NCBI GenBank assembly: GCA_037379345.1
Contig: CM074515.1
Coordinates: 22,072,001-22,136,000, forward strand
Length of the DNA: 64,000 nucleotides
Direction of reading: 5' to 3'
Source of the DNA: Perna viridis
Lineage: Eukaryota
The position numbers and the translations under genes are program-made. The notes under the pieces were generated by a model, which had not been told where the DNA came from, searched no databases, and saw only the letters and a list, made by a program, of their open reading frames with translations. Position 1 is the stretch's first letter. Each line of letters starts with the position of its first letter. Of this stretch, positions 1 to 64,000 are shown in pieces.

Positions 1-3000
1 TGATGCTGGCTCATATGATGCTTCCTGAAAGTATAAAAGGATAACTTAATCAAACTAAAAGATAAACAGTACTCATAATGTTATGAGAATAATGCCTTCA
101 TGATGTAGTTAATACCAGGATGTGTATCACTTATACCAAATAATGGCAGTTTTGAAGTTCAGACAGAAAATACCAGAGTGAGTCTGAAACAGCAAATTGT
201 GATATTCTGACGAGACATTCAAAACTTAATATTATGTTTATTTATGAAATCACTATTGGTTAGAAGTAACATCATCATTTAAAATCACAGAAAAGATCAT
301 GCAGATAGAACAATGGTAAAATAATTAATTTCCCTCTAAATGAAAATATTCAATGATTTCATGAGTATGCCTGTAAAATCCCTACAATGCAGGGTTTAGA
401 TAGCTTTTTGTCTTAATCATGTTGGTCTTTTGAGTTAATAACCATATTTTAATGAAAGTCTTACAATATCAAAAACAACAGGTGTAGCCTCAGCACAGTC
501 CTGTTTCCCACTGACAGCTGCAGAAGGACGAAGAGCTTCAAGTCGCTTAGACATTCGTAACCTAGCCTGTCTTTCCGCCTCTCTCTGTTCTCTAAGCTTT
601 CTAAAATTGAAAACAAAACATTCTTATTGGTAAGTCTAACCTAAACATAGATTTGAGATTTTTAAAGATTCAGGTTTTTTTTTATTCAATTTTTTCAACT
701 GAAATACACAAATGTAGAATATCTACTGATTTACTCCTAAGGCTTAAACTTAACTATCCAGCCAATAAGGTGAAACCTGCCTAAACTAACCCTAAATAAA
801 CTGAAAACCTGTCTCAAGCAGACACTTTTTGGAGACCCTCCTTATCAGATGAAATGTACTTTGAACCTAGGGAAACCAAACCTTAATTAGTTAAGTTTTA
901 CAGTCCAAAAGTGATTTTGGTAGAGACAGGTTTCATTGTATATACCTAGCCTCCTCCTGTTTCGTTTGTTTTTCTTTTTCCTCCTGTTCAGCCCTCAGTC
1001 TTGCCTGTTGTTCTTCCTCTGATATTTCTACAACATCTTCTCTGGTCGGTGGTAGACTTTGTCTTGATCTGCTGTCTATTACATGGTCTAAATTTATAAC
1101 TCTTGGTGGTTTCTTCACTGGTCTGCAATCAGTATATCATTATACAATCATTTAATGGCTTCAGCTTTAATTATTGGCACCGTGGAATACCAATGTATTC
1201 AAATCTACACTGAAATAAAGAGGCACAATTGCCCCTTTTTCTTTTGAATAGAACCTCTGCTCTTCAGAAGAAGAAATTTATTAGTCACAACTGTTCTTTT
1301 ATCTAAAATCTGTATGTTAATGGTTCTACTATAATAAAATTGCTTACTTCAAAAAAGAAATAGTCAAATCAAAAAAAGTATTCATACCAATTTCAACAAG
1401 CATATATAAAGTGTACCCTTATTGTTTGTATAAGTGTGCAGCAGTGCCTTTTTGTTACAAAATTAAGACCCTTATTTTCCAGCTTGATCACTGTATTTTA
1501 CATGTAGTGCTGTACTTGATGAATTGTTAAGTTAGTCTTTAAAGACAATAAACTCTCCCTAAGAAAGTTCTTGTATCAACAATTTCATTTTTGTCTACTG
1601 AGATTTTATAAGATTGACAGACATAAGCCTGTTATATAAAAAGGAGGGTTTCACTCAATACCAAACAAGAACATTTTAATGGTATAAAAGTTCTTCTATT
1701 TGTTGCCATAAACTCTCTTAACCCTTGTCATGCTACACCCGGACCTGTTCGGAATTGGACCTGGTACTGCATTATTGGTTCTGGCAGTGTTAATCTTAGT
1801 TTAGGAAAGTGCAACTTGTGTCCATCTGCAAGCAGCGTGACTGTGCTTTAAAATGAGCCACCTGATATAGAGTTTGTTAAAAAAATAATGACTTGAAAGC
1901 TAAAAAAAGAGGTCGTGAGTTTCTGCTGTAGAAAAAAATGAAATTTTTTGGGGGTAGGGTTCATTTCTCAGACCCTCACCAGAGCAGAATTAATCTGTAG
2001 TACTCTACTTCGCCTGGAAACTAAATAAGAATGATTTCTGTCCCCACCATTTCAATGTCAACCCCTCATATTGACTACTTCTGGTTTTAGGCCAAACAGA
2101 GGCCAAAAATTGGAAAAAATCCTTGTTTTTTCACAAGAGTGACCATTCAGGGGACTCATGACCCCCTACTCCTGACTGTAACACACTTTATTTGGCTTCA
2201 GTAGCCTTCACAGTGTACAGGCTGTAGGATGCATGTTCTCTGGTTCCTGATTTGCTCCCACTGAACCCCACATGTAGCAAAAAATGACCACAAATGGTAA
2301 AAAATAACCATTTTCGAGTGAGAGACCCATTCTTCCATGTTGGCCAACCACCCATCCCTCCCTCCCTCCCTCCCACCAGCTCCTCACCCCATCCACCTCA
2401 CCTTGTGATCACCCATCTTTAATTTATATATATAAGAATCGGCATCAGTACCACTGCGTAACTAAATCTCATTTTTAATTTGCACAAGTTTGCAAAATAT
2501 CGAAATCTAGACTTTCGTTCAGGAATGCTCAACATGACAAGGGTTAATATAAATGTACATTTTCAAAATGGTGGGCTTACCCATGAGGTTTTGGTTTATC
2601 AGGAAGTGCAGCAGCATTGACGCCTTTGGACTTTAAAGACTCTTTCATTTTCTGTCTCTGTTTCTGCCAGGAATCATCATCATCTTCTGAATCACTGGAA
2701 TCTCTGTAAATTAAAATCAAAAAGTCTTGCTTTGCAGTATAAAAAATACCCCGAGTCTTTTAATTTTAGATAAAAATACCTATAAATCTCTGTGTTTTAG
2801 ACAAAACAAGTTTAAGTACACAAAGGCAGGGTTTGACACTAACAGTAGTCCTGTGGTCCTGTGCCACCCTAATTTGAGAGAAGACTACCTTGAAATTTTA
2901 ATCGGTAGTCCTTTGGGCTACCTATACCTATTCCTAAATTCTTACTCCATATACATGTAAAGACAGGGCCGCAAGATTATTTTGAGGACTACCTAACTTA

Positions 3001-6000
3001 TTGATAAGAAAGTCCTATAGGCTACCTAACTAAAAAAGTTAGTGTCAAACACTGCAAAGTAATAAAAAATGGTCACTATTAATTTGGAATAAAGAAGCAA
3101 GCAGTGTCAATGATTTTTCTGATACATTGATTTAAGAATAAAAAAATAAACAAAATTCCCCAAAGCAGAAACTTCATAATAGTATAAAGGCTATTAAATG
3201 TAACAATGGCATCCAACAACATAAGATAGATAACTGATAACAAGAATTACTGTAACGTCACAAAATATCCACATGTCAAGTTAGATTATCTCCCCTCGCA
3301 GATATAACAATAACTATCTTTGTTTACGCTAATATAGTTAAGATCCCTCTTTCTATAACTTTCATCAAAATCTGTTCTGCATTTTAAGAAGAATAACACT
3401 ACAATATTTTAACATGTAAAAGTTGAACTAACACTCCTTGCACACATGCAACAACCATCTTCCTTCATCCTTCATCCTACATCATACAATTTCATCAAAA
3501 TCCATTGAGAAGTTTATGAAGTTTAACCATAATGTTTACCTTTCACAAGATATATTCAGAATTCTCTGTACTCTTTCAATACTTTGTTGCTGTTCTTGTC
3601 TTGTTTTATCAAAATTCCTCAAATCAATAAAAACTGTATCAGATTGTTGTTTGGATGTTTCTTGCTTTGCAACTGAAATGAAACCATCTATCTTTCCATT
3701 CATGTTTCAAATCAATACATGACCAAATCAGTTTTAAGCAAGAGGAAGATCTAAAAACCAAACATATGTCCAAGATAAACAGAAATTACAGAATATCTAA
3801 ATGACCATTCATAACACTGAACTGAAAGACATTTTCTATTCAGAGAGTTTTACACTTCTAGGTAAATGAGCAGTCATAAGAGATGGGAAAACAATTGTAA
3901 TGTATTCATTTCTTTTTTAAACAGTAATATAATTTATTACCTTTAGGTTTGACTGTTGGTGTAATTACTCTGACTGGCAAATCACTGGTATTTGTTCCAC
4001 AAGATGAAGTTTGTTTCCTTTCTGGTTCTGGGACTAGAATGAAAGATACATGTATTGACAGACAAGGTGGTGCTATCAATATAATTTGTACCATCTGCCT
4101 TTTCACAAATATCTATCTGTATTGGAAATAACCTGTATGCAACTGTCATACAAATTATAGCTTGTACACTTTTATAACCTATATATTAACCCAACAATAA
4201 CAAGTAATGAACAAGAGTGTATACAATATGAAATACTCCACTGAACTTGCACTTGACCTCTGCAAGCTCCTAAAAAAAATTACTGCTTTGTGCAGTTATG
4301 CATATTTAAGTATGACAATAAATCTTTAGAAACAAATTTTGGTCAATGAAAACTTGCTCTAACAAGCTCAGTACGTGTACAATCCAAAAGCTGTATTGTC
4401 ACCACTCACAACCAGTGGTAAAAAAATTCTTACTTTCAACCAAGCATATGAAAAATGATGCCCAACTCAAATTCTTTTAATGGTTTATAAGAAGTTGCAC
4501 TTATAAGATACACATGGACAGATAGACTAAATGGACAGAAGGGTTTATAACTTATAAATATCATCTTTCAAACCTGATGTTGATTGAGGAACTGGTTTCC
4601 ATTTGTTAACAACAGGTGGAGTAGTTTCTATCTTTTGACTTTTCTTCACACCAGTCATTGGACAAACATCAGTCAAATCCTCACCAGAAACTCTGGTTGA
4701 TATTGCAGCTAACCTCTGGATCAATGACAAACTCTGGTTCTGGTCTGGAAATATACAATTGTATTTGCAAAAATACTTACAGTTATTGTGTATTCTGATG
4801 AGTCAGTGATTTTTTTAATATTAAAAAAAAACATAACTGCCCAATACCTGTAAGCCTTTGAAACAGTTCATGTCAGAGATTCTCTGCCATTGACACTGTC
4901 TGATGAGGGAGTCATTCCGGAAAATTCATCTTTACAGTATTTTTCACAAAATGTAGTAATTTCAACCAAACACATCCAACTCTAACATGTTAATGTGGGA
5001 AATTCTTAATTCTTCACGGATTTTGAGGGAATCGTCCCCCCCCACTAATGTGGGAGGGTTAGAAGGTATTCTGTCTTGTAATTACGCATCAAATTTGTAA
5101 TTTATTCTAGATTTGATTGTATCTTGTATGGGATAGAAAGCACTTCTTTTTAAATTTGAAGGGTGGTGGTCATTTTAAAAGGATTTGCCTAACAGTACCA
5201 ATGAAAGGAAATCTTTAAAAACTCTTGAGAGAACACACTTCTTAAATGAGTAGAAAATCACTGGAAAATACCAATGCAAAAAGAAAAATTAAAAACCTTA
5301 GAAAGCACCTGAATGATACATCATGTGCCTACACTCACAATCTTTAGAAAAGTTCAGCCCTATAACCAAGAAAATGATCCCACTTTATCAATTGCTGTGA
5401 AAATCAATTCCAACCATGCTTTTAAAGCCATTAACCATTAAGCCTTAGTGTATTTAATGTACTCTGGTATGTCTTCAAAAAAGTGAAGGGTCTCGTGTGT
5501 ATTCCATGTCATGTATATAGGTTGTGAGTCCCTTATAGTACACTAAGGCATTATTGGACTCTCATAAATAGTGTCTTGTGTGTGTACATAGGTGATGTAA
5601 ATCATTTTTTTAAAGTTAGATATTTCTGCAAATCATGCTTTTGTTGCATTTCTACCTTAACACTGAATCAATCATAGTGCACAATATTACAGATGTTTTG
5701 TTCTGAATATATTGCACTGCCAGTCCTCCAAACTATATTTAGTGGGATTTCTCCCTTCGCACATGCACATTTGACGTAAACGTTCCCGATGAAAATGATG
5801 ACAAAATGTGACAGAAGCACTTTTCCACTATGAAAACAAAGACTAAATGAAACTGAAAGGGTAAATTTTATTGAACATACATGTAAACTCCACATTCAGT
5901 CAAATTTTCTCATGTGAAAAATGGTAAAATATGCGATTTAGGGGGTGGGTCCCCTAAAGTAAAATTGGGAAATCTTGAGTCCCTTAAAATAAATGAAGGC

Positions 6001-9000
6001 CAACCATTCACCAATGTATGAAGGAAATTGTTAAAAAAAACTGAGGCGTTATCCAGGCAATGGCAACAACATGTTATGATGAAAGCAGGGGTCAAGCTAC
6101 TTGAGAAACACAGGGTGAAGTGACTTCTCTTTCAGAGAGACACTAGGGAGAAGTAGGGATGATCAGGGAGAAATGAATGCGCATGTGCATCATTTACTAA
6201 TGCTTTTTAAAATATATGTTACTTACAGTACACGCACACAATATAAGCAAGCATTTTCATTTATTCATTTTCTTTTATTGAGATAAATGTTACTTTTTCT
6301 TTAAGCTACAATGTACATATGTAAGTAACTAAATATTTTGGACAAAATAAAATCAGCCTGCTGACTGAATGATTGACATGAAACTGAATTTCTAATCCAT
6401 ACATCTCCCCTTACCAAATTTATTACAGCAAAATTAATATATGATTGCACAAAGCAATGCTTCTTGCAATGCATTGTCCTATTGATTTTGTCTTTTTTTC
6501 AGCAGCACTGGAATGGAAAACAGTGGCATTCTGATGGAATTTTTATTCTGTTTTTTTTCCTGATCCCACTTAATCCATACTGATTTCTTGTTATAAGTTG
6601 ATCAAGAGTATCAATAATCATGTTAAAAATTTATTACTGACAAATCAAGACTGAAACTTTATTGACACATATTGTAGTGGTTGGTATGATCTCATCTCAA
6701 GCTTAAGAAATGTTTCGTCTAAATGGAGAATTTACTGTTCTGTTATGAAACACGAAGATCAAAAGGTACCCTTCGGGTTTATACTGAATAATCAATATAG
6801 GAAAAAATTTAAATGAAGTCCAAAGAACCCACACAACAAATTTGCATGTTTCATAACGAAATGTGAACGGTAAAACATGAATTATCGTAAGCTGAAGTGA
6901 AGAATGTTCATTCCGTATCCTGTCTTAAATGTTTGAAACAAAAAGCTGATTAAAATACTTGCTTGTAACTGATAATTCGATAGATTTCAAAATTTTTTAC
7001 AATTTATTTCCTCGAACAGGTACCATTTTTTTTTAATTGTTATCAGAAGAGAGATAACACTGGTCAAAATACTGCTAAGAGACGGAATACAGTCCTGAAC
7101 AAGGGCGATGTCTGAAAATGAGAGGGCAACTTCACTTTGCTTTTGGCAACTCCAGGGCAACTATTTTGCCTAAATCACCCAGTAGTGTGAGCCCTGGATG
7201 AAGGTAGACGGACCAAAGGATAAAAAAAACTATACAAATCTTACCATTATTATTTGTCTGTCTGCCTTCTCCTGAGCCATATAGGGCCTCTAATCTCTGT
7301 TGGTTGGTCCTGTTCACTGGTGGAGCTAACTGATTGTCCTCATTAAGATTATTCAATAATTCATCTAAAATACATGCAATATCATTAATAATAATCAAAA
7401 CATACTGTGTTGTCATATACAGAATAATGGCAGTTTTGAAGTCGAATGAGAAATTATCACAGTGAACCCATCAGGGTGAGAGGTGATGTTCTGTCAAAAC
7501 TGATAAAAACTGATGTTATTCTGTTTATTGGCAACATCACAGTTGATTTGATTTGACATTGTCTGTGAAAATTGCCGAAATTTTTAAGTATCACAGCAGT
7601 ACAAAATGTAGCCTGAGAAAGAAACTATCAGGCAGGCAGAAAAATAGAAACACAATCAACTTGCCAATAAAAACTAATGAAAAAATGAAAAACTACATGT
7701 AAAATTATGTTCACAATTATCTACAGAAATGAGTTCACTTAAGTCAAATTATAAACTTGATTAATCATAATACATCATCTAGAGAACAATAAAACTTGCT
7801 TTAACAGGGACAGGAGTTACAAGTAATAATTAATAACAAACAGGTTAAAATTTTTGAGACTGATTAGACACTAATATAGTTGGTTATGACTGATGATCTT
7901 ACCAATATTTGTAGGGTCAAAACCTGGAGGAACTAAGACAGGAGCCCTAGGAGACAAAATATTTTGTGCTATTTCTCTCTCTTCATCTCTCCTTATTTCT
8001 TTTCTCAACATGGTGTTCATCTTTCTATCCCCAACATCAATTTTTTCCCAAGTTGTACTTTTCTTCTTGTCTGTTTCTGAAGTTGATTCTTTTTCATGCT
8101 TTTCACAAGAGAAACCTTGACTACTCAACAATTCATTTTCCATATTTCTCAAAGCCTCATTTATGTTCAGCTCCTCCAAATCAGGCAGGCTTTCATTGTC
8201 CTGATTTCTATTGTCTGATTCAAATGATACGGATTCTGATTCTGTAACTTGTGTCCAACTTGAAACACTTTGTTTAACAGGAGAAGTTGTTTCAGTACGT
8301 TGTTCTCCTTCTATCACAAGTTCAGTCCAGCTAGAAGCATTTTTCACTGGTTGTGGCTTAGGGGAGGATTTGAAAACAGAATTTTGTTGTATCTGGAAAG
8401 CTAAATCATTGTCATACATTGATTCTGAAAATTCAGGTGCCTCAATATTGACCCCAGAAAGAGAAATTATGTCTGGATCTTCAATACTTGTGTCTAAATC
8501 TTTGTCATCATCTAATACTGATGATTTTATATTCCTGTGGAATATAATTGGTTCTTCATTGTCAGAGCTCACCTGTTAATGTAAAAAAAAAGATACTGAA
8601 AACTATGAAGTATAATGCAAGACATACAAAATTTAACTTAAAAACACTAACACCATTATTTTTTTAATGTTCATCACATAAGAAAGGTCATTATTAATCT
8701 AATTTTCATTTTTTTAATAGAAATAATTCCAATTGACCAGATTGAACAAGAACTGTGAATGACATACTCAGTGTGATACTGACCAGCTTCCATAACAATG
8801 AACTATGAATAAAAAAAACCTGTTACCCTAAATTCTAAATAGCAGGTAAATATGTAGCCAATAATAAAAACACTACTGATTCAATATAAAATCGAACATG
8901 AAGTTGCAAGTATTGCCTTGCTAGGTATGTTCTCGTTCTAAATAGTGAAGAATGGTAAAGTCCACCAAAACAGCAAGTTGATATCAGAAAGCCACATACC

Positions 9001-9314
9001 AATTTGAAATCAAATTCATTGGGAGCTGCAATACTTAGATATCACCCATCCACTGAGTGAAGGGGTAAACTACATGACACAGGGAATCATTACAATTAAT
9101 GCTATATGTTATTGCATTATTTTAATTTAATGTGGCCTTTCAGCCAATTCAAATGTTCTCTCACATCTGACAGATCGAAGTCAATCGATGGTAAATTTTT
9201 CTCCACTTCAGCAAAGATGTCATCCAGCTTGGGCTTTAGCTGTGATTGTCCAAACATTGTTGTTATCCCTGTAGCATGATCTCCACCACCACCATCACCA
9301 TTCAATTGGTCCAT
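1..9314 (-). CDS. DNAAF8: Dynein axonemal assembly factor 8 (C16orf71/Daap1)-like protein, 3'-incomplete (continues off the left edge)
   Basis: Ten coding exons with GT-AG sites and consistent phases: 9314-9165, 8572-7903, 7364-7245, 4744-4574, 4033-3941, 3672-3540, 2703-2581, 1122-946, 600-465, 24-<1 (599 codons, open). Motifs in order: LDDIFAEVEKNLPSIDFDLSDVSSDNEEPIIFHRN, IDELLNNL, LIQRLAAI, TVFIDLR, SSDSEDDD. These parallel the human C16orf71 blocks as I recall them (WDAILKAVKDQLPSLDSD..EEELFIFQRN, LDDILQSL, LMEQLALL, TIFIDLR, SSDSEEE). An acceptor just upstream of the ATG (exon starts 9337) implies a non-coding first exon. Confidence 0.8.
766..940. mobile_element. Degenerate Tc1/mariner-like MITE directly beside an exon donor site
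   Basis: Inverted cores tgaaacctg (771-779) / caggtttca (927-935), ending ..ttgTA. Confidence 0.45.
1722..2543. mobile_element. Non-autonomous piggyBac-type element (822 bp) in a DNAAF8-like intron
   Basis: TTAA|CCCTTGTCATG ... CATGACAAGGG|TTAA: an 11-bp perfect TIR, CCC/GGG termini and a TTAA duplication (1718-1721, 2544-2547). No transposase ORF. Confidence 0.85.
2827..3054. mobile_element. MITE with CAG..CTG termini (hAT-like)
   Basis: TIR cagggtttgacactaac / gttagtgtcaaacactg (16/17); flanks caaagg / caaagt. Confidence 0.65.
4843..5070. repeat. Dispersed repeat with a second copy at ~26572-26826
   Basis: Both loci share gttcatgt..gagattctc..ccattgacactgtct and cccccc..taatgtgggagg. Confidence 0.6.
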
Positions 9315-11699
9315 AATGTCTCAAGTTACTCTTCAAACTGTAAATATAAAATGAAAATTATCTAAATTTGAAAAGCAACAAGATTACATATAAAGCTGAA
9401 AGATTTACAGTTTATTATCAGCAAACAAAGGCCACATACATGTACTTATACAAGCTTTATATTTTGTCAAAAGGTGTCTTGATCAATATACTGTCATGGC
9501 TGTTTCAGTGAAATATTTAGGTTGTCAAAGCATGTTGCCAATATCATTCCTGCATTGATTCACTACATGCATACATGTGTATGTACATGTACAAAATGTT
9601 TATGTCATTCAATATAAATATTGTAGATTTTTCACATTTAAGCTTCAATTTGAAGTTAAGTATCCATGTTACTACAAAAGGGTTTTCTCAACATATTAAG
9701 ACGCTTTCAGTTTGCAATATTTATTCTGTTTTTCAGGGCCAAATTTAATAGAAATAAAACAAAGATGTACCCCTTCCATAATGGGATTCACTAATCATTT
9801 GTACCTCTGTTTTAGGTACATATGGTATCAAACCAATGTTCAAAGCTTCACAAGGAAATATACCAAGAAATCTTACAACACAGACTACTTATTTATCTAA
9901 ATCACTAACTTACATGTATGAATTGGGAAAGCATTAATGATCACAGATTTCACAAATAATATAAAACTTATTATCTTGTGTCAGTAAGTCTGAGAGACTT
10001 TAAATTGCTCTAGAATTATTCATTTCCACACAGTGTCAGACATTATACCTTAGACAACCTTGACACAAATGGTCTTATTGATCTTCTATGTTGTATTTAA
10101 TCTTATCATGACCATTTTAGTGAAGTGATAGATTTTAACAATTAGTTGAATGTCTGCCAGATATTTTAGAAGATATGCATAGTCCAAACACAAGTACATG
10201 TACATGTAACAGTTTACATACATAATATTTTTCTTTTACCTTGATACATTAGAAATTTAATATTGACAATTTGAAGGCTTATAGAAAAGAAGTCCAAAAT
10301 ACAAATTGGACAAAACATCCCTGGAAATAAGTACAGGCTTAAAAAAAAACAAATAAGTAGTCATATTTTCCTTTGAAGGAAAAGAACATTCATGTCAATC
10401 AATCTTCAACCCATTTGAGACTGTTCCAGTTTCTAAGGCCTGAACATTCAAGTTCCTAGTAAAACTGTAAATTTAGCTCATAATGTTAACAGAAAATTAC
10501 ACTGAGTTCATGCTATTTTTTAACTTGGTCACTTCATTTCACCTATAATGTTGTTCACTTTGCTCTATAACACTACAAAACTAAAACAGGACTAAAAAAC
10601 GAGACAATTTTGGTTATAACATACAATGTTAATCCATGACAGTTAATAAACTCACCCAGAATTGGTTTTTAATTTGAGAACCAGTATCATCTGATAAAAA
10701 GATCGTCCCTAATATATTTGGCCACAAATACTGATTCTCAGGCCACTTCCCAAGTTTTTCAGCCATACTAGATGAATATGAAGTTATATTTTCCTGAGAT
10801 ATGACAATAAAGCCCAAAGGAATAAAGTTTTCAACAATCACCCACAAAACAAACGTAGTAAATTGCATTCTAAAGTCATTAAAATTTTTTGGGACGATTG
10901 TTTTAATGGACAAATTAACTGTTAAAGCCACATCAGAAGACCTTGTCAATTTTCAAAGAACTGATTTGTTAAGAAAGAAATAAAGGTTACACTCATGTCA
11001 TTTTTCACATTTTGGAAGCAACAGAGCATTACAAATGGAGGTTTTTGCAGATAATTAAATTACAATTTTCATCAAATACTTGGACCAACAGTCAATGAAG
11101 GGACGTCAGACATTCAGCAATATTTTACAGATTTGACAGATTAGATGGATCTGACATCAGTAAGCTTGTGTTTGGTAAGTATTATATACATGTACCACTG
11201 AAGTATTTTAAACAAAAAATTGAAAATGGAGGGTCATTTGCAGGTCAAACACAGGAAGTGGAAGATTCTAATAACCTGTGCAAGTGACAGGTCGGATGCA
11301 GGAGAATACAAATTTTTAGGATAATTTTGTGGGTGTGAACTGCATAAAGCAGGTAACTTGACATATATGAATGGAACATGTGGAAAGTTTTGCCAAGATC
11401 TGAGCAGACCCTGCAGTTTCTTTAGCAGTTTAGGAGAATTGTATACAGCCATATAGGTTTCACCAGCCTGTTGCTTATCAAAGTATAAGCAAACATCAAG
11501 CATACTTTCTGTGGAATATGGAAATTCATAAGGTCATTGATGGTATTGATAACAGATTTTCTGTTCAAGATAATTTTTACCAGAACTTCAGCAGAAGATC
11601 CCCCTTTTTTTAAAAGAATCCATTTTCTAAATTCTATTAAGAAACAAACACTATCATTGACTAACCAAAATACCAATATATTTTGAATTCAAATAATTA

Positions 11700-13600
11700 A
11701 TCAACGATTTTTTTATTATTCTGATCCAAAAACAATATGAGTTCGAGACGTAACTGTGCATGTTCATTCCAACATTTTCGAATCCATGGTAATAATGTCA
11801 ACTATGCAGACGCTTTCTGGAATATTGCTTAATTAAAATGAAGAATGGTATTATATTAATCAAAAATATGTTCTTGTAGTAACCTATTACAAAGGTCAAT
11901 TACCTATAACTACAAGTTTAACCTAGAGTAAAACACTCGCCCGATAAAACGGTTTAAACAGCAATATTCTAGCATTGGCGTTCAACATTCTTCACCATTT
12001 CGATATCCCGGATTACAACTGGTCCCAAAATGTTTCCATAGCTCTGTCTAGGTTGGTTCCCATTTAGGGTACCAGATAAACGGAAACAATACTTATTACT
12101 GCCCTTGTCAGCTGAAGGGGAAAACCTGAAAAATATTCTCAGATATTCTGTAAAAACAAAACTGATGGTCACAATATTTGATGTAACGCTTATTTGACTG
12201 CTTATATTGAATGCATTTTTTTAGGAAAGGTTGAATGGTACGTTATCTCAAGTTTCGTAATAAACTAAGAAAACTCCAATGCCATTATTTTCATATTTTG
12301 TGATATGATCAATCATTTCTATTCCCTGTAACATGACTAAGCAGCCAGAGATTCCGTTTGTTTCAGAATCTTTTGTCATTTTTTTTCTTTAAAATTCCAG
12401 AACAAAAGATTTTATAGCATATGTAACTGTAGTCTTCAATTATTTTCTCAGATATTCAGTAGAAACAAAAGCAGTGGGACCTTGTCCACACATTTGTGGA
12501 TGGGGATCCTCTTCAGGCTAATCGTCTACCATCCGGTTTGCATCAAAAACATATAAAATTGTGACGGAAACGCCCGATTCGTTACGAAAATGTTGTCGAC
12601 CTTATCCGCAAATGTATGACTATTGTCATGTACCAGGGGAATGTAACTGTGAAATCGGGGTCTGTACCAGGATTGATTTCCCAGATATAGCAATGCTTTT
12701 TCTTGTTATGGTAGTGTGTGATAATCTAAAGGTAATCTGCTTTTTAATGCTGACGACAGTGGACATCAAGGATGAAACTTTCCTCAACGACGGACGCTAA
12801 GCGATAAAGCTTCAGTCTCATGAAATAACTTAATTGTAGCTGTTATTTGTATTGTACCTTACATTTGAATAAAGCTCAAAAATATATCCTGTGCTCTGCA
12901 GTTAATTTAAAGTAGTGGCCCTTTTAGAAAAAAAAATGCATCATTTTCAAATTCTATGTGAAATACAGAGAGCCAAAGCTAGTTAAGGACAGTGCGTTTA
13001 AGCTGTGCTTTTCAGGGATCCAATGCTTTTATCAGCCACTGCTTTCCTAGGCCAATGCTTTTCTAGGTCAGTGTTTTTCTAAGCCAATACTTCGGTTTCC
13101 TTAAAGTCTTATTATTGCTATGACAATTCAAGATTCCTTATTCAGGAATACTTTATAATTCTTATTCAGAATTACCAACAATTCTTACGTCGAATTTGTG
13201 ACCCAAGACCAGAATGATAAATTCTACAGCTACATGGGTTTATATACCCATTTATGGATCATTCCATTATTTATCATACACCCCTATAGGATGATTCCAT
13301 ATTTAATCCTGCTCTCTGTAGTGTTTGCATATATGGCTATATGTTATAAATTAATAAAGGCTCTGATCCGAAGTCCAAACATTCTCCTATCCGGAATTCG
13401 ACTTGGGATATTATAATATACCACTACTATAAGCAACATGACTTTCCCCAACCCTGAATTGACTCTTCCGAAAACAAAACATGAAACGATCGTTTGAACT
13501 TGTAGGATTGTTAAGCGAACTCTAGGTGATTAAAATTATGATTCCAAAGATAGATAGTGTTTAATATAACTGATGATCATGCATAGGTATCCAAAACTAA
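11700..13600. promoter_or_regulatory. Putative bidirectional promoter region for DNAAF8-like and ANKS3
   Basis: Both genes' ATG exons begin at splice acceptors (9337 on minus, 16148 on plus), so both TSSs lie between them. This interval looks visibly richer in CpG than the flanking introns. TSS positions were not determined. Confidence 0.45.
13020..13092. repeat. 16-bp tandem repeat x5 in the intergenic head-to-head region
   Basis: ca(a/c/g)tgcttt units at 13021, 13037, 13053, 13069 and 13085. Confidence 0.75.
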
Positions 13601-14918
13601 TTCATTACACTATTAATGTTATCGCTAACTGTGTTCACATTTAATAAACTGAGCAATTTTCTGTTTGTGTTATATACTAGCTTGACTGCATATTTGATAG
13701 TGGGAGCAAACCCTGTGCTTGAAAATGTACGGGTTTTACATGTATGTTGGTCAAACACAGAACAAGTCATTTACCATTGTCTTTACCAGATGTTTAAAAA
13801 TAAATTATTAAATCTTGGCTGACATCATAAATATCCCACATGTTAAAAAATGCATTGAATGTTCTTAATTTTTTAGTTTCTACACAGAAGGACCAGTGCG
13901 AATGGATATGTTTCACATCTGCCATCTGGAATGGCAGCATTATGATTTAAAATGTGCCGGACTGAATCATGTGCCAAAACAATCTTTCTTGATATGCAAA
14001 AATAGTCTTTCAAGTTTGTTAAATTTGAATATTGTATTAATTCTGAATGATTTTTAATTGTTATTTGTTACATCAGTTACGATTTAAATTGTATTTGTAT
14101 CATTTTGTATTTATCTGTATAAAAAAAGAATTTCTTACAATTTCTACATTACTTTCTTAAGTGAACCATTTCTGACATGATTCCATGTGACTGAAACGGA
14201 TGTGTGGACAATTAACTTGTAGAGGCTCCCTGTCCGTGAATGCATGGACAAGCAGCCACTGCCAAAAACAAAACTGATGATTGCAATATTTGATATAACG
14301 CTTAGTTTGTTACTGCTTAGATTGAATACATTGTCTGCACCATTTATATGAATGCTTCCTTGAAAGGTTTAAAAGTTGCATGATACAGAAGATAATAAAT
14401 GGACATGCATGATTTCTCTGGTTTCCATACAGGCAAATGAACATTTTTTTTTCCTTTTGAATTTTTCAATTTACAATAAAAAAGAAAATCAATGAATACA
14501 TTATTTATCATTATTTTAAAATTTAAGTTCATTCACAGTTTGTACATAAATCAAAATTTAAAAAAGTACTTGCTTGTTCTCATGCAGCTCCAATTGTGAT
14601 TCCAGAACTCAGCTGTGAGATTCATAATTACATGTAATTGTTTAAGGCTGCAGTTGCACATCTCTTCAATTACAGGTCTATGATTTCAGATAATATTTTT
14701 AATTAGAAGTCATAGAGACTTGTTTGTTCTTTTTTCCACTATGATTCAATTCACCTACTGACTGATTCTTACAGAGAGTTACGCTTAAATACACATGTAG
14801 GCAGTAAATTTACTTGATTGTTTAGCCAAATCATTTTTGTGATTGGCATTAAACCAAGTAGTCTGTGGTTCAATCCTTGGTAGGGAAGGTTTAATTTTGT
14901 GATGTCATCTGCATCCCA

Positions 14919-15979
14919 TTTTATTAGCTCACCTGGCCAAAGGCCAAGTAAGCCTATGCCATCACTTGGCGTTCGTTGTCATCATGGATAATTTTCAAAA
15001 ATCTTCTCTGAAACTACTAGACCGACAAGATGTAAACTTGGCAAGATTGTTCCTTAGAGTATTGTGCACAAAGTGACTGTTGGGATTTATGATTCATGAG
15101 AAAAACTTAGCCGCCATTACTAAAAATAGAACATAGAGGTCTGAACGCATTTTTTTTGCAAAAACTCAAAAACCGTTGCCTTTAGCAAATTTCTTGCTGA
15201 GGGTAATATTGGTCTGCACCAAGAGACAGACCTACATGTATGCCGAAATTTTCAAAACAATTTGTCAACTGATGTAGGAGTAATAGCCCCTGAAACAGCT
15301 TTTTTGGGCATTTTTCACTTGTACAACTTTGAAAATCTTCTTCTCAAAAACCATTTTACAGAATTCAATGAAAGTTGGCATAATTAATCCTTAGGGTATT
15401 GTGCACAAAGTGAGTGTTGGGATTTATGATCCATGAAAAAACGGCCACCATTACTAAAAATAGAACATAGAAGTCAGAAGGCAGTTTTGCAAGTAACTCA
15501 AAAACCGTTGCCTTTAGCAAATTTTTTGCCAGGTAATCTTGTTCAGCATCATGAGACCGACCAATGCTGAAATTTTTTATATGATTCTTTTATAGATGTA
15601 GGAGTTATGCATCCTGAAACAATTCTTAATTAATTTTTTCCCACATGTACAACCTCAAAAATCTTTTTCTCAGAAACCATTTAAGATGATTTAATGAAAA
15701 TATGAATATTGGTTCTTTAGTGTATTGTGCTTGAAATGACTTGTGATTTTTAATCCATGAATGGATATATGTACATGTATGGCAGGCTTTATTAAAATAA
15801 TACAAAAACTGTTGCCTTTAGCAAAATTCTGGTTCAGGTCATAAAAATGCTATTAAAAGCATTTCCTGTATTTGACAATTCAGTTAATTGTAACTTAGCT
15901 TATCTTATTCCTCAAGTTTTTCAAAGTTAAGCAAATGGTAAACCAGGTGAGCAATTCTGGCTCTCTTGAGCTTGTAGTT
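14919..15979 (+). mobile_element. Helentron-associated (HINE-like) non-autonomous element carrying satellite-like core repeats
   Basis: 5' ttattagctcacctgg plus a short inverted repeat and a cgtt/gtc tract. Internal duplication of ~340 bp (tattgtgcacaaagtga.tgttgggatttatgat at ~15060 and ~15397). 3' caggtgagc plus hairpin plus gtt. This is the architecture of bivalve HINE/pearl-type elements. Confidence 0.7.
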
Positions 15980-16155
15980 CATAGTTGTGTCACACTGCTC
16001 TAATTTTCTGCCTACTGTTGATTGCATGTACATGTACAGGTAGTATTTTATCAGTCTTGTCATTTTATATCTCTTATCTTGTGTATTACATTTGTAATTG
16101 CTGATGTGTATTTATAAAATGAAAAAAAAATTAATATTTATTCATAGATGAAAAG

Positions 16156-19100
16156 ATGACAACAGAGGATGCCCAGTATGAAGCATCAGACGAATCATCT
16201 GAAAATGAATTATTAGAGCGAAGTTTGTCTGTATGGCATGGCTGGGACGTTAAACACGAATCTTCAATACCTCTTGACCTCCATACTGCATCAAGTTTAG
16301 GGCACTATGACAGTGTTAGGTCTTTTATTGCAAGGTACATGTGTTTTGCTTTGTGTCTTTACAGGATAATTTGAGACAAGTAGTAAAGATATATGTTGTA
16401 TGTCAATTCTGATAGTGTTTCTTCAAGTCTTAAGTGCTGTGGTTAATGCACTCTACTCAAGTTAAATTCAGTTAGAATAGGGCTAAGCTCATAGCTTTAG
16501 TGGACTGGTGGAACACTGCAGATAGAAATAGAATCTGGCAGTGAAGCTGTAAATTACCATGATTAGTTTTTGTTTTTCCATATAATGATTTCTTCTTTAC
16601 GGTCAGTTACAGTACATGTAAAATTATAAAAATGAATTTTAGAAAATGATTTTCATGTATTTGTTAACTTACTAGATAAATTAGGCATGAGGTGTAATGC
16701 AGAAAGCACATCACTTCAGATATATATAAGTACACATGAACTACATGTAGATTATGAATACATGTATGTACAATAAGAAGGTTTTCAGTTACTGGATTAT
16801 AATTGTACAAACTGGTACAATTGTATTGTTAACAGTTAAATTTAATGTGAATAAAAAAGTATCAAATTTTAGTGGCCACATGTATGCATTGTCTCCTGCA
16901 TTAAATACATGTATCTCATTTCAATGCAAGTGGTCTTTTTCCAGGAAGGTAGACCTAGATAAAAAGAATCGTGGAGGATGGACACCTTTAATGTATGCAT
17001 GTTACATCGGACATGACAACATTGTTAATTTATTGTTGGATGCCTCTGTCAGTGTCAATGTCCAAAACAATAAAGGACAGACACCATTAATGCTAGCTGC
17101 TAGCTGTGGTAATGAAAGTGTTGCATACTTCATTTACCAGGTAATAAGCATTATAGAATTACATTAAATACTATTTCTAAGTATAAACTCGAAGAGTATT
17201 GGGCAATATAGATTTTATACAAATACACATACAAATACTGTATTGTCAATTAAGATGCTCAAAGTTGAGCAGATCTATCACATTTAAAATTTCAATGTAC
17301 ATTTGATTATGATTGACAACAATAAAGATTAGTATTTTTTTTTTCATAGAAAAATATTGAGATACATGTATTCAATAAGTACAGTGATCTGCTAGTTCAC
17401 AAAATATACATTTATATAATACTTGTTCAAACAGAATCATCATATTAAATCATGTACAATAGTATTATATGTATATCCTGTTTTGAATTGTTAGGAGACA
17501 GAGCTCTGAAGATACTTATTTTTTTTCATACTTATGTTAACATCTTTAACTTAAATTGTCACAGAATATATGAAAACCTTTTGGTTTTGAAGTCCTGTCA
17601 TGTATTGAACATTTAAGAGGCCAAAATTCTGTCTTCCTCAACAAGAAAAGTTTGTGTTATGAATTGAGTATAAAAGTGGGTCAAGGGATACTCCCTGCAC
17701 ACTGTTTTATGCATTGAGTATAAATGTGGGTCAAGGGATACTCCCTGCACACTGTTTTATGCATTGAGTATAAATGTGGGTCAAGGGATACTCCCTGCAC
17801 ACAAAAACATTAGCTTTTTTTTTCTTTCTTGAAGTAAATTGTCTAAGTACTAATTTAAAGGTAGTTATGACTGATATATACATGTAATATATTTTTTTCT
17901 AAAGCAAGGTGGTGACTTAGAAGCCAGAGATAGGAAAGGATGGACTGCATTATTCCATGCTACATATGCTGGGCATCAGAATGTTGTCAAGTTTTTACTA
18001 GAACAGGGGGCAAATATAAATGCGGTGTAAGTTTCTCAGTAACTATCAAGTAATGGGATCGTAAAAAATATGTTGTGTATTTCCTAAAATATATCTGCGT
18101 AAAGCAGGTTTTTCAAAATAATTAGAAAATTTAAAAGAAATTAAAACCTAACCTGTAAAGTAAGTTTTGTCTGAATACAATTGAATTCAAAAAAAAACAT
18201 AGAAACCAGGGTAAATGTTACTTTTTTATTGATACATGTACATTTTGTAGAACCCAATGCCAAGTCCTGATTTAATTTTTTTTTTTTCACAGAAATTGTA
18301 TAAAGTGTGACTAAAACATTTCTAAGTGACTAGTGTGCTAAATGTAAAATTTAATAACTTATGTTTTAGAAATTATTTGAATTTCTTAATATTTAATGTA
18401 ACTGCAATACAATTCATACACTGGATTACAGTAACTTATTTAAAATCTGATCTTTTGGTTTCCTCCTGTACTTAAGAAATTTGTGTTTTTTATGACAGGG
18501 AGCCTATAAATGGATTAACTCCCTTTATGGAGGCTGCTGCAGAAGGCCATGAAAAGATTGTGCAATTGTTTCTTCGACATGTAAGTGTTGATTGAGTTGA
18601 AATGTTACGGTGGGGTAACCAGATATTTTTTTTTTAATCCAACTATGCTTACTAATGCTCTATCTATGTTTTGAACTATTTAATTATAAGGCAAGCCTAA
18701 AATTATTTGAAAAAGAGTAACTGTTTGTATCATGGAATTAACTAGTTAGAATTTAGAACCACCTCAAAAATGTTACTGTTATATTATGGTATGGTGTTTA
18801 ATATTGTAATTTTAATGAGATTTTATTAAAAGTCTTAGAATTCTTGGAGTTCTCTGATTAGCTTTTCAATCTTACAACTTCAATGGTCCTAACTGGACCC
18901 TTTTTTTTTAATTTGATTTACATAAAGGTCCGAATTGTCCAAAATAAAACTTTGTTGATTTCAACAGAAATTGAGTTCTTTGGAATCTATTTATTATGGT
19001 ATGTCTGTCTGTTCAAGGTCTAACTTCTACCACAGCTACAAGCTGCTCCCTGCAGAACATTTTGTTGATGAATGAATGTGATAAATGATCAAATTTATAG

Positions 19101-22100
19101 AACAATCTTAGCTCAATGCTTTTCTTATCAAGAAATAGCATGTTCTTGTATATCCAATTTATTTTCTCCAGAGAGTGAAAGTGAATGCCAAATCATACAA
19201 CAATGATACAGCCCGATCTCTAGCTCTTGTCTACAATCATGTAGCTATAGTGAATCTCATCGATAATTTTCTTTCTCCTGGTGTATCTCTTAGATCTGAA
19301 GCAGGTATGTATTAATGGAATAAGTTGAAATATAAAGTGTATCCAGAGTATCTTGTCTACATTTTGTGAAAATAAAATGTTTGTTATTATATTGTTATAT
19401 ATATTTGCTTTTTATATCAATTTTAAACATAAAATCAAGCAGTATTTGAGTGACAAGTGATTTATGTATTAACAAATACAACTGTGTGACAGAAGTACAA
19501 ATTTGTATTTTTTTTCTTTTTTTTGAATTGAGATGCATATTGTACTAGATCAAAGGCACTTTATAGGTTTCATTGCAACAATAAGATTAACTTTTTTCAC
19601 CAGGTTTAGATGGTGACCTTAGTTCGTCTGATGATAACCTTCCACAGAAGAGAAGACATCAGAGTAGAAGGTCTGCCAATAAAGGAGGGCCAAGTATAAG
19701 GGATGGTCCTGATGCTATCGCTAGGTTAATAGATAGGTCCCGTAACCCACCTGTAAATAATGGAGGTAATTAAGTAATTAACCTTTCACTGTTTATTGTT
19801 CACAGGCAAAAGTATTTTACTTGATTTCCACTTGAATTTAGGAAATAAAATTTGTGGCAGATTTCATGTAAAACTAATGAAAATCCAGCCTTCACACGAA
19901 TTTCATATGAATTTTTTTTTTTTTCATGAAATTCATGTTAAGTAAATTTAATAAGAAAATCACTTAAATTTCAATTGTGACGTTCATGTTAACATTATTT
20001 GTGTTTTTACATAAAAATATAAATGAACTATCATTGAATTATACTTCCTCTTATTTATGGTATTTTTACAACACAGTTCGTATTGAGTTTGCTTTTACAT
20101 CACATGACACTGATGATGCTTAACTGTGATAACCTAACCAATGGTGCTTACAAACTTGCATTTCATTGGACAAAAGTGACAACAATCGTTGAATTGAATG
20201 CTATAGTAGGAGCTTTTTATGTCTGGAATATTTTCAGTCAAAAACTGTTTTTGACCTACATACATTGGTTTACTTGGTTTTACATTTTTGAATTTTTACA
20301 CTTGCACAGAGTTCAACTTGCATATTTGACAGATTTATAAAAATATCTGAGGTACCTTACTGTGAAGATTTTAATTTGATTTGTAAATAGTCTGTTTTGT
20401 TTATCTTTTTGTTTTATTTCAGACTTACATAGAAGTCACCAGGGCATTGCATAATCAATATTAATTTGTTTGCATTACAGGTACATGTGTACCTAAGGGC
20501 TATGTAACATTTCCTCAGTCAACAGAGGAGACTACACCTCAGTTATCTTACAGAGATGTGACATCACCAATAAATATGCAAGATTATGCCCTAGATAGTT
20601 CTGGTGGAAGAGGTGAGTTAAATCAGTTTATTATGCCCTAGATAGTTCTGGTGGAAGAGGTGAGTTTGTTATACTATAGATAGTTTCAGTGGAAGAGGAC
20701 AGGTTCAAAGTTCATCCAGTTTTGTTTCACTGATATCTAGAATTAGACATATTGCCATTATAGTGCACTTTTGCAATAGATGTAATAAAATATATGATTA
20801 AATTTTGAATTCACAGTACACATGACATGATATTTTTGTCATCATAAAAACCTGCTTTAGCAACAATGCAATTAGTAAGATTCTCTGAAGTTACAAAATT
20901 ACAATGATACTGGTAATTAAATGCTGGAAGTGTCTTAATTTACAGTAAAATCAAGATGATGTGGTTTTGAATTATCAGTTTTACCAGAGAATGGTTGCAA
21001 TATTCAAGATTGAAATCCACAATGATAACCTGTCATACCATCATTCTTGTACAATTATGATTAGCATTTAGTTACATTGATTGAATGTGTGAGAAAATCA
21101 GTACTGTGCTTTGAAGTTCTCTAATTATTAAAAATGGCTAGGATCTATTTTTTTTTCATAATTTGACATTTGAAGTGATACATGAAACCATAAAATGAGT
21201 GTAAACAATCTGATATACTTTGTCCCTCAAGAAAATATGTAAGGTGACCAAAAAGAGGTTTCTGGCATATGATTTTTTTCCAACTTCACTAATGAAGTTT
21301 GAAATAATAATGTAGACACAGTGAAAGCAGAAAACTGCCATGACAGTTTTGTGGTCAACAAACTCCTATGAATATGTGACATTTCAGACCAAAGGAAGAT
21401 CACACCATCAACAGTAAAAAACAGTCTTGAAACTTTAAAAGTTTCTTTAGAAGCATTTCAGGTAGCATCTGTCTCATATTACAAAACTAAAAAGCAACTT
21501 TGGCTCCAAGAGAAAATGGGACCAACAATCAAGTAAAGCAAGCATTCTCTGCTCTTCTAGTAGGTTAGAAATATATTTTACATGGTTTTTATTGCTATGT
21601 TGTAGTACATGTATAAGGATAGAAATTTTATTTATCTTTGTTAGATTCCTGTGATAATGACCCAGATGATGATGGGAATGCATTCTCCAGAACTGGTGCC
21701 CTCACTATTAAAAGTTCTTCTGGTTCCTCTGGAGGATTAATTTCAGCATTAGGATTAAGTCGTGATAACAGTATAGACAGTGATGATTATCAGCCACACA
21801 GTAGTATATCCTCACACGATGGTAGTGTAGATGGTGCTCTTGGTAATCTCTCGCTGGCTGGTAGCACTGGAAGTTTGAATGGCAGTGCTCTATCTCCAGC
21901 AACAAGTATTAATTTTGACCTTCATAAAAATAAGGACAACAAAGTTTCTTTACCGAAAGATAATGCATTTAAAGTGACACCTGGTGAAATTATTGTTCCT
22001 CAAGGAAAGGTAACTCTAGATAACAGGAGTAGTGTTAAACATAGTGAAATTCCTGTTACTTTTGGTTATCCTACAGGAATCAATAATGGTACTCCTAGTC

Positions 22101-25100
22101 ATTTGGAGGATTTAAATAAGAAAGGATTTCCTAACATTGGCACAGAGTTTGGTGCTCAGCTTGGTCAGCTTTTCCCACAGAATCCATCGGGTTTACCAGA
22201 TCAGCCATCATTCTTTCAACAAAGAAAGGTTATAATTTTTTTTCAACTAAAGGCCACATTGTTTTTTTTTCATTACTTAATTTACAAATTGTTCAAAATA
22301 AAAATGAATAAGAATAAGAAGAAAATTACTCACGTAGACTATATGGAAAATAGATAGTTAACATATAGACAGGTTTTAATATCATAACATATTGCATAAT
22401 TAGAATAGTTTAATTTATTCTCCTTTTCTTGAAATTTTACATTTGTTTATACATGTAGTTATAAATAGTTTTGTCAGAATACCTATTTTAAACCTGTAAT
22501 TAATTTACAACTTTGATTATTACCAGCCTCGCCAAAGTGATTATCCTGAAGACTTGCCAACATTATTAGAACAGCTGAGTTTGACTAAGTATTTACCTGT
22601 ATTTGAAGAACAGGATATAGATTTACAGGTGTTTTTATCTCTTACTGACAATGATCTCAAAGAAATAGGTATACAGTAAGTATTACTGACAAAGATCTCA
22701 TTAAAATAGGTATACAGTAAACATCACTGACACTGATCTTAAAGAAACGTGTATACAGTAAATATTACTGACAATAATCTCAATGAAATAGGTATACAGT
22801 AAATATTACTGACAATGATCTCAATGAAATAGGTATACAGTAAGTATTACTGACAAAGATGTCAATGAAATAGGTATACAGTAAGTGTTACTGACAAAGA
22901 TCTCATTAAAATAGGTATACAGTAAACATCACTGACACTGATCTTAAAGAAACGTGTATACAGTAAATATTACTGACAATAATCTCAATGAAATAGGTAT
23001 ACAGTAAATATTACTGACAATGATCTCAATGAAATAGGTATACAGTAAGTATTACTGACAAAGATGTCAATGAAATAGGTATACAGTAAGTGTTACTGAC
23101 AAAGATCTCAATAAAATGGGTATATAGTAGTAGACACTGACAAAGATCTCAATGAAATAGGTATACAGTTAGTGTTACTGACAAAGATCTCAATGAAATA
23201 GGTATTCAGTAAGTATTACTGACAAAGATCTCAATAAAATAGGTATTCAGTAAGTATTACTGACAATGATCTCAAAGAAAAAAAGCATAGAGTAAGTATT
23301 ACTAATAATGATCTCAATTAAATAGGTATACAATAAGAATTACAATGATTTCAAAATAATATGTATACATTTAGAATTACTGATAATGATCTCTTTAAAA
23401 TTGTACCACAAGGTGCCATACCCCAAAAGGAAGGCTTTGATTTTTGGGGTTGTGACTTGAATTTTAAAAATAAGCAGACAAAAATTGGCCATAAATCAGC
23501 ATTTTCAGGGTGTCTTGCCAATGACTATATGTGAAGTAATCTGTTTGAAATGGTAGACCAAGTACCAGACCACCAAAGGCTACGATTGATTTAAAAACAA
23601 TTACAGATAGCATTACCAGTCTTAGTTTTTCATTTGGTTGTTGCAGGTTTGAGATAAAAATTACATAAATTGTACATGAAATTGGCACTTTACAAGAGTT
23701 ATTGTTCTTGGCACCCAAGAAGAGCTTTCTTGATTTAGTTGATTTATGTTTGAGATCAACATATGATTTTCGATTTATATGGATTGATACTTAGATTATT
23801 TATTTACCTACGAACATACGTGGTTGGATTCATAGATCTTAGCAAAAGTAATATTCTCTCTTTATAGATTGTTTGGACCAAGGAAGAAATTGACCAATGC
23901 AATAGCCCGATGGCACAGTGAAGCCCCTCTAGCTGTTAGTAACCAGTCGGAGCAAGCTTATGCTGATAGACTTGAGGGACAGTTACAGGAGATGGCTGTT
24001 CAATTACACAAGGTTGTATACTATTTGTTTCCAGAAGAATACTTTTTTTATTTGTACAAGCTCATTAGAAATATTTTTTTCAATTGTAACATACCAGTAC
24101 TGAACTTATTACAATTAACTAAAATCAGTGTCATTGACTTGATTCATCAACCTCATTGGAATTAAATTTTCTGTTTTTCTCAGCATTTTACCATAAAATC
24201 TCTCACCAGATTTAATGTTGTTGGATCTTCAATAAATAAGTCCATTCTTAATTTCAGAATAAAATTTCCTCTAGCTGTCTGTCTAGATCAATAAAAGTTC
24301 TATATTTTTGTCATTCAAAAGATTTTGAGGCCAAAAAAATGTAGATTGAGATTGACAAAGTGTGTAAGTTGGACTTATGCTAATGTTTACCTTTGTTGAT
24401 CTGTAGGCTTATGAACAAGTGGAGACGGTAAAAGCCCAGGTGTTACAGGAACAGCAGATCAGAAGTGTTACAGAAGCTTGTCTAACAGAAGAAAGAGCAG
24501 TCTGGCATCATGTACAAAGATTGATTGTTGATACTAGGAAGAAATGTGAAGAAATGAAAGAATCTCTACGCAAACTAAAGTCAGTAAAAACTTATAACTG
24601 TCAATTTAGAAAACATTTTATGCATTTTCAATTTCTATGATTGACATTATGTTGGGTTTTTTTTAAACTACTGGTGTCACATCATTTTTTGTGCAATCTA
24701 TGAAAATTTTATCCTGAATAACAGTGAAATAATCCTATTGCAAGTTTTTATTATCACATTCGAATTCTAAATCATTTTGTATGAAAAAAAAAGTTAGGTA
24801 AAAGAATATTTGTGTTGTCTATCTTGGAGTATTTTACCTGAATATGATAGATGTTATTTAAGATTGGAAGCAAAAAGAAAATTTGGATGACCTAAAAATT
24901 TTTTTTTTTATATTTTAATTCATCCTTTGTTTGCATAAAAAGTTACGAATGATTCATTGTTTATTTTCCTAGAAAACAAACAACAAAATAAGTCATTGAC
25001 ATCCTGCAATCAATGGAAAACATATGCAATGACCACATTTTTAAACTCGTTGTTTTAAAGTTAAAATATTTTCAGTGTAAATCTTCATATTTTTCAGACA

Positions 25101-25383
25101 TGTACAAAGTGATATCAAATGCAAACTATTGCCTGATAATAAAGACAATAAAACTTTAAAACAGAGTGACGATAACACTGATACAGTTGCAATACATGAT
25201 AATACATGTGGTGAAATCAAAAGGTCATCCACCAATGACAGGGCATATGCTGAGTTGTTGGTAAAGAAAACAGACCAATATACAAGAGAACTACAAAAAT
25301 GTATATCTTCTGTTATCATAACAACAGATAAACTTCTTGGTAGATCTAGTTCTTCACAGAATAGAGAAACTGTGTTTACATAA
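16156..25383 (+). CDS. ANKS3: Ankyrin repeat and SAM domain-containing protein 3 (~780 aa, 12 coding exons)
   Basis: Exons 16156-16334, 16945-17140, 17905-18026, 18499-18580, 19172-19304, 19604-19765, 20481-20612, 21645-22228, 22527-22675, 23868-24012, 24407-24579, 25098-25383; all GT-AG, 2343 nt in frame. Diagnostic ANKS3 motifs: ELLERSLSVWHG..PLDLHTA, GWTPLMYACYIGHDNIV, DLSSSD, PKGYVTF, RDVTSPIN, SAM domain LTKYLPVFEEQDIDLQVFLSLTDNDLKEIGIQLFGPRKKLTNAIARWHS, and coiled coil YADRLEGQLQEMAVQLHK. Confidence 0.95.
17657..17802. repeat. 50-bp tandem repeat x3 in ANKS3 intron 2
   Basis: tcaagggatactccctgcacac at 17681, 17731 and 17781. Confidence 0.95.
20584..20700 (+). repeat. Short tandem duplication of the ANKS3 exon 7 end plus donor (2 near-perfect copies and 1 degenerate copy)
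   Basis: ttatgccctagatagttctggtggaagag|gtgagtt is repeated 47 nt downstream; a third copy has lost the GT. Confidence 0.9.
22644..23392 (+). repeat. 41-bp minisatellite (~18 copies) seeded by the ANKS3 SAM-exon end and its 5' splice site
   Basis: Unit actgacaa(a/t)gatctcaatgaaataggtatacagtaagtatt; the first copy is exon 9 coding sequence plus donor. A 5-unit block (205 bp, 22685-22889) is repeated at 22890-23094. Confidence 0.95.
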
Positions 25384-27284
25384 TGTTATTGTTTGTTTCC
25401 CACAGGGTAGTAGACATGGTGTTTATAGATCCATTATAATTATACCCTCTGTTTTTAAAAGTAGGGGTATATAGTGATTGGGGTGCTGGTCGTACAACCA
25501 TTACACAGAGAGGTACCCTTCTCTTATCTGTTACTTCTCCTACAGCACTAAATGGAATTCGATGAAACTTTCACAGAATGTAAATTAATTATTGAAGATG
25601 TGCACTATCTATTTAATCTAAATCAATCTGGAGGTCAAAGGTTACATGTTATTAAATGAATTAGCTTCACATTTTTCTAGTTCATTTTATTGTTTAAACC
25701 AAGTTTTATTTTACAAAATATCCAAGATATCATAATATCCATATAATTGCAATTGAAGTGAGTAAAGTGTTTCTGTGGAAGTTTATTGTATCTTGAAACA
25801 CAACTAAGAAATATTGTAATGGTTTATTATCATCCACGCCCCATCCAGATACATGTATAATGCAAATGTTACTAGTCAAATATCAATCAAATCAAATTTA
25901 TAGTAGCTTTTTTAGAAACAAAATTATGTACTTAGACAAATCATACTTCAGTTTCAACTGGCAAATTTTATGGAGGAATGAGGACTAAAACATTTTGTAT
26001 CATGTTACAACGAAAGACATATTATCACATATTTTAGAGTGAAATGGATGTTTTGCTCCTATGATAATGTCGTGGTAATCAGGCTGATAATTGGTTATTG
26101 GCCTGTCTTTGATGGCAATGTCATTGATATTAGGCTGTCAAAAATGGTAACATAATTGGTAAAGAAAACTAAGTTCTGATTATAAATCAGTCCGTTTGTT
26201 TTATTAATGATAAAAAAACTCTTAAATATGAATTGAAATTGTAATAATCTATTTGTTATAACAAGTTGTTTCAGATATTTTAAGGGGGACATTTTCCTTA
26301 CAACATGGGTATAGTTATCAGGTTTTAGATGGAGAAGATTTTTTTTAGCATTTACATTTGGTTATAGCACAAGGGATTATTAGTGTAACAAGAAATTTAT
26401 TTTTATGTTGTTTTTGATATTTAGATTTTACCATAGCAGTAATGCTTACAGTTTTAATGAAGCATGTCTTTACTGTTAGTTTTCTATTTTTTTCTTGTAA
26501 TTGGTTTTATGCATAAAATACATTTGTACCTCTTATAAGAATGCAATGGTTATATGGTAGCCATACAGCCCATACCAGTTAATCTTTTGGTCAGTTCATG
26601 TGGGAGATTCTCCCCATTGACACTGTCTTTTGTGGGAGATTTTTTCATAATTGAAAATTTTAGGTGTATTTATACAAATACATGCATTTAGTATTTTTAC
26701 AGAAAATATAGTAATTTTAAGAAAACCCCACACAAATCTTACATTATAATACAGGAAATTCTCATTTTTTCATCAATTTCTGGGAGTATCCCCACCCCCC
26801 TTAATGTGGGAGGATTTACAAGTATGTGGAGCTCTCTAGTAAAAACCTGAATCTCTACAATGCTTTTATCAAACTCACATATATGAAGACTTATTACATC
26901 TACATTACTGTATAAATATTTATGTTTATATTTATTGTTCAAGACTGATTTTATTTATGTTCATTTATTGTGTAGTCCTGTGTACTGGGTAGGTCTAGTG
27001 TTCATAATTGTTTCCGTCCAGTTTTATTTTATTGTTATAGTTATATATTTTAGACTTTTTGGAAATATAAGGTAAACAATAAATGTACCGATATGTATGT
27101 TTGGTATACATAGATAGAGTTGAAATAAGATCGTTGTTGAGGACAGGTTTATATATTGTGGTATAATAAAATATTAGAGAATAGTTGTTTGAAATAATAA
27201 CATGTATGAAAAGTAAACTGCAACATGTGGTTCTATTATAGATTTCTTTCTTGATGGAAAATAAACAGTATGTTTTACAAAATA

Positions 27285-27415
27285 AGAGGCAGATCCAGAA
27301 TTTAATATTTAAAAAGGGTTTAGTAAAATCCAATCAAAGAGGCAGGTTCCGGGCTATAATTTACTTATATTTGCCCCTTCCAACCCCAGGAACACTCCCC
27401 CTGGATCCACCACTG
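27285..27415. mobile_element. Short GG(C)GGATCCAG..CTGGATCCGCC-type MITE
   Basis: gaggcagatccag ... ctggatccaccactg; related copies at 37812-37930 and 39249-39424. Confidence 0.6.
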
Positions 27416-28885
27416 AAAATGAAATGCAAACCGATGAACATGTAAAACTTTGTAAAAAGGCACCCCTTGCATTGTTTTCCTGGAGTTAGACATGATATGT
27501 TAGTATATGTATGTGTAGAAAAAAATTTAAGTAAGTTCTGCAGTTATTAGAGAAAAAAATTATTTCTCTGTCTGAGATGGTAAAATTGAGATTTTGAGTA
27601 TACAAACTTTTTTTAGCAAGCATATTACAAATCTAAATTTTAACATAGAGAATGGAGATAAAGTTCAAATCAAGAATAGGCTGAAGGAGAATTGGTTTCT
27701 CCCATGAAATCTGTAGAAAAGTCAGAAAATGAAAAATAGCAGGAAAACTTTTAGAAATGTAATTCCCGTAAGGTGATAAAAAAGTCACGTGCATTTTCAA
27801 TCTCTGGTTTAGAATTGGTGAAAGAAATACCATACATAAATAAACTCATGTTCTGATTCATGACATGAGAGGAAGGTAGAAAACTAGAAAATATATTCTT
27901 TTGAAATTCTTTTTTAAAAAATTACTTATATTGTGGTATTAACATGTTATTTCAGTGGATGACAAATTTCCATATAGTTTCATATGTCACATTGTTATGG
28001 CAGTATATAAATACATGTTCTAAGATTGCAAATAAAAGATAATAAATGCCAGTCTTTGCAGTCTTAAGAAATATCCATTTCTGTTATTGCATGTTGTCAA
28101 TATATGTACTATCATGATTAAGAAACCAATTTCATTAAATTATTTGGAGAACTAGATCTGTTAATAACTGCAATAAATTGCATGTGAATGATTCAGAATA
28201 TTACAAATTAAAGGACATCCTCTCTAATATTAAATTGAAAATTAGCCAATTTAATTCATGATGAAATCTAAATGTAGTCATTTCGAAAACAAAAGATAAT
28301 CTGAATTTAATTTGTTTTTGGTTTTAGATTTGTTTAATTTTTTTCATTGTGTTTTAGGTTTTTTGAACGTATACTAAATCTAATAATTATTTCAGGTTTT
28401 TGATATGGTCTAACCCTTTTTTTTTCAAGAACCATCTGGTCCATTGATCTGATTAAAAAAATATAAATTTCCCTGCATCTGGGCCCATTCAGTCATTGTA
28501 AATATCATGAAGGATATGCATGATACCACTATATAATAAAAATATTTACTCAGGCCTAGGTTCTTAAGGTAAAAAGGGGGTGTTGAACCCTCCCTTCTCC
28601 AAGTGCCTGTGATAAACACTTACATTGGAGAGTCCTGTGAGATTTTCCTTTTTTATGAGTTCCAACCAACAGGGTATTTTGATTTTATCAAACCAACAAT
28701 CTTGACCTTCCTAGTATCTAGACTACATTCATATATTTTAGCAAAATTTGTTAATTGACTCCAAATTATTTATATTAAATTAATTTTTATTTTGAATTAT
28801 GGTATGTAACAAAAATGAGATGCACAAAGCACATTTCATTAATTTTATAGATTGCTTTTGTTAACACTGATAGCAAAAACAAGTA

Positions 28886-29075
28886 CTGTGAAAGTACTAT
28901 TGTTCGTGAGGTACCAATTTTTGTGGTTTTTGTGGTTAGGCCAAACCATGAAATTTGGTTCCAAACAAAAAGGAAATTTCCTTTGATGAGTTTACTGGAA
29001 ACCTAAAATCCACAAACTCGTGTTTCTTTCCTAATTCATGAAAATTGGTATCCACAAATTAAAGTACTTTCACAG
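28886..29075. mobile_element. TA-flanked MITE (Tc1/mariner-like), 190 bp
   Basis: TA|CTGTGAAAGTACT ... AGTACTTTCACAG|TA: a perfect 13-bp TIR with TA duplication. Confidence 0.8.
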
Positions 29076-29774
29076 TATATTTTGAACACATTGACTGCTT
29101 GGGGAGAGTTTTCAGACTACAGATTTGGTGTTTTGGTACACCAAATACCGTCTAGCTGCCTGCATTTAAATAATCATTTTCTTGCATATTATTTTTATCT
29201 TACAATGATCATTCTTTGGTTTTTATGCCCCTTCCTCAAACTTTCCAGGCTGTATAGATTCACCCTTTTCTGTCATTCCACCCTACCCTTCGTTTATTCT
29301 GCAACAAAATGTGTTCTTAACTTATTTCCTTAACCCTTGCTCCATATTCACCACATCTATCAATCTACATCACAAAACTTTTTATTTATTCATAGATGAA
29401 CATTTTTGGACTTTTTTAAAGTCATTTTATCAGTTCAGCTGGTTCTTGGCTTGTTCTGCTTCAATAGTTAACAATCCCAATCTAAAAAAATATGAACTTT
29501 TCATTACATGTATTAGAAAATAAAATGAGAGCTTCGTGTTTTCAACAGAAAACAGCTTGTCATGAAAGTTCTTTTTTTTTTTTTTTTTTTCATGAAGGTT
29601 TTTTTTTTTTTTTTTTTTTTTGCATTTCATACAACCATACTTCTATGACGGAAATAATGTGTGTCTGTCTGACCATCTATTTGTCTTTCACACTCAGCAC
29701 AATGACCCAAAAGTACCAATTTTTGTGACACTTTTATAATGTTTTTTTTTTCACTGATGTGAGCTTTCTTTTGA

Positions 29775-30406
29775 TTTTTATGCCCATCTGTCTGTCTAGT
29801 CCGGGCATGTTATAGTTAACTGGTGTCCTTATATTTGTTTGTCCATCCATCAAAAACATTTTCTCAATAACTCAAAATACTGCTACCATTTTTTTTAAAA
29901 CTTTGTTGAATTGTTTCCTTCTATTGACGTGAGCTCCCTTTCAGTTTTTTTTTTTTTTTTTTTTTTTTTTCAAATTTCCTCTTTTTCATTTTTGAGTTAT
30001 GGGACTTGATTAATACAAAAATGGGGTGGTTTTATGTTTTTGGACTATAACTCAAAACTTTGGTGAATTGTTTATTTTTATTGATTTTAGCTCCCTTTTA
30101 ATTTTTGAAAATTTCCAATTTTAAGATTTAGAGTTATGGGATTTTGCTCATAAAAAAAGGGGGGTTTCATAGTTTTCTTACTATAACTCAATAGTGATTG
30201 CACCCATTTTCATGAAACATTAGAAAATTGATTATTACTATTGATGTCAGTTCCCTCTTCAATTAATATGAATGTCTAATTTTTCGTTTTTTTGTTATTC
30301 AAATTAATTCATAAAAAGGGGGATTTACCATTATTACACAATAACTTCAAATTGTTTCAAGCAATTTTCATGAAACTGTTGAATTAATACTTTATTATTA
30401 TTATTG

Positions 30407-30437
<31 letters not shown>

Positions 30438-30880
30438 AAGCTTCTTTCTGATTACACAGTATGTGTCAAATATTTAAATTGAATTTTGAGTCAAGCTTGA
30501 ATAGTATGTCCATAATTGCTCCATCTGTTTCAGTTAGACCTATGCATGTGTATCTAGCAGGCCTCTGTGAAGCATTTTATTATAAATGTCAGAATTCTCG
30601 CTTTTCAGTTATGGGATTTTATTCATACAAAAATTGAGTAATTTTCAGTTTTGGGGATATAACTCGAAAACTTTGGAACTTAGGTGAATTATTTATATTA
30701 ATGAAGGCTCCCTCTTGATTTTTTAAAAGTCTGGTTGTCAATTTCTGATTTTCTGTTTTCAAGTTATTGAACGTTATGCATAACTTGGGGTTTCTCGTAT
30801 TTCCATGCTTGTCCAAACTCTTCAGGATCCGACCTCTGCGGTCGTTTCATGCTGAGCCCTGTGAAGCATTTTATTCATTC
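29775..30880 (+). repeat. Degenerate satellite-carrying element(s) with ~150-180 bp repeat units
   Basis: Starts tttttatgccc..ctgtctgtc. Recurrent ataactcaaa..gaattgtt..tattga.gtgagctccct units; ctgtgaagcattttatt ends at ~30566 and ~30859; embedded (ATT)n at 30394-30433. Confidence 0.5.
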
Positions 30881-33413
30881 GTAGAATCGCTTTAAAAAAA
30901 CCGTTGAACTAAGGTCACGTGGTCTATTTGTTGTCCTTAGTTACAACTGTGTACCCGTCTACATTTCAAATATATATCATTATTTGGTTTATAGCATGGC
31001 ATTTAAGTCTTTATTCCGTTTACCCAACTGTCAATATACTGGAACTCTACAACTGAAGGAATTGAGAAGTTTGGAATTGAGGACACCAAAAATGAATCGT
31101 CAACTCGAACTGGCTTGATTAATTAATTAGACCGGTAAGTTAATTGAATTAGTTCAGTACAATTGATTGTTTACTTCCGGTATCATTGATATTTGTTTTT
31201 CAAACACATTTCAATGCCCACGCGATACACTTACGGAGAGCTACTTTACAATTGATTGAAAGTAATTTCTTTAACTTAGGATGTCGATTTAAACTACTAC
31301 ACATTTAATTCGATTTTAATTGAGTAGAGTATTAAATAAGTTGTGGACAAGTTATGTTTTAGTTTATAAAGCTCTTTATGTCATTTATATTTCTGCCAAT
31401 CTGATAATTCTGCTACTGTATTTATATCATAAATAGGTTCTATTTATATACTTCAAGTCAACTGAAAACCTCCTTATTAAGTTTATTGACAAGCAATTAT
31501 TATCTTTACTTATATGCATATTACGCAAGAAAAAAAAACGTGTTTAACAAATGCAAAAAAAAATATATCTCAAAGCAATGTATGGATAAATAATTAAGTA
31601 AACAATTAGTACTGTGTTATTAAGACAAGTGAATATTGCTTTAAAAAACATTTTTCGTCTTAAAAAATGGTGCCCCAGGTTCTGGCTCTTGACCCGCCAC
31701 TGCATATAAACCAATAGATGTCAAGACAATTAGTATCAGTATATTCGGTAATTGCTTAAATTTTCCGTCATGCGCACTTTTGTCTAATAGAAAATTGTCG
31801 CGTCAATATTTACAATTCTCGTCAAAACATACGTACACAGTATAGTTACTCGTAAGGGCAAGCTTTTTGTCCCCTATCCGTATACCGGTAAAAATTTACA
31901 CACTGGTATGGCCTGGAAAATAGTAGTTAAAAATTATTAGCTTGTCATGCATATTTAATGGTCCTTGAAGCATATCATAGTCTTCTATTTGATCGTTCGG
32001 TGTCCAGTTAGTATACAATAATTTCAAGAATGTACAACTACGTCGTCAGTTTTATTTATTGTACATACCTACTGTATGTTCGTTGAAGCAGATCTTGTTT
32101 ATACCTATGTCAGGCTTATTCTTTAAGCAAATTGCCCGAGCGTTTACACCATTTTTCTTGAGTCATTATGGAGTTTTTTCATCTTTAAGTAGAATATCTT
32201 TTTCAAATGTAAGTTGACTTATATAATATGTTGTGATTGTGCCATTTAGCCTCTTTTCTATCTATTTAGTGTATGTTTTTTTAATCTGAAATGGGCGTGA
32301 ACTCAGGTGCTCAGGAAGGGTTAGCAGTTCCCGCTTATTGAGACCCTTCAAGTGTGCAGAGGAAATGCATATTCGAATAAGGATACTTTGATGACGTCTT
32401 TAAAATATCGGACATGTCGACTACCTAGCTTTGTCGAATTTCGGTTTGTCCGTTTGTCTACTCCTCGTTTTTTATTCCTTATACCTAGGGTTGCACTGAA
32501 GCAACATTGCAAATATGTATCACCAATATAATCTTTTAATATCAGGAAATATAGTACAGAATATCGAACGATTATTATCACAAGAACATGATTTACTGTG
32601 TATCAAGTGCTGTTCTCTGTAAGAAACAAGCAGTGGGTGAATCATGATGAAACATACAAATCTTTCTTATTCAAAATTTTGTATGATACACAGAAATAGT
32701 ATTCATTCCTTTTTGGAGTGTCAGTAATTCGAGGCATTGCAATTGTATCATCAGAGGGAGATAACCAACTTTCAATTATATCATTCTACAGTAACTTTGA
32801 GCTCGCTTTTCTATAGCTTCTCGCACTTCTAAGACGAATGAACTGTCAATTTGTCTTCTACATGTGCCAACATTGTCAAATTCGTGTGGTTTTTTTTCTC
32901 AGCATGATTCATTATTATTCAATTTTGCCTGATTCTTACAGACTTCAGTACTTAAAACATCGGCTACATGTGATAATTAGTTTCACATGTTAATCTTTAT
33001 AAGTATGAAGAAGTATCGTTGCCAAATCATAAATAAAGTTTTGACCATCCCACCTTTAATGACCTTTCATGTATTCATGTGTTTTGTATTGCTGACACTG
33101 GATTTTTTTTTGTGCCGATTCGTACCGTTTTAATTCTTTGGATTTATATACTGATGTAAAATGACGGACATAGCCACAATTCAGTAGGTTTTATTCTCTT
33201 CAGAATAAGTTTTAAAAAATCAGATTCTTTTTGCATCGTTCGTTTTATCCCTTCCCATCTCGTGCGTACTTGTAAAATCTTCACAAATTAACAATAAAAT
33301 TGACGTATTTATTATTAGCATTATGTTTCATAGTTAGTTATTTGAAAATCAGTTCAAAATAGTATACGTATTTAATGAAACCTTTTTCTTGTTTCAGACT
33401 TTTACTACCAAGT

Positions 33414-36400
33414 ATGGATGAACTGGAGGATACGTCGGTCATATTCAAACCAAAGCGACAAACGACGTCAAATGTATCGTCTGGTACGACATCAGAAGAT
33501 GGTGATTATAAGGCACTGAACGCAAAGAGGAAGGTAGGTTGATGATTTGATAGTTCAGTATGCCGATTATTTTTTCTTGTTTTGTTGTCATGTTGTTTTG
33601 TTGAATTTATGTTTGTTTGTTTTTGTTTATGTTTTTGTTTGTTTTTTGTTTTGTTTTGTTTTGTTTTTTATTTGTTTCGACGGTTTTGTTTTTGTTTGTT
33701 TTTGTGTTGTCGCTGTAGTTGTTAAACACTTCTGTTTTATGTTAACTGGATAATGAATAAGGTTTTGTAAATGTGACCTGTATACAATTATGAGTAGAAG
33801 AATGTGATTTCTCAGAACTTGTAGAGAAAAAAAATGTGGGCGTTTTAAACATTTAATATACAACTATTCTTTTGCAGGCTCGATCAAAAGACAGAGAAAG
33901 TTTTGATGTCGCCATATTAGAGACTTCTGAAACGCCAACTGAAATAACGGATGAGCCTACACCAGCATTAAGACGAACGTCGGTCGTTGATACTAGATAT
34001 GAAGAATTCCGAAGAAGGTTATTCAGTGCCGTTGAAGAGGGCAATAAGTCCGAGGTTTCACAAGCTATTACGTCTCTACCTACCAATATATCTCCGTCAG
34101 ATGATGCCCTCAGGGAGACGGTTACAGGGAAAAACATCCTACACGTTGCCTTGGAGAACAAACAGATTGAACTTGCAAGGTATATTATAGAAAACAGTTC
34201 AGCCGATTTGTTAATACAAAGATACAAGGCTGAAATAGACCACAAAACAGCACTCCACCTTATCACGGGATTAAATAGTATTGAACTTGCTAAATCTTTT
34301 CTAAACAAACTTCGCACTAAACAAGCTCAGGTTGATGCGATCAAGGCCGAAACGACTGTAGAAGCTCAGGGACAGCGCCCAAGAAGTCTTTCATCATTTC
34401 ATCTTGCAGCGTTTAAAGGTTACACTGGGTTAGTCAGGCTGTACGTTGAGACTGGAATTGATATTAATTTACTGAACTCCAAACGAGATACAGCGCTACT
34501 TTGGGCTTCACGTTGGGGCCATTTAGAGACCGTCGCTTATCTGTTGGAAATGAAAGCAGATTGTTCGTTAGAAAATGACAAAAACTCAACAGCCCTACAC
34601 TGGGCCGTACGGTATGAACATTATGATGTTGTTTGTTTCCTTTTGACAAAAGGAAAAGCGAATCCGAATCAGGAAAGACTTCAGGGGTTAGTAGTTCCAA
34701 TTGTTTTGGCCGCTGCCCTTGGGAACGCCCGGATAACTGAACTTTTACTTGATCATGGCGCTCAAGTAAACCATGTCATACGTAGTGGCGAGACCCCATT
34801 ACACGTAGCTGCAAAGGAAGGCAACTCATCAGTTGTTGCTATTCTACTTCATCGCAAAGCAGCGGTTAACCGACAAGACGATAATGGTAATACTCCGCTC
34901 ATCAATGCTGCATCTAACAATCATCTGAAATCTGTTGATTTGTTGATGAAAGCAGGAGCAGAAGCAACAATAAAAAACCACATGGGGAATGATAGTTGGC
35001 ATTTTGCTCTGCTAAGTGATAATGACGAAGTCCTTCGCATAATTTGTAAGCATTCAAAAAATTGCAAAATTCCTCATTTGACCGCTGCAAAGCTAGGACG
35101 AGAGAGAAAAATCCAAGTACTACAACAAACTGGCATTGACATTAGAGAGGTCGATGACGATGGAAACTCGCTTCTTCATTACGCAGCTTGTTATGACCAG
35201 GATCAAGTCATTTCTGAGTTTCATCGTCTGGTTGATGTTAATGTTCAAAACAAAAAGGGCAATACCGCTCTTCATGTTGCATGCCTCAAAGGACACATTC
35301 AGTCCATTGAAGCCCTGACGAACTGCAAAGCAGCAGCTGACATTAAGAACAAAGATGGCAGAATATCTTTGCACATTGCTGCCTTGAGTCCTAACACCAC
35401 ACCAGAAATGGCTTCTCATCTCATTGAATACACGATAAAATCACATGCCTGGGAAAGTCTGAACTCTGTCGACATAAAAGGTGACAATGCATTACATCTT
35501 GCAGCTGAAAATGCAAGTCCAGATGTGCTATGGGAGTTCAGATATGTTCGCTTTAAAGACGTAGATAAAAAGGGAAATACCCCACTACACGATGCGGTCA
35601 GACCAGAACACCCGGAAGTTTTAGAAACAATGCTCGATATATTCGAATCGATGCAACGTGATGGAAACATTAACACTTCTAACAGACAAAAAGAAACCGT
35701 CCTGCACCTTGTTGCTTCTGAAGGATTTCAGGAAAGTGTCACCAGGATTGTTTTTCTTGGTGGCGATTTAGCATCTCAGGACATTAATGGCAACACCGTT
35801 CTCCACAGATTAATACTCGAAGCTACACAAACAAACAGGAGTGGAGAATTTCGGCATATCGGAATGGTTGATACCCTTTTGAATTGTGCAGCAAGATGGT
35901 GGTGTATGCGAAACAGTCTCCAAATACCAAATAAAGCAGATGATAAGTATTTGGACTACAAAAGACAAGCAGTTACTTACCTTATATACGAAATTAAAAA
36001 CCATGACAATATGCCAGTGTTAGGATTGGCATGCAGAGAAGCAGCATATGAAATACTATCGAAATTAATGCAGGTTGAAGGCGTCACATGTTTCCGGGAG
36101 GACAACTGCATTTTGTATGACGTAACTTACTTTACGCCAAAAACTTGTCTTTCACAGAAAAAGTCTTTCTTAGGACAAAGGATTGAACAAGCACCAGATT
36201 CTCCATCTAAACCCGTCACCAAAACTCAAAGTGCAACATCGTTTCTTCAATTACTTACAAAACAACAAAATAAACAACGAGGAGCTTGCGTCCTTAATAT
36301 TCCACCTTTAAAGAAGATAGAGGAAATGTTTAAAACCGTTTGCATGGTTACATATATGGTCATGATGATACTTCATGTATTGTACATGAGCGTTTTTAGC

Positions 36401-37477
36401 TATGCCAGCATAACACTATTGGGAAAACTTCGAAACGATACAGATTTGCCGAGTTCGGAATTTATATTGGTATATGCTTGGGTGCCTATAGAACCATTTG
36501 TAATTCTTATATATGTTTTGGTTTCGTTTATTAGTTTGCTCAAACGAGGGGATCGAGTAACTTCTATAAGCTATCGATTTATTCTTCTATTCATGACTTT
36601 TTCTATCCTGGCAATTGCCTGGTTAGTTCTTGTCGGTCTTAGGAATGATAGTAATGACTATGTTCTCGCTGTTGTGCTTTGTATCGGTTGGTTGCTGACG
36701 ATTGCATTTACTGGTGGAATCAAAGGAATACACTATTTCTGGCGCATGCTTAGAAACATGATTGTGAAAGACATATTTCGGTTTCTAGTGTTTTACACAA
36801 TAGTGTGGTTCGCATTTACTTTCGCATTTCATGCTGTCTTCCAGATATCTCAGTCTATAGTGGATACTTACCCTACTCCTGGTGATACACTGTTCATGGT
36901 GTTTAATCTCATGATCGGGATGGCAGAGATCTTTGACGACAACTATGAGGACGGGATGTCCTCTGTTGGAAGGTCCACTGCATACAGCAAAGTTTTGTAC
37001 ATGCTTTATATAATATCTTCAACAATAATACTACTCAATCTCTTAATTGCTATGATGAACGACTCGTATTCAAGCATTTTGGCACATGAGAAAGTTATCT
37101 GGAGAATAGATTCAGTCGATATTGGAATCAACATAGAAAAAACTATACCATGGATTACATCCCCTTTTAAATGGTTACGCAAAAGGACTATGAACGATAA
37201 AACGATTGACCAAATAGGCGAGCGTTGGTTTGTTCGGATTATCGATGGAGAAACGATTGGCAAAGACAAAAAAGAGGACGCCTCTTTGGCTGAATTTATA
37301 AAAATAGAACTAGATAACCAAATTAAAAACATTGACAAAAGAGTGACAGGTCTTGAACAAAACATGAAAGACACACATCTGAAATTAGATGAAGCTTCTA
37401 ACAAGCTGGAATCTTTAATAGAATTGTCACGAAAGAAAAAGTCAAAAAAGGATAAAAAGAAGCATAAGGAAAATTGA
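33414..37477 (+). CDS. TRP cation channel, TRPV-like pore module with long (~17-19) ankyrin-repeat N-terminus; paralogue A (~1239 aa)
   Basis: Coding exon 1 33414-33533 (MDELEDT..NAKRK|gtaggt) is spliced in phase 0 to one 3600-nt exon, 33878-37477. Features: many ankyrin repeats (GETPLHVAA, GNTALHVAC, QDINGNTVLH), six hydrophobic segments, DIFRFLVFY (S4-S5/S5), pore LMIGMAE, S6/TRP region LLNLLIAMMNDSY..W, a C-terminal heptad region and a polybasic tail. Confidence 0.9.
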
Positions 37478-37811
37478 AAATATGAATGTGAGCATTTAGA
37501 AAAACAAAATACAGCATTGGAAAATAGTTTTAGGTACGACATTCCTTCAAATTAACATACTCTGCCATTGAGCAAGTTCCTACATTTTTATTTATTCAAT
37601 ACTCATGCATGGAAGGGCTATTTACTTATATCCTAGATATTGGTGAAAAAACTCTCATTATTTCTTCATTTTTTTCTATGTTTGTAGCCAGGAAAGTCAA
37701 TGTCAATACATATTTATATATAAGTTGTTTTACTTATTTACTTCCGTTTGTTGTTAAATCTGTTTAGTTCATTATTATACGAGGTACGCATTTATATTCT
37801 TGATTATAGAA

Positions 37812-37930
37812 AGTTGCAGATCCAGGAATTCCGAAAGTGGGGGCGCTGACCGACCTAAGGGAAACACTCCAGTGATTTTCAATTTTTCCCATGCAATTAA
37901 CCAAACCCCGCCCCCTTGGATCCGCCTATG
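37812..37930. mobile_element. GGATCC-type MITE downstream of TRP paralogue A
   Basis: gcagatccagg..ggggg ... cccccttggatccgcctatg. Confidence 0.6.
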
Positions 37931-39248
37931 CAGTGTATGGTTTGGAGGGGATGGCAAAAATAAAACTTAATACCACAATGAGGAGAGGCTTAATTATCCT
38001 GCAGAGATCTTTGGTATCGAAAAGTTGCACAATGCATAAAAGAGTTTTGAATAAATATTACATGGATTACTAAAGTAGTACTGACAAATACAAAGGAAAT
38101 GTACTATAATTGTTGCCGTAAAGCAAACGCACAAAACGAACAAATAACAAAACCTTTCTGCTTTGTGATAATGCGGAGTTGTTTAAACTTTTTAAAGCAG
38201 GTTTGTGGTCGACTATGTGTTGTCACGAACAACTTCACCATTCTGGTTTTATCAATTAACGACGATCATGATGAAAATTAAGATCAGGGTTCCCATAATT
38301 CTGGAGCAAAAATATACCAAGAAAACTGACCTAATACCATAAATAATACAACCTAACTACAACTAAGTAGTAAACGAGCAACCCCGGGGTCCACTAAAAA
38401 ACCAGGGATTGTGCACCAGTAAAGTAAGGGTCATCTGCTTGTTGCTTTTATGATGGCAAATTCGGATTAAACCAAAGAAGGAATCCACGCCACCGTAAAT
38501 TCAACATCGGTATTATGAAAGACTTCAATAAATCAAGGTTTAAATGATCATCAGAACCAATACACAACAAGAAAAAATAAGCTAACTGTGAGCAAACGGA
38601 ATGGGTTTAAATGAAAAAAAATACCGATGTCCAGAAAATATTTTTGGTTCTATGTGGGGAGGCATCAAAAGTGTCATTTTGAATTCTCGGGTCAATTGCA
38701 TGTTGCTTCTAAAACTCGTATAGATACAATTATGCTACTTAACTGCATATTTTAGGTTTTATTTTTGAGAAACATATTTTAAATGGAAGACTGCGGGAGA
38801 ACAAAAACAGTTCTGTTTTTCTTTATCTTAGATTATATTTGAACTAGTGCCTTACAAGCCAAACTGTATTGTTTCCATTTATAAAACTTTTGGATTGTTT
38901 TTGTTGGTTTTCATTCAGCCACTGGATAATTATTTTAGTTATTACTAAGGAACATACCGTTTCCATCTCGGGGTGGGTGGGCTGGGATTTTATGTTGAGT
39001 TAAAAAGAAAACAGAGGCAACATGTAATATTATTTTTGGAAAATCTACTTTAATAAAAGTAACGATGGAGATATTGAATCATATTTTTATTCGCCATGAA
39101 AGAGTAAACAAAGTTTTGGTCAAATTTTGCATAATATGTAAATTTCAGATTCTAAATGTATATTTCACAAAGACAGCTACGTATTACTTTAGCATTTTCT
39201 TGCATATTACTGGTGCATGTGCGCACCGCCAAAGATCATGATAAGACT

Positions 39249-39424
39249 CTGGGCTGATCTAGATACTTTGAAAAGGAGGAGTACCAGCCGTTGTTCCTCA
39301 GAAATGGGAAAAGCTAGGTCATCATTTACTGGGTTTTTTTTGTCAATATTACACATGAAAATGGCAAATTTTCGAAAAAAAGAGGGGTTGCTAACACTTG
39401 CACCCTCCCCCGGATCCGCCACTG
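39249..39424. mobile_element. GGATCC-type MITE just upstream of, or within the 5' end of, the LINE
   Basis: gggctgatctag ... ccccggatccgccactg. Confidence 0.55.
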
Positions 39425-39649
39425 TGTCACGTTAACGGTTATGGTTAAATAATTGTATAGTGCAGCGATATATATTCAATTCGGTCAAGATGTTTTAGTA
39501 TTTTTTAACTTTAAACTGAAAACTGTCAGAAAAATTTTACTGATAAAAAATTATTTAACTGACAAATTTGAAGTTCTATACCACGTTTCATTAAATCGAA
39601 CTGACACAAAAGTTCAAATTAAACGAAAAAAGATCAGTTTCACTTAAGT

Positions 39650-42600
39650 ATGCAAAATATGCAGCTGATTGATGAAACCTATAAAATCATACGACGAATC
39701 CCAGCTTCAGTTAGTCAGTATACTTTAAAAATGTTATTTAGATCTTAGAAAGAGTAGCCTGGCAAAAAATGTCGACAAAATTACAAACCGTGTGAACGAA
39801 ATAGAAAAAAGTATGGAATTCATGAACGAAAAATTTGAACAAAACCAAACTGATTGTAAAACTATGACATCTTCGATCGCCAGCCTATAGGCCGAACACG
39901 ATGACGTATCAGAAGATGTGGATAAACTTAGAACCGATTAAGATAACCTTTTTGAAAGACACATTGACTTACAAACAAGGTCAATGCGAGAAAATTTAGT
40001 CTTTACAGGAATCCCTGTTCCTGTCGAAGGTGAAACAGAAGACACTGAAGTAGTTATTAAAAATTTTATGACAAACCAAATGCAGATGAAAAGCCCTATC
40101 GAATTCCATAGAGTTCATCGTTTTGGTAAAGAGTAAGGTGTCAAAGATCCACAAAACGGTCGTACACTGTACGCAACCAGACCTATAGTATGTAGATTTA
40201 AATGCTATAAAGATCGTGAAACAGTTCGAAGTGCCGCTGCCAATCTACAAGGTACCCGATTCGGTGTAAATGAGCAGTACCCAAAGGAAATTAATGACCG
40301 TCGGAAAGTTCTATGGCCTTTCTACAAGGAAGCTAAAAATCGGCGAAAAAAGCTCATTTCAGGAAAGATAAATTATTTATTGATGGTAGTGAATTTATTC
40401 CACCAGTTACGAGCGAAGCCGATATGGAAACAAATGAGAGACTTCCTACCCGTGAACAAGGAGCCCTACCTTAGTTTGAATTGCAACCAACTCGAGGACG
40501 TGGTAGACCCCGCAGAGGACCCCAGAGACAGACATAATTCGGTCAAGGACGATCAACGGTTAATAGACAGAGTTATGACGAGACTAACTCTACCGTAACT
40601 GACGGTCATTATGAAAACCTTGTCAATAATAACAATGTTCTTCCTGAACAGTGTTTACACTTCTTAGTCTTAAACGTTTGTTGTGTTAAGAATAGAATTT
40701 TATACCCTGAGTTTAGAGATCTTCTAAACGAAAATGATATTATTTGTTTAACAGAATCTAAAAAAGATGACTTGGATGTTATAAATTTAGATAATTTCGC
40801 ATTTTTCTACAAAAATAGAAAAACCTTGTTGGTTGTAAAAAGGAGTTTGAAAAACATGTAGTTCCGATCGAGGCAAACTGCCCATACATTCATTGGTTCA
40901 AGCTGAATAAAAATCTTGTAAAATTGCCTAATGATGTTGTGTGTGGATTAGTTTACATTCCACCTGAAAATTATCGATATGCATCAAATGATGCATTTAA
41001 TGAGATTGAATTAAAATTTCAAATTTTGCGAAAGGATTTTTCAAACATTTTTCTTTTTGGCGATTTCAACAGTAGAACTGGTAACTATTGCATTTCTAGA
41101 GAGACAGAAAATAATAATTTTTATTATGAATTTTCTTTTTTGTTTTCTGATATACAGGAATTAGACATTTTGAATATCCCAAGAGATAGAATTTCAGTAG
41201 ACAAAACTGTAAGTAACTATGGAAGGAAATTTTTATCATTTTGTAAAAACGACAATGTGTTTATATTAAATGGGCGAATAGCTGGGGGTAGAAATGGTAA
41301 AGCAACGAGCAGAAATACAAGTGTTGTTGATTATACGTTATGTACTGCAAATATAATGCACAGGGTAAATAATTTTGAGGTGATGGATTTTAGCAGTCTC
41401 TATTCAGATATACATTCTCCTTTACATTTAGTTGTTGATATTCATAAACATCATGACTTGACGAGAGTTATGAAGAAATGCGAACTCATTATTCTGACAA
41501 AATAGGTCACTGGGACCAAAACGGATTAAACGACTATAAAAATAATAATCATCTTAACGGAGTTGAAGAGCTAAAATCATATACTAGTTTCTTATAAAAA
41601 ACTGGTGATTTTCAAAGTGCTGATCAGGATTGTATAAATAATATTGTGCTTGAAATAACAGATGTTTTGCTTTATTCGGTAAAACAAACATTCGGTGGTC
41701 GGCGGAATAGAAATGTCGTGAAAAATAATCCTGATAAAAATCAAACCAAAGATTGGTTTGACAGGGATCGTTATAGAAAGAGAAAAGATTTTCGAAAAGC
41801 GCGAAGATTGTACAAACATTATGGTTCTAATATTTTTAAATCACGCCTTAAGGCTAGTGAAAAGATCTATAACAAAGCTTTAAATAAAGTATTAAGAATT
41901 ATAAGTTTGAACTGAAGAAAAGGATGAAATCTTTGAGAACTAATAATCCTCGTGAATACTGGAATGTCCTGAATAGGGATAGACCAGTGCACAGTAATGA
42001 TATAGAAATCGATACTTTATTTGATTATTTTAAGGAGGTAAATAAGAATTATGAAGATACATCAAATGTAATTCATCCTGGCGACATTATTGTAAATGCT
42101 GAGCTTAACAAAGCTATTACTAAGGAGGAAGTTATTAGAGCTATCAAAAATGCTAAAAATAACAAGTCTCCAGCAGATGATTTTGTAATATATGAATATT
42201 TATGTGCTACTGTTGATGTTATGTCTGATGTATATGTGAATGTATTTAATATTATACTTGATACTGGAATAATGCCAGAAGCATGGCTAAATGGTAACAT
42301 TATTCCACCTTTTATAAACAAAGGTAGTAAAACTGAACCTAAGAATTATAGACCTTTTACAATTTTATCAAATCTTGGAAAAATCTTTACTTCGATATTG
42401 AACCACAGGCTGTGTAACTATTTAGAAAATAGTTCTATATTACTCCTACAAACAGGATTCAGAAGTGGATACAGTATATCTGATCATGTATTTTCTTTGT
42501 ATGCCTTATTTGAAATATCAAAGGTCAAACGAAGGAAATTACATTGTGCATTCATCGATTTTCAAAGAGCGTTTGACTCTGTTCAGAGAAATTTACTAAC

Positions 42601-44183
42601 GAGTAAACTATTAGTTTATAATATCAATGGAAAATTCTTTAAAATTATACAAAATATGTATAATAAAATTAAATCCAGAATTATTTTCAATTCAAACAAA
42701 TCAGACTATTTTCCATGTGAAATAGGTGTTCGCCGAGGCGAAAACCTACCTCCTGCTCTATTTTCTGTTTATTTAAATGATTTACAAAAGCTTCTCGCCT
42801 CTAAAAATGTGGTGGGTCTTGATTCTATCACAACGGATTTAGAATCTGAACTTAATATGTATTTAAAAATATTTTTGTTTTTATATCCCGATGACACGGT
42901 ATTACTTGCGGATAACAGTACAGAGTTACAAAACATGTTAAATGAGTTTCAAAACTACTGTGAACAGTGGCATTTACTTGTCAATGTCGACAAAACAAAA
43001 ATACTTATATTTTCATGAGGTGCAATAGCAAATAACCTCCATTTTACTCTAAATGGTAAAGAAGTTGAGATTGTAAAAGATTACAAATATCTTGGTTTAT
43101 ATTTCGCTAAAAGTGGGTCCTTTTTAACAACCCGAAAATATCTATACGAAAAAGGTTTGAAAGCGATGTATGGTGTATTGAGAAAATGTAGACGAAACAA
43201 GCTATCTATAGACTGTCAACTAGACATTTTTGATAAATGCGTTGTCCCTATATTACTATATGGCTCTGAGATTTGGACATTTGAAAACACGGACATTTTA
43301 GAGCATTTACATTTAAAATTTTGCAAAAATATTTTACATTTAAAACAGTCTACACCAGACTGCATTGTATATGCCGAGCTGGGACGATATCCTTTAGAGG
43401 TAACAGCAAAGGCTAGATTGGTGAATTTTTGGGGTAGCCTTATAACAAGGAAAGACAGCAAAATTTCTAGTCTGTTGTACAAGTTGCTGTTTATTAACTA
43501 TAATAACTATGGTATTGATAACAAGTGGCTATCATTTATCAAAAACATTTTAGACAACTGTGGAGTGTCTGTTTTATGGAATATGCAATATGCTGACAAA
43601 GGTGCTTCAAAATATATTGAACAGATTCTTAAAGATCAGTTTACTCAATTGTGTTTATCTCAGATAAACGAATCACCAAAATGTCTTTGTTATAGAATAT
43701 ACAAAAAAAAATTCAATTTGAAAACTATCTTGAATTATTACCAAACAATTTGTTATTTACTCTATGCAAATTTGGATGCGATAGTCACCGTTTTCCAATC
43801 GAGACAGGAAGGTGGCAAGGCGTTCCTAGGAACGAGAGACTGTCAACTTTGCGACTCGAGTGACATCGGTGACGAATTCCATTACATTCTATCTTGCAAA
43901 TATTTTTCTTTAGTTAGAAAAAAATTACTTCCTGAGTATTGTTGGAAAAATCCTAATATTTTTAAGTTTGATGATCTGTTCCACACAACAAATATTATAG
44001 TTTTAGAAAAATTAAACAGATTTGTCAAGTTGATAAATACGAAAGTCAGTCCTCCGGGTTAATCTTCTACTAAATTTATCACGTATTGTATTTTTCACAC
44101 ATTCATATAATTGTTATACATTATTGTAGATATGTTTCTCTTTAAGTATGTAATATGTAGTTTATGAGAATAAAGTTCATTCA
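39650..44183 (+). mobile_element. Decayed near-full-length non-LTR retrotransposon (APE-RT LINE, probably RTE-X/RTEX clade)
   Basis: ORF1 remnant at ~39.7-40.4 kb: coiled coil, then DLQTRSMRENLVFTGI..FHRVHRFG..RPIVCRF..FGVNEQYPKEI. ORF2 is broken into 40924-41505 (APE: FGDFNSRTG, VVDY, SDIHSPL), 41646-41915, 41924-43018 (RT: FIDFQRAFDSV, GVRRGENLPP, YPDD) and 43157-44062 (CQLC..IGDEFHYILSC). The 3' end is AATAAAGTTCATTCA. Multiple stops and frameshifts. The 5' boundary is uncertain and may extend to ~39.15-39.2 kb. The clade call is from recalled motifs. Confidence 0.88.
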
Positions 44184-45452
44184 GAAAATCGTACAAATTT
44201 CAGATTTAATTAAATGCTCCAAAAACCACTGCTTGTTCTTTTGAATTATATTAATTTATTAATTTATATATTATTAGATTTGAATATAAAAAAAAACTAG
44301 TCAAGCCAATTACGGTTTATTGTCTGTGATACATTTTAATAATTACATGTATGAAACCTGTTGCAACCCGCCATGACATACCTGTAAGTATCAATTATTA
44401 AAAAATATTTTGCCAGCCATATTAAAGAGGTCTGTAAATAAATATACTTTATGAATAGTTTAAAGTCATTGGTTTTTCAAGTTCATTCAAGCAATACAGT
44501 GATTGGTATGAATTTAGACATTTAATACTTCCCAACTTTGTTGTGTTAAACGTCCGAACACATGCGTAGAAACCAAGAGGGATTAGTATGGTGTTTGTAA
44601 ATATTATCTTTACTAATAAATGCTGTTTATTCCAGCGATGTCCGAATAACACGTGGGCGTTTAGTCGAAGAGGAATAAAACATAACAGATGGACGTTAAG
44701 TGCATTTAATATTAAGATAATGCAATTTGCAAGATGCACATGATAACAGCACAGTAGTAAAGACAATGCATGACGTTTAACAAGGGGACCGGCGACATAA
44801 AAGGTATGCTACTTCCTCCTGTTATATGATGATGTAGACACTTTACTAAATTGTAGAAGTGTCGGGGTTGTATCTCGCTTTCGTGGTAGAAAATTTTGTA
44901 AACTTTTGGCAAAATTAAGCAATTGATAGGCTGAAACCGTCCTTTTTCATGAATTTGTGGATCCATCGTGTAATTTGAAACTATGTATCCTAAGTAAAGA
45001 GTCGTCACATTCTGAGACGTTTATATTGTGTTTCTTGATTATTTTTTTTCTTCTTGTTGTTCTGGATAATTTCACTGTAGAACAATAGTTTTGATACAAG
45101 AGTAATCAAGGGAACCAAGGTTATAGTGGTAATTAAAAGAATGTAATCCAGGGACAAAGTCCAAACATGGAAAACAGACATACACAACAAAGAACATAAA
45201 GTAACTAAAATCATACATACAAAGTAACAAAAGCAAATGAGCAACTAGGACTCAACTAAAAACTGGGAGCATGGACCAGGTGCACCGGTAGGACAAGCTT
45301 CAATAACTCTAATCTTTGAATGTAACATTTGTATTAAGAGAGAAAACCGATATATTACATGACAGTGGTCACACATTGTCTTTCGAAAAAAGTTCAGTTA
45401 TCTAAGCGGCAATTTTTTAAATGTGCATTTTTTATTTGATATTTTTCTTCAG

Positions 45453-48400
45453 ATGGATGAATTTGAGGGTGTACCAAACAGAATAAAATATCTGAAATTT
45501 GAAGCATTTCATTTATCATCAGTCTCAGCCTCAGATGATGGCGATTTCAAAGCATTGATAGCAAAACGAAAGGTTAGTTTTGATTATTTATCGTCTGGTG
45601 TTAAGGAAAACGAATGCAGATACTGTATCGGGGTTGTTTATAATATTTTAAATAAAACTTGTCATTACGGGGTCATAGACATGACCCTCAGTAAGCAGAT
45701 TGTATATATAGTCCTTAGTGCCATAAATGTTTCCAAGAAGCAGTTTGAAGTTTATTACATGTATGTCGTGTCGTGCTTGGTGTTGTCCAGGATAGTTTTC
45801 AACCCTGTGCAAGCAAACTGACGCTCATTTGGGACCGCCTTCAAACTTTATTCCAGATTCGCCACTATTTTCAATAAGAGCTAGATGATAACACAAGGAC
45901 TTGATGTCATAAGTTAGATCCATTTAAATGGCAAAAATTTTACTAAAATGCTGTTTTTAACATTCGTTTCATTTTACATGACCATGGCCATACAATAAAC
46001 GCCATGTCCAAGTCGTTGTGGATTATAACCATGGAAACACCCCATTTTACGGCTGTTAATTCACGTTTGGAAAGACTTCTGTGAGTCGTTAAGTTTTAGC
46101 GACTTCCTGCACTCATAAATTTCATTTAGGTGGACGGGGAAGTGATATTCGTCTTCCACAATGTTTTGTCAACGCACATCGTACCTTGTCGAGTCAGGAG
46201 CCAGGATCTCATGCAGGCCTTTAAATTGGTGGCGATTGAGTATGCTATTGTTTTCCAAATGAACTTCAACCTCCATGACTTGCTTGACTTAATTCCTTTT
46301 CCCCTCGAGGAGATTGGGGCTGCTGACAAGTCTCCTAAAAAATTCTCTGTCCTGGGCTGATTGTTCGACTGTTCGCCTCCAGGTCTCTTTTGGCATTCCT
46401 CTTTTACGTTTTCCTTCTGGTGTTCATGTGAAAGCAGTCCGTGGGTGCGCATTGGTATTTATCCTTAAAATATGGTCTATCCATTTCCATCTGCAGATCT
46501 TAATTTTATGGCTAATGAGTTCAACTTGGGCTGTTTCTCTCTAGTTTTCGTTGGAGATTTTTTCGGACTAGTAGACCTTAAATAATTTTTCTAAGACACT
46601 TATGATGGAATGTGTCATGTAGTTTCTCTTCCCCCTTTGTCATCTTCCACCTCTCGCATCCTTATAAAAATATAGATATAACGTTGGACTTGAGGAGTTT
46701 TATCTTTGTCTTTCAGTTGATTTTGCTGTTACTCCTTATTTAGTTTAGCTTGAAAAATACTGTTCGTGCATGTCCTAGCCTTCTACGCATATCTTCATTT
46801 GTACCTCCTGTGTTACTGACTGTTGCAACTATGTAGGTAAAGCTGTCAGCATTTTATACATCCCTTCCCATTATTGTTAGGAGTTGGCTATTCTTTATGT
46901 TGAGGCGCATTGCTTTCATTTTTGCAGCATATATTTCAGTCCTGTTGATGTTGCGTAGTTGTTTAAATTATCCACTTTTCTCTGCATCTGGTCTTTTGTG
47001 TTTGAGAGAAGGGCAATATCATCTACAAAATCTAGATCGGCAAGTTTTGTTGTCATTTTCCACCTTAAACCGGTGTTGTTATATGTGGTGGTTTGTCTCA
47101 TAATCCAATCAATGATAAGAGAGAACAGAAAGCCTGACATGTTGCACCCTTGCTTTACACCCGATTTAATGTCGAACCATTCATATACACTGTACCATCA
47201 ACAACTGTATATCTATTGCCTTCATTTATTATCTTGACCATCTCGATAAGTTTGTCTGGTATTCCACATACTTTCATAGTGTTTCTCGACGGACACTGTC
47301 AACCTCTATAGTTGTACTTTACTAACTTTGAAAACACCAGTTTATGACTTATTCATAATTTAGAATTTATTAACTGATAGAAAGTTTAATAAATGAACAT
47401 AAACATCAGAAGAGAATACACAGAACAATAGCAATACAATATAGAATCGATTGAAGAATATACAAGTATAAATTGATGAAGTAGCACATTGTTAGTGATT
47501 CATATTTTAAACATTTTTTTTTCATTGAAGGTCCTTTCAAAAGAACTAGAGAAATGCGAGAGTATTTTTTTCGGAAAAGATCCAGATCAAGAGGGTAACA
47601 TTAATGTGGAACAGGAAGCAGTTAAACAAGTGGAATTTTGTCGCAATATTTACAAATCAAACATTATTGAGCATGAGACAATCGATAATCTGGATATCAA
47701 TCCTACTCTTCATGGTACACCGGAAGTACAGAAAGATGGTAATCATGTAATGCTGCAGGCTGCATTACAAAATGGACATTTGGACATTGCAGAGGAAGTT
47801 ATTGCTCAATGTGATAAAAAATTATTGCTGTTACCGTTCGAAGACTCTAAAACTCCTTTACAGTATATAACAGAAAACGGAAATGTCAAACTGGCGGAGT
47901 GTCTGTTACGGAGACTAGACAGAGACGATGAAAAGCTTGGTGCTATCAAAGCTGAAACAGTTGTCGAGGTTAAAGGTCAACGACCACGAAGTCTTTCATG
48001 TTTTCATTTGGCAGCCTTTAAAGGGTTTACTGAGCTTGTAAAGTTGTACGTTCAAGTTGGTGTTGATATAGATTTTAAAAATTCGAAGAGAGACACCGCC
48101 CTTCTATGGGCATCACGTTGGGGACATTATGAAACTGTAAAATATTTACTTAATCAGCACGCTGATTGTATGGTCGAAAATGATAAAAACTCGACAGCAC
48201 TTCATTGGGCTGTCCGTTATGAGCATTTAGAGGTGGCAAGCCTACTTCTTACTCTCGGTAGAGCTGATCCAAACAAAGAGAGACTACAGGGCTTAGTTGC
48301 ACCAATAGTATTAGCTTCTGCCCTTGGAAATTCCAAAATGGTAAATACCCTGATACAAAATGGCGCAAATCCTAATCACACTATAAGAAATGGTGAAACT

Positions 48401-51016
48401 CCACTACACGTAGCTGCAGCAGAAGGTCACGATGGCGTTTTACTCCTACTTTTAAATAACAACGCGGACATCAATCGCAAGGACGAAAATGGAAACACGC
48501 CTATTTTAAATGCAGCTTCAAATAATCATCTTATGTGTGTTTACATATTGAGTAAGGCGGGAGCAGATACTAACATTAGAAACCACATCGAAAGAGACGT
48601 TTGGGATTTTGCTATCGACAGTGACGATAATACAGCATTCACAATTCTTTGTAAGACATCAAAAACTGTAAACTGTCCTCATCTGAAAGCTGTTAAAATG
48701 GGCCGTATCGATAAAGTTAAAATTGTTCGAAACTGTGGGATTGATATAACTTCTACAGACGTGACTGGAAACACTTTGATTCATTACGCAGCCAACTTTG
48801 ATAAATATAAATTGATTTCAGAATTTTCGAGTTTAATAGACATCAATATTAAAAATAAAAGAGGAAACACAGCATTGCATATAGCATGCTCTAAGGGAAA
48901 TCTGTATTCCATTAAAGCTCTCATTGCTGCAAAAGCACGGGCAGATGTTTCAAATAATGTTGGAAGAATGCCTTTGCATATGACTGCTGTTTCCAGGTGT
49001 ACAACACCTGAAATTGTACAAATATTGGTGGAATATGTGATCAAATCCCACACTTGGGAATGTTTGAATTCGGCTGATAAAAATGGCGATAATGCCCTTC
49101 ACCTAGCTGCAGAGAGTGCATCTCCTGACATCTTGTGGGAATTCAGACACATACGTTTCAAGGATTTAGATCAAACAGGAAATACTCCCTTGCACGATTC
49201 TGTCAGGCCAAATGAAGAGCAGGTTTTAGAAACCATGTTGGATATATTCGAAACAATGCAACGTGATGCTAACATAAATAGTCGTAACAAAAATAAAGAA
49301 ACAGTTTTGCACTTAGCTTGTACAGAAGGTTTTACCGAAAGTGTTGCTCGAATAATTTTTCTCGGAGGTGATCTATCGATTCAAGATCAAAATGGACATA
49401 CCATGCTTCATCGCCTTGTATTGAAGTCATCGAATATTGAGGACGACGTGAAAAAAGAAGCTACAATAAGAGAATGTGTTGGTATGATCGAAACAATTAT
49501 AAACAATGCTGTTATTTGGTGGTGCATAAAGAACAAGTTTCGAATTCCTGACAAAGAGGAATCATATTATACTAAGTATAAACGAGATGCAATTCTTTTC
49601 TTGCTGCATGATATTAGAGATGGTGCTGGACTTTCTGTAATTGGTTTAGCATGCCATTACGCTGCTGCAGACTTTTTATTGAAATGTATGACTATAGAAA
49701 ATATTACGTGCTTTTACAGGGAAGGCATAACTCTATACGATGTTACTTATTTCTCACCGAGAACTAAAAATAGTTTGGATACAGATCACAACGTTTTACC
49801 ATATCTACAAACTCTCGTGTGCTCGTCTGACAGACAAAACGCTGCACTTTCTTTGAATATACCACCACTTAGAAAAATGGAGGAAATGTTTAAAAATGTT
49901 TGCATGGCGACATATTTAGTGCTAATAGTATTGCATGTAACCTACATGAGTGTTTTGAGTTATTCGGGAATATATCTACTAGGTAGACTAAGAGCTGCAC
50001 CAGACGCCCTTGAAAGAGATTACTTATTCTGTTATTTCTGGACCGTCCTCGAGCCTATAGCTATCATTTTATATTTCATCACTTCCATAGGATTATCACT
50101 GAAACGCAGACAAAGTCTTGTTGCATCTTTTCCATGGAAATTTTTCTTGATGTTTTTTGTTTTTGCGGTTTTGGCGATTGTCTGGCTTGTTCTCTTGGGC
50201 GTCCGGAACACTATCAACGACTACATTTTTTCTATACTGCTTTGCCATGGTTGGTTACTGACAATAGCTTTCACAAGAGGTATTAAAGGAATTCATTATT
50301 TTTGGCAAATGTTAAAAATGATTATATTGAGAGACATATTCCGATTTCTTGTATTTTACTTACTTGTTTTGTTAGCCTTTTCTTTCGCATTTCATTCGCT
50401 GTTTCAAATTTCTCAGGCGTTAAGCAGTATTTACTTAAACCCCGGTGATACCATGTTCATGGTAATTAATGTAATGATGGGGTTTGGAGAGGTATTCGAT
50501 GACAACTTTGAAAATGGTTTAAAAGCAGTTGGAAGAACTACAGCATTTAGCAAAGCGATTTACTTATTTTACATCGTTTTAGCGACTATCATTCTACTTA
50601 ATCTGCTGATTGCTATGATGAACGATTCGTACTCGCGAATATTAGCTACCGCTAAAATTAACTGGCGAACGGAATCGGTTAAAATAGGCATAGGTATAGA
50701 AAGAGCGATTAATTGGACAACTTTCCCATTCAAATGGCTCCAATATACTGACATGGACGGCTCTGGTAAGAGATGGTTCGTCAAAGTATATGATAAAGAA
50801 ACATTTATATCTAAAAAAGTGGATGACTCTATCATTGAATATTTCAAAGGTGAATTCAAACAGAGTATAACAAATCAGAGATCTACTCTAGGAAAAATTC
50901 AACAAGATTTTGTTAAGACAAACGATATATTGGAAGTTCAATTACGTAAAATTGGAGACTTGGTAAACTTTTTACATGAAGATGGTTTTGGAGAAAGCGA
51001 CTCGGAAACTGAATAG
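45453..51016 (+). CDS. TRP cation channel, TRPV-like with long ankyrin array; paralogue B (~1201 aa)
   Basis: Coding exon 1 45453-45572 (MDEFEG..IAKRK|gttagt; 120 nt, same length and phase as paralogue A) is spliced to exon 47531-51016. It shares long identical blocks with A (GQRPRSLS.FHLAAFKG, KRDTALLWASRWGH, ENDKNSTALHWAVRYEH, DIFRFLVFY, TIILLNLLIAMMNDSYS). Pore VMMGFGE; acidic tail. Confidence 0.9.
46277..47298 (-). mobile_element. 5'-truncated RTE-clade LINE in the intron of TRP paralogue B, antisense, with target-site duplication
   Basis: Minus-strand RT fragments GVKQGCNMSGFLF, LDFVDDIALLS, RWKWIDHILR and PEGKRKRGMPKETWRRTVE, with a 3' tail aagtcaagcaagtc. Flanking direct repeats tcaacctccat (46266-46276) and tcaacctctat (47299-47309), 10/11 identical. 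Confidence 0.88.
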
Positions 51017-51794
51017 GTTTATTTCAATAATCGATGTTAATAAAAATAGAAAATTAACCTGTGCGCCCACTATCCCTCCCTAATTTATGGTTTTTTAGCA
51101 AATCTATAACCAGAACAAAATCTGGTATTTGATGGGACATTAAATGATATCCCGCTATTTTGTGTTGTATTATGATATTAATGGACACATGCTAAACATA
51201 GGAACAACAGATCTTTTTAGTATAATAAGTCCTTTATCTGGAATGAATTTCAGCATCTTAAGAAAGATAACTCCAATTAATTCACCTATTCATAATCCAA
51301 GAAAGTAAATCTTATTCATCGGCGGGGAAAACAGAATTGAAAAGGAAATTTAGGCTATTTAGACGTCATAATACCCTAAAATAACCTTCTTTCACAAGTA
51401 TTTATTATTCTAAGAAATATAACTCCAATTCATAAAAAAACATCAAATGGAGGTAACTTTTGTGTTAATATTCCAATCAAACTTGATCTGTATTTCGCAA
51501 CACTCAATTACTATACCAAGTTTGAAAGAAGATCTTTCGATGTTTTCTCAAGTTATTAAATTTAAACAGTCTGAATATCTGTGAAGGCCAGAATGTTTTG
51601 TGATGGTCAATTGACATCTTATGTTCAAATAAGTTCAAATGTAAAGTATTCAAATTTCTCTTAAAAAGAATAAAATATACAGTTGATACAACATCATTAG
51701 GCCTAACAGGAGTGTTTTTATTTGTTTTTGTTACAAAAAAGTTATGAAATTATTGTCCAGAGTTTTGTATGTTCTATAGAAAAGAATCTACATT

Positions 51795-52216
51795 AAACAA
51801 AAGGCTCTCGAAGCCTGAATTGCTCGCCCTAAAAACTAAGTTAGTAAAGGTATCATGCTTTGTTACCATGTTTGACAAAAAATTGCTGAAAAAGAGCATG
51901 TATTGATGAATGCTGTAAGTTCAACTGAGTACCTAAGGCACCGTGAAATGTTGAAAATGCCTTGTTTTAGAATCTTTGAAAAAAAAAGAGGTGCCCCCCC
52001 CACACACTATGCCCTGTTATTTAGTAACGACGGCCATGTTTTTTGACGGACCAAAAATCCAAAGTCATTTTGTGCAGGATACCCTAAGGAACAATTAGCT
52101 AAGTTTCATTCAAATCTATTCAGTAGTTTCAAAGGAGATGTTTGATAAAATTAACGACGACGACGGAAGCCAAGCGATGGCGATAGCTCAGAATAGCCTA
52201 TGGCCAGGTGAGCTAA
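51795..52216 (-). mobile_element. HINE-like element (same family as 14919-15979, inverted)
   Basis: aacaaaaggctc..gaagcct hairpin at the left; gacgacgacg microsatellite and gccaggtgagctaa at the right. Confidence 0.7.
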
Positions 52217-52872
52217 GAATTTAGATTAATCCGTGAAAAACAAAATTATACAAGCCAAATTACTTATACTATTCCATACTGTGATATCTACAAATTTAAT
52301 TGTAAGTTTCAGGAGTTAAAATGACAATCTGCATCATTTGTGTATTTTGGAAGAAGTTCAATTGGACAAAACTCCCACAAAAAAACGGAAGATCAAACTC
52401 ATTGTGTCATCATGTTCTTATAATTACTACCAAGGAAGTTTCACTAATTTCGCTTCAGTAGTTTCCAAGGAGCTGTGCTTACAATCAGCTTTAGCAATAT
52501 ATTTCATGAAATTTCAAAGTTCAAAAGAGGTATTACTCCCATAATATTCAGCAGATAAAAAAATTCTGGAAAAGCAAAACTACACAGCCAGTACCCAATG
52601 TGGAGTTGTACTTACGGAAGTGCAACAGACGGACATGCTTTTTCTACTACTGAGGTGGAGACATAATTACTCCCCATTGGTCTAGCTCATGTTGGGTTTC
52701 ATTTGATACCAAGTGATTTTAACTGTCTTGTTTATGTAGTATATTATACCTGCTTATATCATTCAGAAATATTCAGTCTTTGGGAACTACAAACATATAT
52801 AACTAGTTCCACTGCTATAAAAGAACAGTGTTTCAATGTCCCCTAAGTAAAAAGATATATTTCAAACTTTAA

Positions 52873-53245
52873 ATTCACTGAAATTTATTATGTCCAAGGG
52901 CCATAACTTCTGTAAAAAATCATTCAACCATAACCAAGTTGACTTAATCTGTAACTTCTCATAGTAAGACTACATACAAGTTATAATCAATTGGAAAAAG
53001 TGTTACCAAAAAATGTGTGGAAAGCTTAAATTAACTGAATTTTTTTTTAAGTCCAAGGGCCGTAACATCTGTAAAAATTTTTCAACCTTAACCAAAGTAG
53101 AACTTAACCTGCAACTCTTCATAATAAGGCTACATACCAAAAACAAACTTATTTGGTATGAGCATTACAAATAAATGTGGAAAACCCAGACCAACCAACA
53201 CCTGGCATTTCCATGTCCCCTTGTGATGCGTCCCAGGGACAAAAA
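52873..53245 (-). repeat. Two ~170-bp satellite-like units with a terminal hairpin (HINE-like)
   Basis: gtccaagggcc.taac.tctgtaaaaa repeated at ~52893 and ~53051; terminal tgtccc..gggacaaaaa. Confidence 0.5.
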
Positions 53246-55714
53246 TGTATACTGGGAAGTTTTCTTGTGTGTTTTATTTCCACTATATTTGCCATGGGTT
53301 ATTATTATACCAAAATACTGAAGAAACAAGAAAAGGAAATAGTGAACAGAACAAGTGTAGTAATGTTTTTTTTTAATAACCAGAACTATGTTGACATCGT
53401 TTAAAAAAAGTAAACTTTTACCTGGTAAAAGTACTTCAATTAATAAATTTCATTTCTGCTTGTTTACATACAAATAACAAAGTACCAATTGATGATTTTC
53501 TTCCTCGTGTCATATTTAGGTGAAAAAGAAAATGAAAATAAAACTTGACTAAAATAGTCACATTCTGCTATAACCTGCACTGCTTGCTGAACTAACTACA
53601 TGTCGGTGTGACTATTAAAAATTTTGAATAAGTTAACATGTATAGAATTTCAAAACGTCTATGCTAGAAGTTTCAGACAACAGAATTTGGTTGAAGCTGG
53701 CTATTCTACAAATATATTAAGAAATTTTAGTCCTGTCCAATTTGGCTAACAACTTTACATTTAAAGTCTTTCCACAAAATTTGAACTTTGAAAGACTGTC
53801 GTTAAAAAAAAACAAAGAGATGGCAATGACCACATTATAACTTGATTAATGAACAAATTTCTTGTGCGCTTACAAATTTATTTGTTAAAATCAACACTGA
53901 ATTCAAGAGCAACTTTATACTGACGGTCAAAGACAAGAAATTATACACACTCCCTAATGAATGTTGCCATTATCAAGGTTCCAATTATTCTCAGGGATGA
54001 TTTTATGAGGTCAATCAACAAAGAGAAAATTGGCTAAATCAGAAGTAAATATACAGTAAAAAAAAAGGGAATTGTAACAGTAAAATACTAATTTGAAATT
54101 GTGCAAATCCACAATAAGGCAGAAAAAATCCATCCCCAAAATCTTAACTTTACACAGCAGACTTGATTCAAAATTATATAACTTATCTATCTACTACAAT
54201 AAAACAATTAATAAATGGCATATGATACATTTCAACCAAAATAATGGATCACCTGAACAATGTTAAATTTATCACAGTATAACCCCAGGGAACACTCTAC
54301 AAAACAAAGTTAACTATGGAATGGTAAGAGTGACTACCACATAAATCTTAATCAAGTTTGAACTCAAAATTGAAATAAAAGATAGTAAAAATTAATATTT
54401 CTGCACTGGAAATCAAAATTAAGGAGGCTTAAAAAGTGTGGACATTTCAGTCTATAATCCTGACTGTGAAATCTTCAAATGATAACAGAAGCATACCCAT
54501 GCTAATGGCACTTACTTCAAGACTTTTTTCCTACCATATATGCTGAGAATACATTTCAATTTAATGGACGTAATTCACAAGTCACTTAATATTGAATATT
54601 TACAGCATTGGAAAAATGACAACAGATCGTCTTTTGAGACTTGGTAGATTTTTGAAAGATCAAAAAGAATAAAAATCAAAGATTCAAGGAAAATTCCGTC
54701 TGATCAAGATGGAGTGTTGCAAATTTCTTGAGACTTGACAGGAACAGATATTAGTACATTAATTCCATGTATGTCAACACTATAGATCATCACTCCATAT
54801 TAACAATTATTTTGTAGAAGTATGAATCCCCTCAGGAATGTTCTAGGCATCCAACACATGATTATCTATACATACAAAGTAGCTTAACTACAGAAATATT
54901 TGTAAAATAATTAATTGAAAAGGGTGAATAACCGTAACATGATCACGAGTGTTTAAGTACACCACGAAGTGAGGAAAACTTGTTTCGGGCAGGAGTTAAA
55001 TCTCAATGTGTTCTTGCTTCCAGTTACAATACTTAAGTTGTACAAGATAACTAATTTATTATCCTGTTGATTACATAGTAAAATTTTGTTATTTCCAAGT
55101 AAATTTTAAAATTTTGCAGATGGACATTCCAAATCATCAGTGATATCAAATAAATCTAACTTCACAATAGAAAAATTGTCATTTATCACAAGGAAACCTG
55201 AGAATTTAGTTCACATTTGAATTATCAAAATTGTCAACACAAAGACTATTCAATAATTTACTTTTATTTAATACAATACTTTCACTTCGCCCAGGGATTA
55301 TCAGGGATAGGTTTAAAAAGTAACATATTTCTTCCTAAATTGCCCAATTAGGATCTGAAGTATTATAAGATATCAATAAATATTTACAGGCAAAAATTAA
55401 CCAAGGTTAAATTAGTGAATATGATTATTTAGGTTTTGAACATTCTATGACTTCCACTGATGCATAGTAAACAATATAAGGGTGACTTTCAGCTTGGACC
55501 TCCATTCCACAATGTTAATAAAAAGTTGATGTAGTATAATATTTATGTGTCAAGTCTATTTCATTCATGGTAAGGAGTTACATGGTTGTTAACACCTATC
55601 TCTTTACACAATGTACACTTGAGACAACCAGAACTACACATTTTCAATAATAAAAAAAAAAAAACCGTAACAAACTATTTTACCATTATGAACTACACAG
55701 GCAAATGTGCCACA

Positions 55715-55955
55715 CGAGAATCATATGGTTTGCATCATATGATTATAATATGAATCGAGCACCATACGATAATCATATGTTTCAGTTAACATATGATAAT
55801 CGCATGGTTATCATATGATAATCACGTTTTTCACAAACATATTATCATATGTTTTCAAGCCCATATTATCATATGATCATCAAGATAAATATTATATGAT
55901 TTTCATATGATTACCATGATTATCATATGAATCAAGCACCATATGATTATCATTA
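55715..55955. repeat. Low-complexity palindromic ATCATATGAT repeat cluster
   Basis: More than ten atcatatg/catatgat motifs within ~240 bp. Confidence 0.7.
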
Positions 55956-57780
55956 CAACTGCATTGAAATGAAATAAACTACAATGACTACTTTTAAGTA
56001 GTAGTCTTTGTAAAAATCATGCATATCTATAATATGTGATACACCCCAAAAAGGCTACACAATACTTTTTTTGTTATTGCGTTGCTTCATAGGTCTATAT
56101 GATGAAATGTATAATTATTCATTCAAATCTATCTGCTTTTGGGAGATGATCCATATTGAAAGTCTAACAGTATCTATTGTATTTTAGTATCATTTACATG
56201 TTATCTTCCATAATTTTGTATTCTACAGTACATTCTATACAATTCTTTTCTGCTAAGAACATTGGTTATATGGAAAACCACATGTTAATTTCTGTTTACT
56301 ATAACATTATAAACAAAATATCAAAAATAAAAATATGTGGGCTTTCCAACCATGTATCATATTTTGCATGATTCTTATGTGGAGTGCCACTTAATAACTT
56401 TTTATACAACAAAACATGTATGTACAAAACAAAACAAAAGTTAGCACCATCAGTAAACAACATGACACATGACAACTTTACTTCATTCAACAAAATCAAA
56501 TCATTTAAATTTTGTTACTCTACATATTTACCTATCAGACTTCAGCCATTCAATATTATTTCTTTGTTAATCAGGTTCACCATCACTTTAAAGTAAATAA
56601 GTTACCTTACTGTTTTTGATGAAAATCATGCAATGACAATTTTACTAAAACATATCATTTCACACTTGGTTAATCTATATATTTATTATTTTCATGTGTG
56701 GCTGTATAAGTTGAACAAATATTTTCAATTTAGGGAAACACTTTCCCAAGAACAAATTGGTGACTATCTAACCAATGTTAACCTAAATTACACTTAAAGT
56801 AACCAGGTCTACAGCCCGAGTCATTAATAACCACTAGCCTTATGCCCTAGTCAAGTACAAAAAAATGATTGGGCCAGTGGAAATTCAACGGAAAATTGCA
56901 TACTTACAGTATACAAAACTAAAGTTTCCTGTATCATAGCCTACCAGTTCTCAAAATTTTTCCCAAAATTACATTTTCATAGACATGGGCCATTAATAGT
57001 ATCACACACACTATACAAGGGGTTATCCAGGTATTTTTGGAAATGCTTAACTCAGGCATTTTAGGAAATAAAATATCAACAAATTTGCCAATTGGGAGTC
57101 ATAATTTTGGTATAATTTTCTTTGGGAGTGTCCTTTTACAGTATCCTGCTGAATGCTAGAAAAATCCATGCTATACTAATACAAGAAAACTGTTTTTCAG
57201 GCTAGTAGCTGAACATTTCTGCACCATCTATTCCTAACATTGACTTCCATTTCTTATCATTGTAGAAAAAAAACTCAGCAAATTATTTTTTTAAATTTTA
57301 CTTCCAATAAGGCAGAGCAGATCACTAGACCAGTTACCATATAAGATGTGACAAGGCATTGAATTTAAAGACAAACTGAAAGTGTTATATACAATATGAC
57401 AATAAAACTGTACCCAACAAATGAGTAAGTACATACTATTTCAGAAATAACAAAAAAAGCATCTATGATTCCAAAATGCCAACTTTTCATCACAAAAACT
57501 AAAAAACTGACATATCATATATAAGTAAATTTTGTATTGTATTAATTACTAAGTCCATAAAACATCTGGAAATAATTCAGGTTTATATCTAAGAACTGGT
57601 AAGATGTAAGCAGTAAGCCATTGGTCTGTTAAAAAAACAACAGTTCTGTCATGCTTGGAGAATTTAAGCTTGGTAAATATTCCAGCAATCACATAAGATT
57701 GTAAAAAATTAGTCCTGAAATTAAAACAACTGAGAACAATTCTAAACAATAAGATGTAAAATGAAACTACAAACAAAGCA

Positions 57781-60700
57781 CTACTTGTTTATCTGTATCT
57801 TCTTGGTAACAATTTCTATACATGGTTGGAGTTCATTGTTCACTTCTACAGCACTTTCAATTCTAAAATATAAAATCAATTCACATAAACATTATAAACA
57901 TCAGTGACTGTTGTAGTTGACAGCATTGTCCACATTAGTTATTGTTGTAGTTGACAGTATTGTCCACATTAGTTACTTTTCATTTGCACTGCTATTGTAA
58001 ACACAATGTAAACTCTTATCATAGAGACATGTCTGTTCTAATGCACATGGATGCTGTCTTTCAAAACTTGACTGATGGTGACATTGTTACTAATTCTATA
58101 TATTATGGACAGCTTATAATATTAATACAACCATTTGATACTACCAAAGTGGATAGATACCTTAGGTACATTCTATTGTTTGCATCTTTAGAACTTTGAC
58201 TATGGGGGCATATGTATCAGACATGGAACTGTGAAGTACTGATGCTAATGCAACTGCAAACTAAATATAATTGACCTAGTATAAGTGGGTCATACTTAAC
58301 TGACCTAAAAAGAAAACTTAATACGGTAATCTTTAAGTGAAATTTGAAACTTTGAAATTAGAAGATACAGAATTGTGATAGTGATGCTAATGCAATTGTA
58401 TACCAAATATGATTGACCTAGTACAAGTGGTTCATAACAAAGTGACCTAATCAGAAAACTTAACATGAAAATCTTTACGTGGATGGCAACGCTGGAAAAG
58501 TAATACCTTAGTCTCGCCTTTCAGGCCTTTCACGGTCAAGACAATCAAAATAAATCATATACCTGTAATGGTTACCATATGTATACTGTCTACATAAATT
58601 GTATACATGTAACAGATACAGTATATACTGTTTATATAGATTGTATACCTGTAATGGTTACCGTATTTACTAGTTATATAAATCATATACCAGTAATGGT
58701 TATCGTATATACTGGTTATATAAATCAAATACCTGTAATGGCTACCGTATATACTGTTTATATGAATTGTATACCTGTAATGGTTACCATATATAAATCG
58801 TATACCTGTAATGGCTACGGTATATACTGTTTATATAGATTGTATATCTGTAATGGTTACCATATTCACTGGTTATATAAATTGTACACCAGTAATGGTT
58901 ATCGTATATAATGATTATATAAATCGTATACCTTTAATGGCTATGGTATATACTGTTTATATAAATTGTATACCTGTAATGGCTACGGTATATACTGTAT
59001 ATAAATCGTATACCTGTTTATAAATATTGTATACCTGTAATGGTTACCATATATACTGTATATAAATTGTATACCTGTAATGGTTACAGTGTCTACTTGG
59101 ATTTTTGGGACTAAATTTTTAACTGCTGGCAAGGGTTCTAACTTATAGATGAGATCTAGCTTATGAACTAAAATTTTCAGCTTGAAAATGTCAAAAGTTT
59201 GATGATTGACATGAGCAGCCAGACCAGTGCTGTTTACCCCAATGTTATTTTAATTCAGTTTTAAGTAGATTTTCTTCATCTTTCACCTTTTACAGCTAAA
59301 ATATGATGCAATAAAAAAATATTTAATGTTTAGTCTTTATTTTGCCACAATACTGGTCTTTATGATCTTGTTCATGTTTCCCACTCGTCCATTTTGTGTA
59401 CTGATTTTTTACCTGTGAACACTCATATGGCCAAAAACTCAAAGATGTAATAGAAACATGACCCAATAATTTGTGGCAAAAGAAATCAATATCTTAGTTG
59501 GCTATGACAATTCCTTTTATGCATTTCGAATATAGTTATCGAATTATACTTGAGTACATGCGGTAGCAATTTTTCTTTCCTTATATGAATAGCTGTGTTT
59601 TCAAAGTTTTGAAAAAAAAAAAAATACTATACATTCAGACCAGTTAAGTAGTGCAATTGACTGGTCGGAATATGATTTTACTGGACCTTCACCTTAAAAA
59701 TTAAAATCTCAGATATATGATCAATACCTGACTTCTGGTTCAAATGATATTTTCCCGGTACTGACCGTCAAACAGATGAACTTTGTTAAGACTGTGAATA
59801 GCTTCATTTCATATAAACATGACCATTTGTCAAAACATTTTTTTAAAAAAGTTATACCTCTCTTTCAAATCTTCATAAGCTTCTTTACCCAGATCACTTT
59901 CCTTCAGTGACTTTTTGAACTGTGTAGCCAATGTTCTGTAACACATTTCTCTACTTTTGTTGTGAGCTATATTATCCCAATCAGGTGTTTGTTGGACAAC
60001 ATCCCAGGCCTCTAAAATATATTCCATACTGGCTTCCCAAGATCCTGCATCCAGTAGTTGCTTCCCTTGGTTAATGCAAGTACGCTGTAAAGAATGAAAA
60101 TATAATAACAGCACCCATTTTGCAGCAGTATTTGACTCCTTTTTTCACAAAAATCTTCCTTGTGACAACAGTGTGTACAATTAAATGAACAATAATTTAT
60201 TAAAAAAATTATAAAGTTTTAGTAAACCATTAATATTAATATTATACACTATTTATATAGCGCTATATATAGTTTAACATTACCCTAAGAGCTTCACAAC
60301 CAAGCAAATTTTAAATATAAATTACTAACATATAAAAAAGCCTGTAAAATTTAGTGTAAAAAAAAACATTAGAACAGACCTAGCGAAATCATTTTTCAAC
60401 CTGTAGGACATTTGGTCCGGCAACCCAACAAAATCTGCTGGACCAAAATCATTTCTCTTGATTTTAAATTTGCCTCTATTCGGACGCCATCTTTAAACTG
60501 GAAGTTCCAGTTGAGGTGTGTCTAATAAAAAAAAACATACCAGACATCTGGTCCGGAAATCATGCAAATTTTACTGGACCGGCGGCTAAAAGTACCGGTC
60601 ATGTCTGACGGTCTGACGAGTTTCACCATGACTGGCATTAGAAGACTAATAATTTAAATAAAATTTGAAATTATCACAATGTGACGTTCACTTTTCCAAA

Positions 60701-63700
60701 TAAGCTAGGTGTGAAAAGTAAGATAGTATGATCAAACAATTTACTCTGAAAATATAAGCAATAAAAATTTAATCTTGTAATAACAATAAGAAAAATAAAC
60801 ACAATCACAGAATCAGATATAAAATGCCATAAATATACAAACACTTAAAAAAAAAGTAACCACTATAAAATTACATATATTCAGCAAAAGCAAGTCTGAA
60901 AAAATAGGTCTTAACTTTTTTTTTTAATTTCTAGGGACTTATCATTTAGCAAGACAGATACTCGATGGTAAACTATTCCATAGTGTTGATGCTGCTTTAT
61001 TGAACTGTCTATCTCCATGTAACTCTTGGTGTTGATAGTACCATGAAATTCTCAGAACAGAGTGATCTTGATGGAACATGTATCAAATTTTGAAGATAAA
61101 CAGGGGCTTGCCCACACAAAACTTTAAACTTATAGATCAGAAGTTTGTATTGGCATCTACAGTTTACAGGTAGCCACAGCACGAGTTCAGGTGTGATGTG
61201 ATCGTACTTTCTCTTCCATTTGACAAGCCGTGCTGCATTGTTTAGAACTTTTGTAATTTTGATATAACACTGTTGTTTATACCATGTAGAAGAGTGTTAC
61301 TATAGTCCATTCATGGTGTTACAACAAGAGTTTTACACATGTTTTCTGACAAGTATGTCATCGTAATTGAGCATAACATGATTTTAAAAATCCTTACTGC
61401 ACTGTACAAACAGTCTACATTTCAGAAAGAGAAAATATCTAAATACACAAAGAAAATCCATGAAACTTTAAACAAGAGGCTCCCAGGAGCCTGAATCTCT
61501 CACCTGGTTAGATTTTTGCATTCCAAAGGAAATAACTTTGGCAAGGAGTTGTCTGACAACTTTGACTCAAAAGACTTTGGGAGGACTTATAATAAGTATC
61601 ATTTCATCAATTGAAAGTTTCTGTTTCTATCATAGTTTTCAAGATATTGGCTGAAAACTGCTAAAACATCATTTTTTTGTCTTTCAAGAACAATAACTCT
61701 TGACAAGGAGTCTTTTGACAATTTGATCCCCGCAGACTTTTGTACACCTATAAGGATCATTTCAGAATCTATCTATCATAGTTTTCAAGATATTGGCTGA
61801 AAACTGTAAAAAGAATGTCATTTTTCACCTTGTAATAAGGATCATTTTGGCTAAAAATAATGGTTTTGGAGATATATGGGAAAAACTTCTATCTAACCCA
61901 AATGCTCTATTCTTAAAAGCAGCCATGTTTTGCAATGGATAAAAAAAAATCCCCACATAAGTTCTATGCAGAATACCCTTAGAAACATTCATACCAAAAA
62001 TGGATCCAATTTGTCAAGAAATGTCAGAGCAGTGTTCTAGGATTCCTATTTCCCGTTACCCGGGGCAAGTGAAATTTGGGTCAGGAAAAGTTAGTGCTTA
62101 GTTATACTCTCCCATGGCAAGTTGAAAACTTCATATGCTGTAAGGATTTGTTTTGTTAGGAAAGCAGTCATTGACTGTGGAAAAAGTTGATTTTATATGG
62201 ATTATTCCTGAGGAAACCTCAATTTCAGAAAACTGCAGAGGAGATTTAAAATGAAAAAAACATATAAGAGCAAAAAATGTTGAAAAAGAGTAATAACTCC
62301 AAAACAGCTTAACAGATCAAAACGAACATTTGACTACAGATAGGTCTATTCATGATAAAACACTTTTATCCATGTCAAAATTTGGCTTAAAACTAACAAT
62401 ATTGGAGATATATGTGAAAAACTTTTATCTTACTCATATGCTCTATTCTCGGTAATGGCGGCCATGTTTTGCAATGGATCAAAAATCCCCACATCAGTTC
62501 TATGTAGGATATCCCAAGGAACATTCGGTTCTAACTGGTCAAGTAGTGTCAGGGGAGAAGAGTTTAGAAGCATTGTTAACAACAACGCCGATGACGTCCG
62601 CTAAGTGATAGCAATAGCTCACATGGCCTATGGCGAGGTGAGATAAAAAGTAGCATATTTTCCAGACTCAAGAAAAAATGTTAACCTACAATGCATTTCA
62701 TTAGATTTGTTTAGTTCACTTTTGATTGCTTTAAGTTTTTATTGCATTTAGTTATCTAAATGGCTAACTGCAACAAAATTTGCAGGTGACAATTATTTTT
62801 TATTGTATTTTGTATACCAGGTAATACTATTTATTAATTACCGCTCGTAACTATGACCAATTCATAAAACGAACGAGTTTGACATGTTACGATTTTGTAC
62901 ACCTGATGATCTAAGGCTTCAGAGCCATTGCCACACTACTCAATAAAAAATAATTTAACTCACGGTCGAAGTACACTTTAACAAAAACAGAGATATTATT
63001 TAATTCAGAAATATTATACATCACTGGAATAATATACTGTTGAAAACAAACCGCTCAAATCGGATCTTCGCTGACACCTACTGAATAAATGCATGTCTGA
63101 CCCTCGACTTATGTCTGTTTTTTTTGTCGATTTTTGTCAAAATTAGGCAATTCGACTTATAGTTAGGAAAATACGGTAAAATGTTTAAGTTGCAGTAATA
63201 ATTTTGGAAAAACAAGACAATATTATAATTTGGTGTGACCTCAACATATCTTAAATAATATATTCCATTCACCTTAAAATTTTCAACATGGGTTTTGACT
63301 CTTCTAAAGCAGAATGCATCCCTGCTGGACCCATATTTGGTATAGGGTAGAGACTTGAAGATATTCTTCTTGAAATGTTCTAGATTTTGTATCAAATTGT
63401 CAATATCTGGCTTTGGAATGCTCTTTTCAACTTCCTAAAAGTAAAAACATAATATTCAATATTTAATAACAAACAGAGACTCAAGAAATAAATATTGAAT
63501 AAGATAAGGGCTATTTTGTGGATTCAGCTTCACAATGTATTTCATTTGACTAGTTAATTCTTTTGTTTCATTTCTTCCAAAAATGATGCTTTCTTTAGGA
63601 TTAAAAAGTTGAAAAAAGTAAGTGGTATACACGGAAGAATACAGTACTTTTGTTCCAAAAATTAATTGATGCATAAAATCAGACAATTCACTCACAAACA

Positions 63701-64000
63701 AATAATTGTCTGAAGGACTTGCCTGTCAAAATTGTGGGAAACTGACTGATTTCACAAACATAATTCTAGAAAAGCCATATTATTCCTATTACAAAAACAC
63801 AAAATATATCTTGGAATTTTGCATTTGAAGGGAAATTACTCATACAAAATTCAGTACTTGTGAACTAGCCATCATCACTTATTCTTCTAATTTTGTGAAA
63901 TCAGTATTAAAGGAATATTCTAAGGTATTTTCTTACATCCTGTAATTCTGGATTACTAGTGATTAGTTTCTCTATCATTCCTGCCAACTGCTCTGAACTA
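57781..64000 (-). CDS. Cut8/Sts1-family nuclear proteasome tethering factor, 5'-incomplete
   Basis: Exons >64000-63937, 63434-63273, 60084-59858, 57862-57781 (TAG) join in frame: SSEQLAGMIEKLITSNPELQDEVEKSIPKPDIDNLIQNLEHFKKNIFKSLPYTKYGSSRDAFCFRRVKTHVENFK..AWDVVQQTPDWDNIAHNKSREMCYRTL. This matches the recalled Cut8/Sts1 pattern (L..L..HP.L....P.P..; SLPY..D...RV..H; P.W.N..HN..+..C). Confidence 0.78.
58550..59087. repeat. 42-bp minisatellite (~13 copies) in the last Cut8-like intron
   Basis: Unit ttgtatacctgtaatggttaccgtatatactgtttatataaa; acc(t/a)gtaatgg at 58647, 58689, 58731 and 58773. Some copies are deleted. Confidence 0.92.
60233..61420 (-). mobile_element. Degenerate 3' fragment of an L2-type LINE in a Cut8-like intron
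   Basis: Minus-strand remnants MDYSNTLLHGI, NAARLVKWKRKYDHITP, WLPV, GQAPVYL and FNKAASTLWNSLP are typical of the L2 ORF2 C-terminus. A 3'-end-like agcgctatataaat..tattaat lies near 60240-60270. Interrupted by a MITE. Confidence 0.7.
60375..60634. mobile_element. hAT-like MITE nested in the L2 fragment
   Basis: CAG..CTG termini with an imperfect TIR (cagacctagcgaaa vs cagtcatggtgaaa). Flanking repeat cattagaa at 60367-60374 and 60636-60643; internal ggtccgg motifs. Confidence 0.65.
61470..62649 (-). mobile_element. HINE-like element with internal repeats and a probable nested insertion
   Basis: aacaagaggctcccaggagcctg..ctcacctg at the left; gatagcaatagctcacatggcctatggcgaggtgagataaaaa at the right. 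Duplicated internal blocks (gccatgttttgcaatggat..aaaaatcccca at ~61922 and ~62461) also resemble 52030-52130. Confidence 0.7.

Follow-up and report, generated by a model that had tools for sequence, protein, structure and literature searches.

Canonical TRPV channels carry six ankyrin repeats, and TRPV1-6 have no C-terminal heptad helix. TRPA1 joins 16-17 repeats to a C-terminal coiled coil, and NOMPC/TRPN places 29 repeats ahead of a six-transmembrane TRP core. We know of no work that has characterised a long-ankyrin TRPV-like family. The gamma-TRPVs of molluscs and annelids (lophotrochozoan TRPVC/D; Morini et al., 2022, PMC9664204; PMC13402157) measure 800-900 aa and have a short ankyrin domain. 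TRPVL (Peng et al., 2015; Himmel and Cox, 2020), a proposed sister of TRPV, is reported to occur in cnidarians, in unicellular holozoans, in annelids such as Capitella and Dimorphilus and, per one survey, in molluscs.

The window analyzed here is a 64,000-nt stretch of Perna viridis contig CM074515.1 (positions 22,072,001 to 22,136,000), and its genes A and B are tandem paralogues, both on the forward strand with approximately 8 kb between them, that share 51% identity across 1149 aa and a gene plan of a 40-codon first coding exon followed by a single large exon (Table 1). A sequence-only reading of this DNA had proposed such a pair, which proved real in the form of two intact forward frames, and its limits were exact, as position 33414 is the ATG of A and 51016 the final base of the B stop codon. 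The two genes probably represent a functional tandem pair with a putative channel role, belonging to a separate clade within the TRPV assemblage that is conserved among spiralians, combines a TRPV core, a long ankyrin array, and a heptad tail, and is neither TRPA nor the short molluscan TRPV and probably not the published TRPVL.

Table 1. Features of the A/B locus in window coordinates, with the evidence for each; residues are numbered along the large exon of A.
Feature	Position	Strand	Evidence and remarks
Gene A CDS	33414-33533 + 33878-37477	+	1239 aa
A 5'UTR exon	30936-31134	+	5' limit approximate (longest contig overhang, 199 nt); donor GT at 31135
A first coding exon	33398-33533	+	ATG 33414, 40 codons; acceptor AG 33396-33397, donor GT 33534
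A intron, phase 0, 344 nt, GT..AG	33534-33877	+	contigs
A main coding exon, 1199 codons + stop	33878-37477	+	stop-free frame; contig coverage
A ankyrin array, 17 helix pairs (residues 87-678)	34136-35911	+	AlphaFold2; Pfam Ank families E 1e-40 to 1e-69
A TRPV-type linker (residues 689-805)	35942-36292	+	AlphaFold2; alignment to TRPV6 linker
A S1-S6 transmembrane domain (residues 809-1060)	36302-37057	+	hydropathy, AlphaFold2, Pfam Ion_trans, TRPV matches, pore alignment
A pore helix and filter (..MIGMAE..)	about 36878-36937	+	pore alignment
A TRP helix (residues 1063-1089)	37064-37144	+	AlphaFold2, alignments, fingerprint table of PMC9242649
A C-terminal beta-strands (residues 1100-1122, RWFVRI)	37175-37243	+	AlphaFold2; align with TRPV6 RWFLRV
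A 62-residue terminal helix, heptad pattern, candidate coiled coil	37286-37471	+	AlphaFold2 and heptad count
Non-LTR retrotransposon remnant between A and B, outside both genes	40924-44062	+	Pfam Exo_endo_phos_2 2e-6, RVT_1 1e-28
Gene B CDS	45453-45572 + 47531-51016	+	1201 aa
B first coding exon, 40 codons	45453-45572	+	ATG 45453, donor GT 45573
B predicted intron, phase 0, 1958 nt, GT..AG	45573-47530	+	splice signals and frame only
B main coding exon, 1161 codons + stop	47531-51016	+	architecture as in A

Gene A is transcribed and spliced. Its contigs run from 33397 onward, spliced contigs from four runs of four studies skip exactly the 344 nt of the predicted intron, and contig ends extend the 3'UTR to about 37701-37707. 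Upstream of 33397, the loose ends of four contigs were one common sequence with a single window match at 31104-31133. The first-exon product of A aligns to the N-termini of Mytilus orthologues and the tail of the first coding exon of B, DDGDFKALIAKRK, is homologous to that of A; the splice signals and frame of B predict its intron, and B would presumably be transcribed and spliced as well. Like retrogenes, both have coding sequences with almost no introns, and the remnant of a retrotransposon separates them; B has a long branch in the tree (0.61 vs. 0.10 for A) and an altered filter (..MMGFGE..), and merged models occur among family entries, such as the two membrane modules of P0005. These features would suit retrocopies in decay, or the artificial joining of an ankyrin gene to a TRPV gene during assembly or gene modelling, with no working channel as the product. 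That one or both genes are of this kind is nevertheless extremely improbable, given that the main frames (33872-37477 in A and 47489-51016 in B, both forward) stay free of stops over the 1199 and 1161 codons of the large exons, both genes retain the conserved spliced 5' coding exon, and single contigs from independent studies run across the intron junction of A and through its ankyrin array and channel. Dozens of species from two phyla have proteins of the same length and architecture, and B, for which an orthologue exists (P0017, 68% identity), keeps the residues invariant among the six closest sequences.

AlphaFold2 models of A, with a pLDDT of 82 over the large exon and 86 over the membrane module, show an array of about 17 ankyrin repeats, then a linker with a beta-hairpin, S1-S6 with a pore helix, the TRP helix, a C-terminal beta-strand, and the 62-residue terminal helix. 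The linker contains an ankyrin-like helix pair, the beta-hairpin (738-748, LYDVT), a disordered loop, and pre-S1 helices. By eye, 17-19 repeats had been counted from the letters, in agreement with the 17 regular helix pairs of the model plus two extra pairs, one N-terminal and one the ankyrin-like pair of the linker; the six transmembrane segments were likewise recovered as hydrophobic segments by hydropathy and AlphaFold2, and the quoted heptad stretch sits inside the terminal helix. This architecture is TRPA1-like, the full-length model matches the 17-repeat Drosophila TRPA1 (7ykr; Foldseek E 6e-22), and several orthologues are named TRPA1-like, all of which would fit a divergent TRPA, as the NCBI names say, with TRPV-like motifs that are convergent or ancestral. 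However, the array itself lies nearer to other proteins, with best scores for Ankyrin-1 (1e-81) and NOMPC (3e-58) ahead of TRPA1 (7e-30). The description of the proteins as hybrids holds for their architecture only, and none of these comparisons suggests that domains were shuffled in from a TRPA gene.

The membrane-proximal module is TRPV-type and not TRPA-type as judged by sequence and collinearity, in line with the sequence-only reading, whose quoted TRPV motifs were all present and aligned with a TRPV counterpart. GGDLASQDINGNTVLH pairs with GADIRAQDSLGNTVLH of TRPV6, LYDVT with LYDLT, DIFRF with DLMRF, and RWFVRI with RWFLRV of TRPV6; LLNLLIAMM...W is the same motif in TRPV6, and both IGMAE and the family filter consensus MIGMGE align with IGMGD of a frog TRPV1-like protein, a G-M-G-(D/E) type of filter common to the family and vertebrate TRPV. 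The module is collinear with TRPV6 over a stretch that starts at ankyrin repeat 5, takes in the linker, pre-S1, and S1-S6, and ends with the C-terminal strand, and BLASTP gave a single alignment to pig TRPV6 from residues 164 to 643 (24% identity, E 3e-18). The best 60 PDB sequence matches of the C-terminal half were all TRPV5/6/4/3/1/2 or Inactive (1e-17 to 2e-9), with TRPA1 absent from these 60. TRPV5/6 were nearest by sequence and TRPV1-4 by pore motif. The fold ranks TRPV first and TRPA1 nearly as good: the 44 Foldseek matches listed within ranks 1-50 for the membrane module were all TRPV1/3/4/5/6, and VIA-align gave Z scores of 21.3 for TRPV6 (20% identity), 19.6 for TRPV2 (20%), 18.8 for Inactive (17%), 17.6-18.0 for TRPA1, and 12-15.5 for TRPM/TRPC/NOMPC. 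The closely related TRPA1 fold would also suit a TRPA origin, but structure-based identity reaches 11-14% for TRPA1 against 17-21% for TRPV1/2/4/6 and Inactive, with 13% for the TRPV chain Nanchung. The S6 N-x-L-I-A and the TRP-helix Trp, found in A 17 residues past the S6 Ala of N-L-L-I-A, agree with the TRPV fingerprint, whereas the corresponding TRPA1 residues are Gly and Arg (PMC9242649). With homology to TRPV6 extending beyond the membrane domain to the C-terminal strand on one side and to the linker and ankyrin repeats 5-6 on the other, a TRPA identity is very improbable; the case against TRPA is built from PDB rankings together with structure-based identities and the fingerprint residues, rather than from a phylogeny.

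Compared with vertebrate TRPV, the family has about 17 repeats in place of six, carries an additional C-terminal heptad helix (conserved, about 50-60 residues), and is only 17-24% identical. NOMPC/TRPN shares the long array before a six-transmembrane core, N-L-L-I-A, the TRP-helix Trp, and a full-length Foldseek match (6e-23), but its membrane module reaches only Z 13.6 at 14% identity and a separate TRPN orthologue is present in the same genome (L011; E 1e-145 to NOMPC), far outside the family at a branch length of 3.4. The gamma-TRPVs occur in the same phyla with a TRPV-type core, although the membrane core of A is only about 17-21% identical and the accessions listed in PMC9664204 and PMC13402157 (XP_033732844, XP_033761183, and others) differ from those of the family (XP_033732060, XP_046357539). 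The gamma-TRPV-type gene of the same genome (L003; 922 aa, intronless) groups with Saccostrea 'TRPV5-like'. These sequence comparisons separate the family from the molluscan gamma-TRPV/TRPVC/D proteins of 800-900 aa, and members with known accessions were absent from the supplementary text, as available, of the two TRPV-focused phylogenies (PMC9664204, PMC13402157).

The family comprises proteins of about 1200-1290 aa in 83 clusters at 50% identity (E<=1e-30), with named members from bivalves, gastropods, annelids, and one orthonectid (Intoshia) and none from outside Spiralia. Database entries call them 'TRPA1-like', 'ankyrin-3-like', 'ankyrin repeat protein', or 'uncharacterized'; the reading from the letters had thus foreseen both the mislabelling by automated annotation and a lophotrochozoan long-ankyrin TRPV-like lineage. 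In an unrooted tree (support as SH-aLRT or SH-like values; sampling without TRPA1, painless, TRPAbasal, TRPVL, Nan-type, and Iav-type sequences), the molluscan clade of the family received 99% SH-aLRT support and a split from vertebrate TRPV1/5/6 plus the molluscan 'TRPV5-like' clade received 100% with a branch length of 1.1, while with TRPN as outgroup the ingroup base was a polytomy for the family relative to crown TRPV. On the sampling of these trees, the conserved spiralian lineage may lie inside crown TRPV, beside it, or be the 'TRPVL' of some authors.

The unrooted position outside the vertebrate and 'TRPV5-like' clade is the one that the literature gives to TRPVL, which shares with the family its occurrence in annelids. 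In an abalone survey, one gene is classed as 'TRPVL-like' and two others are left unclassified; the former could belong to the A/B family because the known Haliotis members fall into a single 90% cluster, in which H. rufescens is represented by two isoforms of one locus. In that case A and B would be members of an already named, though uncharacterised, lineage. This is unlikely, since the Dimorphilus TRPVL in PMC9242649 is CAD5123450.1 and the Dimorphilus family members are CAD5116603.1 and CAD5113657.1. The TRPVL fingerprint comprises a Trp 10 residues upstream of the S6 Asn, N-x-F-I-A, and an Ala replacing the TRP-helix Trp (PMC9242649), whereas all 170 sequences nearest A have Tyr, Phe, or Cys at that upstream position, N-x-(L/I)-I-A or a near variant of it is found in nearly all, and the TRP-helix Trp is retained in most. 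No cnidarian protein occurred among the named matches. The family therefore appears distinct from published TRPVL, as set apart by fingerprint and accession rather than by the TRPVL sequences themselves.

In the long-ankyrin TRPV-type channel favored here, A and B would each encode one subunit of a presumably tetrameric cation channel, with a core corresponding to TRPV residue for residue over the last two ankyrin repeats, linker, pre-S1, S1-S6, G-M-(G/A)-E filter, N-L-L-I-A, TRP helix with its Trp, and C-terminal beta-strand. Four subunits may assemble around a non-selective, Ca2+-permeable pore of the TRPV1-4 kind, whose filter motif is shared by the family consensus. The terminal helix is a candidate coiled coil: in A, 64% of a/d positions are hydrophobic against 20% of the remaining positions, and 50 of 51 aligned members have 50-86% hydrophobic a/d positions (46% in the other) against 6-24% elsewhere, a pattern that persists while the helix sequence drifts. 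Such helices could assemble into a central four-helix coiled coil beneath the pore and hold the tetramer together as in TRPA1, surrounded by the ankyrin arrays as a large cytoplasmic sensor or tether, through which force, temperature, or a ligand might act on the gate via the linker beta-sheet and the TRP helix. Co-assembly of A and B would also be conceivable; their filters differ (GMAE vs. GFGE), and their tails are oppositely charged, polybasic in A (+8 in the last 16 residues) and acidic in B (-6).

Sequence, structural, and phylogenetic comparisons revealed that the tandem paralogues A and B belong to a real and conserved, mislabeled, and uncharacterized subfamily of TRPV-related channels with an unusual architecture (hereafter the long-ankyrin family). 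The two proteins share 51% identity across 1149 residues and are the sole members in the entire 723-Mb assembly, the next relative in the genome being a canonical TRPV on a different contig (locus L003). Each is encoded largely by a single exon lying in an open frame that lacks an ATG start; alignment with Mytilus orthologues placed ~40 N-terminal residues outside these frames, and they are encoded upstream by a short first coding exon (see table), giving full products of 1239 aa (A) and 1201 aa (B). Searches and folds were run on the unjoined exons, with residue numbers counted from the large exon. The intron of A was skipped exactly (344 nt, GT..AG ends) in contigs of four runs, each from a different study, taken as a guess to be RNA, and the contigs extended upstream into a 5'UTR exon ending at 31134, for which the window holds a single match, and downstream to ~37701-37707. 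As the spliced form in small assemblies is what transcripts give, A is expressed and spliced as modeled, the runs being presumed RNA. At position 37179 the genome has G (Arg at large-exon codon 1101) compared to adenine (His) in contigs of four runs, one per study, and His also occurs at this codon in the nearest orthologues; the individual that was assembled probably carried a polymorphism here. The window contains no N bases, and a non-LTR retrotransposon remnant between A and B encodes an Exo_endo_phos_2 endonuclease (2e-6) and an RVT_1 reverse transcriptase (1e-28), while its third frame of 301 aa had no match in Pfam.

Coordinates of the paralogues and of other loci in the same genome
Feature	Coordinates	Strand	Remarks
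First coding exon of A	33414-33533	+	ATG, 40 codons, donor GT at 33534
Acceptor AG of A	33876-33877	+	joins first coding exon to large exon
Large exon of A	33878-37477	+	open frame 33872-37477
Non-LTR retrotransposon remnant	40924-44062	+	between A and B; three open frames
First coding exon of B	45453-45572	+	predicted join to 47531
Large exon of B	47531-51016	+	open frame 47489-51016
L003, canonical TRPV	G000:C7:16328806-16332591, ORF 256..3024		intronless, 922 aa; groups with Saccostrea TRPV5-like XP_062616864
L011, NOMPC/TRPN orthologue	G000:C1:54875333-54879592, ORF 1405..2817		E 1.5e-145 to Drosophila NOMPC
L027, STAND NTPase-ankyrin protein	G000:C5:43328000-43337000, ORF 1899..6131		intronless 1410-aa frame

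Pfam assigned many ankyrin families and an Ion_trans domain to A, and the domain order was resolved by an AlphaFold2 model of its large exon (51 family sequences in the alignment, pLDDT 82). The model contains 17 regular ankyrin helix pairs at residues 87-678 with a beta-hairpin inserted after the second pair, a linker with one further ankyrin-like pair and a beta-hairpin at 738-748 followed by a disordered loop, six membrane helices with a pore helix and a TRP helix, and a C-terminus of two strands (1100-1103 and 1116-1122) ending in a single 62-residue helix. A second model, restricted to residues 690-1135, reached pLDDT 86 and pTM 0.78. The repeat count was taken from the AlphaFold2 model, a home-made ankyrin HMM having been discarded as overfit and blind to degenerate repeats. 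Hydrophobic residues occupy 64% (A) and 71% (B) of the a/d positions of the terminal helix compared to ~20% of its other positions, and across the 51 aligned sequences the values were 46-86% against 6-24% (at least 50% at a/d in 50 of the 51). The helix residues themselves vary across the family though the heptad pattern is kept, as expected if selection maintained a coiled coil, and the helix is a candidate coiled coil on this sequence pattern. The sequence-only reading of A, with ~17-19 ankyrin repeats, six membrane segments, and a C-terminal heptad region, was borne out by the 17 regular pairs plus the ankyrin-like linker pair, the six helices of the model, and the 62-residue helix with an a/d pattern retained in 50 of the 51 aligned sequences and weaker in one.

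The same reading held that the membrane-proximal motifs were of TRPV rather than TRPA type, and all of the motifs it quoted align in a single BLASTP alignment of A with pig TRPV6 (24% identity, E 3e-18, 553 columns) that spans TRPV6 ankyrin repeat 5 to the C-terminal strand and pairs LYDVT and RWFVRI of A with LYDLT and RWFLRV. The best 60 matches of the C-terminal 562 residues of A among all PDB sequences were exclusively TRPV6/5/4, Inactive, and TRPV3/1/2 (E-values 1e-17 to 2e-9), with TRPA1 absent among them; when the whole of A was searched, TRPA1 and NOMPC were matched via ankyrin repeats only and ranked below ankyrin-1. The core is therefore homologous to that of TRPV, and the models additionally predict a linker beta-hairpin and, beyond the TRP helix, a C-terminal beta-strand, as in TRPV. 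Foldseek likewise returned only TRPV1/3/4/5/6 for the membrane module in the 44 matches listed between ranks 1 and 50. A second, independent fold search of 48,161 representative chains gave Z scores of 21.3 for TRPV6, 19.6 for TRPV2, 18.8 for Inactive, 17.3-17.7 for TRPV1, and 16.1 for Nanchung, compared to 17.6-18.0 for TRPA1, 15.5 for TRPM2, 13.8 for TRPC, and 13.6 for NOMPC. Because the TRPA1 scores fall among those of TRPV, the two families are barely separable by fold alone; they are separable by sequence, the structure-based identity of the module being 17-21% to TRPV1/2/4/6 and Inactive, 13% to Nanchung, and 11-14% to TRPA1. A protein Atlas search was rejected as a family test as it did not discriminate among TRP families.

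Residue fingerprints narrow the assignment further. TRPV channels carry N-x-L-I-A in S6 and a TRP-helix Trp 17 residues past the Ala, TRPA1 has Gly and Arg at these Ala and Trp positions, and TRPVL combines a Trp lying 10 residues N-terminal to the S6 Asn with N-x-F-I-A and Ala replacing the TRP-helix Trp (PMC9242649, Table 1 for TRPV). N-L-L-I-A followed by Trp at exactly 17 residues is present in A, in B, and in nearly all relatives; as N-x-L-I-A plus Trp is common to TRPC, TRPM, and TRPN, this pattern rules out TRPA1 and the published TRPVL and leaves TRPV unproven. The consensus filter of the family, MIGMGE, lines up with IGMGD in a TRPV1-like frog protein, and variants occur in A (GMAE) and B (GFGE). 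The canonical TRPV ankyrin domain of six repeats is replaced by ~17 repeats in A.

Membership of TRPA is an alternative suggested by overall architecture, since A resembles TRPA in its long ankyrin array (14-17 repeats in TRPA) and its predicted C-terminal coiled coil. The TRPA core differs, with S6 N-x-L-I-G and a TRP-like helix lacking Trp in place of the Ala and Trp of the long-ankyrin family, and with the lower core identity to TRPA1 derived from structure rather than from the tree, which held no TRPA sequences. For TRPVL, the fingerprint combination, derived from six sequences in one paper (PMC9242649), occurred in none of the 170 nearest sequences of A, and the Dimorphilus TRPVL accession of that paper differs from the two Dimorphilus long-ankyrin members. 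TRPN differs in combining ~29 ankyrin repeats with a TRPN-type core, with only 14% identity between the NOMPC and A modules, and L011, the TRPN orthologue of this genome, was a distant outgroup in the tree; its entire linker, S1-S6, and TRP region lie in a single 470-aa exon. A further locus, L027, was considered as a possible TRPA and rejected, as it encodes an N-terminal nSTAND3 domain (3e-20) followed by ~29 ankyrin repeats and has no channel domain.

Word searches retrieved ~70 clusters of 1100-1300 aa in the long-ankyrin family, TRPV5/6, and little besides, with members in bivalves (Mytilus at 65-69%, oysters, scallops, clams, and unionids), gastropods, and the annelid Dimorphilus. A search with an annelid query gave 10 hits, none with an informative name. 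An exhaustive search yielded 718 representatives with E<=1e-3, of which 83 reached E<=1e-30, and cluster look-up added the annelid Paralvinella and the orthonectid Intoshia. The suggested lophotrochozoan lineage agrees with these taxa, and "spiralian" holds for named members only, many other representatives having no assigned taxa. Automated labels were as anticipated: members are named TRPA1-like, ankyrin-3-like, ankyrin repeat protein, or uncharacterized, and truncated models TRPV1-like or TRPV5. Shellfish thermo-TRP surveys may consequently miscount TRPA and TRPV genes.

Trees of the membrane core (a quick PMSF tree with SH-aLRT, and FastTree) recovered the molluscan members as one clade (99% SH-aLRT) with annelid-type members placed around it, and A and B within a mytilid sub-clade (100%) where B has a long branch. 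Vertebrate TRPV5/6, the TRPV1-like protein, L003, and the Saccostrea TRPV5-like protein formed a separate clade, divided from the long-ankyrin family by a branch of length 1.1 (100% SH-aLRT; FastTree 0.997). The S1-S6 plus TRP phylogeny proposed in the sequence-only reading was made in part: the family was separated from the TRPV1/5/6 plus gamma-TRPV clade in trees that contained no TRPA1, TRPVL, Nan-type, or Iav-type sequences. With TRPN (L011) as outgroup on a very long branch the ingroup base was a polytomy, such that the family may be either the sister group of the crown TRPVs or just one among several TRPV lineages that diverged early. Orthologue identities were 68% for B and 81-82% for A; if both orthologues come from the same species, the duplication would predate the species split and B would evolve faster. 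Neighboring members were also observed in Mactra (ACF0H5_012552/012553) and Potamilus (CHS0354_027109/027110), and members sharing a contig in Pecten, Mizuhopecten, and Ylistrum; such arrangements in several bivalves beyond this genome suggest that the family has undergone tandem duplication repeatedly.

In the literature, the lophotrochozoan TRPVC/D or gamma-TRPV clade was defined by Morini et al. (2022; PMC9664204) and by a cephalopod survey of 2026 (PMC13402157), where the listed proteins are 803-899 aa. The accessions given there differ from those of the long-ankyrin family, and known long-ankyrin accessions were absent from the accessible supplementary text of both papers. In the tree of its own paper, Capitella TRPAbasal falls together with nematode TRPA-1. 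An abalone survey reports a single TRPVL-like gene and two further genes that are near TRPV but unclassified, and one of these three may be the Haliotis long-ankyrin member. The literature search returned no paper on a long-ankyrin plus coiled-coil architecture with a TRPV core nor functional data, in keeping with the little-characterized lineage that had been suspected.

TRP channels make up the main class of sensory channels in animals, and what defines the individual families is, for the most part, what is attached to a common pore. A TRPV pore and gating core bearing a cytoplasmic apparatus typical of TRPA1/NOMPC is a natural test of this modularity, both for which of the modules determines stimulus specificity and for how a TRPV gate is coupled to a long ankyrin array. 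By analogy with the structures of TRPV1-6, TRPA1, and NOMPC, four subunits would assemble around a cation pore whose filter is TRPV1-4-like, the C-terminal helices would bundle below the pore in the TRPA1 fashion encircled by the ankyrin arrays, and motion of the arrays could pass via the linker sheet and TRP helix to the gate. As a rough guess, the stimulus may be mechanical or osmotic, less probably thermal or, to the same degree, chemical, and least probably another type or constitutive opening. The altered filters and the opposite charges of the C-terminal tails (+8 in A and -6 in B) suggest that A and B might co-assemble. Nanchung and Inactive are obligate heteromeric partners in insects, and a bolder and rather doubtful reading is that the family is an unrecognized ancient TRP subfamily of long-ankyrin TRPVs with a coiled coil whose A and B are obligate heteromers in mytilids. 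The polytomy with crown TRPVs leaves room for two histories: the long array and coiled coil could be the ancestral condition in the TRPV/TRPA stem with short TRPVs arising by loss, or spiralians could have rebuilt a TRPA1/NOMPC-like cytoplasmic apparatus onto a TRPV core.

Several database models touched on the family. The amphibian proteins P0069 (1423 aa) and P0070 (1462 aa) were rejected as vertebrate kin as they fall inside vertebrate TRPV5/6, and P0005 from the snail Batillaria (2051 aa) contains two long-ankyrin-family membrane modules; all three over-long models are probably merged tandem genes. P0215, P0236, and P0271 form a small, unplaced TRP lineage, the position of which shifts between trees and the membrane part of which is roughly as similar to NOMPC (3e-16) as to TRPV3 (2e-14). 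Because of its grouping with the Saccostrea TRPV5-like protein, L003 is probably of the gamma-TRPV or TRPVC/D type; as it is intronless and A and B are nearly so, two TRPV-type lineages in this genome are nearly or wholly intronless, and A and B should be easy to clone and express.
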